Below, piece after piece: positions 1-64,000 of a stretch of DNA of 64,000 nt; the stretch's first letter is position 1; each line of letters begins with the position of its first letter. Below the pieces are notes generated by a model. It was not told the DNA's origin, did no database searches, and saw only the letters and a program-made list of their open reading frames with translations. This DNA is from a virus (taxonomy: Duplodnaviria > Caudoviricetes), in the IMG/VR virus record IMGVR_UViG_3300042866_001263, one strand, 5' to 3'. Made by a program: the position numbers and the translations under genes.

Positions 1-6
1 GAACCT

Positions 7-80
7 ACTCTCTTAGCTCAGTGGATTAGAGCACTTGACTACGGATCAAGGTGTCGTAGGTTCAAATCCTACAGAGAGTG
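7..80 (+). tRNA. tRNA-Arg (anticodon ACG), CCA not encoded
   Basis: Full cloverleaf: acceptor ACTCTCT/AGAGAGT, D-stem GCTC/GAGC, anticodon stem CTTGA/TCAAG with loop CT-ACG-GA, T-arm GTAGG-TTCAAAT-CCTAC. Confidence 0.95.
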
Positions 81-97
81 TTGTTCTAATAAAAACT

Positions 98-214
98 ATG
101 AATAAAATAAAAGGTGACTGTACTTGGTCTGAACAATTTGGATATATTTGGTTGTGTGTAAGTGAAATTATCAAAATGCAGATCCAGGGAGACAACTACC
201 AACCTTCCGTATAA
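98..214 (+). CDS. small hypothetical protein (38 aa, MNKIKGDCTWSEQFGYIW...)
   Basis: Hand-translated ORF between the tRNA and the late promoter; below the ORF-track cutoff. Confidence 0.45.
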   Translation: MNKIKGDCTWSEQFGYIWLCVSEIIKMQIQGDNYQPSV

Positions 215-217
215 ATA
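210..217 (+). promoter_or_regulatory. T4-type late promoter TATAAATA
   Basis: Exact T4 late consensus 40 nt upstream of the giant structural gene. Confidence 0.8.
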
Positions 218-256
218 ACTTGAAGGAATAAGTCACGCCGCAGGGTCTGTATAATC

Positions 257-3200
257 ATGCCATTAACACGTCTGGATAACCTTATCAGTTCAAAAACTGG
301 TAAGTATCTTTATGTTTCTCCCGATGATTTTAACGCAACAGATGCGTTATCAAACAGAGGTAATTCGCCAATCACTCCATTCAAGAGTATCCAACGTGCC
401 TTCCTAGAAATCGCCAGATATTCATACCTTCCTGGCAAGGATAATGATCGTTTTGACCAGTTCAGCATCATGCTGATGCCTGGTATTCACTATATCGATA
501 ACCGCCCAGGTCTTGTAGATACCAATGGTATCGATACATTTGGATTTGATCAGGCATTGAATGCTTGGACTGATAATAGCATCCTTGATATTTCAAATCC
601 AGATAACGTACTATACAAGTTCAACAATACTGAGGGTGGTGCTATCATCCCTCGTGGTTCATCACTTGTTGGTTATGACCTTCGTAGAACAACGATTAGA
701 CCTCTCTACGTTCCAGATCCTGCATCTGTAATCGTTCCTCGTTCTGCAATCTTTAACGTAACTGGTGGTTGCTACTTCTGGCAGTTTACCATTAAAGATG
801 GTCAGACAACTTCAGAATCTCCACTTTATAATCCTTCTGAAGGAACTGGTGAAGTCTATTACGATCCAACAGACTTTACTAGAAAGACAGCACCTAATTT
901 CTCTCACCACAAACTAACAGTATTTGAATATGCAGATGCTGAAGAGCTATCACTGTTCTATAGAAAGATTGGTAAAGCATTCTCTGCATATCAACCAACA
1001 ATTGATGATCCAGGTGAATTTGGATTTAACATTCAAGAGAACAGAATTGTAGGTCCTCTTTCTGACAGTCGTGTTATTGAATCTCTGAAGTTTGTAGATT
1101 CCACAACAGATCCTAGTATTCCTGCTTCAACTACTGAGGTTCAAGTAACAACAAAAGTTGATCACGGTTATTTCTCTGGTCAGTTTGTTTCAGTTTCAAA
1201 CACTCAAATTGATGATGTCCTAGAAGGATTTTTCCCAATCAAAGAGATTGATGCGAATGATCCTCGTAAGTTTATTTACGAAGTACCAGTTGTTGTTGGT
1301 GCTATTGGAACCAATATCGTATCTGGTCAAACAATTAGCGTAGATACTACACCAGCACTTGGACAAAACGCACAAACTCTTGCTGAGGTTGATAGCGTTG
1401 AATCTGCATCTCCATATGTCTTCAACGTTTCAATTCGTTCTACTTGGGGTATTTGTGGTATCTGGGCAAATGGTCTGAAAGCCACTGGTTTCAGATCAAT
1501 GGTTATTGCTCAGTACACTGGTGTTTCTCTACAGAAAGACGATAGAGCATTCATCCGTTACGATGAGTATTCAAACACTTGGAACCAAGCATCTCTAGCA
1601 GATGCGTTTGCTACCGTTCCTTATCACGCAAAGGGTGATAGCTATTGGAAAGATGAGTGGAGAAACTTCCACGTTCGTGCTTCTGAAGATGCATTCATTC
1701 AGAACGTTTCGATCTTCGCTGTTGGTTTCGCTGATCACTTCCTAATGGAAAGTGGTGGTGACATGTCGATCACCAACTCTAACTCCAACTTCGGTAATAC
1801 TTCTCTACATGCTATTGGTTTCAAAGGTTTCTCCTTTAACCAAGATAAGGCAGGATATATTACCGATATCATCCCACCAAAGAAATCACTAGAAAGCACT
1901 GCAACTACAAAGAAAGTTGCTTACTATACTGTTGATATCCAGGGAACAATTCAGAATTCAAACAACTATACTAAGTTGTTCTTAGGTAGTGATGATATCA
2001 TCACTCCAACTGAGCGTCCTGCTGCAACAATTGACGGTTTTAGAATTGGTGCTAAGACTGGAGATAAACTGTATGTTAAACTAGGATCACTAACTCCTGG
2101 TGGTAACGAAGTATTTGAAGTAGAACTTCAACCAACTGGTTTCCTTAAGTATATTGCAAAAGGATCTATCTTAAATCCATCTGGATTTGCAATCAATAAT
2201 ATTACAGCTGATGCTGCTAATCTAATTGAAAGCAACCGCACGATGATCCAAGAAGAAGTTTTTGGATACATTCTTGAGAAGTACCCTGCACTTCAGAACA
2301 TTCCTTATGTTAACCCAGGTCTCAATCCTGCTGCTGGTCGTTACTTTGATGCTCGCAATCTAATTCTTGCAAACCGTCAAGAGATTGTTGATACAGCATT
2401 CAACCAAATGGTTGAAACATTTGGTATTGGTAATATCCAAGGTGTTGCTGATGGTAAGTGTAAGCGTGACATTGGATTTATTGTTGATGCTATCGCAGAA
2501 GACCTTAGAGACGGTGGTAACCTCAATACGATTGAAGCTGCCAAGTTCTATTTCAATGGTGATGGATCACCACTACAGAATGGTCTAGTTGGTGAAGAAA
2601 ACTATGCTGTGTTTGCTTTCAATAGAGCAAGAGATCTTTGCAAGAAAGCAATTGCTAACCTATTGACGGTTAAAGCAAATATTCACGATCCAGATACTAA
2701 TAGTGTATTCAACAAGCCTGGTAACCCATATGGTTATCTCTTCGGTTCCTATGGTTCCGATGGTGGACTGAATAGTGCTGGTGTAACTGTAGACGATTCC
2801 AACAAGCAGGATCCAGCGGGTCGTTATAAGGATGCCCGTAATCGTATTCTCGCTAACAGAGAGTTCATCCTCGATGCTGCACTTGCTGAAGTTGCTGTTT
2901 ATCACCCAGATTTCTACATTCCTGGAGATACTCAAAGCAACGTACAATCTCGCTTTGCTGACTCTTATCGTCTAATCCGTCGTAACAGTAAGGAAATTAC
3001 TGATAGAGCACTTGCTAAGATCGCTGTAGACTATCCTGATTTCTACTTCCCTGGTGACGCACAGACGACTGCCGATTCTCGCTTCTATGATAGCTACCGT
3101 CTAATTCAGCAGAACAAGACTGAGATTATCAATACAGCATGGACCAACATGGTCACCCTGTATCCTGGTGTTGCTTCCACTGAAACAAAGTGTAAGAGAG

Positions 3201-6200
3201 ACCTTGGATACTTTGTTGATGCGATTTCACTTGACCTCTTCATTCGTGGTAACGAGTATTCATACAAATTTGCTGCTGAATATTTTACGAATGCTACAAC
3301 TCCAATCAGCAACGGTCTAGTTGGCGAAGTTACTGAGAGCATCTATGCATTCAATCAGGCAAAGACCCTGATGAAATCTGCTATCACCAACCAACTCACA
3401 GTTAAGGATCTTACAATCACTGCTGATCCTGCAACTGGTAGCAATACAAACGCAAACTCTTGTGCTAACGTTCGCTCTGCTATCGATACTTTATCTGGCA
3501 TCGTCACCACAATCATTAATGATGGTAACTTAAACTCGATGCCACAAACTATCAACAAGGGTTCTGCCCCTGCTGGTATGGCAAAGTGTGGTCGTGACGT
3601 TGGATACTTCATCGATGCAATCGCTGTTGACGTATTCACTGGTGGTAACAAGCACACAAGAACTTTCATTCAGCAATATTTTAACGGCAACACTCCTATT
3701 AGCAATGGTCTAGTTGGTGAAACTGCACAAAGCAACGCAGCATTCAATGAAGCTGCTGAGTTCATGCGTAGAGCAGTTACAAACCAACTCTACTACAAGG
3801 ATCTCACACTTACTGCTGATCCTGCTACTGGCAGCAATACAAACGTAAACTCTTGTGCTAACGTTCAATCAGCAATCACTACTCTTACTGCTATTGCAAC
3901 AACTGCAGTTACTGCTGGTAACCTAAACGCCCTTCCTGCAGAAAATGCTGGTACGTTCCTAACTGGAGAAGTTAAGTGCCGCAGAGATATCGGACATATC
4001 GTTGATGCAGTAGCACAAGACCTCTGGTTTGGTGGTAACGAATACACTATTGCTGCTACTAAGGAATACTTCACCAACGCAACAACCCTACTCACAAATG
4101 GTGTTGCTGGTGAGACTGGACCTTCTATCACAGCATTTAAGAGAGCTGCTGATCTAATGAACCGTGCTGTTAATAACCAGTACTACAATAGAGATCTTAC
4201 ACTCACACTTGATACCACAGAAGATCCAGCATTTGTTGCTGACATTCATGCTGATGCTTATAACCTTGTTCTTGATAACAAGCAGTTCATTGCTAAGGAA
4301 GCATACCTACGCATGAAGTCAGCATATCCTTCTTATGTTCCACAGACTGGAAACACTGAGCAAGATTGTCTTGATGACGTTTATGATGTTCTAGATGCAG
4401 TAATGTGGAACGTCAAGTTTGGTGGTAACTCCAAGACTTATGACGCAGCAAATGTCTATGTAACCAATACACTCAACGGACAACCAATTCAGACATTTAT
4501 TGATGCTGAGCGTGATGAAGCTGCTAAGGTCTTCACAGAAGTTAAAAAGGTTGCAATTCAAGTTCTAAGAAACGAAACTGTTTCTGTATCTGCTGGTAAT
4601 ACATTCACTCAGAAGAAAGATCTTACAATTGTCAATGATTGGGATGCTGATGAACTACTACCTAAGTGTGGATCTGCAGTTGGTGCTGTAGATACTCTAC
4701 TTGGTATCATCATTCAGGCAATTGGTAATGATGGTGGAGTTGGTAACCTAACTGGCATTACTAGAGTTGCTCCATCACAACCAACAACCTATGCTCTAGG
4801 TAACTGTTCTGATGTTCTATCAACGATTGATACTCTTATTGGTATAGTTTGTGACGCCCTGCAAGCTGGCAACCTCAACACTCTTCCATCTCTAAGCAAC
4901 GGTGAGTGGGATTGTGCCAACGTTCGCTCTACAATTGAAAACCTATTTGATATTGTTACTGATGCAGTTGGCACTGGATCTCTTGCAGGTCTACCACAAG
5001 TAAACGCTGGAGATTTCATTGCTAATGCTAAGCAATCTAAGTGCTATCGTGACGTATCCTACATCGTTGATGCTGTTGTTAATGACCTCAGACTTGGTGG
5101 TAACGTTAACTCCATCCAAGCTGGTGAAGCATACTATGTTGGCAACAACCTAACCTATATCGATGGGGAAAAGACTGAAACTATTGATGCTTGGAACTAC
5201 GTTGGCGATCTTGCGATTGCAGCGATGCGTAACTTTGACATGCTTGCCGTCAATTGTGTTACATCTACTGGTTCTGCTCTTGTCAATGTATCGGATACTC
5301 GTGGTATTGTAATTGGAATGAGAGTTGTTGAGTATGCAAATACTCCAACTCCTTATGTAAATGGACTTCTACAAGCTGGTGCTGTTCCAATATACACCAA
5401 CATTCCAAAGGATACATTCGTAAAGAGAATTGTAAGCAATACGACAATTGAACTTGGTGTTGCAAATTCCAGATTTACCACTGGTAATACTGTAAACGCT
5501 CTACAATCAAGCACAAGCACAAAACTATACTTCACCTATGAGAAGGGTGCTTGGGCAAATATTCTTCCACAGAGAGTAACTGTAGGACCAGAGAACATCA
5601 ATCCTGATGTCATCCAAGACACAACTGCATTCACTCCAAGTGCTCCAACTCAAAGAGAATGTGCAAGCACTGCTAATGCAATCATTACCTTAATTGGTAA
5701 CATTACAACGATCATTAATAGTGGTCTTGGAACTGTTGCACTACAAGAGCAAACAGTTAATACTGCTCTCTTTGCTTCTCGTGCTACTGTCTTTACAATT
5801 GATACAACTGGTTATGGTTCAACCAACGCACACAACTTTGAGACAGGAACTCCAGTAAGACTTGTTCCACGTCCACGTTTTGATATTACTACTGGTAAGT
5901 ATGTTGAAGTTGACAAGAGACTTGTAAGACTTCCAAAAGGTTTCGAACCAAATAGAACATATTATGTAATTGCTCCTGGCAGAAGAACACAACCAGCAGA
6001 TTATAGCACCACAACTTACTTCGATGGAAGTGATCAAACCAAGTTGATGCTTGCTACATCTAAGGAAAATGCAGCTGCTGGTATCTACATCTATGCTTCT
6101 GAGACTGAAAGTATTGATCAAAATGTAGAAATTGACCTCTACCAGTTTGTATTAGATGACAAGTATGATCTTCACAACTATAGATGTAATTTAACCAATA

Positions 6201-9200
6201 CAGTTAATGCTGGTATTGAGACAGATGTTTCACACATCTTTGATAGACCATCTGCTGCTACAACACCACAAAGAGTATTCTTTAGAGAAATTGAAGGTGG
6301 ACAACTTCCATTAGTTTCTCAGACATATCAGAGTGATCCAACTGTAGCAGTAACAAATCCTCAGAGTTCTGATGTTGGAAGAATTAATCCTCAAGTAGAA
6401 TTCTTTGCTCGTTATCAGAATGACAGAGTATTTACAATTCACAAAACTCATGCTGATGCAATTAATAATGTAAATCCAATTCAGTTCTTTGCTGGACAAG
6501 CTGGTATCAGATTTGATGTCTATGCTAACAAGCGTAGATCTCCTATGAGATTTGACCCATCATTTACTGATGCTAAGTCAAGCACTGGTAAGTGGTATAT
6601 CCAGTGTAAGGATGTTGTTACTGGTGGAACTCCTAACGATATTGCTAAGAATATCTTTACCAGAATTAACGAAGATGATTACTCTGATAGACCAAGAACC
6701 ACAGATATGTGGTATGAGCGTCTTGATGACACTAGAGGTGCTAATGATAGAACCTATAAAGTTCGTTACGTCATTCCTAAGTATCTTGAGAATGCAAGAG
6801 ATCCTATCAATGGATTTGTTCTCAAGACAAGAACTGACGACACCCGTAAGTTAGTTCCGCAGAAAATTCTATTGAAACCAGTTTCTGGTTCTGTATACGG
6901 TGCTAGGTTTGAAAACCCAGTTCAAGCTGGTGAGTATATTGGATATACAGCAGAACAGTTTGAAACTAATGATCTGAATACTGAAGCTGCTTATGATCCA
7001 TTTAAGAAAGATCTAACAAATCAGGGTATTGATTACCGTGCATTTGCTAAGTTCAGTTCTGGAATTCAAGCAACAATTCAGAGTGGTCGTTATGTATCAG
7101 ATGTTCTAGATCCAAATATCAAGTATCTTGAACTTACTGTATACGATCACACTGTAGATTCTCTAAACTTCCCTGGATTAAGAAACGAAATCTTTACCAC
7201 TGTGAAGATTACTGCTCCTCAGGGTGGCGACTTCGTAACAAATAAGACACAAAGTATTCTTGCTAATAAAGTATTCTTCACTGGTGCTTCATCTGGATTT
7301 GCCTTTATTCATGCTTACTATAGCGTTGGTGGTGATCATTACTTGATCATCAAGGGCATTGGTGGAGGAAAACTAGAATATAGTGAGTATGCGGACGTAA
7401 GATTTACTCAGGGTTCTGTCTTCGCTGATATGCTAGAAGATCAGGACATGGGTAAATCCCTACCACTTAAGACCCTTATTCGTAAGGGATATCCTGAATA
7501 CTACTGGAGACAGAATGGATCTAATGTTTATACCATTACTCCTGGTGATAAGATCCAAGATGATGCTGGTATTGAATACTATGTTGCTGGCGTAGAAGAT
7601 GCAGGTATCATCGAAGATACATTCTATATCTTTGCTACTGAAACTCTACAGCGTCGTATTGCTGGTCAGCAAGATGGTATCTACTACCTAACCTGCTTAC
7701 GTGGTAACATTTCACCATTCCCAACTGGTGCTGGCGTAACTAACAACTTCAAGAACTTTAAGTTCTCGCAGCCAGTTAGCAGACTATATCCTCTAAACTA
7801 CAGAAACGATCCTCTCTGGTTCCAGAAGAACGGAACAACTAACGAAGAGAAGGATTACTATGCTGCTCTTATCGATCCACCAGCAACATCATCTGCTGCT
7901 GATAACTATACTCATGGTTTAGTTACAGTTAACGATTATAAGAACTCTGTAACTAGAGAAACAATTGGTGACCTTATTCAGCAGTCTGCATTTGCTGGTA
8001 ACACATATAGTGGAACAGTTGTAAAATACGGCAAGACCTTAAATGCTTCTATTCAAGCACAAGAAGGTAATGCAACTTCTGGATCTGAAGATCGTATCAT
8101 TCCAATCTCTGGTAGCAGCACAGTAGTCTCTGATCAGAGATACTATGTTGAACTCCGTAGACCATCTATTGCTCGTGCTGGTAACCATACGTTTGAATAC
8201 CTAGGTTTCGGTCCTGGTAACTACTCCACTGGTCTCCCAGCTCGTCAGGAAGTCGTCTTAACTCCAGATCAGGACTTCTATGCCCAAGCTAAGAAACAGG
8301 ACGCTGGTATCGTCTTCTACACGGGTATTAACTCTCAGGGTGATCTCTACATTGGTAACAGAAGAATTAATGCTATCACTGGTGAAGAGACATTTATTGA
8401 TAAAGCAAGTCTAACCGATGATGGTGATGAGAATGACGTAATTGGAGGTCTCGTCACTACATTTGACACTCCTGTAACATTTAATGAGAACTTCACTGTT
8501 GTTGGTGGAGATGGAACACTTGTAACTAATTTTGAATCACCTGTTGTTATCTCTGTACAGGATAATGATTTGATCCAAGAGCGTGATGCATTAATCATTC
8601 GTTCTAATGTTTCTCCTGTTGATCCTGTTCCTCCTCAACCACAGCAAGATGCAGGACTTGATAGAACTTCATTCAGACCAGTTAGCAAGGGCGACATTAA
8701 ACTTGGTAAGAATAGAATTCAATCTGCGATATTTGCATTCAATTCCAGAGGAAATGGTCAGGAATATCTAATCCAAACTCATAGTGTTCTTGGTGTTGCT
8801 TCTAATATCACACCAAATCAATCACCTCTAATATCTGCTGGTGGAACAAGAGTTAATGCTGCTCAATTTGTGACTTACGGTGGTGTATTACCAACAACTG
8901 GTGATATACTATTGAAGGGATCTGAAGTTGGTAAGTCTGGATCTCTTGGATGGATCTTTGCAAACTACTATCAAGTAATTGCAAATAATTCTGTTGATAA
9001 TGTTATTTTTGATGGCAGTAATGTAGTTAAAGTTACGTTCAGATCTTCTGTAACTGGTTTAACTATTCCATGTCAAGATATTGGTATTACTTCTGCTTCT
9101 CAGATCAGATTTAAGAATTATCCAGATGCAAATCTAAATCTAACTTGGGTTATCTACTCTCCAAATGGAGATGCTTTCTCTCCATCAAAACCATATGTTT

Positions 9201-12200
9201 ACTTCCAGATTCTTGCTCAGAGACCAGCTCTTGTGCAGTCTTGGGCGGGTTTAATTGCTCAGGCAACTAGTGCTGGAACACCTCTTCCAATAATTGAGTT
9301 CTCTAACGCTAATTGGAAAGAAGTTGGTGTTATTGGTGCTGAAGCTATCAGAACAGAAACTGAGACAATTGGTAATTACAAGTTAGGTATTAACACAGTT
9401 GCTCGTTCTCCACATAGCGCACATACAAATGCATTTGTTGATGCTGCTACAACAGATCCTCGTGCAAACCTTGATGTCGTTGGTAATTCCTACATCAGCG
9501 GTAAGAAGACTACAAATTATCTACAGCATACTAATTTTGCTGACCGTGATAAGAATGCTATTGCTGATGCATTCGTAGTTGGTGGTGATAGTCTATCTCC
9601 AACTGATTATAGCACCTTAAGAGTTGATACAAGAACCGTTGCAATTACTGAAGCATCAAGAGGTAATAATCTAGGTAGAATTGGTATTAATACCGATGAA
9701 ACTGTAGCAGATAAACAACTCAATAGAGCACTTGTTGTTGTTGGTGATTCAAGATTTACCGAAGACGCTAGATTTGAGCGTGATGTTGAGATCTATACTG
9801 ATAGTGGAACTGATACTGCTGAAGTCAGAACTGGTATTACAACTGGATCGTTTAACTTCTTAAATGGTTCTACTTCAACTCAATTTACTGGTCAACTATC
9901 GGTCACTGGTGGAGTTCTTAGCAAGGCAAATTCTAAGGGTCTCAGATTTGCTAATAATGTTTCGTATATCGAAATTGGTGATGCATATACAGATGACCAG
10001 TTTATCTTTATTGGCAACAACACAGATCATTCGAATATCTTCCTTGGAGATATTACAGATTCTGCTGGTGCTATTTCTAAAGTTCAAATTGGTGGAGCAT
10101 ACGGTAACAACTCTTCTAACTCATATACAACCTTTGGAACAAGAAGAGTTAACTTTGCTGGAGATGTAGTATTTGGTGCTAACAAACTTCAGGGTGGTAA
10201 TAGACTCAATCCAGAGATGGTTGTTTCTGTTGGAACTGAAGCTGGTATTGTTCAATTCTTTACTGGCAACACTCAAACTCTTGATTTTGCAACTAATGCA
10301 TCTGAGATCAATATTGGTGGTCAGGGTGGACAAACTAAAGTTAGAAATAACCTAGTTGTAGATGCCGCCGCCCGCTTCAATTCAAATGTAACTCTTTGTG
10401 GAGGTTTTGCTTCCTTCTCCTTCGTTGGAAATAGAGCACAACTAGGATCTACATCGTTCAGTCATTCTTCTGGAATTCTTGGACAAAATACATATAACTC
10501 TAATATCGACATCATTAATGTATTTGTTGTTGGCGTTGTTAATCAGAATGCACCAACTCCAGCAGAACTAACTGCTGGTTTCAACAGAATTGATACTGCT
10601 GGTGCTGGAGTGTGGGGTGGAAATTCTGGTGTTTCTAACTTCCAAGCAGCAATTCCTGGAGCTGGACCTGAAGGTGCTACATTACCAGCACTAACTGGAT
10701 CAGAATACTACATTCCTATGAAGTATAAGCCAACCCCATACTTCAAGGCTGGCGATTACATGGTTATCGATACTCCAATTACTGGTTCTACACATCCAGA
10801 AATTGTTAGAATTACTGAAGATGGACTACAGGGCGCAGAAGAAGCACCATACTATCTCAAGGTTCGTCGTCAACCACTTGGTACATTTACTGCTATCAAG
10901 ACAAATCACCCAGATACAACAAACGTTTGGAAAGTAAACGTTGCATTTGATGCAACTTGGATTACTCAGGGTATTGATGCATCTGGAACACAGGAGAATG
11001 TGTATCTGGCGGAATTTGGTGGACAGCTAACGACAAATGATTATGTAATTATTGATAGAAATGATAGCAATAATGATGGTGTAGCAGATCAGGGCGAAGT
11101 ATTTAAGATTGCTTCTCTCTTGGCTCAGGTCGCTAAGAAGTTCAGCATCAAGAATGGTTGTGATACACAAGCAGAAGAAACTGTATTTGAAGTCGATAGT
11201 GTTACTGGTAGTGTTTCTCTTGGTGATCCTGGTAATATCAATACATCAACATTCATCTATGGAAATCTTACTTTAACTGGTCAATGTGGTGGTGCTGGAA
11301 CAGCAGACAACACTAAACTAACATTAAAGAATGAATTGTACACGACAGCACAAATTGATGTTTGCACAGGAGATACTGTTTTAGGAAGCACTTATGCTAC
11401 CGTATTTGCAATTGGATCTCTTGCGGGAACAACCGCTGCTGCCCATAGCACAACAACACCAGTTTATGTTTATCGTAGAGATCCATTTACTATTCAGGTT
11501 GGTGGTCCACTTACAACAACTTATGCTAACCAAGCAACTGGTGCAATTCTAGCATCAACATCAAATATTCCTGTTGTAAGTATCAGCGGATTCTCCAAGG
11601 GAGATCTGGTTGCAATTGTTGATGGAACCACATTAACAACAACTAAGATGGAAATTATCAGAATTACTGATAATCCATTTATATCAAGTACTGGAGATAC
11701 TGCAGGAATTCATTTCCTACCAACTTCTTCAAATGGTACATATCCATCTGGTGGTAGAGCACAGGAAACGACAACAGCACAAGCATGGCAACCTGGAGCA
11801 GTAGTTGTTAAAATCCAAAAAGATTTCAGAACAACAACTCTTTCCGAAGCAATTCCTGCTACTGGTAGAGTATCTGTTGAATCTCCAAATACTAATCCAA
11901 ATAAGATTAGAATCAAGTTAGTAAACGGAGACCTCATTCCAGAGAAACTAGATTATGAGCATATCATCAGAATTGATAATGAATTCTTCTATCCAGACAG
12001 CATTAATGGCGCAAATGACCCAATATTTGGTGTAAGACTTCCTAAGTCTGTCAGATTGGATGGAGAGAACAATTTTGATAGATTCTTCGGTGGTGGAAAT
12101 CTAACAACTCATGGTGATCTAAACATTACTAGTGGTAATTTGAGAATGTTTGGTGGCGATGGAACTACCATCGTATTCAACGTTGCTAATGATGATGGAC

Positions 12201-13003
12201 ACTCTGGAGATGGAGCAATTATTGACGAATATACTGGCAAGACTGGTATGTATCTCAACGGATTTGCTAATATCTTTGGTGATCTGTTGGTTTATAACCA
12301 ACAATGTCAAGAAAATGGATCATGTAATAATGATCTAAACTTCAGAGTCAGAAGACTTGATGGTTCTGTTGAGATGGGATCTAGTCTATATGTCAAGGGC
12401 GAGGTAAGAGATACTGCATCTCCATCAACCAAGATTTTACATATTGATAATCTTGGATCCGCTGGTAGTGCAGCATCTGGTCCAAAAGACTTCATCATGT
12501 ATCAAGATGGATCCGTTGATGCATTTGGTATTACTCAATACTTTACTGCTAATGGTGGTAGAAGATGGACCTATGTTTCTCAATCACCAACTGGTATTGG
12601 ACAAACAGTAGGAAATGCACTACAACCAAATAATAACTACTTGTTGAATCTATCAACTGGTGGTAACATGGTTCTTTACTTACCATCTAACGCTGTAACT
12701 GGAGATATTATTAGATTCGTTGAATTGACTGGTAATCTTAGCTACAATACAAATCTTGTAATCAGAGCTCTATCACCAACTACAGACCCAGTTGCAATTC
12801 AAGGTGACACAGTTGGATCGAGATTGGTTTCTGGTACTGGAACAACATTACTTTCAGCGCCTTATAACGGTGGTGAACTAATTGTTCAAACAAGAAACGC
12901 AGCATTCGGTCTTCTATATGTTGGTAATACTGATGCTCCAAATGATCCAAATGCTACAGAAATTCCTTCCAATCTTCGTGGTTGGTGGTTAGTCGAACTA
13001 TAA
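257..13003 (+). CDS. giant virion structural / tail-fibre-like protein (4248 aa) with internal phycobiliprotein-like helical repeats
   Basis: Uninterrupted ORF under a late promoter. N-terminus (YVSPDDFNATD...PFKSIQRA) resembles cyanophage giant fibre proteins with a likely beta-helix. C-terminal LYLPSNAVTGDIIRFVELTG is like T4 gp34-type fibre repeats. G/T/S/N-rich; Cys-x-Arg-Asp repeats at aa ~735-1596. Confidence 0.85.
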   Translation: MPLTRLDNLISSKTGKYLYVSPDDFNATDALSNRGNSPITPFKSIQRAFLEIARYSYLPGKDNDRFDQFSIMLMPGIHYIDNRPGLVDTNGIDTFGFDQALNAWTDNSILDISNPDNVLYKFNNTEGGAIIPRGSSLVGYDLRRTTIRPLYVPDPASVIVPRSAIFNVTGGCYFWQFTIKDGQTTSESPLYNPSEGTGEVYYDPTDFTRKTAPNFSHHKLTVFEYADAEELSLFYRKIGKAFSAYQPTIDDPGEFGFNIQENRIVGPLSDSRVIESLKFVDSTTDPSIPASTTEVQVTTKVDHGYFSGQFVSVSNTQIDDVLEGFFPIKEIDANDPRKFIYEVPVVVGAIGTNIVSGQTISVDTTPALGQNAQTLAEVDSVESASPYVFNVSIRSTWGICGIWANGLKATGFRSMVIAQYTGVSLQKDDRAFIRYDEYSNTWNQASLADAFATVPYHAKGDSYWKDEWRNFHVRASEDAFIQNVSIFAVGFADHFLMESGGDMSITNSNSNFGNTSLHAIGFKGFSFNQDKAGYITDIIPPKKSLESTATTKKVAYYTVDIQGTIQNSNNYTKLFLGSDDIITPTERPAATIDGFRIGAKTGDKLYVKLGSLTPGGNEVFEVELQPTGFLKYIAKGSILNPSGFAINNITADAANLIESNRTMIQEEVFGYILEKYPALQNIPYVNPGLNPAAGRYFDARNLILANRQEIVDTAFNQMVETFGIGNIQGVADGKCKRDIGFIVDAIAEDLRDGGNLNTIEAAKFYFNGDGSPLQNGLVGEENYAVFAFNRARDLCKKAIANLLTVKANIHDPDTNSVFNKPGNPYGYLFGSYGSDGGLNSAGVTVDDSNKQDPAGRYKDARNRILANREFILDAALAEVAVYHPDFYIPGDTQSNVQSRFADSYRLIRRNSKEITDRALAKIAVDYPDFYFPGDAQTTADSRFYDSYRLIQQNKTEIINTAWTNMVTLYPGVASTETKCKRDLGYFVDAISLDLFIRGNEYSYKFAAEYFTNATTPISNGLVGEVTESIYAFNQAKTLMKSAITNQLTVKDLTITADPATGSNTNANSCANVRSAIDTLSGIVTTIINDGNLNSMPQTINKGSAPAGMAKCGRDVGYFIDAIAVDVFTGGNKHTRTFIQQYFNGNTPISNGLVGETAQSNAAFNEAAEFMRRAVTNQLYYKDLTLTADPATGSNTNVNSCANVQSAITTLTAIATTAVTAGNLNALPAENAGTFLTGEVKCRRDIGHIVDAVAQDLWFGGNEYTIAATKEYFTNATTLLTNGVAGETGPSITAFKRAADLMNRAVNNQYYNRDLTLTLDTTEDPAFVADIHADAYNLVLDNKQFIAKEAYLRMKSAYPSYVPQTGNTEQDCLDDVYDVLDAVMWNVKFGGNSKTYDAANVYVTNTLNGQPIQTFIDAERDEAAKVFTEVKKVAIQVLRNETVSVSAGNTFTQKKDLTIVNDWDADELLPKCGSAVGAVDTLLGIIIQAIGNDGGVGNLTGITRVAPSQPTTYALGNCSDVLSTIDTLIGIVCDALQAGNLNTLPSLSNGEWDCANVRSTIENLFDIVTDAVGTGSLAGLPQVNAGDFIANAKQSKCYRDVSYIVDAVVNDLRLGGNVNSIQAGEAYYVGNNLTYIDGEKTETIDAWNYVGDLAIAAMRNFDMLAVNCVTSTGSALVNVSDTRGIVIGMRVVEYANTPTPYVNGLLQAGAVPIYTNIPKDTFVKRIVSNTTIELGVANSRFTTGNTVNALQSSTSTKLYFTYEKGAWANILPQRVTVGPENINPDVIQDTTAFTPSAPTQRECASTANAIITLIGNITTIINSGLGTVALQEQTVNTALFASRATVFTIDTTGYGSTNAHNFETGTPVRLVPRPRFDITTGKYVEVDKRLVRLPKGFEPNRTYYVIAPGRRTQPADYSTTTYFDGSDQTKLMLATSKENAAAGIYIYASETESIDQNVEIDLYQFVLDDKYDLHNYRCNLTNTVNAGIETDVSHIFDRPSAATTPQRVFFREIEGGQLPLVSQTYQSDPTVAVTNPQSSDVGRINPQVEFFARYQNDRVFTIHKTHADAINNVNPIQFFAGQAGIRFDVYANKRRSPMRFDPSFTDAKSSTGKWYIQCKDVVTGGTPNDIAKNIFTRINEDDYSDRPRTTDMWYERLDDTRGANDRTYKVRYVIPKYLENARDPINGFVLKTRTDDTRKLVPQKILLKPVSGSVYGARFENPVQAGEYIGYTAEQFETNDLNTEAAYDPFKKDLTNQGIDYRAFAKFSSGIQATIQSGRYVSDVLDPNIKYLELTVYDHTVDSLNFPGLRNEIFTTVKITAPQGGDFVTNKTQSILANKVFFTGASSGFAFIHAYYSVGGDHYLIIKGIGGGKLEYSEYADVRFTQGSVFADMLEDQDMGKSLPLKTLIRKGYPEYYWRQNGSNVYTITPGDKIQDDAGIEYYVAGVEDAGIIEDTFYIFATETLQRRIAGQQDGIYYLTCLRGNISPFPTGAGVTNNFKNFKFSQPVSRLYPLNYRNDPLWFQKNGTTNEEKDYYAALIDPPATSSAADNYTHGLVTVNDYKNSVTRETIGDLIQQSAFAGNTYSGTVVKYGKTLNASIQAQEGNATSGSEDRIIPISGSSTVVSDQRYYVELRRPSIARAGNHTFEYLGFGPGNYSTGLPARQEVVLTPDQDFYAQAKKQDAGIVFYTGINSQGDLYIGNRRINAITGEETFIDKASLTDDGDENDVIGGLVTTFDTPVTFNENFTVVGGDGTLVTNFESPVVISVQDNDLIQERDALIIRSNVSPVDPVPPQPQQDAGLDRTSFRPVSKGDIKLGKNRIQSAIFAFNSRGNGQEYLIQTHSVLGVASNITPNQSPLISAGGTRVNAAQFVTYGGVLPTTGDILLKGSEVGKSGSLGWIFANYYQVIANNSVDNVIFDGSNVVKVTFRSSVTGLTIPCQDIGITSASQIRFKNYPDANLNLTWVIYSPNGDAFSPSKPYVYFQILAQRPALVQSWAGLIAQATSAGTPLPIIEFSNANWKEVGVIGAEAIRTETETIGNYKLGINTVARSPHSAHTNAFVDAATTDPRANLDVVGNSYISGKKTTNYLQHTNFADRDKNAIADAFVVGGDSLSPTDYSTLRVDTRTVAITEASRGNNLGRIGINTDETVADKQLNRALVVVGDSRFTEDARFERDVEIYTDSGTDTAEVRTGITTGSFNFLNGSTSTQFTGQLSVTGGVLSKANSKGLRFANNVSYIEIGDAYTDDQFIFIGNNTDHSNIFLGDITDSAGAISKVQIGGAYGNNSSNSYTTFGTRRVNFAGDVVFGANKLQGGNRLNPEMVVSVGTEAGIVQFFTGNTQTLDFATNASEINIGGQGGQTKVRNNLVVDAAARFNSNVTLCGGFASFSFVGNRAQLGSTSFSHSSGILGQNTYNSNIDIINVFVVGVVNQNAPTPAELTAGFNRIDTAGAGVWGGNSGVSNFQAAIPGAGPEGATLPALTGSEYYIPMKYKPTPYFKAGDYMVIDTPITGSTHPEIVRITEDGLQGAEEAPYYLKVRRQPLGTFTAIKTNHPDTTNVWKVNVAFDATWITQGIDASGTQENVYLAEFGGQLTTNDYVIIDRNDSNNDGVADQGEVFKIASLLAQVAKKFSIKNGCDTQAEETVFEVDSVTGSVSLGDPGNINTSTFIYGNLTLTGQCGGAGTADNTKLTLKNELYTTAQIDVCTGDTVLGSTYATVFAIGSLAGTTAAAHSTTTPVYVYRRDPFTIQVGGPLTTTYANQATGAILASTSNIPVVSISGFSKGDLVAIVDGTTLTTTKMEIIRITDNPFISSTGDTAGIHFLPTSSNGTYPSGGRAQETTTAQAWQPGAVVVKIQKDFRTTTLSEAIPATGRVSVESPNTNPNKIRIKLVNGDLIPEKLDYEHIIRIDNEFFYPDSINGANDPIFGVRLPKSVRLDGENNFDRFFGGGNLTTHGDLNITSGNLRMFGGDGTTIVFNVANDDGHSGDGAIIDEYTGKTGMYLNGFANIFGDLLVYNQQCQENGSCNNDLNFRVRRLDGSVEMGSSLYVKGEVRDTASPSTKILHIDNLGSAGSAASGPKDFIMYQDGSVDAFGITQYFTANGGRRWTYVSQSPTGIGQTVGNALQPNNNYLLNLSTGGNMVLYLPSNAVTGDIIRFVELTGNLSYNTNLVIRALSPTTDPVAIQGDTVGSRLVSGTGTTLLSAPYNGGELIVQTRNAAFGLLYVGNTDAPNDPNATEIPSNLRGWWLVEL

Positions 13004-13013
13004 TTTAAATCCT

Positions 13014-14576
13014 ATGGCACAAAGATACGGTCAATTAAAGACCATGAAAACCGCCAAAATTGGCACAATTATGCCATGGGCGGGTGATGGTAACGATGGT
13101 AATCTAGCATCGAATATTCCTCGTGGGTGGGAACTATGTGATGGAGCTGTGTGGCCTGCAAGTAGATATCCACTTTTTACTTCTATAATTGGCAATAGTT
13201 ATGGAGGAACTGAAGTTGCAGGGACATTTCCACATTATACTGGAACCGTCAAAGTTCCAAATCTAGTTGGAAGACTTATGATAGATTTGGAACCATCGAT
13301 GCTATTTGATTCTAGATATTATGCTGGACAACAAGATGCTTACACTCAACTGGTTGACTCTGCTGGACAATCTTTAGTTGTTGAAGATGGATTATCAAAA
13401 TCAATACCAACCTTAATATCCGCTGATACAAATATTGTATTTACTATACCATCTGATATCGTTTTTGTTGGAAAAATAACTGGTGGAACTGGCGAAACTA
13501 ATATTACAATAACACCTCCAACTTTTACCACAACAGTTTATACTATTGGAAGAAAATTGAGTATTGGACATACCCCATCTCACAATCACCCTGGTGATTA
13601 TACTTCAGCAACTGGTGGTGGTCCTGGTCCCGAATTGTTCGAACCATCTACATTCACAGTTGGTGGAAGTCAATCTGGAGCTGCTGGTTGTCCAAGTATT
13701 AGTTGGCTTAGAGCAGAACGTCCAGCAGATCATGCTAGGTGGTGTAGTGGAACTGGTTTCGTAACATATTATGATGATACAACCTTAATTCAAACTAGCG
13801 AATTTAGTGAATTTATAAGTACAGCACAAAATGATTATTCTCAAATTCCACCTTCTACCACAGCGGATTATGTTTATGAGGGATTGAGTCCTTTTACTGA
13901 TACTTTTACAGCTAAAGCAAAAACAACTCATGCTATGAAAGCATGGACTGGATATTTTCCAAGACCTATAGAAATGTTTGGTACTAGAAATTACTTTGGA
14001 TATAATACAGGTACTGGAGGAGCTCCATATATTGGACCAACTGCAATCTCTGATGATCCAGAAAATAGACCAGCCTTCTCTACAAGTGTGCAATTAGTTT
14101 CTCAAGCAACTAAATTTGTTGTGAGTGGTGATATTGGTACTGATGAAACAAAGATTAGACCATTCATGTTAGTAAAAACTTCTGATCTCTCTGGAACATA
14201 TTTGGAACCAGGAACGCAAGTCGTCGGTATTACTAGATTGGGAACATCAAATTATACCTATGAAGTAGAGTTGAGTAAAAATATAGGAGGAAGTGGTAGT
14301 CAAACGAGAGAAGTAACTTTTAGAGATGGAACATATCCAACCACTTTGAGTAATACTCCTTCTACTCAAGATCCTTCTTTAGCAACGTTAAGACCACATG
14401 ATCATGGAACATTTGAATTGAGTATGGGAGATGGATTGAAGGGACCAACAACGCATCCAGTAAATGATGTCAGTAAAGGTGATCTTCTTGCCGAAACCTT
14501 AACTGGTGCTCTAAATATTACAGCAAATATTGCTAATCCATCACAAAATATTGTGTATATTATTAGGGTTTTCTAA
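13014..14576 (+). CDS. tail-collar domain fibre protein (520 aa)
   Basis: N-terminal IGTIMPWAG...GWELCDG...YPLFTSIIGNSYGG...VPNL phage tail collar motif; C-terminal NIVYIIRVF. Confidence 0.85.
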   Translation: MAQRYGQLKTMKTAKIGTIMPWAGDGNDGNLASNIPRGWELCDGAVWPASRYPLFTSIIGNSYGGTEVAGTFPHYTGTVKVPNLVGRLMIDLEPSMLFDSRYYAGQQDAYTQLVDSAGQSLVVEDGLSKSIPTLISADTNIVFTIPSDIVFVGKITGGTGETNITITPPTFTTTVYTIGRKLSIGHTPSHNHPGDYTSATGGGPGPELFEPSTFTVGGSQSGAAGCPSISWLRAERPADHARWCSGTGFVTYYDDTTLIQTSEFSEFISTAQNDYSQIPPSTTADYVYEGLSPFTDTFTAKAKTTHAMKAWTGYFPRPIEMFGTRNYFGYNTGTGGAPYIGPTAISDDPENRPAFSTSVQLVSQATKFVVSGDIGTDETKIRPFMLVKTSDLSGTYLEPGTQVVGITRLGTSNYTYEVELSKNIGGSGSQTREVTFRDGTYPTTLSNTPSTQDPSLATLRPHDHGTFELSMGDGLKGPTTHPVNDVSKGDLLAETLTGALNITANIANPSQNIVYIIRVF

Positions 14577-16606
14577 TGCCAGTACATTACACACGAGAAA
14601 GAACTAAGTATGGAACGCTAACTGGTAGCATCATTGTTTGGCCAGTTGAAGTAGCGTCTCCAAATAATCCAAATAATATAGATAATGCAAAAGTACTTCC
14701 TGCTGGATATCTAAGATGTGATGGATCAAAGTATAAAGCTGCAGATTATCCATTACTTGCAGAAGTTTGTGGTACTGGACCAACATGTAAGTTTGCAAAA
14801 CTAGATCAAAATGGAGATCCTGTAATTACAATTGGTACTGATGAATTTGTTGTGCCAGATTTAGGATCAAAATTTCCAAGACCAGTTTCTGGTGGTGATG
14901 CTGGAGTTTTTAACAATATAATTGAGCAGACAAAAAACAACACATTCATTAAAAGATCTGGAATGGGTGTTGATATTTCTTCTAATGTTGGATCTGTTGC
15001 TACTGTCACATATAGCGGAAGTTTTATTGTCCCTGCACAAACGATTCCATTAAAAGGTAAACCCAAATGGACTTGGGGAACTAATTCTAGAACGGATCCA
15101 GAAGCGGTTGAAAATGCTCAGATTCATCCTCACATGCACTTTAGTAATACTACTAGAGTTAGATTATTAAACAAGGGTGGAGCTACTGGTGGTGTTGTTC
15201 CTCTACCAGAAAATATTATAAGTGTTAATGATCCATCGCTAAATCCTAGTTACAACGGTACAGCATTTGTTGGATATGGTAGTGGTACTGGAGAATCAGG
15301 AGGATTCGCTAGTCCTGGTTATGGATCTGGTTATGTTGCTTTTGGTGGAGCTGGAGCATTTTCAGAAGTTAGAAGATATTCTGTTGATTTAACTAACACA
15401 AATGGAAATACTCTAATAACAATTACTTCTATTGTTGGTAATGATGCAAATGGTGGAGAAAGACCAAATAACCCAGGTGAAGGCATATATGTTATTTGGC
15501 CAGATGGAACAAAAAGTTCTGGTCCACTTCTACCAGCAAGACAAGAATCTGGATTGGGATTGAGTAGCTATGATTCTCAGTATGCTAACTGGAGAGACCA
15601 GAGTTTAACAATACCAGAGCAGTATAGAACTGGAACTTTTAGAATTACACTAGAACAAATTGTTAGAGCAAGAGGAACTGATGCGAATGGAAATATAACT
15701 TTAAACCCAACTGATCCTGCAGGAGATGAACAAGGAACCGTAACTCAGGCTCTTAATGTACCAAACGCATACGACATGGCTGGTGTTGTTAGAATTGGTT
15801 TATCTGGTGGATTTACAAATGATCCAACATTAAGTGGAAATCTAAATGACACTCCAGCTGGAATTAATTACTTTAAATCTGCCAGTACAATCAATATAAA
15901 TTCTTGGTTGAATGCCACAAAAGCAAGAGATCCAAATAATAATTCTCCTGGTAGTGGACAACCTGCTTGCTGGGCTATGGCATCTGGAAACCTTGCTGGA
16001 TCAGAGGTTCAAGATACAAATCCAGCTGTTGTTGCAACAGAAGTTATTCAACGATACAACTTCTGTAATACTGGTTGTTCTTTTGATGATTTGCGATGCT
16101 ATTGCTTATTGAAAGATGGAGTTACTTATGATCTGACTCAGAATTGGTTTGGTATTGAAGGAACACGATACAACGATTATACTTCTTTTGCTGGTAGTTG
16201 TGGCGCTTTTGGATTTGGTGTATGTGATCGCTGCCCTTGGCCTAATACTGGAACAGCGAAAGAAACTTTTAGATATCCAGCAGCAGAATTTCCAGTTGAC
16301 TGGAAAGGTCTTCCTTTAGATGATGTTTTACCAATTAATTCCTATATTACATCATCTGAAGTTTATCCACAAGCAACTAATGTTTATTCTGAAGTTCAGG
16401 AAGTTGATTTGGATGGAGATCCAACAATACATGATCATAAAATTGAAGTTACTAGAGGAACTCCAGTTTTCTCCATCGTCACTAATGCTACTTTGATTGA
16501 ACCAGACAATCTAAATACTACGTTACAGCTAACTCCATCTACTATAGCATCTATAGATGTAGCTACGTCACCATTTATTGTTGTTGAATATTTAATAAAA
16601 ACTTAG
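14576..16606 (+). CDS. tail-collar domain fibre protein (676 aa)
   Basis: GSIIVWP...GYLRCDGSKY...YPLLAEVCG...FVVPDL collar motif; C-terminal IVVEYLIKT; TAATG coupling to the upstream gene. Confidence 0.85.
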   Translation: MPVHYTRERTKYGTLTGSIIVWPVEVASPNNPNNIDNAKVLPAGYLRCDGSKYKAADYPLLAEVCGTGPTCKFAKLDQNGDPVITIGTDEFVVPDLGSKFPRPVSGGDAGVFNNIIEQTKNNTFIKRSGMGVDISSNVGSVATVTYSGSFIVPAQTIPLKGKPKWTWGTNSRTDPEAVENAQIHPHMHFSNTTRVRLLNKGGATGGVVPLPENIISVNDPSLNPSYNGTAFVGYGSGTGESGGFASPGYGSGYVAFGGAGAFSEVRRYSVDLTNTNGNTLITITSIVGNDANGGERPNNPGEGIYVIWPDGTKSSGPLLPARQESGLGLSSYDSQYANWRDQSLTIPEQYRTGTFRITLEQIVRARGTDANGNITLNPTDPAGDEQGTVTQALNVPNAYDMAGVVRIGLSGGFTNDPTLSGNLNDTPAGINYFKSASTININSWLNATKARDPNNNSPGSGQPACWAMASGNLAGSEVQDTNPAVVATEVIQRYNFCNTGCSFDDLRCYCLLKDGVTYDLTQNWFGIEGTRYNDYTSFAGSCGAFGFGVCDRCPWPNTGTAKETFRYPAAEFPVDWKGLPLDDVLPINSYITSSEVYPQATNVYSEVQEVDLDGDPTIHDHKIEVTRGTPVFSIVTNATLIEPDNLNTTLQLTPSTIASIDVATSPFIVVEYLIKT

Positions 16607-16613
16607 TATAACC

Positions 16614-19600
16614 ATGCCAGCACAGAATCCGATCTATAGAAATAAGAGAAAACATTATTATCAGGAAGTCGGTCCTGATATGGTTTCTGTTGGTAGTATT
16701 ATTAATGTTCTTAAAACTAAACCAAACAAAAAATCTTTTGACTCGCAATTTATACCATCTCAGACTCCTTTAAATGGTGCTACTTATTATTCCACTCAAA
16801 CTGGAAATGCACAACCAGAAAATAATCCAGATTATCAGTATTATGGTTATCTTTATTGTGATGGTTCTGAATATAAAATAAGTGATTATCCTCTACTATA
16901 TTCTGTGATTGGAAATGACTACGGTGGAACACCAAGGACAGATGTAACTAGGGATAATGTTTTTGAGTTTTGGCCTGATCCAACGATGGGAACTTTTAGA
17001 GTTCCTGATCTTCTCGCCAAAAAATTAGTTGGATATGGTCCAGTTTATGGTTCTGGTACTCCAACAATTGGAAATATTGAGATGGCAGTACGAGCTACTG
17101 GTGGATCTTGGTATTTTTCTAAGGATACACAAAAAGGTTATTTTGATCTTGGTAACATAAGAACAACTGGATATACTAATGTTATTGGAACAATTCCAGG
17201 TAGTGTCATAGGACAGCAACAAGTTAAAGTCCTTCTTGGAGATTCCGATCTAGATGGTGTACCACAGCATAATCACTACTTACTACACTCAGAAGCACCA
17301 GGGATTCAAGGATTCCCATCTGGAGGAAATGAGGATCCATATCTATCAAGTTATAGAAATAGAAATGGAAGACTTGCTGGATTTTCTCCACCAAATGGTT
17401 TGAAATTAACTCACTCACATGCTTTGAGTAAGAGAAGAATTCCAGGAAATAACGTTTCCAGTTATGACATATACAATTGGCAGGGTGGAGATACTGGTCC
17501 TGGTAGTATTAAGACAAACGGAAATTATTATGGATCTGGTCCTTCTGGAAGATTTATTGATGTGACTGATACAGCTCAACCTTTGTCAAAAACATTTGTT
17601 GAGAGCTCTGTGATTGGTGGAAGAACAGTCACTATTGGTGGAACACCAATTTATGAAACTTTTAATTACATATATGCTAATCCAGGAACACAAACTTTCT
17701 CAATTCCCGCTGGAGTTACTGCGTTGGAAATTGAAGCATATGGTGCAGGCGGATCTGGTGGAGTTTGGACAACAACTGGTGCTAATGGTGGAGATACTGT
17801 TGTAACTTTAGGTAATAGTTCTAATTTGGTTGTTACTGCTGGTGGTGGTAGAGGTGGTGGTGCAGTTCCAGAAAACGTAATTCCTGGTAGTGCTCCTTAT
17901 TTGGAGTCTGGTGGTGCTGGAGGAAACGGTGGAGCACTTACTTATTCTGGAACATATGCTAGCGCAATAACTGTCATTAATAGCAAGCAAACCACAGAAG
18001 CTGTTGGTGGGCAAGGTGCTTCTGGAAAATTCTGGAATGGCATCTATACTGGACCTCCAACAGCACCATTTACACAAACAAATACTCCATGGGAAGGTCA
18101 ACCAGGATCTTCTGGACTTTATGGTTCTGGTAGTCTAGGAAGATTTCTTGCTGTTGCATCTCAATTGGATAGAGAAGTTGCAACTGTAGCATATCCAAAT
18201 ACAGGTTCTTTCCAAATGGCAAGTGCTGATGCAGCAAAATATAAAGTTATAGCTGCATATATTGATATGTATGGTGCCACTGGAGTTAACTGCGATAACT
18301 ACGGTGGATCATATACAACTGGAGTTGGACAATACAGCACAAATGCTGGTGGTTGTGTAACTGGCAGAGGAAATCCTGGAAAGTTTTTTAGATTATCTGT
18401 AAGACCAGATGGTAATAGTGTAATTGGTGGATCTTTTACTGCTTATCCTGGACAAGGTGGTAGAAGTAGTAGGGGAACTGCCACATCAACTTATGATGCA
18501 ACTGGAAGTGGTGGTCCTGGTGGTGCTGGATACTTACAAAATGGTGGCGGCGGTGGTGCATCAACAATTCTCTTTACTGCTACTGGTCAATTAGTTGCAG
18601 GCGCTGGAGGCGGCGGTGGCGGCGGTGGCGCTGGCGAAGGAGCTTGTGGAGACGATGCAACTGGTAATGCTATTAATGATGGTGTTCAAGGAGTAAACGA
18701 ATCACTATTTACTGGTGCTGGTGGAGCTGGAGGAAACTACGGTTGTACTGGAGGTGGCGGCGGTGGCGGCGGTGGCGGCGTTGGAACGTCCGCTCAAACT
18801 GGAAACGCTCAAGGTGGTGGAGATGGTGCTGGATCTGCTGGTGGTCCTGGTGGCGGCGGTGGTGGAGCTGGTGGTCACGGTGGTGGATATGGCGGTGCCA
18901 GAGGATTGAGTAGCTACAGAACAAATTATTTTGATCTTGTCTCTAGTGGTAATTCTATCTACTCTGATGGTAGAGTTGTAGCTACTGTTCGTGAAAATAG
19001 AAGTTTCTGGTCTTCAGCAGCTGGTGGTGGGGGAGCTGGTGCTTATACTAGATTTGAAATTCCATCATCAGTTTTAACAGCATCTGCTGCTTCTTCTGTT
19101 ACCATTACTGTTGGAACTGGTGCTACTGGAGTTACATCAAGTCTTAACAGACTTGTAACTGATGGTGTTTCTACTTGGAATGAAGTAGCAAATGCTACAA
19201 CATCAGATCAAGCATCAAATGGATATGTAAAACTAGTTACGAAAAAATTACTGGGTGAAAGTGGTGGAAATAGTGATTTAACAGTTGGTGATGTTGTTAT
19301 AAAGGCATCTAGTGGAATAGAAATTTATAGTAGTGGAACTGGAATTGGAACAGCTGGTGGATTTAAATTACCTACCACACAAGCACCAGTTGTTCAAATT
19401 CTTGCTCAGGGACAACAAACTGGTTCTGGAGCAACTGCTTCTTGTACAGTTTCTGGATCGGTGATTACTGGCGTTGCTCTTGGAAATGGCGGAAGTGGAT
19501 ATGTTTCTGCCCCTACGGTTAGATTTTTGGGTGGAGCTGGCGCTGGAACCAAAGCAACAACGGTCATAAACTCTAGTGGCGTTGTAACAGGTATTAGTCT

Positions 19601-20312
19601 TGTTGCTGGTAGTTCTACAGCATATACTAGATATGTTAAGTTTGGTGGTCCAGAACTCGAAAGATTTATTATTGTTACTGGTGTAGATACAACCACAGTT
19701 AAAGAGTTTGGAGTTAAGTGTGCCAGAGGAAATAATATTAACGGTGGAGAAAGACCAGATGATAGCGGTGATGAATTGCTTCTGTATTACAATACAGATT
19801 CAACTCTAAATTTCCCAGAGACCACCAATTTTATTGGAATATTAGTTCCCAGACCTTCTGATACAGATATTGCTAATAATTATGATGGAACTGGTTCTGG
19901 AGATACTGCAACTCTGTGGTATACTTATACTTTAAATCTACCAGAAGATGCTAGAGCTCCTGGAACCAGATTTAAGATAGTTCAAAAAAGAATAACACCA
20001 AACGTATCTAATGATAATGGTGGTAATAATGATCATTATGGAATTTGTGAATTCCTTTATTATTATGACTTTGCAACGGAACAAAGATTTATATCAACTC
20101 CAGGTGAAATCTCAAGTGAAAATCGTGAACTAGTTTATATTATTGAGGGATCACAAAATTCTCCATATACTGCTGGTATTGAAGTAAATGATATGACGTT
20201 TACTCTTACTGCTGGTACACCACTAAATCCAACACCAGCATTAGATCCAGTTAGAAGCATACCATTATTGGAACCATATGCCTTGACTAAATACTTGATA
20301 AAGGCATTCTAA
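16614..20312 (+). CDS. tail-collar domain, glycine-rich fibre protein (1232 aa)
   Basis: VGSII...GYLYCDGSEY...YPLLYSVIGNDYGG...FRVPDL collar motif; long GGGGG tracts; C-terminal LTKYLIKAF. Confidence 0.85.
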   Translation: MPAQNPIYRNKRKHYYQEVGPDMVSVGSIINVLKTKPNKKSFDSQFIPSQTPLNGATYYSTQTGNAQPENNPDYQYYGYLYCDGSEYKISDYPLLYSVIGNDYGGTPRTDVTRDNVFEFWPDPTMGTFRVPDLLAKKLVGYGPVYGSGTPTIGNIEMAVRATGGSWYFSKDTQKGYFDLGNIRTTGYTNVIGTIPGSVIGQQQVKVLLGDSDLDGVPQHNHYLLHSEAPGIQGFPSGGNEDPYLSSYRNRNGRLAGFSPPNGLKLTHSHALSKRRIPGNNVSSYDIYNWQGGDTGPGSIKTNGNYYGSGPSGRFIDVTDTAQPLSKTFVESSVIGGRTVTIGGTPIYETFNYIYANPGTQTFSIPAGVTALEIEAYGAGGSGGVWTTTGANGGDTVVTLGNSSNLVVTAGGGRGGGAVPENVIPGSAPYLESGGAGGNGGALTYSGTYASAITVINSKQTTEAVGGQGASGKFWNGIYTGPPTAPFTQTNTPWEGQPGSSGLYGSGSLGRFLAVASQLDREVATVAYPNTGSFQMASADAAKYKVIAAYIDMYGATGVNCDNYGGSYTTGVGQYSTNAGGCVTGRGNPGKFFRLSVRPDGNSVIGGSFTAYPGQGGRSSRGTATSTYDATGSGGPGGAGYLQNGGGGGASTILFTATGQLVAGAGGGGGGGGAGEGACGDDATGNAINDGVQGVNESLFTGAGGAGGNYGCTGGGGGGGGGGVGTSAQTGNAQGGGDGAGSAGGPGGGGGGAGGHGGGYGGARGLSSYRTNYFDLVSSGNSIYSDGRVVATVRENRSFWSSAAGGGGAGAYTRFEIPSSVLTASAASSVTITVGTGATGVTSSLNRLVTDGVSTWNEVANATTSDQASNGYVKLVTKKLLGESGGNSDLTVGDVVIKASSGIEIYSSGTGIGTAGGFKLPTTQAPVVQILAQGQQTGSGATASCTVSGSVITGVALGNGGSGYVSAPTVRFLGGAGAGTKATTVINSSGVVTGISLVAGSSTAYTRYVKFGGPELERFIIVTGVDTTTVKEFGVKCARGNNINGGERPDDSGDELLLYYNTDSTLNFPETTNFIGILVPRPSDTDIANNYDGTGSGDTATLWYTYTLNLPEDARAPGTRFKIVQKRITPNVSNDNGGNNDHYGICEFLYYYDFATEQRFISTPGEISSENRELVYIIEGSQNSPYTAGIEVNDMTFTLTAGTPLNPTPALDPVRSIPLLEPYALTKYLIKAF

Positions 20313-20321
20313 CCTAAAATC

Positions 20322-21197
20322 ATGAGTATCGTAACAGAATCTTATGTTCCTAAACTAATTTTGCAATTGAATTCAATTCAAAAAATTGTAAATTATAAGG
20401 GAATCGAAAGAGAAATAACTCACACTTATTGGACGGAACATATTGGTCCGTTACTATATCCTAATTGGGATACCGATAAGGACAAATTAATCCAGCTAAA
20501 TTACTACGATACTGGAGCCTTTCATGCTAAAAGAAGAAAGTTCGTAAAGAATTTTACTACTAACGAGTATGAATGGAAAGATTATGAAATGGAATCCCCT
20601 GACATAGCAGAAGGGAAAACAATTTTTGAGAAATTGAAAGAAGCTTTCTATCTGATGGATAGCATCGAGAAGGAAAGTTTTCAAAAAGATTTATCAGACG
20701 CATATTATGAAACAAGAAATATTAGTTGGTTTGGAATTCGTCTAGTTAGAAACTTTTTACTTGAAGATTCGGATTGGACTATGTTACCAGACAGTCCAGT
20801 TTCAGAAGAAGATAAACCTCTTTGGATTAAATATAGACAGGCGTTACGAAATATTCCACAGATCGAAGAATTTAATGAACCTATTGACGTTCGTTTCCCC
20901 ATGTCCCCATTTGATTGGATGATATTTTATAAAGATAATTCTCCTGATAAATCAGAATATCTTGAGTCTACAGATCATTACATTAAATTATCTGGTTATT
21001 ACATTAATAACTTCAGGGAAAGAATTGTTAAATATCTAATGCTCAGACAATCTGTTGCCAATCCATTAAACTATAAGGCATACAGAGAATATCTGACAGC
21101 TCCTAACAAAAATAGTCCATGGTCAGAAGATCAGTCAGAAGAAGCAGTTGATAATTTATTGATGCAAATAGCAGAAATGGAGGAAAATAACTCATGA
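20322..21197 (+). CDS. tail fibre assembly chaperone-like protein
   Basis: RNFLLEDSDWTMLPDSP...WIKYRQALRNIPQ motif typical of phage tail assembly chaperones; lies directly after the fibre genes. Confidence 0.75.
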   Translation: MSIVTESYVPKLILQLNSIQKIVNYKGIEREITHTYWTEHIGPLLYPNWDTDKDKLIQLNYYDTGAFHAKRRKFVKNFTTNEYEWKDYEMESPDIAEGKTIFEKLKEAFYLMDSIEKESFQKDLSDAYYETRNISWFGIRLVRNFLLEDSDWTMLPDSPVSEEDKPLWIKYRQALRNIPQIEEFNEPIDVRFPMSPFDWMIFYKDNSPDKSEYLESTDHYIKLSGYYINNFRERIVKYLMLRQSVANPLNYKAYREYLTAPNKNSPWSEDQSEEAVDNLLMQIAEMEENNS

Positions 21198-21538
21198 TTG
21201 AAGTTTTCAATTCTTTAGATATACTGGATATTCTTTACGATAGTTCCGAAAAAAATAATTGTGTCTATGTATACTTTACAAACACAAAACTAGATCTATG
21301 TGAAGATAGCGAATTGAAAAAAAGAGTTTATGAATATTACGAAGAATTTTTACCAGAAGATCTAACCTTGATCATCAAAACTGGTAAAGATAATATCATT
21401 AAATTTTCTACGTCAGATTCTGCTATAATTAATGCTAAATCTTGGTTCCCAACAAGAGAACAGTTGGGAGATCTTTCGGATGAATATTATTTCCACTGTC
21501 GTGTTGTAGATGCGGATAGCGTAATTTATGAAAATTAA
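21194..21538 (+). CDS. hypothetical protein
   Basis: 114-aa ORF with ATGA coupling to the upstream gene. Confidence 0.7.
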   Translation: MIEVFNSLDILDILYDSSEKNNCVYVYFTNTKLDLCEDSELKKRVYEYYEEFLPEDLTLIIKTGKDNIIKFSTSDSAIINAKSWFPTREQLGDLSDEYYFHCRVVDADSVIYEN

Positions 21539-21782
21539 AATTTATACATCCCCTGGATGTTCTTATTGTGCTCATTTAAAAACTTTGCTTAAAAGAGCAA
21601 ACCTTGAGTGGGATGAATGTGTCGTAGGACAAGATATTCCTGTCGATCAATTTATGGCAGAATATCCACAGGTAAAAGGAGCTCCCTTTACTGTAATTGA
21701 TGGCAGACAATATCAAACTGTTGCCGATGTTGCAGTAATGTTATTAAAAGAAGGATTAGTAATAGCACCCAAAAAAGATTAA
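21528..21782 (+). CDS. glutaredoxin-like protein
   Basis: IYTSPGCSYC (CxxC) and VKGAPF cis-Pro motif; 84 aa. Confidence 0.85.
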   Translation: MKIKIYTSPGCSYCAHLKTLLKRANLEWDECVVGQDIPVDQFMAEYPQVKGAPFTVIDGRQYQTVADVAVMLLKEGLVIAPKKD

Positions 21783-21798
21783 ATTATAATTTATTATT

Positions 21799-22116
21799 AT
21801 GGAAACAAAAATTATTAAGTTGATTACTGGAGAAGAAGTAATCTGTAAAGTTAGTCATTCGTATGACACAGATAATAATATCATAGGATTTAAGTTTCAT
21901 TTTCCCTATAAGATTATTGTTATTCCAAATGCAGATGAAAATGGACAAACAAAATTTGATGTGAATTATCTTGCATGGATGGGAGCATCAGCAGATACTG
22001 AATTTGATGTATCTTTCTCTTCTGTAGTATCAATTGGATCACCGTTACCAGAAGTTGAAGATCTTTACATGGAAAGATACTCAGAGTATTTGAATGATTT
22101 GAAAGAAAAAGAATGA
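21799..22116 (+). CDS. hypothetical protein (possible Sm-like fold)
   Basis: IIKLITGEEVICKV N-terminus, resembling small T4-like/cyanophage proteins. Confidence 0.6.
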   Translation: METKIIKLITGEEVICKVSHSYDTDNNIIGFKFHFPYKIIVIPNADENGQTKFDVNYLAWMGASADTEFDVSFSSVVSIGSPLPEVEDLYMERYSEYLNDLKEKE

Positions 22117-22691
22117 ATTCTACAAATCCATTAACTATATGGGCAAAAGCATCGTTGCCAGCTGGAACAATTGATAAAATTAGTGCATACATCGATACAC
22201 TAGAATCCAATTGGGAAGAAGGAAAGGTTAAAAATCACGAAGAGAATATAGAATCATTTAAGAATGATGTGAGAGACTGCAGAGTATCTGTGTTGAATGA
22301 TGATTATGTCAATAATTTTATTTTTTCAGAATTAATCAAGGCAAATAAATCTCTCTGGAGATTTTCTATTCATAGCATGGTTCCAATTCAGTATATTGTT
22401 TATGAAACTAATCAACACTATACCTGGCATACAGATTGGATGCAATTTGAAAATGGCAGCATCAGAAAATTATCGATGACTTTGATGTTAAATCAAGTTG
22501 GAACTGATTATGAAGGTGGATCCTTTGAATTTCAATCTTTACATGGAGATAAACCAGTAACTGAAACTATGGAATTGAATAAAGGAGATATGCTTGTCTT
22601 TCCATCATTAATTAGCCATAGAGTTTTGCCAGTTACTTCTGGTATTCGTAAAGTTTTAGTTGGATGGGCGTGTGGTCCGATGTGGACTTGA
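22113..22691 (+). CDS. 2OG-Fe(II) oxygenase (PKHD/prolyl-hydroxylase-like)
   Basis: YTWHTD (HxD), RKLSMTLML, YEGGSFEF, VFPSLISHRVLPVTSGIRKVLVGW. Confidence 0.92.
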   Translation: MNSTNPLTIWAKASLPAGTIDKISAYIDTLESNWEEGKVKNHEENIESFKNDVRDCRVSVLNDDYVNNFIFSELIKANKSLWRFSIHSMVPIQYIVYETNQHYTWHTDWMQFENGSIRKLSMTLMLNQVGTDYEGGSFEFQSLHGDKPVTETMELNKGDMLVFPSLISHRVLPVTSGIRKVLVGWACGPMWT

Positions 22692-22716
22692 CAACTGTTT
22701 GTAGATAACCTAAACT
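22688..22716 (+). promoter_or_regulatory. sigma70-like promoter TTGACA-17-TAAACT
   Basis: Canonical -35 with 17-nt spacing, upstream of the 22740 ORF at the start of the early island. Confidence 0.55.
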
Positions 22717-22739
22717 GCTAGAAACAATCCAGTTTTATA

Positions 22740-22988
22740 ATGCAAGTCCCCACACAACCTGAGTTGATCCACCTGCAACTCCAAGCGATGTTGCGTGATC
22801 ACAATATTCCAGATACAGAAGTAAAGTATCTTGGTGATCGTGAATATACAACTGAATATCAAGCTCATCCAGAGTATCATGGTCAAATCATGCCATGGTA
22901 TTTGATTGCTAACGAACATGAGGTGCCTGTGTGTGACATCGCATCTGTCGATCGAGTGGACGATGAGGAAACTGTCACAGGGGGTTGA
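22740..22988 (+). CDS. hypothetical protein
   Basis: 82-aa ORF behind the promoter at 22688. Confidence 0.75.
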   Translation: MQVPTQPELIHLQLQAMLRDHNIPDTEVKYLGDREYTTEYQAHPEYHGQIMPWYLIANEHEVPVCDIASVDRVDDEETVTGG

Positions 22989-23013
22989 CAGACCCAAAAA
23001 TCTCTGTTATATT
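22957..23013 (+). promoter_or_regulatory. early promoter unit 1: palindrome + TTGACA-17-TATATT
   Basis: TGGACGATG-agga-AACTGTCAC at 22957-22978; -35 at 22985, -10 at 23008. Confidence 0.75.
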
Positions 23014-23066
23014 ACTCTCATGCCTCAACGATGTTGAGCATACCGCACAATTACTTCCAAAAAATT

Positions 23067-24149
23067 ATGTTTAAGAAAGTTGTAGTCGATCAATCGCAAG
23101 ATTTCAACCTCTCGTATCTTGAGATTGACCCAGAAGATGGACCTTCGTATCCTCTTCTAGAATATGTAGATTTTGCTGTTCGTCAGGTTGGTGAGATCAC
23201 CCCCACAGAAGCAAACTATCCTCGTAAGTCTGAGGTAATCCAAAACAAACTTGATGGTCTTGTTGCCTCTACTTCTGGTTACCGTTGGCTCTCTCGTGCT
23301 TGGCCTATTAGTGTCTTTATCTCTGAAGATAAAGAAGAGCAATTCGATCACCGCCACCTTCTTCTTGCTTTGAAGGAGAATGATTGGCGTACTGCACCCG
23401 TGGCTCGTTATCGTCGTAAGGTTACTGGTGACGCTTTGCTTGATAGTCTTTCTGACAGTTCAGTTATGACTTTGAGCGGTATTTTTGTGAATGCTACTGA
23501 CGGTGGCAACCCTCAAAACTGTTCTAGTGCAGATTTTCTGATTCTCTCTCGTGTTATGGAGGATGAAGGTATCCCCCGCACCAAGAAAAATCTAGAAAAG
23601 TTGTTTTCTGTGTCTGGTATCTATGAGCACTTCCCTTTAAAGGGGCATAAATCTACTATCGGCACCATTCGTAACAAAATCCTCAGCAACGAGAAACCTT
23701 CTCAGCGAGTGTTTAACACTTCGAAGGTTGAGATCAAAGATTGGTACGAGAAAAACGAGTTGTTTGGTGAGAACAACTACTCTAGTGTTGATGGTGCCCG
23801 TACTCGCCATAAAGTTCTTGATAACAGTTTCACATATCGTTATGCTAACGATATTCTGAAGTGGGCATTTGAAGCTGTTTTGGCGGGTGAAACTGTCCGT
23901 GTTAGTTGCGCTAGTAAAGCAACTTGTGAACATGAGATTGAGGCTGAGCGTCAAGAAATTGTCGATGCTATTAACGACATTTTGAATAGCACTATCAACT
24001 GGTATATCTCCAAAGTTGAGGGTATGCTTAATGTTGGTTCTCTCTTTAGCTTCAAACTTCCTAAGGTCGATGTTAATTCTCTTCCTTTGGAACTCTACTG
24101 GATCCCCCAGATTGAAGGTGAAGAAGAAGCGATCAGGGTTTCTTTCTGA
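23067..24149 (+). CDS. hypothetical protein, possible ParB/Srx-like N-terminal domain
   Basis: Long ORF (track start 23031; likely start MFKK at 23067). WPISVF...FDHRHLLLAL weakly resembles the ParB-N DGxHR motif. Confidence 0.6.
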   Translation: MFKKVVVDQSQDFNLSYLEIDPEDGPSYPLLEYVDFAVRQVGEITPTEANYPRKSEVIQNKLDGLVASTSGYRWLSRAWPISVFISEDKEEQFDHRHLLLALKENDWRTAPVARYRRKVTGDALLDSLSDSSVMTLSGIFVNATDGGNPQNCSSADFLILSRVMEDEGIPRTKKNLEKLFSVSGIYEHFPLKGHKSTIGTIRNKILSNEKPSQRVFNTSKVEIKDWYEKNELFGENNYSSVDGARTRHKVLDNSFTYRYANDILKWAFEAVLAGETVRVSCASKATCEHEIEAERQEIVDAINDILNSTINWYISKVEGMLNVGSLFSFKLPKVDVNSLPLELYWIPQIEGEEEAIRVSF

Positions 24150-24206
24150 TCCACTTCAAAAACTGTCACAAGGGGGCTCTGTGCCCCCTTTTTCATGCCC
24201 TATACT
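24148..24206 (+). promoter_or_regulatory. early promoter unit 2
   Basis: GATCCACTT-caaa-AACTGTCAC, 31 nt, TATACT. Confidence 0.75.
24170..24193 (+). terminator. intrinsic terminator-like hairpin inside promoter unit 2
   Basis: AAGGGGGC-tctgt-GCCCCCTT followed by TTT. Confidence 0.65.
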
Positions 24207-24228
24207 TATTTCATCAACAGCGAACCGC

Positions 24229-25473
24229 ATGACCCTGACCCTCCGCCCCCACCAGCAGCGTATGCTCGATGCCCTGCTGACTGCTGGTATCGGTCGTGTC
24301 ACCTGCCCTACGGGCGGCGGCAAGACCCTCGTGATGATCCTTGACTGTCTGCGTCGCCTTCAGGCAGCACAGACCCCTCAGACCGTTGTAGTGTGCGCTC
24401 CTCGCATCCTGCTGGCAGTTCAACTGTATGAAGAGTTCTGGTCTGAACTGAACGGCAAAGTTGATGCTACTGTGCTTCACGTTCACAGCGGTGAGGTTGA
24501 TTGCCACCACACCACCAAAGTTCGTGAGATTGTTATTCACGATAGCATCTGCAAAGCTGCCAATTCTCACCAGATTATCTTTACCACTTACAACTCTCTG
24601 CGTCGTATCAACGAGGCAGGTATTGATGTTGACCTGATCTATTATGATGAGGCACACAACTCTGTGCGTCGTGACTTTTACATGGAAGTTGCTGCTGCTA
24701 GTCTGACTGCTCGTAACGCATACTACTTTACTGCTACCCCCAAGTATCGTGGTGGCAACATCAGTATGCACAATACCGATGTGTATGGTAAGGAACTGAT
24801 CAACATTCCTGCTCCTGAACTGGTAGCTAACGGTAGTATCATTCCTCCTACCATCAAGTCTCACCTTGTCGATATTGAGCGTAACAAGTCTCTGCTTGCT
24901 GCAGAGAATGACCGTGAGGTGTTGCTTGACATCGTATCGCAACTCGATGAGGATAGTGCCCAGAAGATCCTGGTTGCTGCTCCTAACACTCGTGTGCTGT
25001 GGCGTTTGCTCTCTAACACCAACGTGATGGCAGAGTTTGCTGCTCGTGGTTATGATGTGCTCCACATCACCAGCAAGCACGGTGCTTACATCAACAAGCA
25101 GAAAGTTGGTCGTCAAGAATTCTTTGACACTCTTGACCTCTGGGGTAAAGATCCCAGCCGTAAGTTCATCATGTTCCACTACAGCATCCTGTCTGAGGGT
25201 ATCAACGTTCCTGGTCTGACCCATTGTATTCTGCTGCGTAACCTGCCTGTGATCGAGATGGCGCAAACCATCGGTCGTGTGATCCGTCTTGACAAGCAGG
25301 ATGCCGCTGATATTCAGTCTGGTAAGATCCCTGCTGGTCAGCTCAGTCTGTATCGCAAATCTACTGGTTTCGTTACTGTTCCTGTGTTTAGTAACTACGG
25401 TCAGCAGACTGAGAAGCGACTGCAGCGTGTTGTGGATGCCATCTTTGTCAAAGGTATTGCCCCTACTGAATGA
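24229..25473 (+). CDS. SF2 (DEAH-box, type III Res-like) helicase
   Basis: Walker A CPTGGGKT, YYDEAH, FTAT, LSEGINVP, QTIGRVIR. Start placed at MTLTLRPHQ downstream of the promoter (track start 24016). Confidence 0.92.
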   Translation: MTLTLRPHQQRMLDALLTAGIGRVTCPTGGGKTLVMILDCLRRLQAAQTPQTVVVCAPRILLAVQLYEEFWSELNGKVDATVLHVHSGEVDCHHTTKVREIVIHDSICKAANSHQIIFTTYNSLRRINEAGIDVDLIYYDEAHNSVRRDFYMEVAAASLTARNAYYFTATPKYRGGNISMHNTDVYGKELINIPAPELVANGSIIPPTIKSHLVDIERNKSLLAAENDREVLLDIVSQLDEDSAQKILVAAPNTRVLWRLLSNTNVMAEFAARGYDVLHITSKHGAYINKQKVGRQEFFDTLDLWGKDPSRKFIMFHYSILSEGINVPGLTHCILLRNLPVIEMAQTIGRVIRLDKQDAADIQSGKIPAGQLSLYRKSTGFVTVPVFSNYGQQTEKRLQRVVDAIFVKGIAPTE

Positions 25474-25483
25474 TTGTGCTAAA

Positions 25484-25789
25484 ATGAAACTCCAAACCCC
25501 CTACGAATTTACTATGACTGTTGAAGGACGCCCCAACATCGATGAAGATTGGGAAGCACGTTACCGTGAGCAGCGTAAGGATCGTCTGACTGACGCTGTG
25601 CATGACTATCTGGATGATGCTAGCACATCTATCCTTGAATTCTATAACGATTTGCGTGACATCATCGTGGAAATGAACACTTATCATAAAACCTTCGCTG
25701 AGAAAGCTGAGGGTGCCCTGCTGCTGGTCCATGGCAAACCCAGGGACGAAAAAGAACAAAATGACATTCCTGGTGAACCTTCCTACTGA
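25484..25789 (+). CDS. hypothetical protein
   Basis: MKLQTPYEF... start inside track ORF 25289-25789; coupled to neighbouring ORFs. Confidence 0.7.
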   Translation: MKLQTPYEFTMTVEGRPNIDEDWEARYREQRKDRLTDAVHDYLDDASTSILEFYNDLRDIIVEMNTYHKTFAEKAEGALLLVHGKPRDEKEQNDIPGEPSY

Positions 25790-26458
25790 TGGACGATAAA
25801 ACTAAACTGATCCTTGCTAAGATGCAAATAAATAACCTCGTTGAACTGCTGAAAGGTAACGAATACGAGAAGTTTTTGTATTCTAAGCTGATTGGTATTG
25901 ATGTAGAACTGTCACGACAACTGAGCCATTATGACTGAAGATGATTTGAAACAAGTGGTTGAGAATTTGCTAGAAATTCAAACTAACAACCAGTATAATT
26001 TTCAGGCACTCCAACTACAGGTTGATGAGTTGCAACGTCAATTAGATGACTTGAATGATCTAAAACAATTGTTTAGGTTGCCTAAACTAGAAAATCAAAA
26101 TAGAGAACCATTCGAAGTCATCGACGCACCAGACGCATGAAATTCGAATACGGTATGCTGGTAGAGTACCGTGGGACACACGGTTGGATCAGCTTTATTG
26201 ATGATGGATACATCACAGTCTGTTTTCTTGACATTCCTGATAAAACCAAGCATAATGGTAGGTATCAGGCAAATTTACTAGTTTTTCGTGAGCATTGGAA
26301 TGAAGTACGCTGTTGTGTGGATCAAACAAAAGAAGAACAAGAAGGCGAAACAACAAGCTATTTTCTACAATCTAGAGGATGCGATCTTGTGGGAGCAGCA
26401 TGTTAACATGACAGAACATGCTAAAACTGAAATTCACCCAGTTTTTGGGGACAGTTGA
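25789..26458 (+). other. four small coupled hypothetical ORFs (25789-25938, 25931-26140, 26137-26406, 26300-26458)
   Basis: Overlapping start/stop codons; two are in the ORF track and two were hand-translated (MDDKTKLILAK..., MKYAVVWIKQKK...). Confidence 0.65.
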
Positions 26459-26506
26459 ATAAGTGTCACAGAGGTCTTGACCAGACCTCTTTTTTTATGG
26501 CATAAT
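26448..26506 (+). promoter_or_regulatory. early promoter unit 3
   Basis: GGGACAGTT-gaat-AAGTGTCAC, 31 nt, CATAAT. Confidence 0.75.
26470..26496 (+). terminator. intrinsic terminator-like hairpin inside promoter unit 3
   Basis: AGAGGTCT-tgacc-AGACCTCT followed by T6. Confidence 0.7.
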
Positions 26507-26528
26507 AACAAGGTAATCAATCAAACAC

Positions 26529-27104
26529 ATGTCTTACTTAGAGCGTCATCTGCTTCCCCTCATTCTCTCCATCAACCCCACAAAGGTAGAGAGTTATATC
26601 GATGCCTGCCTTGGGTGGGAACCTGAGAATAGCGTTCAGAGCATCCGAATTCAGTTTGGTAATAAGATTGAAGAGTTTTGGAACCAAGTTATCAGCGATG
26701 CAAAGAACGCTGAAAATTTGATTGCAGAGAACAACATGATCATGGTTGGTAAAGATGAGCGCCAACTTGATCATCTGTTTAAGTATAGAGTCGGTGAGAA
26801 CGTATACAAACTCTACCTTGAGAGCAAGTGCAATCTCAACTTTGACAGTGAGAAGGACAAAGCATCTAACGCTAAGATCAAAGCAGTTTTGGCGACCATG
26901 GAGGACGCTACTGGAGCATATTTCTGCCCTGTGGTGGATGCTGTGCCACATAAGTGGCAGGTAAAATATACCAACAAAGGCATGAAGATCATTGGTGTCT
27001 CTGATATGATGAAGATGATTGACTGCCCATTTACCATTGAAGAATACTTCACGTTTATGCGTGAAGTTGTTGGTCCTATTCTTGCGGAAAAGCGTTATGG
27101 TTAA
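26529..27104 (+). CDS. putative PD-(D/E)xK endonuclease (possible type II restriction enzyme)
   Basis: QLDHLF...LYLESKCNLNFDSEK resembles the D...ExK catalytic motif; overlaps the downstream methylase start by 8 nt. Confidence 0.5.
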   Translation: MSYLERHLLPLILSINPTKVESYIDACLGWEPENSVQSIRIQFGNKIEEFWNQVISDAKNAENLIAENNMIMVGKDERQLDHLFKYRVGENVYKLYLESKCNLNFDSEKDKASNAKIKAVLATMEDATGAYFCPVVDAVPHKWQVKYTNKGMKIIGVSDMMKMIDCPFTIEEYFTFMREVVGPILAEKRYG

Positions 27105-27942
27105 ACCTATTGTTAAGTATCAAGGTGGCAAATCCCGTGAGATCAAAACGATCACGGGTTTGCTGCCTTCTTTTACTGGAAAGATTATTGAACCATTTTG
27201 TGGTGGTGCTGCTGTAGCATTTCACTATCAGAGACAGTCTATTCTGAGTGATGTCAACCGAGATATTATCAATCTCTATCAGGTTGTGGCATCGGATCAG
27301 TATCAGGAACTTCAAGAAAAAGTTGATATCATCAAAACTCTAGAGCATGATGATCTTGAGATAGAGTTTTATTCAGCTAGAGAAGCAATCAATCAACCGT
27401 GGGATTGTGTAGATCCTCTGCGGAGAGCACTCTCGTACATTGTCGTGCGGCAGTTGTGTTTCTCTGGTATGGAAAGGTATAATGCAAATGGGGAGTTCAA
27501 TGTACCATTTGGACATTACAAATCATTCTCTTGTAATCTCTCGAAGGATCACCATGACTTTCTTTTGAAATGTAAGATCTCTCATGCTTCATTTGAGCAC
27601 TGCTTTGAAGATGCCAATGAGAATGACTTTATTTTCATTGATCCACCTTACCTAGATCGTCTTGGTTATACTACTGGAGATGGTGGTTCAAGTCTACATG
27701 AGAAGCTCTTGAGTTGTCTCAAGACAACATCTGCTAAGTGGTTGATAATTCACTCTGATCATGAGTTCTATCGTGACAGTTATAAAGACTATAATATCAT
27801 GACCAAAGACTTCGTATACTCCCAACGATTTGGGAAGAACAAAAATCATTCTAATGCCAAAGTTCAGCACCTTTACATCACAAACTATCCAGTTGAGGAA
27901 CTGGCACACCCCACCGTGACCCAGCACCTGGACGCTGTATGA
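27097..27942 (+). CDS. Dam-family (D12 class) N6-adenine DNA methyltransferase
   Basis: KPIVKYQGGKS, IEPFCGGAAV (motif I), YNANGEFNVPFG, FIDPPY (motif IV). Confidence 0.93.
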   Translation: MVKPIVKYQGGKSREIKTITGLLPSFTGKIIEPFCGGAAVAFHYQRQSILSDVNRDIINLYQVVASDQYQELQEKVDIIKTLEHDDLEIEFYSAREAINQPWDCVDPLRRALSYIVVRQLCFSGMERYNANGEFNVPFGHYKSFSCNLSKDHHDFLLKCKISHASFEHCFEDANENDFIFIDPPYLDRLGYTTGDGGSSLHEKLLSCLKTTSAKWLIIHSDHEFYRDSYKDYNIMTKDFVYSQRFGKNKNHSNAKVQHLYITNYPVEELAHPTVTQHLDAV

Positions 27943-27943
27943 T
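27886..27943 (+). promoter_or_regulatory. early promoter unit 4
   Basis: TATCCAGTT-gagg-AACTGGCAC, 30 nt, TATGAT. Confidence 0.7.
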
Positions 27944-27968
27944 TACAAGGTAATCGAGAGACACACCC

Positions 27969-28875
27969 ATGCAACTTGTCCAAGGCGCCATGCAGGTTGA
28001 TTTTTACCCTGCTGCTGGTATGACCGATAAGTTTGTTCAAGTTACCTCGTTTGATGGTGCGGAGATGAGCGAGCGTTTGATCAGCAAGCGTGATATGGAG
28101 CGCCAAGCAGATGAGCGTATCAATCAGTATGGTTATCAAGTGACCAAGTTTAACACTTCTCCCCGTATCAAAATGATGGTGTGCTGCTGATGTTTAGCAT
28201 TTTTCTCGCTACTGTCACCGCTCTTCAAGATCCTTATGTTGCTCCAGAAAATATCCGTCGCCATTGTGCTGCTGTTGTTGGCATCCCTTATGCTTCTGAC
28301 AACTTCTCAGAAAAAGAATGGCAACAATTCGTCGGGTGTGTCCGTGAGCATATGAAGAAAGATGCTTGAATTTCCGCACACACCTCCGCAAGGATACTCT
28401 TATGAAACTGTAGAACATAAACGTAACGTGGTTGCCATATGGATTTGCAATCATGGTCAATTTAGCTATACTGATGAAACTCCAAAGTCTATCTGGGGTT
28501 TTTATGATACAAAGAAACGGTGCTATTATGCACCAGTAAATTCTAAAACAGTTGGCAAAGTGGTTGACATTCAAGATACCACACCCTATAGTGCCATGCA
28601 GATCCTGAAGCCCCTTCGCCCTAGCGTCCTGTCGTTCGTCTGAGGCGCCTAGGAGCGCCTGTAACCCCCCTCTGACCCCTATGACCTATCCTTGCCCCTC
28701 TGTGGTCACCAACGTGACCCTGGACACCCAGCAGATCAAGTTTCTGATCGATCTGCTCTGGGGACACGATCCCCGTGACAGTCGCAAGACAGCAAAGCAT
28801 CATGGCGTGGATGATGTGGCAGTTCAGTGCCAGTTGTGGAACTGTCTACAGAGCGCCTTGAGCGAGCTGGATTGA
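27969..28875 (+). other. small hypothetical ORFs (27969-28190, 28181-28369, 28362-28643, 28681-28875)
   Basis: Track ORFs on the + strand, downstream of promoter unit 4. Confidence 0.65.
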
Positions 28876-28884
28876 CCCTATAAT
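28827..28884 (+). promoter_or_regulatory. early promoter unit 5
   Basis: GTGCCAGTT-gtgg-AACTGTCTA, 30 nt, TATAAT. Confidence 0.75.
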
Positions 28885-28912
28885 TACAAGGTAATCAACG
28901 GAGCACCACCCC

Positions 28913-29408
28913 ATGTGGGATGAAATCCAAGACATGCCTGGCGAGATCTTCGATATCTCTGACGAAGACCGTGAAGAGATGGCGAAAGTATTTGCCATGT
29001 CTGAAGAAGAGTATGATGTTTATTGGAACTCCTGACTTACTAACTGATCATGACACTTCCTTCTTACAACGCCATGCAATTTCAATCTAAAGAAGAGCAC
29101 CTTGCTGCTCTCTATGATGCTTGCCTGTTGATTGTCAACACTTACAATGGTTCTGATGTTCTTGATGGTGTAGACATGGGACTTTATACTCCCTTTCAAT
29201 TCATGAAGTCTGCCCGTAACGTTGTCAACCAGATTGCTGAAGGTCACATCAAATGAAAATCTCTTACATCTTTCTTATTGCTATCAGCATTCTGATGTAT
29301 AATGTTGCTCTCGCTAAGAGAGATCAGAACATGTTTGAAGCATACGATAAAGCTTGTGCTGAACTACCCAAAGGACACCCTGATTGTATTTTTGCTAAGA
29401 CCAAATGA
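28913..29408 (+). other. small hypothetical ORFs (28913-29035 acidic MWDEIQDMPGEIFD..., 29050-29256, 29253-29408)
   Basis: Hand translation plus ORF track; downstream of promoter unit 5. Confidence 0.65.
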
Positions 29409-29710
29409 TTATTGCTGGTTTGATGTGTGGTATTGCCACATTTTATGGAGTAGGAGATGGTTTCCATGGACAAAAAACCGCTAATGGTGAACGGTTTGAT
29501 GCTTATCGTTGGACTGCAGCTCATCCTTATCTACCTATGGGTAGTAAAATCAGGGTGACCAACCAAGATAATGGCAAGCAGGTCATTGTTCGTATCAACG
29601 ACCGTGGGCCATATTCTCACGCAGATTTAGATTTATCTTACTCTGCTTTCTCTCACATTCAATCTGCCCGTAAGGGTAACGCTACCGTTTGTTATCGAGT
29701 TATTGGTTAA
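29405..29710 (+). CDS. RlpA-like (DPBB) protein
   Basis: ATFYG...FHGQKTANGERFD...TAAHPYLPMGSKIRVTN...VRINDRGPY...DLS, the RlpA double-psi beta-barrel signature. Confidence 0.9.
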   Translation: MIIAGLMCGIATFYGVGDGFHGQKTANGERFDAYRWTAAHPYLPMGSKIRVTNQDNGKQVIVRINDRGPYSHADLDLSYSAFSHIQSARKGNATVCYRVIG

Positions 29711-29799
29711 TTATGGAAGAAGTTTTGCTTGACCGTTACATCCTGGATCAGATCGATGCATATGATCTAGACCTTTCTGAGCATGACTGGGACAGCGAT

Positions 29800-29857
29800 G
29801 TGCCAGTTGAAGAGCTGTCACAGGAGGCATTGGAACTGCTCTGATCTGCCCTATACT
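29800..29857 (+). promoter_or_regulatory. early promoter unit 6
   Basis: GTGCCAGTT-gaag-AGCTGTCAC, 30 nt, TATACT. Confidence 0.75.
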
Positions 29858-29878
29858 GATTACATCAGCGAGAGACAC

Positions 29879-30322
29879 ATGACCACCACCTTCGCCCAGT
29901 TCGTTTCTGAGCAGACTGCCCGCAACACTCTTCAGATCAACGTTCTGAAGCACTGCTACATGCTCTGTGATGCTCTGGTTCAAAACTACCACGATTGTGC
30001 TATTCGTGGACACAAGCGTTATGTTGAGCAGGGTGAGAATGTTGAGTATCACACTGCCTGCATCGAGAAACTGAAGCAAGGCACTTCGCCCATCAATTAT
30101 GTGATCGAGAGCGGTAAAAAATACCACAAGATCATCATGATTGATGGTGGTAGCTCCCGCTCTGTCCATGCTTTCGTGGACAAAAAGACTGGTGAAGTGT
30201 ATAAATCCGCTTCCTGGAAGGCACCTGCTAAAGGTGTGCGCTACGATCTGCGCTTGATTGCTGATCGTGAGTGGTTGCTGGAGAATGCTGACTGGTCTGG
30301 CGGTTATCTCTACGCTCGCTGA
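29879..30322 (+). CDS. hypothetical protein (T4-like cyanophage type)
   Basis: GKKYHKI...SVHAFVDKKTGEVYKSASWKAPAKGVRY...ADWSGGYLY; start placed after promoter unit 6. Confidence 0.8.
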   Translation: MTTTFAQFVSEQTARNTLQINVLKHCYMLCDALVQNYHDCAIRGHKRYVEQGENVEYHTACIEKLKQGTSPINYVIESGKKYHKIIMIDGGSSRSVHAFVDKKTGEVYKSASWKAPAKGVRYDLRLIADREWLLENADWSGGYLYAR

Positions 30323-30325
30323 TGC

Positions 30326-31661
30326 TTGACATCCGCTCTCAGTCCTGCTAAATTACCTACAGAGTTCGTTTCTGCCATGCATTACATCGTTACCAACGAC
30401 AACGCCTACGCTATCGATCATCCCAAAGATGCCATTTATGGTGCTCCTGTGCTCGAAGATGGCACTATTGATTGGGAAGGATCATATGATATTGCGTGGG
30501 ACAATCTTGAAGATGAAGAGCGTGAGTATGTAGCTCACATTGCCTATCACCTTCAAGAGATCGCTAAACTATCTGAAGAGCACCTGGAGGTCTTTATCAA
30601 ATGAAATACAATCCACTGGTTGAATACATCCAGACGCTGGTAGAACCATTCCCCAATCGCTATACGATGGGTGAGTATAGTATCAGTGTGGTTCCTCGTC
30701 AAGATCTGACCTATGAGGAAACCGCCAAGTACTGGCGTGTATTCAGTAAATTTCCTAATGAGTTCGCCGCCGCCCTTGCCAGGTCGCTCCCTCATGATGT
30801 AGAATTCAAGTCTTACGATCACCTCCAGAACAAACTTACTCTTTTCAAAAAATGAACAACGAAGACTGCCTGCGGATTTCCCAGTATCGTGATGACATCT
30901 ACGAGTGGGCATGTGTTCGCTTTAAGCAACTGATTACTGAAGATCGGGTTGATGATGCGTTGGCATTTGCTGACGAGTTCTTTGAATGGTTGGATCCTGA
31001 ACAACTAGATAACGAAGTTACGTTATTCTATGACGCTGATGAACTCGGACAACTCTATCAATCCATTAGATCCTGATCTCAGGTCTCTCATACTGGATTA
31101 TATTACAGCATACAACAACGACAATTTCGCTCTAGCTGAGAGCATCCTACACAACATCAGACAAAAGAGGGAAGCAGATGGAAGTGACGCTTGAATTGGG
31201 ACCAGACATACAACTAGAATATGAGAGCTGGTTAGCAGTCAAAGAAAGTCTAGGCATCGAGCGTAGCATCAACAACTTCCTGTACTACACTTACAACTTC
31301 GGTACATTCGCAAATCCCAAGAACCCTGACGAAAATGAACTTTCCTAAATTCAAGACACCCGAAGACGAAACACTGTATTACAATATCTTTGAAGATAAT
31401 CTTACCACATACAAGTTTATGTTGGATAAGGTGAGGGAAGAACTGTATGGCAAGGGGAATGGTAACTACTCTAATCTCCCTGGATCGTGCTTTGAAGTTC
31501 TGAATGATATCACACGATCTCTGATTTATCAGACATCTGATGCCTTCAAGGATGAAAAACCAGAATACAAAGATGAAATTGATGAGGTGTTCATTCCTCA
31601 TCGTGATCTGAAAACAGCGATCAAAGAAGCACTAGTAGAAGTAGAAACTATTAATGCTTGA
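30326..31661 (+). other. array of small hypothetical ORFs (30326-30604, 30601-30855, 30852-31076, two <60-aa ORFs, 31335-31661)
   Basis: Coupled + strand ORFs; TTGACA-17-TAAATT promoter at about 30327-30355. Confidence 0.65.
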
Positions 31662-31744
31662 GTTTCTAATTATTTCAGCAGCTGTGGGTTGGGCACTATT
31701 TGCATTATACTCACCTGTGTTCAACCACCTCGACACTATTGAAC

Positions 31745-32059
31745 ATGACAATCTCCGTAATCGAAAACACTGATGGCACCTTCACGATCGACTGGGACAA
31801 AGAAGACCCCAAAGAAAGCATCCTTAACGACTGGACAGAAGAAGACTTCATCGAGTGTGTCCGCTCGCACTGCGAAAAAGTTATCGCAGAATCTGACGAC
31901 CCTGACAACGAAGAAGTCTCCATCGAAGACATCATCGAAAACGCCATCAACCAGCGCCAAGAAGTCGCCACAGAAGGCGAGCAAGGTAGCGAAAACACCA
32001 GTCAAATCGACACGAAAGACGAAGAATACGAAGTCACAGGAGCTCGTATATTCTTCTGA
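31745..32059 (+). CDS. acidic hypothetical protein
   Basis: MTISVIENTDGTFTIDWDKEDPKESILNDWTEEDF...; very D/E-rich with a protein-like aromatic pattern. Confidence 0.6.
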   Translation: MTISVIENTDGTFTIDWDKEDPKESILNDWTEEDFIECVRSHCEKVIAESDDPDNEEVSIEDIIENAINQRQEVATEGEQGSENTSQIDTKDEEYEVTGARIFF

Positions 32060-32210
32060 TCTAGCACTCTTTCCATATGTCGATATGTTCCCATATCGTC
32101 TAGAAGATACAAGCGAAAAGAAAACCTGCTATTTCCAATGTGAAGACCATGCCCGAAAATACATCACTCGATACAATCCAGAATACAGACTATACTGTTA
32201 TACTCGATGA
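31773..32210 (+). CDS. Lys/Ser/Thr-rich (histone H1-like) N-terminus fused to a FPYRLED...CYFQCEDH domain
   Basis: 145-aa ORF overlapping the acidic ORF in another frame; the C-terminal ~50 aa look globular. Confidence 0.6.
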   Translation: MAPSRSTGTKKTPKKASLTTGQKKTSSSVSARTAKKLSQNLTTLTTKKSPSKTSSKTPSTSAKKSPQKASKVAKTPVKSTRKTKNTKSQELVYSSDLALFPYVDMFPYRLEDTSEKKTCYFQCEDHARKYITRYNPEYRLYCYTR

Positions 32211-32355
32211 GGATGACAATGGTGACTTGTTCATGCCTATTCCAGCAGACTTCCTCGATGAACTTGGTTGGCAAGAGGATGACTTGTTGGAATGGATTGT
32301 CGAAGATGACCAAATTGTACTACGTAAGGTAGAAGACGATGAAAACTGTGTATGA
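32149..32355 (+). CDS. AbrB/MazE (SpoVT)-like small DNA-binding protein
   Basis: GDLFMPIPADFLDELGWQEDDLLEWIVEDDQIVLRKV fits the swapped-hairpin pattern. Confidence 0.7.
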   Translation: MPENTSLDTIQNTDYTVILDEDDNGDLFMPIPADFLDELGWQEDDLLEWIVEDDQIVLRKVEDDENCV

Positions 32356-34866
32356 GAGCCCCGACAGGGGACAGACCATCCGTGAGCGCCCCTTCCGTCA
32401 ACCAATTGGGCAAGTGAAGTCGAATTGGTACTATGTGTTCTGGGGCATTATGGCAGCCGCTGTATGTGGTGGACAATTGTATGTTGGACTTGGGTATCGT
32501 GAGATGGCAAAAGCATCTAAAGCGATGGAAATTTCTGTTGCTTGCGTCACGCCATATGACACGCCCCAGCAACAGGATATGCGTGTAAGTAGAACCAAAC
32601 CATTTGAATAATTATCATGGGCATGTTCGATTACTTTAGATCATCCTATGATCTAGGACCAGAACTCACAAATGTAGAGTGTCAAACCAAAGATATTGAG
32701 GATGGTATTGGTGGCACCATGACAGCATATTGGTTAGATCCTGCTGGTCAATTGTGGTATCCAACTTACGTCGGTACTCATATATTTGAGACTATCAAAC
32801 AGGATGATCCTAGGTATGATCCCGAACGTGGTTTCTTGAACTACGAATGGATACCAACTGGTGCTCATGGTAGATATCAACCATGCATGATCACCAAATA
32901 TGTTGAAGTCTATACATCAACATGGGGTGGTGAGTGGGAAGACTGGCCCCGTGCTATAATACACTTCAAATATGGCAAAGTAATGGACTATGAACTATTC
33001 AAGCGCAAAACTAGATCTGTTTAGATACACATACTCAGAAGACTTTGGTGATACGTGGTATTTCCAACTATTGAATTTCAATAAGCACTTCCCTGTACCT
33101 ATCAAGAGACGATCATTCCTACAGTGGTCATTCTCCTGGTCTGATTATCCTAGTTGGCCATACATGCAGATCACATCTGGTAGTAGTGGTGTGCTGAGTT
33201 TCATGTTCTGGGTGTATAAATTTGGATTTGACATAGACCTTTTCTCTTATACATGGAAGATGAGTAGTCTACCTGGGACATCACGATAATGGCGTACAGT
33301 ACAGCAAAAACAAAAACTACTCTGAACTGGTGGGAATATTGGATTGGTCATTGCTGGATGACAGGATGGCAGAGTATGCGAATGACATTTCGCATATGGG
33401 CTGACTTAATGACATTCAACTATGATCACTATGCTCTACCTAGAACAGTAGAAGATCCAGAAACAGAGTGTATAGAATGGTTCTGGGCATCACTCAACGA
33501 GGATGATGTTTACCCAAAAGAATTCCTAGAATATCTACTGCAGATGGTAGAAGATATTGAGCTAGGTAAAGTAGAAACTTATTCAATTGATGAACTAATG
33601 GAGGATTTGCGCCATGATGGAGAACCCGAAACCGATACCTGATAAGAATCACCTAGACATCATGTGGACGGTGGCAACGAGTGGCAGTTTAGAAACTGGC
33701 ATACGACCCCACTACGGGTTCGCTCAGTTGCTGTATGATTACCTCATAGACAAAAAGTTCCCTGATGACTACTATCCGAGAAAAACGAGCACTGCTGAAG
33801 AAACTTGAGACAGCATACAATACATGCTTTGATTGTGGTCAGAAATATGGCGTGTATTCTGTAGGTTGTTCATCTGTGTATGAAGCAAAGTGTGATGTCT
33901 GTGGTGAAACTAAACGTATCACAGAGACACGAGACTTTGCTTACTTTATTACTGGTATCCGCAAACTCAAACTTGAGATCAAAAATGAGAAAGGTAACAG
34001 TCAAACCCAAAAGCAGCAAGGCGAAGAACCGTCTAGCTAACATTATGGACAATAACCCCATCTGTATTGTAGAGCAAGATACTGGTGGTGAGTTGTTCTT
34101 AGCATCAGAAAATCGCAAATACTTTTTCTGGGTTAGTACTCGTAGTGGTACTAATCGTTTCGGTGACAAATCTGACGCACACTGGGAGGTGATTGAATGA
34201 AACCCAAATTCCGTCCAGTATTGGAGATGGCAATTGAAGAAGGCGTTAGATTTGGTTGGAACCGTGCTCATAAACACAATCCTGAACCAGATGTAGATGC
34301 TGCTGCTGATGCTATAGTAAATGAGATCATGAATTCACTTGATACTTGGTTCAACATGGAGGATTTTGAATGAGTTTTACTAAGACTGTTTCTGTGTTTG
34401 CTGCTCTCGCTAGTATCTTTGCTGCTGGTGCTGCTGGTTGGAAACTAGCAGACAGTCAAAACCAAGTTCCTTTGACGCCATTAGATCAAAAGGTGATGGA
34501 ACTGGAAAAGAAACTCGAAGAAGCACAAAAATCTCAAGTTGCTCCACAACCAGTTAGTCTCCCAGCAGCTCCAGCACCTGTAGTTCAAACAGCACCACAA
34601 CCTGCTACACTACCTCCAGTAGCACCACCTCCACCTGTTCCTCCACAACCATGACTTTGATTGATACTCTCGAATACTTCATCGATGATACCAGGGCACG
34701 TCTATCTGACATAGAATGGGAAATCCGTGAAGAGACAAACTATGATGATGAGGGGCATGATCTGCGTATGCTTGACTTCTGCGAACAGTATGATGAAATT
34801 GATGAGCGACTACAAGATCTAGAAAAGATCAAATCTATTATTGAAATTATGGAGATTGAAGAATGA
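32339..34866 (+). other. array of small hypothetical ORFs (32339-32611, 32617-33024, 32990-33289, 33289-33642, 33614-33808, 33765-34040 with CxxC pairs, 33985-34200, 34197-34372, 34370-34654, 34651-34866)
   Basis: Tightly coupled + strand ORFs; 34370-34654 has a signal/TM segment and a Pro-rich tail. Confidence 0.7.
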
Positions 34867-35270
34867 AACAACAAAATGGATTTATTGACCCCGTTATTGT
34901 TCTGATCGTTGGTGGGGTTGTTGGTATTGGTCTTCTGCTGTTTATTGGTGGTCCTCAATACAATGTTTGGCAACAATCGCTAGCTGGTAAAGCAGAACTA
35001 CAGAAAGCAGAATACACTCGTCAAGTAGCGGTGTTGGAAGCACAAGCAAAGAAAGATAGTGCTCAACAACTTGCTGATGCTGAAATCATCCGTGCTACTG
35101 GTGTTGCCAAAGCAAACCAGATCATCGGTGACAGTCTGAAAGACAACCGTGAGTATCTTCAATATCTGTATATCACTGGTCTGGAAGATGGTAGTAAGAA
35201 TGGTAACGTGACGATCTATGTGCCTACCGAGGGTGGGATGCCTGTTCCGACTTTACAAATGAACAAGTGA
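34863..35270 (+). CDS. membrane protein with SPFH/band-7-like coiled-coil C-terminus
   Basis: N-terminal TM helix; AEAQAKKD...AEIIRATGVAKANQIIGDSL...YLQYLYI resembles the prohibitin/HflC tail. Confidence 0.6.
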   Translation: MKQQNGFIDPVIVLIVGGVVGIGLLLFIGGPQYNVWQQSLAGKAELQKAEYTRQVAVLEAQAKKDSAQQLADAEIIRATGVAKANQIIGDSLKDNREYLQYLYITGLEDGSKNGNVTIYVPTEGGMPVPTLQMNK

Positions 35271-35324
35271 CACTTTGATAACTGGCACAGGGTCCGTCAC
35301 GGGCTCTGTGCTTTGCCCTATAAT
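35267..35324 (+). promoter_or_regulatory. early promoter unit 7
   Basis: GTGACACTT-tgat-AACTGGCAC, 30 nt, TATAAT. Confidence 0.8.
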
Positions 35325-35347
35325 AACTTCATAAGCAACCGAGGCAA

Positions 35348-38102
35348 ATGACCGTCATTTCTCGCCAACACTGGGACACACTCTATACGATGCTGTATGA
35401 TGCGTATGAAGAGTGTAGCAAAAACCAGAATGAAACTTACCGACATATGATCGGTCAAGTTCTCGATCACATGATTTACAACGAAAAGCACTTGGTTATC
35501 AAATGACTTCTAACAACACTTCTACTCGTTCTGGTATGGGTTTCACTAGTTGGCTCACCATTCTGTTTATTGCTCTCAAACTTACTGGTCAGATTACTTG
35601 GCCGTGGGTGTGGGTATTGTCTCCTATTTGGATCAGTGGTCTGATTGTTTTTGCTCTCTTTATTATTCTTCTTGCTATTGCTATCATCAACGAGGTGCGT
35701 AAATGAGCGGCGTTAATTATGTTTGTATCATCGATGGTCTGCTAGAGTTTGCTAGCACCACTGCCAGAGATTTCGCACATTATCTGATGATGTATGAGGA
35801 TGAGATCTTTGAGGCGGAACACACTGGAGCATTTGTTCAGATGCTGTCTCTAACTGATGCGGAGTTTGAAGCTATGTTCCCTGTAGAAGATGATGAACTG
35901 GAGGAAGAAGAATGAGCGGCGGACACTTCAACGATTGCGGTTACGATTACTACAAGGTAGCACAGTTTGCTGATGAACTTGAAGCAGAAGTATGTAACAA
36001 CTTTGAGCAAGATGAGTATGGTTTTGCTCACGAATATTCACCAGAAGTTTGTGAGTATCTGTTAGAGCAGGTTACCAAGATGCGTAAGATGGCAGAGATT
36101 ATGAGGCATATTGATTATCTGTATAGTGGTGATCATGGTGAGGATAGTTTTATGGATCGTGTGAAAGAAGTGGAGGCTAAGTATGAAATTTGAAGGAATT
36201 GATTGGGCAGTTTTGTCTGTATTTTTTATTGCAATCGTTGCTGGTGCTATCATCAGCTATGATGCCCAACAACAACGAGTATTATTCCAACAAACATACA
36301 ATAAGAACTTAGAGTGTCGTCAAGCACTCAAAGACCAAACAGTAGGACGAGTGAATGAGATTTGTGGCGATGTTCCTGCTATTGGAGCTTTTGTGAAATG
36401 ATTGAACTTCGTATCGTTGAGAACGAAATGGGAATGAGGCCAGACATTCAGTATCGTTATCATCAGTTTGGATTTAATGCGAGTGGAGCATTATGCCCAT
36501 TAGCACCCGAATTTATTTGGAGTGAATGGAAAACTGCCGAATGGGTAACAGCAGAGGATATTGAAAATGATTAAAATTCAAAAAACTTACTATCTTGCAC
36601 TCACAGAGCAACAAGCAAAAGAACTCTACGAACTTCTAAGATTTGCGAATGAAGGTTCTTATTTAACTCACGATAAAGAACTGATGCTTGTTTATCACGA
36701 ACTCAAAAACCTCTTTGATATTGGAATCCGATGAAAAACTATCGTATTGTCAAAAAAACCAAAGGAGACCGCACAAGGTATTATCCACAGGTGAAGTTTC
36801 TGTTTTGGTGGTATAATCCATTCAAGAATGAATATTATGATGGGGGGTTATTATCTCTGGAAGAAGCACAAGTGGAACTTTGTGAGTATATACGGAAAAC
36901 TACGGTAGAATTTATTGACTTTGACCCAAAGAGGGATTGTAAATGACTGAAAGGTTAAATCACAAACTTGATGTAAGCAAACTCAAAACCATCAAAGATA
37001 TAAAGAATGTCTTTGAGTGTATGAATTTGTATGCTTCTGCTGAAGAAGACAACGAACAGTATGAACTTCTCAAAGAATACTTTACGATCCCAAACGAGCC
37101 ACAAGAAATCAAATTTGAATTGCCACGTAAGTCATTAGAAGAAATCTCACAGGAATTTGATGAGAAGATTGATAAACAGATTGAAGATGTAGAGTATAAG
37201 TTCGCACAACTCAAATATTATCAAGAGTATCAGTTTAGTAAAAAGATTACCAGGATTATTGAGGATATTGAGTATGCGAAGGAACACGGACAATTCCCAG
37301 TCAGACTTACAGTAGGTAAGTTAGATTGTTCTACTCTTGGTGTGAGCAGTGCTGTAGATTGGACTACAGAGTTTAGAATTGGTAAAGATGAGGTAGGATA
37401 CTGGGATATCAAACCAAACATCAAAGTGTATCTGAAAAAGAAACCAAATCGTGTTGTGAGATATTTTACTAAATTACTTCTTGATTTTACTTGGAAAGAC
37501 AAATGACTAAACTATCAGCAGCAGACCTTATGGTAATTCATAACACTCTTTATAAAAGTTTGAGTGTCGTTGGAAATAGTATTTGGACACAAGAAACCAG
37601 AGAAAGAGTTATGGATAAGGTGTCTATTATTATGGAACAAATGAAAGCAGAAGTTGTCTGTGGTGATGTAGAACCTATTGTAGTGAGTGGAGATTTGGGA
37701 GGATGACCGAAGAAAAACTCACACTTCTCCTCAAGGTTCTCAAAGAAGTAGCAGAGGTAAAACACTGCTATGAAGGTCTATTTGGAGATGATTATACTCC
37801 AAGTGCTGGTAATTATGATGATGCCTTTGAAGATGGTTGTGCTTATGGTGAGATTACCTTTGCCCGCACTATGTTAGAATGTATTGGTGAAAAGTTTGAA
37901 TACCCTTGTATGAAAGAAAATGACTGAACGAGTAAAATTCAAAAGTATCACACGAGTGATTGGTCCCAGGAGTGGTATTCATTATTTGGATGCTATTGAT
38001 GAGAATGGAATGCACTGGGTTGCACAAATGGAAACTGGTGTAGAGCCATGGATTACATATAAGGAGACATGGAAGAAAGACCCCCAGCAACCGTATGACT
38101 AA
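35348..38102 (+). other. array of about 12 small coupled hypothetical ORFs (e.g. 35503-35706 membrane, 35703-35915, 35912-36193, 36183-36401, 36731-36946, 36943-37506, 37703-37927, 37920-38102)
   Basis: ATGA-type overlaps throughout, single strand, no internal palindrome promoter seen. Confidence 0.7.
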
Positions 38103-38913
38103 CCAACAAATCGATTTCAACCAAATTAAAGATCTGTTCTCTGATCAAGAGTGGGATGCTGCTTATCTGTCTGCTGAACACTTGCAAAGGTCTTCTAGTG
38201 CTCCAATCAAGGTTAAAATGCATGTCTTTGGTCATGATATGACGAATGCCATTCATGCCAAAGCTTTGAATGGTATTATTCTGGCAAAGTATTCGACGGA
38301 ATCAAATGATTATTCTCTGTATCGAGAATCATATGAGAAGTTGTTAACTCTCTTTGATAAGGAAGATTTTGCACCAGTGTATGTGAACTTCAAAGAAGCT
38401 TCCATTCTGTCTGGTTTTGGTGTGAGAGCAAAGAACTCATTGGTTTACAATCGTAAGTTTGGTTTTCAATGTAAGTTTTGTGCCTATATCTTCAGGGATG
38501 AAATTGCCAATCATGATGATCTAAAACCACAAAAGGGAATGTTGGATCTATGTGATGGTTGTGAGGATTGTATTCGAAACTGCCCCGTGAATGCCATTCA
38601 TGAGGATTGGATTGATGGCGCAAAGTGTGACAATTTCATTGGATATGGTAATGATCCAAGTGTGTCATCCTTGAAGTGGTTTTGGTATGAAAAGATGAGA
38701 CCACGGAACATTTCTAAGGATGAAGTGTATGAATGGAATTCTCATGCAACTCATGGTAAAAACATCGTATGGGGTAAAGGTATTGATGGTTCCTATGAGC
38801 TAACCATGGAAGGATTGATGAGGGATGGAAATCCAGTTAAGATCCCACACTGTAGGAACTGTCAAGAACAACCAAAGTGTAGTAAGGCACCATTTATTGA
38901 TGACCAATCATGA
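38095..38913 (+). CDS. 4Fe-4S double-cluster protein, epoxyqueuosine reductase (QueG)/reductive dehalogenase-like
   Basis: CDGCEDCIRNCPVNAI...IDGAKC and CRNCQEQPKC motifs, preceded by KEASILSGFGVRAKNSLV, similar to the QueG K-x-x-A-x-x-AGLG-x-x-GKN segment. Confidence 0.7.
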   Translation: MTNQQIDFNQIKDLFSDQEWDAAYLSAEHLQRSSSAPIKVKMHVFGHDMTNAIHAKALNGIILAKYSTESNDYSLYRESYEKLLTLFDKEDFAPVYVNFKEASILSGFGVRAKNSLVYNRKFGFQCKFCAYIFRDEIANHDDLKPQKGMLDLCDGCEDCIRNCPVNAIHEDWIDGAKCDNFIGYGNDPSVSSLKWFWYEKMRPRNISKDEVYEWNSHATHGKNIVWGKGIDGSYELTMEGLMRDGNPVKIPHCRNCQEQPKCSKAPFIDDQS

Positions 38914-40452
38914 CTGAACAACAAATTGATCTGTTACGCACTCTCATACAAGCGGAGATTGAATATGCTATCCAGAATGAAAACGACTATCGGTTTGCTT
39001 TTGAACAGGATAAAGCAAATGACCAGGCATGGGAAACATTCAAACGAACTTTCAGAGGAGGAAATCTGGAAGACTATGTGGGAGAATGCTGAAAAGATCT
39101 ATCTCCCAAAGGAAGATTATGATAGACTGGTAGAACGAATTAACCAACCACCCACACCAGAACAAATCGAGAGTATCAGGAAACTTATGCAACGTAAAGC
39201 ACCATGGGACTGAATGATGATATGCCGTGGGTCAATCTCACTCAAGAAGAAGTTGATGAACTCCGCACAAAGAAGTATGAACTCACGGAATACGGTAAAC
39301 ACCGCATACAACAACTGATGAACAATCAAGAACCATACCCTGATGCCATGTTTGAAGAAGCTGAGCGTAGGGAAAAGAGCAATCGTGTTCTACAACGCTA
39401 CAATGATTACTACAATATGGAATGTGCCAGTTTGCCTCATGGCACACCCATTACACCAGAACATCAACAAATGATTACTCTACAGTGTATGATTGATGCC
39501 ATACGCTGTGAATATCTCAATCAAGAATATAATCATATCGCTATCACTGATATTGAAGATCTGATCGAACAATTAGATCATCAAGCAACTAAGTTTCTAG
39601 AACGAGTGAGACAAAATGACTGATAAAGAACTGTACAATCCAGATGAATTCCTACTGGACAATATCAAGAGCTATCACTATGAGGTAATGGATGAAGGTG
39701 AACATGTATGGATGGCATTTTACTTTAATAACGGTAATACAGGACACTTGAATATTTTTCTCAATAATGGTAAAATCAATACACGTTATGAAGAATGGGA
39801 TGAAGAAACAACATGATCTTAATTACGTATGCAATTGGTGTCATGGCAGGATCTGTTCTAATTAATTACTTACTCATGAAATATACGGATGATGATGATG
39901 ACACTTAGAGCACAAACATTAATGCAAGAAGTATGGAATGAACGTAACACATGGGCAGATACAGAAAATAAACTTGTTGCAGCAATCATTCGTAAGATGA
40001 TCTCTCATGCTAAAACATACACAGCATCAACAATGAATGATCTACAAGTGATTGATAAGAATGATCTTATCACACTGTCAAAAGAACTAGAACAACTCAA
40101 ATGACATTCACTCAAACATCTAATCAACCATACGATAGACACAAGTATAAACTCTATCTAACAAATGGTAAGGTAGAACAGTATGAATGGTATGATGAAC
40201 TAATAGCACGATGGATACAAACACCATCACAGTTCCTATCACATGTAGAAGTCATAGATAGAAAGAAAAAACGATAGGATGATTGACGAGAATACACCCT
40301 ACAAACTAGCAGAAATCATACGAGATACATGGCCTCAATTATATCATCTGAAGAGAGATGATATTGATAATCAACAAGGTTTTCAAGGTGCTTCCGCTCC
40401 AGTCATAGCAAGGGTTCTCAATAAGAAAGGTCTTATTGATAATCAACAATAA
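38910..40452 (+). other. small hypothetical ORFs (38910-39092, 39204-39623, 39616-39816, 39889-40104, 40101-40277, 40279-40452 and others)
   Basis: Coupled + strand ORFs from the track and hand translation. Confidence 0.6.
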
Positions 40453-40581
40453 GAAATGGTTAAAAAAATATAGTATATCCGAGTGATACAGAGGTATTGA
40501 TCTGTATCGTTCGGTAACGTTCGAGAAGGTGCGGAGTGGTTGTTGGCTTAGCGTGTAACCTATCGAAAGTCAAGTTCAGGT

Positions 40582-40639
40582 GTGCCAGTACTCAAAGTGT
40601 CACAAAACCCCTCTGAGGACCTCCCAGATGCCTTATACT
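40582..40639 (+). promoter_or_regulatory. early promoter unit 8
   Basis: GTGCCAGTA-ctca-AAGTGTCAC, 30 nt, TATACT. Confidence 0.75.
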
Positions 40640-40665
40640 ACCTAGGTAATCGAGAGACATCCCAA

Positions 40666-40833
40666 ATGCTCACCACCACTGAGGTTATTGAGAAACCCCT
40701 GACCCCTCAGCAGAAGATTGCCCTGGACAATCAGCAAGTCTGTGAGGCATTCGTAGAAGCTCTTAAGGCAGGTGATAAGAAGACTGCTACCGAGTATGCT
40801 AAAGTGATCATGTTGAAGGCGATGTCCCTCTGA
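40666..40833 (+). CDS. small hypothetical protein (MLTTTEVIEKPL...)
   Basis: Start placed downstream of promoter unit 8, inside track ORF 40582-40833. Confidence 0.65.
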   Translation: MLTTTEVIEKPLTPQQKIALDNQQVCEAFVEALKAGDKKTATEYAKVIMLKAMSL

Positions 40834-40835
40834 AG

Positions 40836-41016
40836 TTTTCCACAACCTGTGGAAACTGTGGAAAACTCATTTATTGAGATTCTCAATAATCTTAAAATAT
40901 TGAAAATCCTAATATTTGAGTTTTTTGAGTTTTTCGAAAATCTTAAAAACTTAACTTTTTAGTTTTTTAAGATTTCTTGTTTTTCTTACCATTTAAACTT
41001 TAATCACACACACAAA
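40836..41016. other. non-coding AT-rich region with TTTTCCACA/TGTGGAAA boxes and a 19-bp palindrome; possible replication origin
   Basis: TTTTCCACA 40836-44, TGTGGAAAC 40848-56, TGTGGAAAA 40857-65, TTATTGAGA-T-TCTCAATAA 40871-89, then A/T tracts. Confidence 0.4.
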
Positions 41017-41265
41017 ATGAACAAATCCTTCAATAATCTTCAGAGTTCAGCTATTAACTCTATTGAAGTAGTTGATAGTACAGTTAAAGTAGTGTATAAT
41101 AGTAATGTAGACAAAGAATATACATTTAACTGTGAAAATGTAGAAGAATTTGTAGAAGAATTGTCTAAAGAATTGATCAGTATTGAATTAGAAGATAATA
41201 AAGGATCTGTTGGTCGTTTTATCAACAAACAGATCAAAGATCAAGTCCTAGTTCAATCTAAATAA
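41017..41265 (+). CDS. KTSC-like small protein
   Basis: QSSAINSIEV...KVVYNSN...EYTF...SVGRFINKQIK follows the KTSC pattern. Confidence 0.55.
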   Translation: MNKSFNNLQSSAINSIEVVDSTVKVVYNSNVDKEYTFNCENVEEFVEELSKELISIELEDNKGSVGRFINKQIKDQVLVQSK

Positions 41266-41299
41266 TCACACACTGTTTGAGTAACTAAACCCCAAGACA

Positions 41300-41461
41300 A
41301 TGAGCAACAAGAATTACCGTTCGAATAGCAACGATAAGTTTAAACAATTCGACGATGAATTTGAAGACTACGGCTACGATGTAAAGAATGTACGTAGGCA
41401 GTCTAAAAAGAAAGTTACCAAATTTAAGACCAAAGATGATTGGTATGAGGACAGTTTCTGA
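41300..41461 (+). CDS. small charged hypothetical protein (53 aa)
   Basis: Hand-translated MSNKNYRSNSNDKF...EDSF; CTAAATA just upstream. Confidence 0.6.
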   Translation: MSNKNYRSNSNDKFKQFDDEFEDYGYDVKNVRRQSKKKVTKFKTKDDWYEDSF

Positions 41462-41505
41462 AGTGGCACACTAACACCCCCAGACCCTCCCTGATGATGT
41501 ATTGT
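41448..41505 (+). promoter_or_regulatory. early promoter unit 9
   Basis: AGGACAGTT-tctg-AAGTGGCAC, 30 nt, TATTGT. Confidence 0.7.
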
Positions 41506-41529
41506 TAACAAGTCGTCAGGGATTGCCCC

Positions 41530-41733
41530 ATGATTTTCTACACTTCCACGAACCACGGTTGTGTATATTCTCTGTCTCAGGAAGATGGTGAAGAACTGTT
41601 CTATGCTCCCATCTATGCTAACGGTAGTGTGAATTTGAATGAATTTGCCCCTGTAGATATGGATGATATTGATATGGATGACATGGAGTTGTTTGATATC
41701 ATGAACCGCCTGCGTCAGATGGCAGCAGTGTGA
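41530..41733 (+). CDS. hypothetical protein
   Basis: Monocistronic ORF between promoter units 9 and 10. Confidence 0.75.
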   Translation: MIFYTSTNHGCVYSLSQEDGEELFYAPIYANGSVNLNEFAPVDMDDIDMDDMELFDIMNRLRQMAAV

Positions 41734-41787
41734 CAGTCTCTGAACTGTCTACTAATCACTCCAAACCCCATCTGGGGATGCCATACT
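41730..41787 (+). promoter_or_regulatory. early promoter unit 10
   Basis: GTGACAGTC-tctg-AACTGTCTA, 30 nt, CATACT. Confidence 0.75.
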
Positions 41788-41811
41788 AACCAAGTCAAAC
41801 AAATTTCACGA

Positions 41812-42042
41812 ATGACTAACACTTTCATGAAGGCATTTGTTAACACTTTGATGATCAATCTTGCCACCATCGCTGCTGTTATCGTTGGTGTGGTGAGTTA
41901 TGCTTACCGTGCTGCTAAGGTTTGGTATGCTGAGAATGGCGAAGATCTTCGCTACGATGTTAGTTTCCAACTCGCAGAATTCTTTGGTTCACTTCACTTT
42001 AAGTTTGCTGATATGGCAGGAGAGTTTGATGATGATGTGTGA
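41812..42042 (+). CDS. hypothetical membrane-anchored protein
   Basis: Hydrophobic N-terminal segment; between promoter units 10 and 11. Confidence 0.7.
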   Translation: MTNTFMKAFVNTLMINLATIAAVIVGVVSYAYRAAKVWYAENGEDLRYDVSFQLAEFFGSLHFKFADMAGEFDDDV

Positions 42043-42097
42043 CAGTTAAGCAAGTGGCACAAGGGGGGTTGCAATTGCCCCCATCCTGACCCATACT
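42039..42097 (+). promoter_or_regulatory. early promoter unit 11
   Basis: GTGACAGTT-aagc-AAGTGGCAC, 31 nt containing a GGGG-TTGCAATT-GCCCC hairpin, CATACT. Confidence 0.8.
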
Positions 42098-42123
42098 AAG
42101 CAAGTCAACCAAACGACCCGACA

Positions 42124-42438
42124 ATGCGTAAGATCGAACGTCTGATGAATGCTGCTATCAAAGCAGGCAAAGATTGGAAGCTCGCTAACACTGAGGTGGT
42201 GGCATGTTCTAACGTTACTGATGTCTTCCTGCATGGCAATCTGATTGCTCGCATTGGTGAAACCTGGATTGAATTGTTCGATGGTGGTTGGCAAACTGTT
42301 ACCACGAAGTCTCGCTTGAATGCTATTCTTCGTGAGCATGGTTTGCCTCATGAGGGTATCTTCCAGCGCAAAGGTCAGTGGTTTGTTAACATGAATGACA
42401 TGACCATTCCTTTCTTCTCGGGTATGCGTCTTAACTGA
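42124..42438 (+). CDS. hypothetical protein (cyanophage early type)
   Basis: MRKIERLMNAAIK...LHGNLIA...GGWQTVTTKSRLNA. Confidence 0.8.
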   Translation: MRKIERLMNAAIKAGKDWKLANTEVVACSNVTDVFLHGNLIARIGETWIELFDGGWQTVTTKSRLNAILREHGLPHEGIFQRKGQWFVNMNDMTIPFFSGMRLN

Positions 42439-42481
42439 CGATTGCCCTCATTAAATATAATCAACACTCACGAGGGTTAGC

Positions 42482-42613
42482 ATGACTATTCAAGAGATGT
42501 ACCAAGAGATGAAAGATCAACAAGTGGAAGATCAGAAGCAAGGATATAATGACCCTGATATGTACGATGATTGCTATACTTTCATAGAGATCGATTACAC
42601 TACCCAAGAATAG
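42482..42613 (+). CDS. small acidic hypothetical protein (43 aa)
   Basis: Hand-translated, with upstream TATAAT and GAGG. Confidence 0.5.
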   Translation: MTIQEMYQEMKDQQVEDQKQGYNDPDMYDDCYTFIEIDYTTQE

Positions 42614-42619
42614 AGAACT

Positions 42620-42682
42620 GGGCGGCCGCTTCGCTGCCCCTTCCCTCCCCTCCCGCCCTCTAGGTTAGTCGCCTGGAGGGCG
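42620..42682 (+). other. two GC-rich hairpins in an intergenic region
   Basis: GGGCGGC/GCTGCCC (42620-39) and CGCCCTCTAGG/CCTGGAGGGCG (42654-82), linked by a pyrimidine tract. Confidence 0.5.
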
Positions 42683-42698
42683 TCTGTCTAGGTGGGCT

Positions 42699-42756
42699 GG
42701 GACAGTTCGGCAACTGACCACCAAACCCACCAGACTGCCCCTAGGGGTGCCATACT
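42699..42756 (+). promoter_or_regulatory. early promoter unit 12
   Basis: GGGACAGTT-cggc-AACTGACCA, 30 nt, CATACT. Confidence 0.75.
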
Positions 42757-42762
42757 GATCTC

Positions 42763-42933
42763 ATGAAACAAACCGCTCACACCGCTTACGCTCAGCAGAT
42801 CCTGGCAAAGGGTCGGGATCTGCCTACTGCCCCTGCCCCTAAGGCGCAGTACCCCCGTACTATCCATGGTCGGGTCTTTCAGACTGAGGCAGAGTATAGG
42901 GAGGCACTGCATGACTTCCTGAACGGCATGTGA
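42763..42933 (+). CDS. small hypothetical protein (56 aa)
   Basis: Hand-translated MKQTAHTAYAQQILAKG...; between promoter units 12 and 13. Confidence 0.65.
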   Translation: MKQTAHTAYAQQILAKGRDLPTAPAPKAQYPRTIHGRVFQTEAEYREALHDFLNGM

Positions 42934-42987
42934 CAGTCGGGAGGGTGGCCACCACCCCTTGACTTTACCCCTGATCTGATCCATACT
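42930..42987 (+). promoter_or_regulatory. early promoter unit 13
   Basis: GTGACAGTC-ggga-GGGTGGCCA (degenerate right arm); TTGACT-17-CATACT. Confidence 0.7.
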
Positions 42988-43011
42988 AACAAAGTCAAAT
43001 CAAACGAGACT

Positions 43012-43200
43012 ATGACAAAGACCGAAGCAACTGCCCTTGCGATCGCCGTTGTTCACAGCAACTGCCCGAACGCTGCTAATGGTCACGTTCGGATGCTGCA
43101 TCAGTCTGCCGATGGTGCTGAGATGCTGCGCCTGATCGTTCGTGATAATCTGGCAGGTGCTGGTGACATCGTAGCAGATGCCCTGATGGACAATCTCTGA
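43012..43200 (+). CDS. hypothetical protein
   Basis: Between promoter units 13 and 14. Confidence 0.7.
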   Translation: MTKTEATALAIAVVHSNCPNAANGHVRMLHQSADGAEMLRLIVRDNLAGAGDIVADALMDNL

Positions 43201-43244
43201 ACTGTCCACCAAACCTCCCAAACCCCGTCAAGGGGTGCCATACT
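43187..43244 (+). promoter_or_regulatory. early promoter unit 14
   Basis: TGGACAATC-tctg-AACTGTCCA, 30 nt, CATACT. Confidence 0.75.
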
Positions 43245-43268
43245 AAACAAGTCAACCAAACAAAGCAA

Positions 43269-43697
43269 ATGAGCATCACTCTCACCGCTAACTACAAAGA
43301 AGTTCTGAACGCTCACACTGTTAACAAGATCGATGAATTGATCGATGAGAACTATGCTCTGGATGACATGCTGGAGTTCATTGACGCTCACAATGAGGAT
43401 GACTTCTGCAACTATTATGAAGAGTATGTGCGTTGTGGTGAAGCGATCGGATATGATGCCGTTGATGCCCTGATCGAAGAAATGGGCGACATGTCCTATA
43501 TTGACTGCTGTGATGAGCGGTTCCGTGGTTGGTATGAATCCGAGGCAGACTTCGCTGAAGAATTCTACAACGAGATCAGCGATGTTCCCTCTGCATTGGT
43601 GATCGATTGGCAGGCGACCTACGATTCCTCCCTACGTTATGATTACACCTGCTGTGAGGTGAAGTATCGTCAGGTTGCTGTGTTCAGCGACTATTGA
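43269..43697 (+). CDS. ArdA-like antirestriction (DNA-mimic) protein
   Basis: Highly acidic; FRGWYESEADFAEEFY...ALVIDWQATYDSSLRYDY matches the ArdA C-terminal pattern (GxYxSxxDFAxE...IDxExxxxDL). Confidence 0.7.
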   Translation: MSITLTANYKEVLNAHTVNKIDELIDENYALDDMLEFIDAHNEDDFCNYYEEYVRCGEAIGYDAVDALIEEMGDMSYIDCCDERFRGWYESEADFAEEFYNEISDVPSALVIDWQATYDSSLRYDYTCCEVKYRQVAVFSDY

Positions 43698-43885
43698 GCA
43701 ATGGGAATGGGTGCGCCCTAAAGACGCCCAGCAAACTAACAACAATTCAATGTCACACTACAACATGCCTAGTCTGCCTGTGATTCGTTCTAACCAGCAA
43801 CCTAGTGTGACACTTGCAGATCTGGTCTATCGTTGGTTGATGCGTCGTCTGGGGCTGTAGACTGACAGCATCGAAACGAACCATC

Positions 43886-44062
43886 ATGACGACCCTCGCC
43901 AAATCAATTCTCGTGATGCTGACCGCCAGCGTTACCATCGTTGCAGGATCCCACGTGCTAGACGCTGCTCTGAAGGTTCGTGATAAGATCGACCACCGCA
44001 ACGCCCTAACCTGCCAGCAGATCAACGAGGTGATGCCAGGCGGGTGCCAGATGCCCAAGTGA
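43886..44062 (+). CDS. small membrane/secreted hypothetical protein (58 aa)
   Basis: Hand-translated MTTLAKSILVMLTASVTIVAG...; TAGACT upstream. Confidence 0.55.
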   Translation: MTTLAKSILVMLTASVTIVAGSHVLDAALKVRDKIDHRNALTCQQINEVMPGGCQMPK

Positions 44063-44102
44063 CCACCAGCTGCCCCGATGGGCACCGCTGACCCTGTAGA
44101 CT
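44044..44102 (+). promoter_or_regulatory. early promoter unit 15
   Basis: GTGCCAGAT-gccc-AAGTGACCA, 31 nt, TAGACT. Confidence 0.7.
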
Positions 44103-44127
44103 AACCTCAGTTCAAACGAAACGACCC

Positions 44128-44406
44128 ATGACCAAAGCAACCGCCACCCTTCCTACCTACAACGGTTGGGCAACTTACGAAACCTGGAATGCTGCCCTGT
44201 GGATCGGCAATGATCAATTCCTCTACAATACCGCCAAGGCATGTGTAGAGTACTGTGGCGACAATGAGACCCCCTGGGATAAGTTCGTGCGTTGCATGAT
44301 GGATGGCATGATCGGTCGCCACCTCGGGCAGACTGGTGACGGCGTGGCATGGGATAGCGTCGCCATCGATGCCGATGAGATGAACGCCATGATGGCAGAT
44401 CTGTGA
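44128..44406 (+). CDS. hypothetical protein (YNGWxxYETWNxALW family)
   Basis: Motif recurrent in phage early genes; between promoter units 15 and 16. Confidence 0.8.
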   Translation: MTKATATLPTYNGWATYETWNAALWIGNDQFLYNTAKACVEYCGDNETPWDKFVRCMMDGMIGRHLGQTGDGVAWDSVAIDADEMNAMMADL

Positions 44407-44461
44407 CGGTCGGGAGACTGTCCCCCATCTGCCCCGATCCTGCCTCCTGACCCTGTAGACT
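44403..44461 (+). promoter_or_regulatory. early promoter unit 16
   Basis: GTGACGGTC-ggga-GACTGTCCC, 31 nt, TAGACT. Confidence 0.7.
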
Positions 44462-44467
44462 AACAGC

Positions 44468-45100
44468 ATGAAAGAAAACACCTTCACCCTCTCGCTCCGT
44501 GACCGCTGCCTCGCCCTCGCTGAGGCACAGGCATGGGAGATCAATGGCGACATCGACGCTGTGGATCCTGACGACCTCGAATCCTGCCTGGCAGGTCTGA
44601 CCGAGGACAACCTGGAGGAGACGGCTGGCAATCTGGCACACCTCGCCGCCTGGTGCGCCTGAGCGCCCTGTAGACTAACAGCATGAACAAAACCAAGATG
44701 ACCCACAACGAACTGATCGCCTCCGTGATGGCATCCTACACTGAGCGCCTCGCCCGTGAGGAGGCACACCGTCAAGCGATCCGTGATGCCGTCGCTAACG
44801 GGACCTACCAGGCACCCGAGGGACAGTGGGGCGAGTGGAACATCAGCGATCGGGACTGACCCCCAGACCGTCTAGACTAACCCCATACCAAACGAACCGA
44901 GCATGGCACTCTACAGCATGGCAACCGACCTCCAGACCCGCCAGACCGTGTGGGTCAGCACCAACGTGGTGAAGGGTCGCCCCCAGCTGAACTCCCACCG
45001 TCAAGACCGCCTAGGCGCATCCCTGGCAGCAGGGGGCATCGATGGGTTCAGCGCAGCAGAGCTGGCAGGTCTCCACACAGACTACCAGGGCAAGGGGTGA
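44468..45100 (+). other. three monocistronic small ORFs (44468-44662, 44683-44859, 44903-45100)
   Basis: Each is preceded by a TAGACTAAC -10-like element. Confidence 0.7.
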
Positions 45101-45139
45101 CCCCCCATCCTACCACGTCCCCATTCTCTACACTAACTC

Positions 45140-45313
45140 ATGACCAGCAAACAATTGCACAAACTCGCAAAGGTGCATGGTTGGGTATTACAAAGGAACG
45201 GCAGCAAGCATTACATCTATCGCCACGAAGATGCAGGCAAGCAGATCACAATTCCCTATCAAGTGCGTGAGTTCGTAGGACGCAAGATCGCCAAGGATTT
45301 GGCAGCAGTTTGA
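45140..45313 (+). CDS. HicA-like (YcfA) small RNase-fold protein (57 aa)
   Basis: MTSKQLHKLAKVHGWVLQRNGSKHYIYRHEDAGKQITIPY matches the HicA pattern GW-x-x-x-R-x-(K)GSH-x-x-F/Y-x-H...VTVP; not in the ORF track. Confidence 0.65.
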   Translation: MTSKQLHKLAKVHGWVLQRNGSKHYIYRHEDAGKQITIPYQVREFVGRKIAKDLAAV

Positions 45314-45319
45314 GACACT

Positions 45320-45344
45320 GGGGGCAGTTAATATGCCCCCCCTT
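45320..45344 (+). terminator. hairpin closing the early island
   Basis: GGGGGCA-gttaata-TGCCCCC just after the HicA-like stop; weak U-tract. Confidence 0.5.
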
Positions 45345-45481
45345 CGTTATATCGGGGCGGCCGAGCGGGTCCCATATCGCACCTCCCCTAACCTACAAAA
45401 GTATCCAGACGAGCGATAAATATTTTTGAAAATGGTTTTTTGAAAACCTCTGAAAGAAAAAAATTTCCCCCAGAAAAAATC

Positions 45482-45730
45482 ATGGAAAAACCCGATTTCG
45501 ATAGTTTCAATAATATACTAGATAACTTTGATGACTTCTGTGACGCCTTCGAAAGTCGTGCGGCGGAAGCATTCCTACGAGGAGATCAGAATGATGGAAG
45601 AGTTACAAGAGCAACAGCAGAAATTGGATCAAGTACTCCTAACGCTGTCAGAGAGATTGCAGAGCCTGGAGGAACGCCTATTGAGATTGGAGAGACCTTC
45701 GTTAATGTATCGTCGTCCGAATGCGAGTGA
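45482..45730 (+). CDS. acidic hypothetical protein
   Basis: MEKPDFDSFNNILDNFDDFCDAF...; ATAAATA late-like element upstream at about 45416. Confidence 0.5.
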   Translation: MEKPDFDSFNNILDNFDDFCDAFESRAAEAFLRGDQNDGRVTRATAEIGSSTPNAVREIAEPGGTPIEIGETFVNVSSSECE

Positions 45731-45821
45731 TTACGAAACACTCTCAAACACTCTAGATTATCTACATAATAACGTGGAAGGAATTAAAAAAGATTTGTTG
45801 CAAGTCGCAAGATCGGTATAA
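45591..45821 (+). CDS. coiled-coil hypothetical protein
   Basis: GAGGAG Shine-Dalgarno upstream; MMEELQEQQQKLDQVLLTLSERLQSLEERL heptads; coupled to the PAAR-like gene. Confidence 0.65.
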   Translation: MMEELQEQQQKLDQVLLTLSERLQSLEERLLRLERPSLMYRRPNASDYETLSNTLDYLHNNVEGIKKDLLQVARSV

Positions 45822-46210
45822 TGCCAAACATCGTAGGACCAGAAACAATCGACACGCCCAGTACAGATGGAAATTGTCTGTATCCAGAAAAGAAGCTAGG
45901 AGGAACGCCATATGTTTCTCCCAACGTGAAGATGGAGGGAGAAGAGGTAAAACTATATAATTCATTAAATTTACCAGCATCTGTGGATGGCGTTAAGATT
46001 AATCCCGCCATTCCTCTGCCATGTCAACCAGGAATACGAAGAATTGAACCAGTGATTAACGATAGTGTGTTAATTAATGGTCAACTCTTCGCAGTAACTG
46101 GTGATGAGGCAGATTTACTGACTGGGGCAACAACACCAAGGCCCTTGACAGGACCGTACAGTTATCCTACAATACAGATTGGTACACAAAAAGCATTGGA
46201 GAATTCATAA
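45821..46210 (+). CDS. PAAR-like baseplate spike tip protein (T4 gp5.4-like)
   Basis: SVLINGQLFAVTGD and NCLY/PCQP motifs; lies just before gp25. Confidence 0.55.
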   Translation: MPNIVGPETIDTPSTDGNCLYPEKKLGGTPYVSPNVKMEGEEVKLYNSLNLPASVDGVKINPAIPLPCQPGIRRIEPVINDSVLINGQLFAVTGDEADLLTGATTPRPLTGPYSYPTIQIGTQKALENS

Positions 46211-46363
46211 ATGGCAGCAAAATCGAAAGTTGGTCTAGTAAAGACTGGTTACACCGAGGGATCACCGAAAAAGACCCGTCAAGGGCGTTCACAGAACACT
46301 CACCTAGGTGCAAGTTCACGTAATGGTCGTAAGAAGCGTTATCGTGGTCAGGGCAAGGGTTGA
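46211..46363 (+). CDS. small basic protein (50 aa)
   Basis: Hand-translated MAAKSKVGLVKTGYTEGSPKKTRQGRSQNT...RKKRYRGQGKG. Confidence 0.7.
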   Translation: MAAKSKVGLVKTGYTEGSPKKTRQGRSQNTHLGASSRNGRKKRYRGQGKG

Positions 46364-46454
46364 AGACATTAAATAGTTATGAGCGCCGACATCTCCGAAC
46401 GGGATAGCAACCCCGAAAAAAGTTCTAATATTAGATCTTTTAAGGAGCAAAACA

Positions 46455-46661
46455 ATGGGACTATATCCAGTCGATAAAAGTAAAGAATTTATTGATGAAG
46501 GTATGACTCTAATTACAGAGACAGATAGTGAAAAATATCTGAAGGCACATAAAAAAATGAAGAAGAAAGAAGAACTTTATTCAATTCCCGAGGATCGTTA
46601 TGAGCGTCCTTGTGGTGGTTCTGGCGGTTTCGATGATTTCGTAGAACGCTGGCACGAGTGA
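46455..46661 (+). CDS. hypothetical protein
   Basis: GGAG Shine-Dalgarno; 68 aa. Confidence 0.75.
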   Translation: MGLYPVDKSKEFIDEGMTLITETDSEKYLKAHKKMKKKEELYSIPEDRYERPCGGSGGFDDFVERWHE

Positions 46662-46669
46662 ATAAATAG
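46662..46669 (+). promoter_or_regulatory. late promoter-like ATAAATA
   Basis: Immediately upstream of gp25. Confidence 0.6.
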
Positions 46670-46690
46670 TAACAGCCTTGCTGTGTCTAA

Positions 46691-47083
46691 ATGCCCGAAT
46701 TTCAGACGTTCAAAGATTTGAGCGTTACTTTTAAGAAGCATCCAGTCACTGATGATCTTGTCACAGTGAAGGATAAGGCTGCGATATCGCAGTCTATTGT
46801 TAATCTGCTTCTTACTAGTAAGGGTGAGAGATTATTTCAACCAAATTTGGGTTCTGGTATATACCGTAGTTTATTTGAACCTTTAGATTATGGTACTGCT
46901 GGTCTTATCCGAGCAGAGGTTGCTGACGTTCTAGAACGTTACGAACCAAGAATTGTTGTCAGAAAAATTATTTGTATGCCAGATTTTGACAATAATGGGT
47001 ATTCAATTGAGATTACCTATGAAATTCGTGGAAGAGAAGACACACCTGTAGCAGTCGAATTCTTTCTAGAGCGTACTCGATAA
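46691..47083 (+). CDS. gp25: baseplate wedge subunit, T4 gp25-like
   Basis: AISQSIVNLLLTSKGERLFQPNLGS...LERYEPRI motif. Confidence 0.93.
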   Translation: MPEFQTFKDLSVTFKKHPVTDDLVTVKDKAAISQSIVNLLLTSKGERLFQPNLGSGIYRSLFEPLDYGTAGLIRAEVADVLERYEPRIVVRKIICMPDFDNNGYSIEITYEIRGREDTPVAVEFFLERTR

Positions 47084-48879
47084 TGCCTTACACTCAACTT
47101 GCCAATTTAGACTTTAATGATATTAAAGTTGCTCTGAAAGAATATCTCAGAGCTCAATCTGAATTTACTGATTATGATTTTGAGGGTTCGGCATTATCGA
47201 ACCTAATTGACGTACTCGCCTATAACACCTACTACACGGCGTTTAACACCAATATGGTAGTCAATGAACTATTCATTGATTCTGCCACCTTGAGGGACAA
47301 CGTAGTGGCGATTGCGAAGCAATTAGGGTACAGACCAAAAAGTATAACGTCTCCAACGGCGTATATTTCTTTTTCTGTAAATTATACAAATACAACAACA
47401 GATACTCAGATCATTTTAAAGAAGGGCACAGGATTTGTTGCTTCTTACGATAATGTGTTATATCAGTATGTTGTTTTAGACGATGCGAAGGCACAAGTTG
47501 CAAATCAGACTGCAACATTTACTAATGTGCCAATTAGAGAAGGAAATCAACTTCTTAACACGTTTACAGTAAATAGTTCACAACAATCGCAGAGATTTAT
47601 TCTTGATAATGCGAATATTGACACAAATACAATTCAAGTAAAAGTATTCCCAACTGGTAGTGGATTTTCAGAGCAATACTTAGTTTCAGATAATATTCTT
47701 GGTGTAGATGGAACTTCCAAGGTATTTTTCTTAAATGAGATCGAAGATGAAAGATACGAACTCATCTTTGGTGATGGAGTACTAGGAAAGAAATTAGAAA
47801 ATGGAGCAGTGATTGAAGCTTCGTATATTGTAACATCAGGTCCAGCATCGAACGGTGTTAAGACATTTGTATTTTCTGGTGTTCTAGAAAATCAGGATGG
47901 ATCTACTGCTGGTCCTCTTTCAATTACAGTAAATTCGACTGTTCCTGCTTCTGGTGGAGAGGCAATCGAATCTACTAAGAAAATTAAGTTCAATGCACCA
48001 AAGTCATACGGGACACAAAATCGTGCTGTAACTGCCGATGACTATACTGCTATTGTTCGTAACATTTATCCAGCAACGAGTGATGTGATCATTTTTGGTG
48101 GAGAAGATCAAGTTCCACCACAATATGGAAAAGTCTTTATTGCTTTAAAACCAAATGATGCATCGTATATAACTTCATTCACAAAGAAAGAAATAATCAA
48201 GCAATTAAAGAATTTTATTGTTGCTTCAGTAGAACCAGTGATTGTAGATCCATCAATTCTATTTGTTGAATTGACAAGTAAGATTTACTACAATTCTTCA
48301 ATGACTTCCGATACTACTGCACAAATTAGAGATAAAGTTATAACTGCACTGCAAAATTATATCGATGTTTCCGATCTAGAAAAGTTTAATGGTAAGTTTA
48401 GATACAGTAAAGCAATTGGTGTTATTGATGAGGCAGATAAATCCATCAATTCCAACATTACTACTGTTACTATGAGGAAGGATTTTTATCCTCAACTAAA
48501 TTCCACCTTCTATTATGAGATATGTTTTCAGAATTCTTTTGACATAGATTGTGATGCTCCAGTCCTTTCTACGACTGGATTTAGAGTTACCGAGTATCCA
48601 AACTTTGATGTCTATCTTGAGGATAGGGGTGGCAAAATTGTCCTATATACACTAGATGCTATAACTGGTGAGAAAGTTGTCCTAGACAAGGAAGTTGGCG
48701 ATATTGATTATGCTAAAGGCGAATTAAAAATGTATGATTTAACGATCATAAAAGGAAGCTTCTTTGACAACAGAATATCAGTTAGAGTAAAACCATTATC
48801 TAATGATATCCAGGCATTCCGAGAGGTTTATCTTGATGTTGATATTGCTAATTCATCCTTTAGTGCATACAAAGAGTAA
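47083..48879 (+). CDS. gp6: baseplate wedge subunit, T4 gp6-like
   Basis: LDFNDIKVALKEYL...FTDYDFEGS...LAYNTYY...SATLRDNVV; QNRAVTADDY. Confidence 0.95.
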   Translation: MPYTQLANLDFNDIKVALKEYLRAQSEFTDYDFEGSALSNLIDVLAYNTYYTAFNTNMVVNELFIDSATLRDNVVAIAKQLGYRPKSITSPTAYISFSVNYTNTTTDTQIILKKGTGFVASYDNVLYQYVVLDDAKAQVANQTATFTNVPIREGNQLLNTFTVNSSQQSQRFILDNANIDTNTIQVKVFPTGSGFSEQYLVSDNILGVDGTSKVFFLNEIEDERYELIFGDGVLGKKLENGAVIEASYIVTSGPASNGVKTFVFSGVLENQDGSTAGPLSITVNSTVPASGGEAIESTKKIKFNAPKSYGTQNRAVTADDYTAIVRNIYPATSDVIIFGGEDQVPPQYGKVFIALKPNDASYITSFTKKEIIKQLKNFIVASVEPVIVDPSILFVELTSKIYYNSSMTSDTTAQIRDKVITALQNYIDVSDLEKFNGKFRYSKAIGVIDEADKSINSNITTVTMRKDFYPQLNSTFYYEICFQNSFDIDCDAPVLSTTGFRVTEYPNFDVYLEDRGGKIVLYTLDAITGEKVVLDKEVGDIDYAKGELKMYDLTIIKGSFFDNRISVRVKPLSNDIQAFREVYLDVDIANSSFSAYKE

Positions 48880-48883
48880 GTAG

Positions 48884-51800
48884 ATGGCAGTCAAGACCAA
48901 AAGAATTTCTACTCTTATTGAGTCACAACTTCCAGAGTTCATTTCTTCGGAATATGAACTTTTTGGTAAGTTTGTAGAGAAATACTATGAATCTCAAGAG
49001 GTTCAAGGAGGGCCACTTGATATCATCAGTAATATACAGAAATATCTAGATATTGATTATTACGAGAAGTCACTACTTAAGCAGAATACAATTCTAGTAT
49101 CATCTATTAATAATTCGGCAACTTCTATAACATTAGAGGATGCTTCTGGATTTCCAGAAAAAAATGGTTATCTTAAAATTGGTAATGAGATTATTTTTTA
49201 TGCAGAAAGAACTGGTAATGTAATCTCAGAATGCTTCCGAGGAGTAAGTGGAAATATTTCACTTGGAGATCTATACGAAAAATCAGCATTTACTACTACT
49301 AGTGCTGAATCGCATTCTTCTGGAGATCTTGTTCTTAACGTTAGCAATTTATTTTTATATGCTATTGTTAAAAATTTCGAATCGCAATATCTAGCGTCAT
49401 TTCCCGAAAAATACTTAAGAGGGGAAGTAGACAAAAGAACTCTGATTAAAAATATTCAGAAATTTTATAAGGCAAAGGGAACAGATAGTTCAATCAAGTT
49501 TATCTTCAATACAATTGTTACTCAAGATATTGAAGATAAACCATCTGTTTATAAGCCAAGAGATTTTACATATAAGTCTTCTGAATCTGATTGGATCAAC
49601 ATTTATGCTCTAAAAGTTAAAGTTGTATCTGGAAATCCAAAGACTTTAATAGGAAAGACCATTGTACAGTCTCCAACAGACGAGTATGGATATGCTTCTG
49701 CTACAGTTGATAATGTATTTGCTGATGGCACAGTTGATAATGAGCAAATATGGAATATTGTTCTTGCTCCAGAGACAGTCAACGGTTTATTCTCTGTATC
49801 GACAAAGACTAGATTAGAAAAAGACCTATTAGCATCCAGTGGATCAACAAAAAGAGTTAGTGTTTTCTCAACTCTTGGTTGGGATCAATCTGGGGAAATT
49901 TTAATTGATGATGAGATCATTAAGTTCTCTGATAAAAATGCTACTCAATTTATAATTGAAAGCAGAGGATCAACACCAGTTTTACATAGTAAAGATGCTT
50001 TTGTCTATAAACCAGTAGTTCTCAGTGGATCTGGTGTAAAACTAATTAGTTTAGGTATTGTTTATAATTTAATTCCAACAGATACACAACCATACTCATC
50101 TGTTGGCGATGAAATACAAATTTCTACACCTGGATTTGAAACTGCAGATCCAAAGATTGTAGTAACTGGAACTAATCAACCAAGATGGATATTAGGTCAA
50201 GGTAATCCTGTTAATATACCAACCAATCCAGCACTTGCTAGTAGTCTAGATGATGTGCCAACTGATGTTTCTGCAATTTTTGAGGATGACCAATACTATT
50301 ATATTGCAAGCTCTAGTTATCCATCATACAAAATTCTTGATGGATCTACAGTAGATCAACAGTTGCTAGATCAAAAGCAATTAAGAATACTAAGAAAATT
50401 TCCAACTAGAACCACTGAAGTCTATAAAACGCCAAAAAGAGATGTTGGTGTTCTTGTAAATGGCACTCCAATATTTAGTTTTAGAGATGAAGAGAGCATC
50501 CGTTTTGGAATACTTGAGGAAATTAAAGTAGATACTCAAGGAACTGGATATGATAAACCACCATTTGTTCTTTTGGATGGAGTACCAAACCAAGCAAGAG
50601 CAGTTTTATCTGGTCAAGTCGTAGAAAAAATTATTGTTGATACAAATACAGTTTTCCCAAGAACTCCAGAGGTAACTGTTACTTCGGGAAGAGATGCTGT
50701 TGTGAGAGCGGTGGTTACCAAAGGAAAAGTCACTAGTCTTATAATTGATAATCCTGGTGAATACTATTCTTCTCCACCTATTATAAGAATTAGAGATAAT
50801 GCTGGAAGAGGAAGATTTGCTGATTATACAGCAGTTGTAAACACAGACGGAAAGATTACCGATTTTGTGCAAAATGCTGAGGGTAACTTCTATAATCAAT
50901 CAACAGTTATTGTTGATGTAATTCCTGTTGGTCGTGGTGCATCTGGAATTCCATATCTGAAAGAATGGAACAAAAATAGATTTGCAAAGTATTCAACCAG
51001 ATTGGATACCGAATATGGATATATTTTCGAAAATTACAATAGTGTTTTAAAATATGGATATGGTCATGTTGCAAACCCAAAGGCATTAAGAGTTGCATTA
51101 AATGACAATATTAATATTGCTGGAGCAGAACCATCTACTAAGACCCACTCTCCAATAATTGGATTTGCTTATGATGGCAATCCAATTTATGGTCCTTTTG
51201 GACACCAGGATGCATTAAATTCACAGTCTCCTATTGTTAGGATGACATCTAGTTACAGTTTAAATAACAACCGCTCTCAGGGTCCATCACTAACAATATA
51301 TCCTATAGGATCATTCGTTAATGACTACAGATACATTCACAAAAGTGGATCACTAGATCAAAATAACGGTAGATTTTGTGTTACTCCAGATTACCCACAA
51401 GGAACATATGCGTACTTCTTAACAATAGATAGTAATCAAGTTCCACAGTTTCCATATTTTGTTGGAGAGAATTTTTATTCTCTTCCAGTAGATAGTAACT
51501 ATAATTCAAATATAAATCAGGCAGATATTCCTAAAAAGTCTAAGAGACTGTTTATTCCTGGTATGCCAAGAAATGGTGATGGAGTAATTGCTCAAATTGC
51601 TGAGGTAAAATCTGGAACTGTAGATTCGATCTCCATACTAAATTCATCAGACAATTTTTCTGTAAATTCAAAGGTTTATTTCGATAATTCTGGCACAGAA
51701 GGAAAAGAAGCAGCTACGGTTGTTTCTTTTGTAAAGGGAAAACCAGTAAATTATTTGTACAGTAAAGAAAATAAAGTTGTACAATTAACTACTGTTCAAA

Positions 51801-54800
51801 CTGCCTACTTATTTGCAAATGACACCCTTAGTCAACCAGCTTCTGGTGCATATGGTGAAATAGTTGGTACTGTAGCAAATGATAATCTAATTGTACTTAA
51901 AAATGTCATCGGAACTTTCAATGGCACTGGTACATTCTCTGCTGCAATTAAAACTTTCTCTATCTTAATTGATCAAAACAGTTCATATACAGAAGGAGCT
52001 ATTCTAAGCTTAACAGATGGAATAAATCTTCCAGTAGCTACCGCACAAGTATTAGAGGGAACATCTAGTCAAAATATCGTTAAAATTAAGGTTTTAACTG
52101 GAACTTGGAGTGTAGATGATAATTATTTCATTCAATCTAGCGATCTTTTTAATACCTCTGGTTCTAGAATTGTAACTCTTACATCTCTAAGTGATGGTTT
52201 AGTTCCATTTGACGTTAACCAAAGTGTTGCATTAGTAGAAACTACGGTTGACCATGGATTGGGAATTGGGGATGAAGTCAAGGTTGATATTTTACCAAAT
52301 GATGTAACGAAGACAAAGACGTATTATCTAAGAAAAAGACTATATCAAACCGTAAAATTAAAGGCACCATCATATCAGTCATCAATTAATTATACTGGTG
52401 TCGGTAGATTTGAAATCTTAAATGGTGGGGCATTTTATACCCCAGGAACATACACAAACGTTTCACTAACAGGAGGTTCTGGCAGTGAAGCAAAAGCTAC
52501 TATTGTTGTGTCTTCTTCTGGTGTTGTATCTTCTGTCACCTTACAAGATGGTGGATCTGGATATAGAAAGGCAGATTACTTGAGTGTTTCTGATGAGGCA
52601 TTAAGTAGATCAAATACTGCTACATCTGGAAGCTCCAGATTGACTTTATATGTAGATCATGCTGGATTTGCAATAGGATCGACAAAGTTAATCGTTGATA
52701 GTACAATAGGAATTTCTGTTGGAGATTTATTGGGTGTTGGAAAAGAGGTAGTTCAAGTTTCATCAATACTAAACAACACCATTACCGTTCTTAGAGCAAA
52801 AGATGGTACAGTAGAAGGAGACCATTTTAATGGAGAAATAGTATATCTCTACAAACCAAAATATAATTTTACAAATAATTTTCAACTATCTCCATCTAGT
52901 TTATCTGGACGCATCAAAAATTATAATCCAGAAACTCAAGAAGTCATTATCACTTTTGATTATGCAACACAGAAAACGAATGCTGAAAAAGTAGAACTTA
53001 CTACCAGTTTCTTTGATTCGAGTGTTCCACAAAGATTAGTTGCAATTGATTCGATTGAAGATGTATCATACAAGTTCGAATTTTCTGCAGATAATGTAAA
53101 TTTTGTTTCAAATCCAAATATTGATTTACAAGAATATTACAATTATAAATTTGATACTTCACATTCATCATTAACTGGCACTTATTTTGATATAAGTCCC
53201 AGTAAGAATTTTAACATCATTACTGAAGAAAAAATTTCATCTGTAATTCTTCCAGGAAATCCTGGATCATTTACATATGTAAAATTTGGATTTGGATCCG
53301 CTTTATCTGAAAATAACTATTCAACTAAAAAGGGAACTCAGTTCTCCAATTTCTATTATTTTGATAAAAATTCAATAGTCGATTCCGAAGGAAAGTACTT
53401 TAAAATAATTACTGATCCATTACAGGGAACTAAAAAAGTAACATATGTTACTCCAAATAGATTTGTATACCAACTAAATTCAACTCCACTTTGGGATGGT
53501 TCTGGAGTAATTACATATACAACAAGTGGTGAATTTGCAATTGGTCAGATTGATCAGATTAAAATGATTAATTTGGGATTGAACTATAAAAAAGTACCAG
53601 TAATAATTGGTTGTGATCCAACAAGAAATTACAGAGCAAAAGCAACTGTTTTATACGATACATCAACTAATACCATAACCGATGTTAGAGTTGACGATAC
53701 TGGATCTAATTATATAAATCCAAGAATTATTATAACAAAGGGTGATGGTGTTGATGCAAGTTTCAATATAATTGTTAGAGATGGCAAAATATTTTCAATC
53801 GTTGTAGATAATCCTGGGAAGGGATATACTTTTGCTCCAGAAATCTCAATTATAGAAGGATCTGTTGTAGCATACGCAGAAAGTACAAGTATTGGTGTTC
53901 CTCAAAGTGTAAGAATACTACAAAATGGAGCATCTTTCCACCTTGATAAAACTATATCTTCATCGTTCACTTCGAAATATATTTTTGGATTATCTAGTAT
54001 TGTCGGAAATTATCAAAGAGGTGAAATTGTAGTACAAAAAATTAATAATGTTGAAGTAGCAAGAGCTGTAGTTTCTGAGTGGAGATCTGGATCCAACTTA
54101 TTAAAAGTAGAGAAAATAACAGGAATTTTCAGAAGAGGATATCCAGTTCAATCTATTTTAACAAATGCTTCTGGATTGATAAAATCTGTTTTTGTCTCAT
54201 CGTTCCAGGATGAGATTGCCAGTTTCTATGATAATCTTGGGTATTATTCTTCAGATAGAGGTAAAATCGGTGTATCCAACCAAAAGATTTTAGATAGTCA
54301 TTTCTATCAAGATTATTCCTATGTTATAGAATCAAAAACTCCAATTGAAAAATGGAGAGACTTAATCAAGTCAACAACACATCCAGCTGGATTTAAACTC
54401 TTTGGTCAGGTTGATGTTGAATCAACTGCTCAATCTGAGATGCCAGGGCAGTCACATAATACTAATTCTCACTTTAGTATAATTCAATTGTGGGATCCAA
54501 ATAAAAATAAAATTACAGTTGAAAACACAAAGAGGACAATTACTCAGATTGTTCAAAAAGTAGAAAATCAAAGAATACGTAGAGGTATTGGATCTGCTGC
54601 TCCATCAGAATTTAACTTTAGTGAATATAGAGCATTTGAAATTAAACTATCTGCTCCATTTGATGGATATTATGATACAGATGGCATATTACAAGGAACA
54701 ACAATTTTCCAATTAAGAAATTCAAATACCAACGCACCATTTACTCCATTAAGTGCTACCAATTTAATTATCACATTAGATGGAATACTGCAGGAACCAG

Positions 54801-57800
54801 GAGTAGCATATACAGTTCAAAATGATACAATTGTTTTCTCTAAACCCCCTCTTGGTGCTGGATTAGAAAGAACTGGAAATAATTTGACAGATCTTACTTC
54901 CTACAGAGGAGTAACATTCTATGGTAAGTATTTTGCGTTTAAGGATAATCAATATAATAATAGATACCTCAAAAAGATTAGGAATATTTTCCAGCGTAGT
55001 GGAAGATGGTTAGATGCTGCTAATCAAATTGATAGAAATAGAACTTTTATTATCGAAGAGGCAGTTGGATATGGAAAGAATAAGTATCCAACATTAGACT
55101 GGAGTACGAAGTTAGACGATTATCAAAGAGATATTGGTTATATTCTAGATGCATATCAGCATGATATTAGATTTGGTGGAAATATAAAAACAGTAGATTA
55201 TATTGGAATTTTTAGAAACAATAGTGACTATGATTACATAACCAAAAATAAAACAAAATCTTTAGATATATTTGAATATGCTACAAGACTAGCTTCTCTT
55301 GCAATTAGAAATTGGGACATTGTTGAAGAAAATGTATCTTATACACAAGGATCTACGACTGTAACTGTATCCAATACAGATAAATTGGTTGTAGGAATGT
55401 ACGTAAGTTCTGGAAATGCATTTTCACAGAACACAAGGATTACTTCAATTAATAATTCTACACAAATTACTGTTTCAAATGCTGCTTTAATAAATTCAGT
55501 TTCAATTTCTGGATCTCCATATAATGCAACATTCTATCTAAATGGAATTAATAATGGAACATACTATGATGCTTCAAATTTAATTCTTGCAAATAAACTC
55601 TATTTACAAGAAGAAGTTAGCGAATACATTTACGATAATTATAGTTTACCAACAACAGATAAACAAAAATGTAAGAGAGATTTGGGATATTTGATTGACG
55701 CTGTTGTTTATCACTTACGTTTTGGTGGAAATGAAAAAATTGTAGAATTTGCAAGATCTTACTACGAATTTTATGGTTATCCATATGGTGAAAAACTAAC
55801 ACGTATAAACAGATCTCAAGAAGAAACTAATGCTGCAATAGATGCTTGGGAAACTCTTGGTGATTTGATGATATTGGCAATGAAGAACCAGTTATCTTCT
55901 GGTGCCTATACACTAATTACTCCAGTTATTGACAATACAATTTTATCAGATCCAATTTTACCTCTATGCGAAGAAGTTACATCTAGTATCAATACGATGA
56001 TCGATATCGTAAAGGATATTATATCAGATGGTGCTGGAATTGTTCAGATAACTCCAATCAATTTAAATAAGTCTGGATATTGGACAAATACTTTAACTTA
56101 CTCAAATTATAATATTATCAACGATCCTCTCTTACTAGCACAAGAATGCGATAATGTGATTTCTTCAGTGGATTCGCTATATGCAAATGTGAAAGATATA
56201 CTTGATAAAAAAACGGTACAAAGAAGTTTACCAGATTATATTGATGGATCAAATAAAGTATTTGAGTTGTATTGGGAAGATGGAACAGAAGTTATTACGG
56301 ATGAAGATGAGGACTTATTCTTAACTATTAATGCTGTTCTACAGAGACCAAAATACAATCAAGAATATCCAAGATTTGATTCGTATTATATTGATAGAAC
56401 TGTAATTCCTAATCTACTTGTATTTGATGTAGCTCCTATATGGGATCAAGATTTTAGTGCGAAAAGTATAGGTGAAGCAACAGCAGTAGAAAAAGTTGTT
56501 GGTATTGGGGTAGGTAACTACAAGAGATTGACAATAGATTATAATTTGGTAAATGATGTTAAATCTGGTCCATTCTTAATTTTAGATGTAGAAGACTATA
56601 CAGTTCAGAATATCGAAGAACCAGATTTCATGTATGTCTTCCTAGATGGTGTACTTCAAAGACAAGGTTACTCGTATACAGTATCTGGTCCCAATATTAC
56701 TTTTAATGTTCCAATATTAAAAGAAATGAAAATTGATATTAGATATTTGTATGGTAGAGATATTGGACAAGTACTTAATATTTTTGATTTCAATCCAGAT
56801 ACTTTCTATGCCAGATCAAAGGTTAATCTAACTGTTACTTCTGGACTGGAAGATTTCATTAAGTATTACTGGATGGGAGATAAAATAGGAACACCAATTC
56901 ATGCCTACCAAGAAGGTACAAATGGAAGGTGTGAAGTTATAGGAGAAATTTCAAATATACTTTCTAATGGCAATTCACTATCATTTGATGTTTTTGGTAA
57001 TAATTATGCGATAGATGTATCTAAACCAGTTTTCTTTGCTGTAAGAGGATTTTATAATATTAACACTCAGTTAACTATTTCAAATGCAACAGTTGCAAAA
57101 GAAACAGATGAGTCTGGAAGATTGATCCTATCAGATCTCAATCAAATCTGGTCTGGAACAATTATCGGAAAGTCATACAGACTTCCATTTATCGGTCTTT
57201 CGAATAGTGATAAAATCCGTATTGATGGACAAGATTCTTTCAGAGAAATAAAGAAACTTCCAGGAACAACAACAAGTAAAGAACATAGAAATTATCAACA
57301 ACTTTCAAATTCTTTATTTGGTTCCGTTGATATTGAAACATATAATGGAATAACCAGAGGAGAAGGATTAAGTGTCGTATGTACAATTCAAAATGGAAAA
57401 GTCGTTGCACTTACTTGGAATCAAAGAAGTTATGATCCAATAACTCAACCAACTGCATATCAGTATTATAATCCACCAATTTTACAATTTATTCCTCAAG
57501 ATGGTAATGGTGGTGGTGCAAGAGCTAATGTACTTGTAAGTAAAGGACAAGTTATTAGCGTAGATTTAATTGATGGAGGATCTGGATATACTCAAGCGCC
57601 CAAAATTGTTGTAGCGAGAGGTTATGATGTTTTAAACACCAGGGATATTGGAGTATCTCTAATCAATATCAGCATGAGTCCATATGTGGAAAATGCTGGA
57701 TTGAATATTATATCAACTATAAATGTTCTTGGAAATCAAGTTGCCTCAGTTTTCTCAGTTACTTCTGTTGTATTAGAAAGTCCAATTAATACTGATAGAG

Positions 57801-59245
57801 TAATAACTGCACAAATACAGTTACTTGAAAATACTGGATCAAATCTATCAAGAAAGCATATAGAATTTTTTGGTAGAGTTTCTCCAAATAGAGATGAAAT
57901 AGAAGTAATTGATATTTTCTACAATAAAACTCAAGTAATTAATCAAATTTCTGGCAGAGTTGCTGACATTGTTTCTACATCAGTTCTTACAACTAACAGA
58001 CAAATTACCACATCTTTTGAAAATCTAATTCCAAATGATGCTTTAACTAATGTCAATTACTATGCTACTGGTGCTTATCTAGATGTAGATTTAGCAATTA
58101 CTGACAATATTGTTTATGTTTCTGATACATCTAAATTTAAATCCAATGGTTATTTACTAATAGGCGATGAAATTGTAAGATACTACAGAAAACTAAATGA
58201 TCGTTTCCTTAAAGTACAAAGGGGTCAATCAAACACAACTGCAAAGTTATGGCTAGCTGGAACATTCTTACGTCAAATACCAGATCCAATTTCTACTGTA
58301 TTTGGTGGCGTTTCTATTATCGAATCTCAGTCTCAGATTGTTAGCATTCAGGGTGGAATTGGAACTGTGAATCTGTCACAGAGAACTACTCAGACACAAA
58401 ATGTAATTCCATCTCCAACTATTATATCAACTTCAAACTTTATTGAAATTGGAATTCTTCCTGTAGTTTCATTAACTTCTACATCTAATCTTACTGCAAA
58501 TACATTTATTGTATTTGATATTAATATTATTTCATCCGTTCAATCCTCGTATTATGGATTACAACATTCTTCTATAGTTCAATCAATACAATCTGAATTA
58601 GATATCAGTAAAGGATCATTAGAATTTTTACTAATTCCACCACCTTCTGGAGTTGTAGATGGTTATGTGGAGAGTATTTTTATTTCTGATCCACTTCAAA
58701 CTAGATTAAATGGATTTATAGATCTTGTAAACACCAATGATCAATATTCAGTAACTTTGAGAAATGGAACTTCAGTAGTTATTAGAAACTCTGTATTTGG
58801 AGTTGATACTCAATATATCGGTGACTATACTCCCACAAACGCTGGACATAGAATATCTCACTTCTCTGGAATATTTGACGATGGATCTTCTGGTGTTTCT
58901 GGATTGACAATAAACGAGATTGATACATACTATCCTTCCCTAACATTACAAGATTTTACTGATAGGGCAAATTCTAGTTACACTATTTCTGGAGAATACT
59001 TCAATCTTCTTCCACCATCTATTCAAAATCCAGTAACATTATCACAATCATCTGGATCTATTGGATCTACAATATCAGTTCAAAAAACAACATATTTTAA
59101 ATCAAGCGGATACATTTTAACAGGTAATGGTGGAGTAATTCAGTATACTGGAAAAACTTCAACATCATTTACTGGATGTTCTGTGGTTAGGGGATCGAAT
59201 ACGTTAAGTGTTGGCACAGAAATCATTCCATTCCAATTGACATAA
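48884..59245 (+). CDS. gp7: baseplate wedge initiator, cyanophage gp7-like giant protein (3453 aa)
   Basis: QLPEFISSEY...YYESQE N-terminus, FYKAKGT, PIIGFAYDGNPIYGP (YHYH-like), HPAGFKLFG; lies between gp6 and gp8. Confidence 0.85.
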   Translation: MAVKTKRISTLIESQLPEFISSEYELFGKFVEKYYESQEVQGGPLDIISNIQKYLDIDYYEKSLLKQNTILVSSINNSATSITLEDASGFPEKNGYLKIGNEIIFYAERTGNVISECFRGVSGNISLGDLYEKSAFTTTSAESHSSGDLVLNVSNLFLYAIVKNFESQYLASFPEKYLRGEVDKRTLIKNIQKFYKAKGTDSSIKFIFNTIVTQDIEDKPSVYKPRDFTYKSSESDWINIYALKVKVVSGNPKTLIGKTIVQSPTDEYGYASATVDNVFADGTVDNEQIWNIVLAPETVNGLFSVSTKTRLEKDLLASSGSTKRVSVFSTLGWDQSGEILIDDEIIKFSDKNATQFIIESRGSTPVLHSKDAFVYKPVVLSGSGVKLISLGIVYNLIPTDTQPYSSVGDEIQISTPGFETADPKIVVTGTNQPRWILGQGNPVNIPTNPALASSLDDVPTDVSAIFEDDQYYYIASSSYPSYKILDGSTVDQQLLDQKQLRILRKFPTRTTEVYKTPKRDVGVLVNGTPIFSFRDEESIRFGILEEIKVDTQGTGYDKPPFVLLDGVPNQARAVLSGQVVEKIIVDTNTVFPRTPEVTVTSGRDAVVRAVVTKGKVTSLIIDNPGEYYSSPPIIRIRDNAGRGRFADYTAVVNTDGKITDFVQNAEGNFYNQSTVIVDVIPVGRGASGIPYLKEWNKNRFAKYSTRLDTEYGYIFENYNSVLKYGYGHVANPKALRVALNDNINIAGAEPSTKTHSPIIGFAYDGNPIYGPFGHQDALNSQSPIVRMTSSYSLNNNRSQGPSLTIYPIGSFVNDYRYIHKSGSLDQNNGRFCVTPDYPQGTYAYFLTIDSNQVPQFPYFVGENFYSLPVDSNYNSNINQADIPKKSKRLFIPGMPRNGDGVIAQIAEVKSGTVDSISILNSSDNFSVNSKVYFDNSGTEGKEAATVVSFVKGKPVNYLYSKENKVVQLTTVQTAYLFANDTLSQPASGAYGEIVGTVANDNLIVLKNVIGTFNGTGTFSAAIKTFSILIDQNSSYTEGAILSLTDGINLPVATAQVLEGTSSQNIVKIKVLTGTWSVDDNYFIQSSDLFNTSGSRIVTLTSLSDGLVPFDVNQSVALVETTVDHGLGIGDEVKVDILPNDVTKTKTYYLRKRLYQTVKLKAPSYQSSINYTGVGRFEILNGGAFYTPGTYTNVSLTGGSGSEAKATIVVSSSGVVSSVTLQDGGSGYRKADYLSVSDEALSRSNTATSGSSRLTLYVDHAGFAIGSTKLIVDSTIGISVGDLLGVGKEVVQVSSILNNTITVLRAKDGTVEGDHFNGEIVYLYKPKYNFTNNFQLSPSSLSGRIKNYNPETQEVIITFDYATQKTNAEKVELTTSFFDSSVPQRLVAIDSIEDVSYKFEFSADNVNFVSNPNIDLQEYYNYKFDTSHSSLTGTYFDISPSKNFNIITEEKISSVILPGNPGSFTYVKFGFGSALSENNYSTKKGTQFSNFYYFDKNSIVDSEGKYFKIITDPLQGTKKVTYVTPNRFVYQLNSTPLWDGSGVITYTTSGEFAIGQIDQIKMINLGLNYKKVPVIIGCDPTRNYRAKATVLYDTSTNTITDVRVDDTGSNYINPRIIITKGDGVDASFNIIVRDGKIFSIVVDNPGKGYTFAPEISIIEGSVVAYAESTSIGVPQSVRILQNGASFHLDKTISSSFTSKYIFGLSSIVGNYQRGEIVVQKINNVEVARAVVSEWRSGSNLLKVEKITGIFRRGYPVQSILTNASGLIKSVFVSSFQDEIASFYDNLGYYSSDRGKIGVSNQKILDSHFYQDYSYVIESKTPIEKWRDLIKSTTHPAGFKLFGQVDVESTAQSEMPGQSHNTNSHFSIIQLWDPNKNKITVENTKRTITQIVQKVENQRIRRGIGSAAPSEFNFSEYRAFEIKLSAPFDGYYDTDGILQGTTIFQLRNSNTNAPFTPLSATNLIITLDGILQEPGVAYTVQNDTIVFSKPPLGAGLERTGNNLTDLTSYRGVTFYGKYFAFKDNQYNNRYLKKIRNIFQRSGRWLDAANQIDRNRTFIIEEAVGYGKNKYPTLDWSTKLDDYQRDIGYILDAYQHDIRFGGNIKTVDYIGIFRNNSDYDYITKNKTKSLDIFEYATRLASLAIRNWDIVEENVSYTQGSTTVTVSNTDKLVVGMYVSSGNAFSQNTRITSINNSTQITVSNAALINSVSISGSPYNATFYLNGINNGTYYDASNLILANKLYLQEEVSEYIYDNYSLPTTDKQKCKRDLGYLIDAVVYHLRFGGNEKIVEFARSYYEFYGYPYGEKLTRINRSQEETNAAIDAWETLGDLMILAMKNQLSSGAYTLITPVIDNTILSDPILPLCEEVTSSINTMIDIVKDIISDGAGIVQITPINLNKSGYWTNTLTYSNYNIINDPLLLAQECDNVISSVDSLYANVKDILDKKTVQRSLPDYIDGSNKVFELYWEDGTEVITDEDEDLFLTINAVLQRPKYNQEYPRFDSYYIDRTVIPNLLVFDVAPIWDQDFSAKSIGEATAVEKVVGIGVGNYKRLTIDYNLVNDVKSGPFLILDVEDYTVQNIEEPDFMYVFLDGVLQRQGYSYTVSGPNITFNVPILKEMKIDIRYLYGRDIGQVLNIFDFNPDTFYARSKVNLTVTSGLEDFIKYYWMGDKIGTPIHAYQEGTNGRCEVIGEISNILSNGNSLSFDVFGNNYAIDVSKPVFFAVRGFYNINTQLTISNATVAKETDESGRLILSDLNQIWSGTIIGKSYRLPFIGLSNSDKIRIDGQDSFREIKKLPGTTTSKEHRNYQQLSNSLFGSVDIETYNGITRGEGLSVVCTIQNGKVVALTWNQRSYDPITQPTAYQYYNPPILQFIPQDGNGGGARANVLVSKGQVISVDLIDGGSGYTQAPKIVVARGYDVLNTRDIGVSLINISMSPYVENAGLNIISTINVLGNQVASVFSVTSVVLESPINTDRVITAQIQLLENTGSNLSRKHIEFFGRVSPNRDEIEVIDIFYNKTQVINQISGRVADIVSTSVLTTNRQITTSFENLIPNDALTNVNYYATGAYLDVDLAITDNIVYVSDTSKFKSNGYLLIGDEIVRYYRKLNDRFLKVQRGQSNTTAKLWLAGTFLRQIPDPISTVFGGVSIIESQSQIVSIQGGIGTVNLSQRTTQTQNVIPSPTIISTSNFIEIGILPVVSLTSTSNLTANTFIVFDINIISSVQSSYYGLQHSSIVQSIQSELDISKGSLEFLLIPPPSGVVDGYVESIFISDPLQTRLNGFIDLVNTNDQYSVTLRNGTSVVIRNSVFGVDTQYIGDYTPTNAGHRISHFSGIFDDGSSGVSGLTINEIDTYYPSLTLQDFTDRANSSYTISGEYFNLLPPSIQNPVTLSQSSGSIGSTISVQKTTYFKSSGYILTGNGGVIQYTGKTSTSFTGCSVVRGSNTLSVGTEIIPFQLT

Positions 59246-59251
59246 ATAACC

Positions 59252-59267
59252 CTATAAATATAAATAA
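59252..59267 (+). promoter_or_regulatory. late promoter(s) TATAAATA(TAAATA)
   Basis: Tandem consensus upstream of gp8. Confidence 0.75.
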
Positions 59268-59300
59268 CTTTGGCACAACTCACGTCGGAACGAAAAACCA

Positions 59301-61127
59301 ATGGCTGCTATTATCTCTGATAAATTTAGAATTTTTAATGCGAAGCAATTTCTAGAATCGCTAACTGAAGGTGCTACGGATACTGGTTCCGAGCGTAGTA
59401 GAATGTACTTCTTCGTGGGTCGCCCACAACCTTGGAGAGCATATTTAGAAATTTATTCCAAAGGATCTGTTGCTTTTACAGCAGGACACAAGATCTTTGT
59501 TGGAACAACTGCTGGTCAGTATGGTGCCTCTGCTTTTAAAGCAACTATCGCTGCAGTTTATGATACTGCCCTCCTTCTAACTGACGTTTTTGGAACTAGT
59601 GGTGTTAATTCCACTCCACCTGTAGGAAGCACAATTACTGCAACAGCAGATAATGGAGCAACTATTGTTACAAACGCAACCGCCGTTACAGGTATCTATC
59701 GTTATGCTACCGAGGATGTGCCACCTCTTCCTCTAGATAACCAAGCAGAAGTAATTTCCATCTACGACGAAATTATTGCTGCTAAGAGAATTACCGACAC
59801 TTTTGCTAGAGCAGTCATTAGACGTTATAATTGGGACTTAGTTGCTAACCCCAAGTTTGATATGTGGAAGCCAGACTACTCTGCTACTCCAGGTGGCGGT
59901 GGTCAAATCGGAAAAGCAGCAGCAACTGGTGCAACTTCAATTGCTGATGCTAAATTCTATGTAATGAACTCCGCATACGAAGTATTCAAGTGCCTCTATA
60001 ATGGTCAAAATCCTTCAAATGCTAGTGGTCAAAACGCAACCGAAGAGCCAATTACAACTGGTGCTAATTATGCATCAGGAACTGGTCTCTATACAGAAAC
60101 AACTGGTGCTGGATATATTTGGAAATATATGTACACCATCCCAACTGATGATGTACTAAGATTCCTATCATCAGACTTTAAGCCAATCGTTCTTCCATCA
60201 AACACTTCACGTAGTACTGTTACAGCATCTGCTGTTGCTGGAGCATGTGATGTTGTTCTGATTGAAGATGCTGGATCTGGTCTTCCTGCTTCACAAACTC
60301 TCTATACATCCATCAAGGGAGATGGAACAGGTGGTATTGTTAAATTCACTACAAATGGTGGTGGAAATATCACATCTGCTTCAATTCAAGCAAGAGGATC
60401 TGGTTATACATATGCAAACGTACTACTAGGAAATGGCAACCTATTCAGTAATGTAGGTCTTACAACTGCGGTTGCTACTACTGCAGGATGGAAAGGTGCT
60501 CTAGAAGTTATCCTTCCACCTCTTGGCGGTCATGGTAAAGATCATGAAGCAGAATTAAATGCTAAGAGAATTATGACGAATATTCGTCTAACATACTCAG
60601 AAGGTTCAGGAGACTTCCCAGTTGATAACGATTTCCGCAGAATTGGTATTCTCAAGGACCCATATAATTATGGCACAACAACTTTCTCAACTGCTGATAC
60701 ACTAACTGGTCTAAAAGCAATCAAGATTACTGGTGCAACTGCAGACTTCATCCCAGACGAAAGAATTCAACAAACAGTAAGTGGTGGAACTGCTTATGGT
60801 ACTGTTGTTTCTTGGACCCTCGATAGTGGTTCAACAACTGCTGGTGTTCTGAAGTATATCCAGACAAATGATGCTCATGCTGACAGCGGTGTTGTCAGAG
60901 CTTTTGCTAGCAACGGAGCAAACGCCGTTACTGGTGCTTTGTCAAGTAGTTCTGGCACTGTCAATACCGCATACGCTGGTTCACTTCTAGGTATGACTTT
61001 TGCTGCTGGTCTTGCAAATCCAGAGATCGAAAATAATTCTGGCGAGATTATCTACGTAGAAAATCGTCGTCTAATTACTCGTGCTCCAGACCAGATTGAA
61101 GATATCAAACTCGTAATCGAGTTCTGA
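59301..61127 (+). CDS. gp8: baseplate wedge subunit, T4 gp8-like
   Basis: MAAIISDKFRIFNAKQFLES, YFFVGRPQPW, VYKCLYN-like FKCLYNG, GYIWKYMYTI, DFRRIGILKDP. Confidence 0.92.
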   Translation: MAAIISDKFRIFNAKQFLESLTEGATDTGSERSRMYFFVGRPQPWRAYLEIYSKGSVAFTAGHKIFVGTTAGQYGASAFKATIAAVYDTALLLTDVFGTSGVNSTPPVGSTITATADNGATIVTNATAVTGIYRYATEDVPPLPLDNQAEVISIYDEIIAAKRITDTFARAVIRRYNWDLVANPKFDMWKPDYSATPGGGGQIGKAAATGATSIADAKFYVMNSAYEVFKCLYNGQNPSNASGQNATEEPITTGANYASGTGLYTETTGAGYIWKYMYTIPTDDVLRFLSSDFKPIVLPSNTSRSTVTASAVAGACDVVLIEDAGSGLPASQTLYTSIKGDGTGGIVKFTTNGGGNITSASIQARGSGYTYANVLLGNGNLFSNVGLTTAVATTAGWKGALEVILPPLGGHGKDHEAELNAKRIMTNIRLTYSEGSGDFPVDNDFRRIGILKDPYNYGTTTFSTADTLTGLKAIKITGATADFIPDERIQQTVSGGTAYGTVVSWTLDSGSTTAGVLKYIQTNDAHADSGVVRAFASNGANAVTGALSSSSGTVNTAYAGSLLGMTFAAGLANPEIENNSGEIIYVENRRLITRAPDQIEDIKLVIEF

Positions 61128-61184
61128 TTTATATTTTACTCCGCTAAATACTAACGATTAGATGTTTGTATTTGGCGGAGTACG

Positions 61185-64000
61185 ATGCCACAGAAGACCA
61201 ATCTCAACGTAAATCCTTATTACGAGGACTTTGATGCGAATAAGAATTTTTATAAGGTTCTTTTTCGCCCTGGTTACTCAATTCAAGGCAGAGAACTAAC
61301 ACAACTACAGTCTATTCTACAGAATCAGATTGAAAGTTTTGGTAAGTATGCCTTCAAACAGGGCGAAATGGTTATACCTGGAGAGGTTGGATTAAATACT
61401 AAATTAGATTATGTAAAGTTATCTTCCGTTTCTGAAGTAGCAATAAACGAAGGTAATGATATTGTTTATAAAAAGTACGACATCTCACAACTAGTTGGTC
61501 AACAAGTTGTTGGATTAACATCTGGTGTTGTAGCAACAATATTGACAACGAAAGAATCGACAGATACTTCTGTCGATACAATTTATGTAAATTATATCAC
61601 AAGTGGAAATTCAAATACTGAACCAACTTTTAGACAAGGAGAAACTCTAGAGGTAGTTGACGGTGTTAATACTCCACTTCTTGTTGTAGGTACAAATGGC
61701 AGTGTTCTTCCAACAAGTATTAGTGTAATAAATCCAGATACTGGAGACGTAGCATCAGTAGAAAGTCCTGCTATGGGATTTGCATCTGCTGTTAAAGTAG
61801 AAGAGGGAATTTATTTTATTAATGGATACTTTGTTCGCAACGATGCAGAACTTTTAGTAATTGATGAATATTATGACAAACCTTCTGCTAAAATTGGATT
61901 TACTATATCAGAGACAATTGTAACTCCTGAGCAAGATAGCTCACTGTATGATAATGCAATTGGATCTTCAAACTATACTGCTCCAGGAGCACATAGATTA
62001 AAAATTGGAGTAAAGTTAACCGAGTTTGATCTTGGAGCAATTACTGACAAGAATTTTATTCAACTTCTAACAGTTTCTAGAGGAGTTGTAAAATCAAAAG
62101 TAACTCAGACAGATTATAACTTACTAGAAGAAACACTTGCAAGAAGAACTTTCGATGAAAGTGGCGACTACGTTGTAGACAATTTTGCAGTTGATGTTAG
62201 AGAATACGCACAGAAAGATGGCAATAAAGGCATCTTTTCCGCAGATGAGTTTGGATTATATAATGGATTAACATCTGCAGAATCATCTAAAAAAATGATT
62301 GCCAGTGTTGGTTCTGGTAAAGCATATGTTAAGGGATATGAAATTGTCAACAAAGAAACAAAATATCTCCCGATCAACAAAGCAAGAGAAAGTCTCAGCA
62401 GTGATAATGTAACGCTAAAGACAAAAGGATTACCAACATTTAGTGTTACGAATGTATATGGCAGTGTTCCCCTAAACAAAGAGGGTTCTGATCTCACTGC
62501 ATATCCAGATGTATTTTTATATTCAACATTTAATGATGGATCTATTGGTCTTAATAATACAGAACTTCCAACCGATCACAGACAAACTTTAGATAGAAGA
62601 GGATTGATTTTTAATAGTAATGATGCTATTAAAACAATCACTATTCAAGTAACAAATACTGTTACTACGATTGCATCTATTACTGATGGAACGTTTGAAG
62701 ACAAGATTGGCACACTGTACTATGTAAAAACTAGAGGCAATACTAATGCTCCAACTGCCATCGGAAGCATTAAATCTTTGTCATATGCTGTAGTCAGTAA
62801 GCCACTTGTAAATCCAAATACAGCAGTTAAATTTATAGAACTAACTGTTTTAGGTCCAAAGGACGAGTTGGAGTTGCTATTACTTGAGTATGATAATGGA
62901 GACACTAGTTTTTTACGTAAATTATATCTAACTCAAGCATCAGCTCAACTTGGAGCAAATAATAGTGAATTTGGTTTCATCGTTGATTATAGACCAACTA
63001 TAACACCAGTAATTGGAAAAGTAAAGCCAAGCAATTTCTATCTCCAAAGCAGAGGATCTGGTTTCAACTCAGATTCCGATATTGTACTTTCTAGAGGTCG
63101 TTTATCTGGTGGATCATCAGCCTACAATGGCGTCTTTGGATTGTCGTATTTTGATCCATCTTTCTTCACCAAGATCACTCTAGAATCGGTGCCAACAGGT
63201 GTTGGTGCCTTTGATACTGGTAAGTATGTATTTGGTCTAGAAAGCGGCGCCTACGGCGTTGTAGAGGGGTCTCCATCAGGAGTATACACAACCAATAATC
63301 TATTGTTTGTTAAAACTCTTTCTGGAAGGTTTAAATCTGGAGAAACTATCAGAGATGAATCTGGAAGTACAGTAAAGATTGCAAAAGACAACACAATTTC
63401 ACATTTTGTTGTGCAAAATAGAGGTCTTGGTTATGCAGATGGAGTGAGTATTATAATTAATGGATTGGAATACGACTCATCAAAAGTAGAGTTATTCAAA
63501 ACAAATTCTGGATCGATTTATAAAGCACTCATTAACAATCGTCGTGCTGTCAATATAGAATTCTCACAACCTCCAGCAGTAAGTGTAAAGAATCCATCAG
63601 ACGCAACTCCACCAAGTTCTGGCGCAGTTGTTGTTCCTATTTTATTCAGAGATACTGTAGTTACATACTCTCCACAAAATGTTAAATCTATTGGTTGTAG
63701 ATATGGATCTGGAAATGCTAATGTGTTTAGTGCAGATGCTGTAGTAGATAGTAAAGTATATTCAGAGATAAAATCAGTAACAGACTTCACTTTCTTTGGC
63801 ACTGCTGGATATGATTTCATTGAATCAACTAGCTTTAGTGCTGATGCTAGCACTGCAGTTACACAAGGAGATGTTGTACAATTTTCTGATGTAAATAACA
63901 ATTTGGTTCGTGCAGTTGTTCAATCTGCTACTGAACCATCTGGATCTGCGAAGACGAGAATTTATTTGGATACTGTACTTCCTGGAAATGTAACAAATAC
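61185..64000 (+). CDS. DUF4815/VrlC-like baseplate-associated structural protein (partial, runs off the window)
   Basis: Hand-translated MPQKTNLNVNPYYEDFDANKNFYKVLFRPGYSIQGRELTQLQSILQNQIE...; frame appears open to the window end; CTAAATA upstream. Confidence 0.85.
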   Translation, partial: MPQKTNLNVNPYYEDFDANKNFYKVLFRPGYSIQGRELTQLQSILQNQIESFGKYAFKQGEMVIPGEVGLNTKLDYVKLSSVSEVAINEGNDIVYKKYDISQLVGQQVVGLTSGVVATILTTKESTDTSVDTIYVNYITSGNSNTEPTFRQGETLEVVDGVNTPLLVVGTNGSVLPTSISVINPDTGDVASVESPAMGFASAVKVEEGIYFINGYFVRNDAELLVIDEYYDKPSAKIGFTISETIVTPEQDSSLYDNAIGSSNYTAPGAHRLKIGVKLTEFDLGAITDKNFIQLLTVSRGVVKSKVTQTDYNLLEETLARRTFDESGDYVVDNFAVDVREYAQKDGNKGIFSADEFGLYNGLTSAESSKKMIASVGSGKAYVKGYEIVNKETKYLPINKARESLSSDNVTLKTKGLPTFSVTNVYGSVPLNKEGSDLTAYPDVFLYSTFNDGSIGLNNTELPTDHRQTLDRRGLIFNSNDAIKTITIQVTNTVTTIASITDGTFEDKIGTLYYVKTRGNTNAPTAIGSIKSLSYAVVSKPLVNPNTAVKFIELTVLGPKDELELLLLEYDNGDTSFLRKLYLTQASAQLGANNSEFGFIVDYRPTITPVIGKVKPSNFYLQSRGSGFNSDSDIVLSRGRLSGGSSAYNGVFGLSYFDPSFFTKITLESVPTGVGAFDTGKYVFGLESGAYGVVEGSPSGVYTTNNLLFVKTLSGRFKSGETIRDESGSTVKIAKDNTISHFVVQNRGLGYADGVSIIINGLEYDSSKVELFKTNSGSIYKALINNRRAVNIEFSQPPAVSVKNPSDATPPSSGAVVVPILFRDTVVTYSPQNVKSIGCRYGSGNANVFSADAVVDSKVYSEIKSVTDFTFFGTAGYDFIESTSFSADASTAVTQGDVVQFSDVNNNLVRAVVQSATEPSGSAKTRIYLDTVLPGNVTN

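What the first reader, a model, noticed from the sequence alone, without database searches (positions are those of the whole stretch)
55000..56210. Same phycobiliprotein-like module inserted in the gp7 baseplate protein
Seen in sequence: gp7 has two copies of the repeat. One reads DAANQIDRNRTFIIEEAVGYGKNKYPTL...DYQRDIGYILDAYQHDIRFGGN (Cys replaced by Tyr, aa ~2080). The other reads DASNLILANKLYLQEEVSEYIYDNYS...KCKRDLGYLIDAVVYHLRFGGN (Cys2263), followed by PLCEEVTSSINTM and QECDNVISSVDSL. Inference: the module is mobile between virion genes about 50 kb apart, and the baseplate as well as the fibre could display it. The Cys-to-Tyr copy is a natural negative control for chromophorylation.
Basis: partly seen in the sequence, partly recalled or inferred. 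Interest (0 to 1): 0.7.

Follow-up and report, generated by a model that had tools for sequence, protein, structure and literature searches.

The report
Nested phycobiliprotein-fold domains in cyanophage baseplate protein
The giant baseplate protein of this T4-like cyanobacterial virus contains two domains, one inserted inside the other, that are distant but real relatives of its host's light-harvesting pigment proteins and keep pigment-attachment-type cysteines. Whether the virus particle carries pigment and senses light is untested, but can now be tested.

Summary
The 3453-aa ORF at the gp7 position (48884-59245) holds two copies of the fibre module: one with Tyr2080 in a Y-Q-R-D motif, one with Cys2263 in C-K-R-D. 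A profile built only from the six fibre copies finds both (E 3e-13 and 8e-15) and nothing else in the window.

The phycobiliprotein likeness is real:
- Module profiles hit only phycobiliproteins among solved-structure sequences (E 5e-5), with Cys on Cys84 and Arg-Asp on Arg86/Asp87.
- The AlphaFold model superposes on the whole globin core (Z 14-16, about 2.4 A over about 144 residues).

Three points are new:
- Copy 2 plus a small beta domain is inserted inside copy 1.
- Both domains keep an invariant Cys that lands on the beta-153/158 bilin site.
- The two copies are old, vertically inherited paralogues, so they were not recently moved from the fibre.

C, R and D are 92-96% conserved across 1582 modules. 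Copy 1 lost the Cys in 28 of 29 orthologues and copy 2 in 6 of 29. Every named phage record carrying the module is a cyanophage or an unnamed marine virus, and the module is absent from Pelagibacter phage HTVC008M. Bilin binding is not shown.

This scan had already reported such domains in other genes of this genome and in at least 10 other genomes. I found no published description.

The parts
48884..59245 (+). Giant gp7-position baseplate ORF, 3453 aa
   Evidence: ORF list and translation. PHROG virion structural and baseplate wedge families. Flanked by gp25-like, gp6-like and gp8-like genes.
54992..55309 (+). Phycobiliprotein-fold domain 1, helices A to G (aa 2037-2142). Tyr2080 (nt 55121-55123) stands where Cys84 would be, followed by Q-R-D.
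   Evidence: Fibre-only HMM E 2.8e-13. hhalign against host phycobiliproteins: probability 73%, P 3e-5, Tyr aligned on Cys82. VIA-align Z about 16, rmsd 2.4 A, model 1..412 on beta chains 25..177. Its own orthologue profile has no significant hit among solved-structure sequences.
55316..55537 (+). Small beta domain (aa 2145-2218), inserted together with domain 2 into the G-H loop of domain 1
   Evidence: Strands in the AlphaFold model. It resembles insertion domains of phage tailspikes and fibres: Arthrobacter phage Bridgette Z 8.6, phi92 endosialidase Z 6.3.
55553..56029 (+). Phycobiliprotein-fold domain 2, contiguous (aa 2224-2382). Cys2263-K-R-D (nt 55670-55672) is on helix E. Cys2362 (nt 55967-55969) opens the last helix.
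   Evidence: Fibre-only HMM E 8e-15. The profile of 29 orthologues hits only phycobiliproteins, best E 3.6e-4. hhalign probability 88%, P 3e-6. VIA-align Z 14-15.6, rmsd 2.1-2.4 A, model 195..352 on chains 34..172/177. Single-domain model: the top ~50 Foldseek entries are all phycobiliproteins, TM 0.5-0.66.
56138..56203 (+). Last helix (H) of domain 1 (aa 2419-2440), lying after the inserted domain 2. It begins with the invariant Cys2422 (nt 56147-56149).
   Evidence: Alignments of domain 1 run from model residue 1 to 412 and cover beta chains to their C-terminus. The helix at model residues 390-411 has pLDDT 80-93. Cys393 of the segment is invariant in 29 orthologues.
257..13003 (+). Giant fibre ORF (4248 aa) carrying six full copies of the same module (aa about 692-1688, nt about 2330-5320)
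   Evidence: PHROG tail fibre families.
46691..48879 (+). gp25-like (46691-47083) and gp6-like (47083-48879) baseplate wedge genes directly upstream
   Evidence: PHROG 261 at E 3e-53 and PHROG 219 at E 9e-206.
59301..61127 (+). gp8-like baseplate wedge gene directly downstream
   Evidence: PHROG 438 at E 7e-173. The S-B43 orthologue is annotated 'baseplate wedge'.

Best explanation
SHOWN:
- gp7 aa 2037-2440 folds into two phycobiliprotein-type globin domains that are distant homologues of the host's light-harvesting phycobiliproteins.
- The N-terminal X-Y hairpin that pairs alpha with beta subunits is missing.
- Domain 2 and a small beta domain are inserted into the G-H loop of domain 1, so the last helix of domain 1 follows domain 2.
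- Both domains are ancient residents of gp7. They belong to a large family of virion-protein modules that, wherever a host is named, occurs only in cyanophages.

INFERRED:
- The family's three best-conserved residues are exactly the C-x-R-D that holds the Cys84 bilin in phycobiliproteins. So the modules most likely bind a bilin, made by the host or by phage PebS/PcyA, during assembly in the cytoplasm.
- In this gp7 the candidate sites are Cys2263 (Cys84 type, domain 2 only) and Cys2362 and Cys2422 (beta-153/158 type, one per domain). The beta-153/158 type is the site served by T-type lyases such as the CpeT that many cyanomyoviruses encode.
- Domain 1 has lost the Cys84-type site (Tyr2080).

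SPECULATIVE: pigment displayed at the baseplate rim and on the fibres lets the particle respond to light, for example by gating adsorption.

My odds: fold and homology 0.9; bilin bound at one or more sites 0.4; a role in light-dependent adsorption 0.15.
For: Sequence:
- The profile of the 8 window modules hits only phycobiliproteins among 177,635 solved-structure sequences. The best is CpcA at E 5.2e-5, with Cys on Cys84 and R-D on Arg86/Asp87.
- The copy-2 orthologue profile gives the same result, E 3.6e-4.
- hhalign against ten host phycobiliproteins: P 3e-6 for copy 2 and 3e-5 for copy 1.
- Pfam PF00502 gives weak hits.

Fold:
- Model pLDDT 86, pTM 0.81.
- VIA-align Z 14-16, rmsd 2.0-2.9 A over 130-145 residues, covering beta chains 25-177.
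- In the unbiased search of 48,161 chains, phycoerythrin (Z 14.5) and ApcE (Z 13.1) come first, then sensor globins at Z 9-12.
- For the single-domain model, every one of the top ~50 Foldseek entries is a phycobiliprotein.

Conservation:
- In 1582 modules from 150 representative proteins, Cys is kept in 93.8%, Arg in 92.0% and Asp in 96.1%, more than any other position.
- In gp7, C, R and D tend to be lost together.
- Cys2362 and Cys2422 are invariant in 29 orthologues. By end-point arithmetic they fall on beta-Cys153/158, and hhalign places them there too.

Distribution:
- tblastn found 146, 353 and 461 phage records; all are cyanophages or unnamed marine viruses.
- HMM scans found none in HTVC008M, T4, KVP40 or RM378.
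- The only named viruses among the significant BFVD hits are cyanophages; the other hits are uncultured or unnamed phages.

Phenotype:
- P-HM2 (5 modules) does not adsorb in the dark (PMC6628666), and several marine cyanomyoviruses adsorb light-dependently (PMC2984593); that S-PM2 (11 modules) is one of them rests on my own recall.
- P-SSM2 and P-SSP7 (no modules) adsorb in the dark (PMC6628666).
- T-type lyases serve beta-Cys153 (PMC10452541).
- cpeT lies 1.5-2 kb upstream of the module-bearing fibre ORF in S-PM2 and in a second phage.
Against: - No bilin has been shown on any virion protein.
- The sequences fail Pfam's own cut-off for PF00502: 17 bits against 22.2 for the whole gp7, and only 5 of 29 copy-2 orthologues hit at E<=1.
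- Copy 1 has no significant sequence hit to phycobiliproteins with its own orthologue profile.
- The Cys84-type Cys is dispensable in gp7. It is absent from copy 1 in 28 of 29 orthologues and from copy 2 in 6 of 29.
- The placement of Cys2362/2422 on beta-Cys153 is not significant by sequence alone (P 0.06-0.08; no hit with the short profile).
- The window and its closest isolate S-B43 have no cpeT, and no bilin reductase was found in S-B43; the window was not scanned for a reductase.
- P-SSM2 encodes a bilin reductase but has no modules.
- The link with adsorption phenotype rests on four phages that are not independent.
Confidence: 0.5

Rival explanations
1. The domains are phycobiliprotein-derived but carry no pigment. 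The fold was recruited as a rigid decoration, spacer or adhesion domain of baseplate and fibres. C-x-R-D and the helix-capping cysteines are kept for another reason, such as another ligand, contacts between domains, or disulfides that stabilise an extracellular particle.
For: - gp7 orthologues tolerate loss of the whole C-x-R-D (copy 1 in 28 of 29, copy 2 in 6 of 29), while H-x-R-F-G-G-N stays invariant.
- S-B43 has modules but no cpeT or bilin reductase.
- P-SSM2 has bilin genes but no modules.
- The X-Y hairpin and hence normal phycobiliprotein assembly are missing.
- From my own knowledge, no pigmented cyanophage preparation has been reported. I found none in the searches.
Against: - Family-wide, the three most conserved positions of 1582 modules are exactly the ligand-contacting C, R and D of phycobiliproteins, at 92-96%. 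In phycobiliproteins these residues serve the bilin and not the fold.
- About half of all cysteines in those giant proteins are this one Cys.
- C, R and D are lost together, as expected for one site.
- Pigment would be invisible at ordinary titres. My estimate: 1e11 particles per ml with 100 bilins each gives an absorbance of about 0.002.
Confidence: 0.35
2. One reading: the module is a mobile cassette recently exchanged between the fibre gene and gp7.
For: The same module family occurs in both genes. Module numbers in gp7 differ between phages: 2 here and in P-HM2, 6 full plus 1 partial match in the 3340-aa S-PM2 ORF that I take to be its gp7. P-HM2 gp7 copy B groups with fibre copies at support 95/95.
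Against: The gp7 copies 1 and 2 of 15 phages form two separate clades with similar inner branching (95/93 and 89/92). The window's fibre copies lie outside both. The gp7 copies are only 25-34% identical to the fibre copies. No repeats or mobile-element features were sought or seen.
Confidence: 0.05
3. The likeness to phycobiliproteins is convergent or a modelling artefact: a helical repeat that happens to carry C-x-R-D.
For: Identity to phycobiliproteins is only 14-23%. Foldseek E-values are weak, 5e-3 to 0.2. Helical bundles often give Z up to about 13 by arrangement alone (note). Only helices B to E align significantly by sequence.
Against: - Three independent profiles put phycobiliproteins alone at the top.
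- A fold search that does not use Foldseek gives the same family first, then its known relatives the sensor globins.
- 130-145 residues superpose at 2.0-2.9 A, covering all helices A to H.
- The motif sits in the same helix at the same register.
Confidence: 0.05
4. The domains act as haem-binding or other cofactor-binding sensor globins and not as biliproteins.
For: Sensor globins (pXO2-61, globin-coupled sensors, RsbR, photocobilin proteins) follow the phycobiliproteins in the fold search at Z 9-12. A His precedes the G-G-N turn in both gp7 copies.
Against: That His is not conserved family-wide: the consensus there is A-Y-D-L-L-Y-G-G-N. Sequence profiles hit no haem globin. The conserved triad is the bilin triad.
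Confidence: 0.05

Closest known systems
Light-harvesting phycobiliprotein subunits (Pfam PF00502). Closest by sequence is C-phycocyanin alpha (e.g. 4f0t_A); closest by fold are phycoerythrin and cryptophyte beta chains (e.g. 2vjh_B, 4lm6_D, 5aqd_M).
   Same: Globin-type helices A to H. C-x-R-D on helix E in register with Cys84/Arg86/Asp87. A Cys 19 residues before the end of the last helix, as at beta-Cys153/158. A long G-H loop, as in phycoerythrin beta.
   Different: 14-23% identity and below Pfam's cut-off. No X-Y hairpin, so no alpha-beta monomer or ring assembly is expected. Embedded, nested or tandem, inside giant virion proteins. An invariant R-F-G-G-N turn. No pigment has been shown.
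Phycobiliprotein-like domain of the core-membrane linker ApcE (4xxi, Z 13.1)
   Same: A phycobiliprotein fold built into a very large multi-domain protein and interrupted by an inserted loop. From my own knowledge, it attaches its bilin without a lyase, which would be a precedent for self-attachment.
   Different: ApcE is a host phycobilisome protein, and from my own knowledge it uses a Cys at a different position. The gp7 insertion is a whole second domain plus a beta domain.
Bilin biosynthesis-associated globins, BBAGs (PMC10151467)
   Same: Distant phycobiliprotein paralogues outside light harvesting. BBAG-1 and BBAG-3 keep C-x-R-D and bind bilins without lyases.
   Different: BBAGs are small stand-alone proteins of mostly heterotrophic bacteria, encoded next to haem oxygenase and reductase genes. 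I did not compare their sequences with the modules.
T4 gp7 baseplate wedge protein
   Same: Gene position between gp6 and gp8. PHROG baseplate wedge matches in the N-terminal half.
   Different: From my own knowledge T4 gp7 is about 1030 aa. An HMM scan of the whole T4 genome finds no such module.

Membership tests
Phycobiliproteins (Pfam PF00502) | Score above Pfam's gathering cut-off (22.2 bits) | tested here: not met
   The whole gp7 scores 17.0 bits, E 0.006. Of the 29 copy-2 orthologues, 5 hit at E<=1, best 0.017. In other phages the best single hit is 18.1 bits, and only summed hits in one 4904-aa ORF pass the cut-off.
Phycobiliproteins (Pfam PF00502) | Globin-type fold with helices A, B, E, F', F, G, H | tested here: met
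   Z 14-16, rmsd 2.0-2.9 A, 130-145 residues aligned to beta chains 25-177. The family ranks first in the unbiased search. TM 0.5-0.66 for the single domain. These are predicted models, not experimental structures.
Phycobiliproteins (Pfam PF00502) | Cys84-x-Arg-Asp bilin site on helix E | tested here: met
   Copy 2: C2263-K-R-D aligned on Cys84/Arg86/Asp87. Copy 1: the Cys is replaced by Tyr2080 while R-D is kept, so copy 1 does not meet this feature.
Phycobiliproteins (Pfam PF00502) | N-terminal X-Y helix hairpin that forms the alpha-beta monomer | tested here: not met
   Structural alignments start at chain residue 23-34. Loop and the beta domain precede domain 2.
Phycobiliproteins (beta subunits) | Second bilin Cys (beta-153/155/158) at the start of the last helix | tested here: inconclusive
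   By range arithmetic, model Cys333 and Cys393 fall 19 residues before the aligned C-terminus, as do beta-Cys153 and beta-Cys158. hhalign puts Cys on Cys, but at P 0.06-0.08. The short profile has no hit among solved-structure sequences. Both Cys are invariant in 29 orthologues.
Phycobiliproteins | Covalently bound bilin chromophore | not testable with these tools
   This needs spectroscopy or mass spectrometry of virions or of the recombinant domain.
BBAG bilin-binding globins (PMC10151467) | Gene next to haem oxygenase or ferredoxin-dependent bilin reductase genes | tested here: not met
   gp7 lies between baseplate genes. S-B43 has no reductase.
BBAG bilin-binding globins (PMC10151467) | Sequence closer to BBAGs than to phycobiliproteins | not tested
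T4-type gp7 baseplate wedge protein | Position between gp6 and gp8 in the baseplate gene block, and wedge-family similarity | tested here: met
   PHROG 261 and 219 upstream, 438 downstream. PHROG baseplate wedge families match gp7 aa 159-289, 591-971 and 1588-1664.

The most novel reading that the evidence does not exclude
Cyanomyovirus particles are biliproteins. Bilins are attached during assembly to phycobiliprotein-fold domains on the baseplate rim (gp7) and fibres, with the phage's own T-type lyase CpeT serving the beta-153-type cysteines. The pigment acts as the photoreceptor behind the light-dependent adsorption of phages such as S-PM2 and P-HM2. That would also explain why phages of nearly phycobilisome-free Prochlorococcus carry pebS and cpeT.
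Probability: 0.15. Interest if true: 0.95.

Novelty: new variant of a known kind. Interest (0 to 1): 0.72.

Why it matters
Two old puzzles of cyanophage biology become directly testable. The first is why adsorption of some cyanomyoviruses needs light; the literature attributes this to unknown light-induced changes in receptors or tail fibres (PMC6628666). The second is what the phage-encoded bilin lyase CpeT and the bilin reductases are for. A light-harvesting protein fold recruited into a virion, kept with its pigment-binding residues in roughly 1400 protein clusters, would be the first candidate photoreceptor on a virus particle. Even if no pigment is bound, this is a clear case of a host-type photosynthesis fold reused as a structural module. 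It also shows an unusual domain-inside-domain architecture in a baseplate protein.

Tried and rejected
- Own genome: none is held for this window, so cpeT, pebS and ho1 could be checked only in the window (tblastn, none) and in relatives.
- The search for related loci with the eight-module alignment found no conserved stretch to search with. With the copy-2 alignment it used a single narrow pattern and found one locus, a phage contig inside a Synechococcus MAG. This is a weak test of absence from bacteria.
- The search among proteins of similar length gave only fragments.
- The protein atlas gave no usable hit.
- A 35-position profile of the Cys-led last helix hit nothing among solved-structure sequences.
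- Global hhalign gave a meaningless alignment.
- The copy-1 profile alone is not significantly similar to phycobiliproteins.
- A possible counter-example was resolved. Module proteins labelled 'Candidatus Nanopelagicaceae' MAG are 73% identical over their full length to the S-RSM4 short tail fibre, so they are mis-binned cyanophage contigs.
- P0055 (a 2916-aa, 16-module representative protein) also hit non-cyanophage records: 4 Methylophilales, 2 Roseobacter and 1 Pelagibacter phage. The one displayed, Roseobacter phage CRP-603, matches residues 29-91, outside the modules. I did not see the others individually.
- No model coordinates were available, so pocket geometry and Cys-Cys distances (the disulfide question) could not be measured.
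Full report
WHAT IS THERE

The window is part of a T4-like cyanomyovirus. ORF 48884-59245 (3453 aa) lies between a gp25-like gene, a gp6-like gene and a gp8-like baseplate wedge gene. It matches PHROG virion and baseplate wedge families. ORF 257-13003 (4248 aa) is a giant fibre.

A profile built only from the six fibre copies finds gp7 aa 2043-2154 (E 2.8e-13) and aa 2228-2345 (E 8e-15), and hits no other ORF in the window.

IS IT PHYCOBILIPROTEIN-LIKE?

By sequence:
- A profile of the eight window modules, searched against all solved-structure sequences, returns only phycobiliproteins. The best hit is C-phycocyanin alpha at E 5.2e-5. Profile positions 8-66 lie on residues 38-103, which are helix B, the loop and helix E. 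The module Cys is on Cys84 and R-D is on Arg86/Asp87.
- A profile of gp7 copy 2 from 29 orthologues (IMG/VR loci) does the same: all 40 hits are phycobiliproteins, best E 3.6e-4.
- I took ten real phycobiliprotein genes from a marine Synechococcus genome. Profile-profile comparison with them gives probability 88% (P 3e-6) for copy 2 and 73% (P 3e-5) for copy 1. Tyr2080 lies on the Cys column.
- Copy 1 alone has no significant hit among solved-structure sequences.
- Pfam's own cut-off for PF00502 is not reached.

By fold:
- An AlphaFold model of aa 2030-2460, made without templates, has pLDDT 86 and pTM 0.81.
- Foldseek lists almost only phycobiliproteins, but with weak E-values.
- VIA-align gives Z 14-16 at rmsd 2.0-2.9 A over 130-145 residues, covering beta-chain residues 25-177. 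That is the whole globin core without the X-Y hairpin.
- A search of 48,161 chains that does not rely on Foldseek puts phycoerythrin (Z 14.5), ApcE (Z 13.1) and allophycocyanin first. Sensor globins and photocobilin proteins follow at Z 9-12. This is the evolutionary neighbourhood described for phycobiliproteins in PMC10151467.
- A separate model of domain 2 (pLDDT 84.5) gives phycobiliproteins in every one of the top ~50 entries, TM 0.5-0.66.

I conclude that this is true, distant homology (about 0.9). The modules fall outside the family as Pfam delimits it.

NEW ANATOMY

The structural alignments are of two kinds. Some run over model residues 195..352, which is domain 2 and is contiguous. 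Others run over 1..412, which is domain 1: residues 1-112 plus the helix at 390-411. So domain 2 and a small beta domain (aa 2145-2218) are inserted into the G-H loop of domain 1. The beta domain resembles tailspike insertion domains.

Their cysteines, Cys2362 and Cys2422, are invariant in all 29 orthologues. Each lies 19 residues before the model residue that aligns with the C-terminus of beta chains. That is exactly where beta-Cys153 (172-aa phycocyanin) and beta-Cys158 (177-aa phycoerythrin) lie (host sequences).

Read directly, the host sequence C-A-S-L-N-S-E-I-G-T-Y-F-D and the gp7 sequence C-E-E-V-T-S-S-I-N-T-M-I-D share C, S, I, T and D in register. hhalign puts Cys on Cys, but not significantly (P 0.06-0.08), and the short profile finds nothing by itself. 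This equivalence is therefore inferred and not shown.

IS THE SITE CONSERVED?

The family has 1370 representative proteins at E<=1e-3 among 1.84 billion, with up to 34 module stretches in one protein. In 1582 modules from the best 150 representatives, Cys is present in 93.8%, Arg in 92.0% and Asp in 96.1%. These are the three best-conserved positions. 1431 modules have all three. One caveat applies: these proteins were selected with a profile that contains the motif.

About half of all cysteines in those proteins are this one Cys.

gp7 is the exception:
- Copy 1 has Tyr, Phe or Val in place of Cys in 28 of 29 orthologues, and most of these have lost Arg too.
- Copy 2 has lost the Cys in 6 of 29 orthologues. 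All of C, R and D are gone in three of these; in the other three the Asp remains.
- H-x-R-F-G-G-N and the two helix-capping cysteines stay invariant.

So in gp7 the beta-153-type Cys is the better-conserved candidate site. The Tyr copy is a degenerate paralogue and not a clean negative control.

MOBILE?

In a maximum-likelihood tree of 41 modules, the copy 1 sequences of 15 phages form one clade (95/93) and the copy 2 sequences another (89/92), with similar inner branching. The window's fibre copies lie elsewhere. The two copies are old paralogues inherited within gp7.

Deeper shuffling does exist. P-HM2 gp7 copy B groups with fibre copies. Module numbers also differ between phages: 2 here and in P-HM2, and 6 full plus 1 partial match in the 3340-aa S-PM2 ORF that I take to be its gp7.

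HOSTS

- tblastn with three different queries finds 146, 353 and 461 phage records among 50,697. All are Synechococcus or Prochlorococcus phages, 'Cyanophage', or a few unnamed marine viruses.
- HMM scans of whole genomes find nothing in Pelagibacter phage HTVC008M, which belongs to the same family (Kyanoviridae), nor in T4, KVP40 or RM378. P-HM2 has 5, S-PM2 11 and S-B43 3.
- In the library of predicted viral structures, the only named viruses among the significant matches are cyanophages; the rest are uncultured or unnamed phages.
- Proteins labelled as coming from an actinobacterial MAG turned out to be mis-binned cyanophage fragments.

HOW IT MIGHT WORK

Shown: the fold, the homology, the nested layout, the conservation and the host range.

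Inferred: the conserved residues are ligand-contacting residues in phycobiliproteins and not fold-determining ones, so a bilin is the most economical ligand. Bilins and lyases are present in the cytoplasm where virions assemble. BBAGs attach bilins without lyases (PMC10151467), and from my own knowledge ApcE does too.

T-type lyases serve beta-Cys153 (PMC10452541). Many cyanomyoviruses encode CpeT:
- P-HM2 and S-PM2 do.
- In S-PM2 and in a phage contig of a Synechococcus MAG, cpeT lies 1.5-2 kb upstream of the module-bearing fibre ORF.
- S-B43 and the window have no cpeT.
- P-SSM2 has a bilin reductase but no modules.

P-HM2 does not adsorb in the dark (PMC6628666). Light-dependent adsorption is also reported for several marine cyanomyoviruses (PMC2984593); that S-PM2 is one of them rests on my own recall. 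Both phages have modules. P-SSM2 and P-SSP7 adsorb in the dark and have none (PMC6628666). That is four of four, but the phages are few and related to one another.

Pigment would be invisible at normal titres. My estimate is an absorbance of about 0.002 at 1e11 particles per ml with 100 bilins each.

LITERATURE AND EARLIER NOTES

Three full-text searches found no description of phycobiliprotein-like domains in phage virion proteins. Earlier notes of this scan report the same kind of domain in the fibre of this window, in a long tail fibre beyond the window, and in at least 10 other genomes. Two of these notes mention nesting and a second cysteine, and that made me test both here.

VERDICT

These are phycobiliprotein-fold domains of a new, virion-borne kind. 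Pigment binding is plausible (about 0.4) but unproven.

Noticed in passing
L071 (Synechococcus phage S-B43, MN018232.1 118130-136807): In the closest isolate, gp7 is split by an inversion exactly at the module. A 2162-aa N-terminal protein next to gp6/gp25 ends with a module copy. On the other strand, a 1390-aa protein next to gp8 begins with a module copy followed by domain 2. The break coincides with the G-H loop of domain 1, where the insertion sits in the window's gp7.
   Followed up: partly
window 51128-51445 (gp7 aa 749-854): A YHYH domain (Pfam PF14240, E 4.5e-30) lies inside the baseplate protein.
   Followed up: no
window 55316-55537: The beta domain between the two globin domains resembles insertion domains of phage tailspikes and fibres: Arthrobacter phage Bridgette Z 8.6, phi92 endosialidase, and the K1 lyase.
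   Followed up: no
L072 (S-PM2, AJ630128.1 161500-177500) and L073 (G001:C1:150000-169999): In two phages cpeT lies 1.5-2 kb upstream of, and on the same strand as, the giant module-bearing fibre ORF, separated from it by small ORFs. In S-PM2 these include a 2OG-Fe(II) oxygenase, and tRNA genes surround cpeT. The window starts with a tRNA-Arg (6-81) just upstream of its fibre ORF, so the equivalent region lies beyond the window.
   Followed up: partly
L072 (AJ630128.1): The record annotates 16 tRNA features inside the open 3779-aa CDS S-PM2p218. ARAGORN finds the tRNA cluster about 5 kb upstream instead, so the feature coordinates in the record appear to be shifted.
   Followed up: yes
L055 / G001:C1 (JBJBBP010000001.1, 193,981 bp): A contig of a 'Synechococcus sp.' MAG is in fact a cyanomyovirus-sized phage genome. 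It carries giant module-bearing ORFs, cpeT and two bilin reductase genes.
   Followed up: partly
P0075, P0193 (NCBI MFZ9725364.1, MGA1433309.1): Partial proteins deposited as 'Candidatus Nanopelagicaceae bacterium' MAG are 73% identical over their full length to the S-RSM4 short tail fibre, so they are mis-binned cyanophage contigs.
   Followed up: yes
P0031-P0180 (representative proteins): Of the 150 best representatives, 101 have no Cys-led last-helix motif, and these include proteins with 20-33 modules. The family therefore has at least two architectures, and the beta-153-type Cys is not universal.
   Followed up: partly
L068 (Prochlorococcus phage P-SSM2, NC_006883): P-SSM2 encodes a bilin reductase, yet it has no module and no cpeT by HMM scan.
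   Followed up: partly
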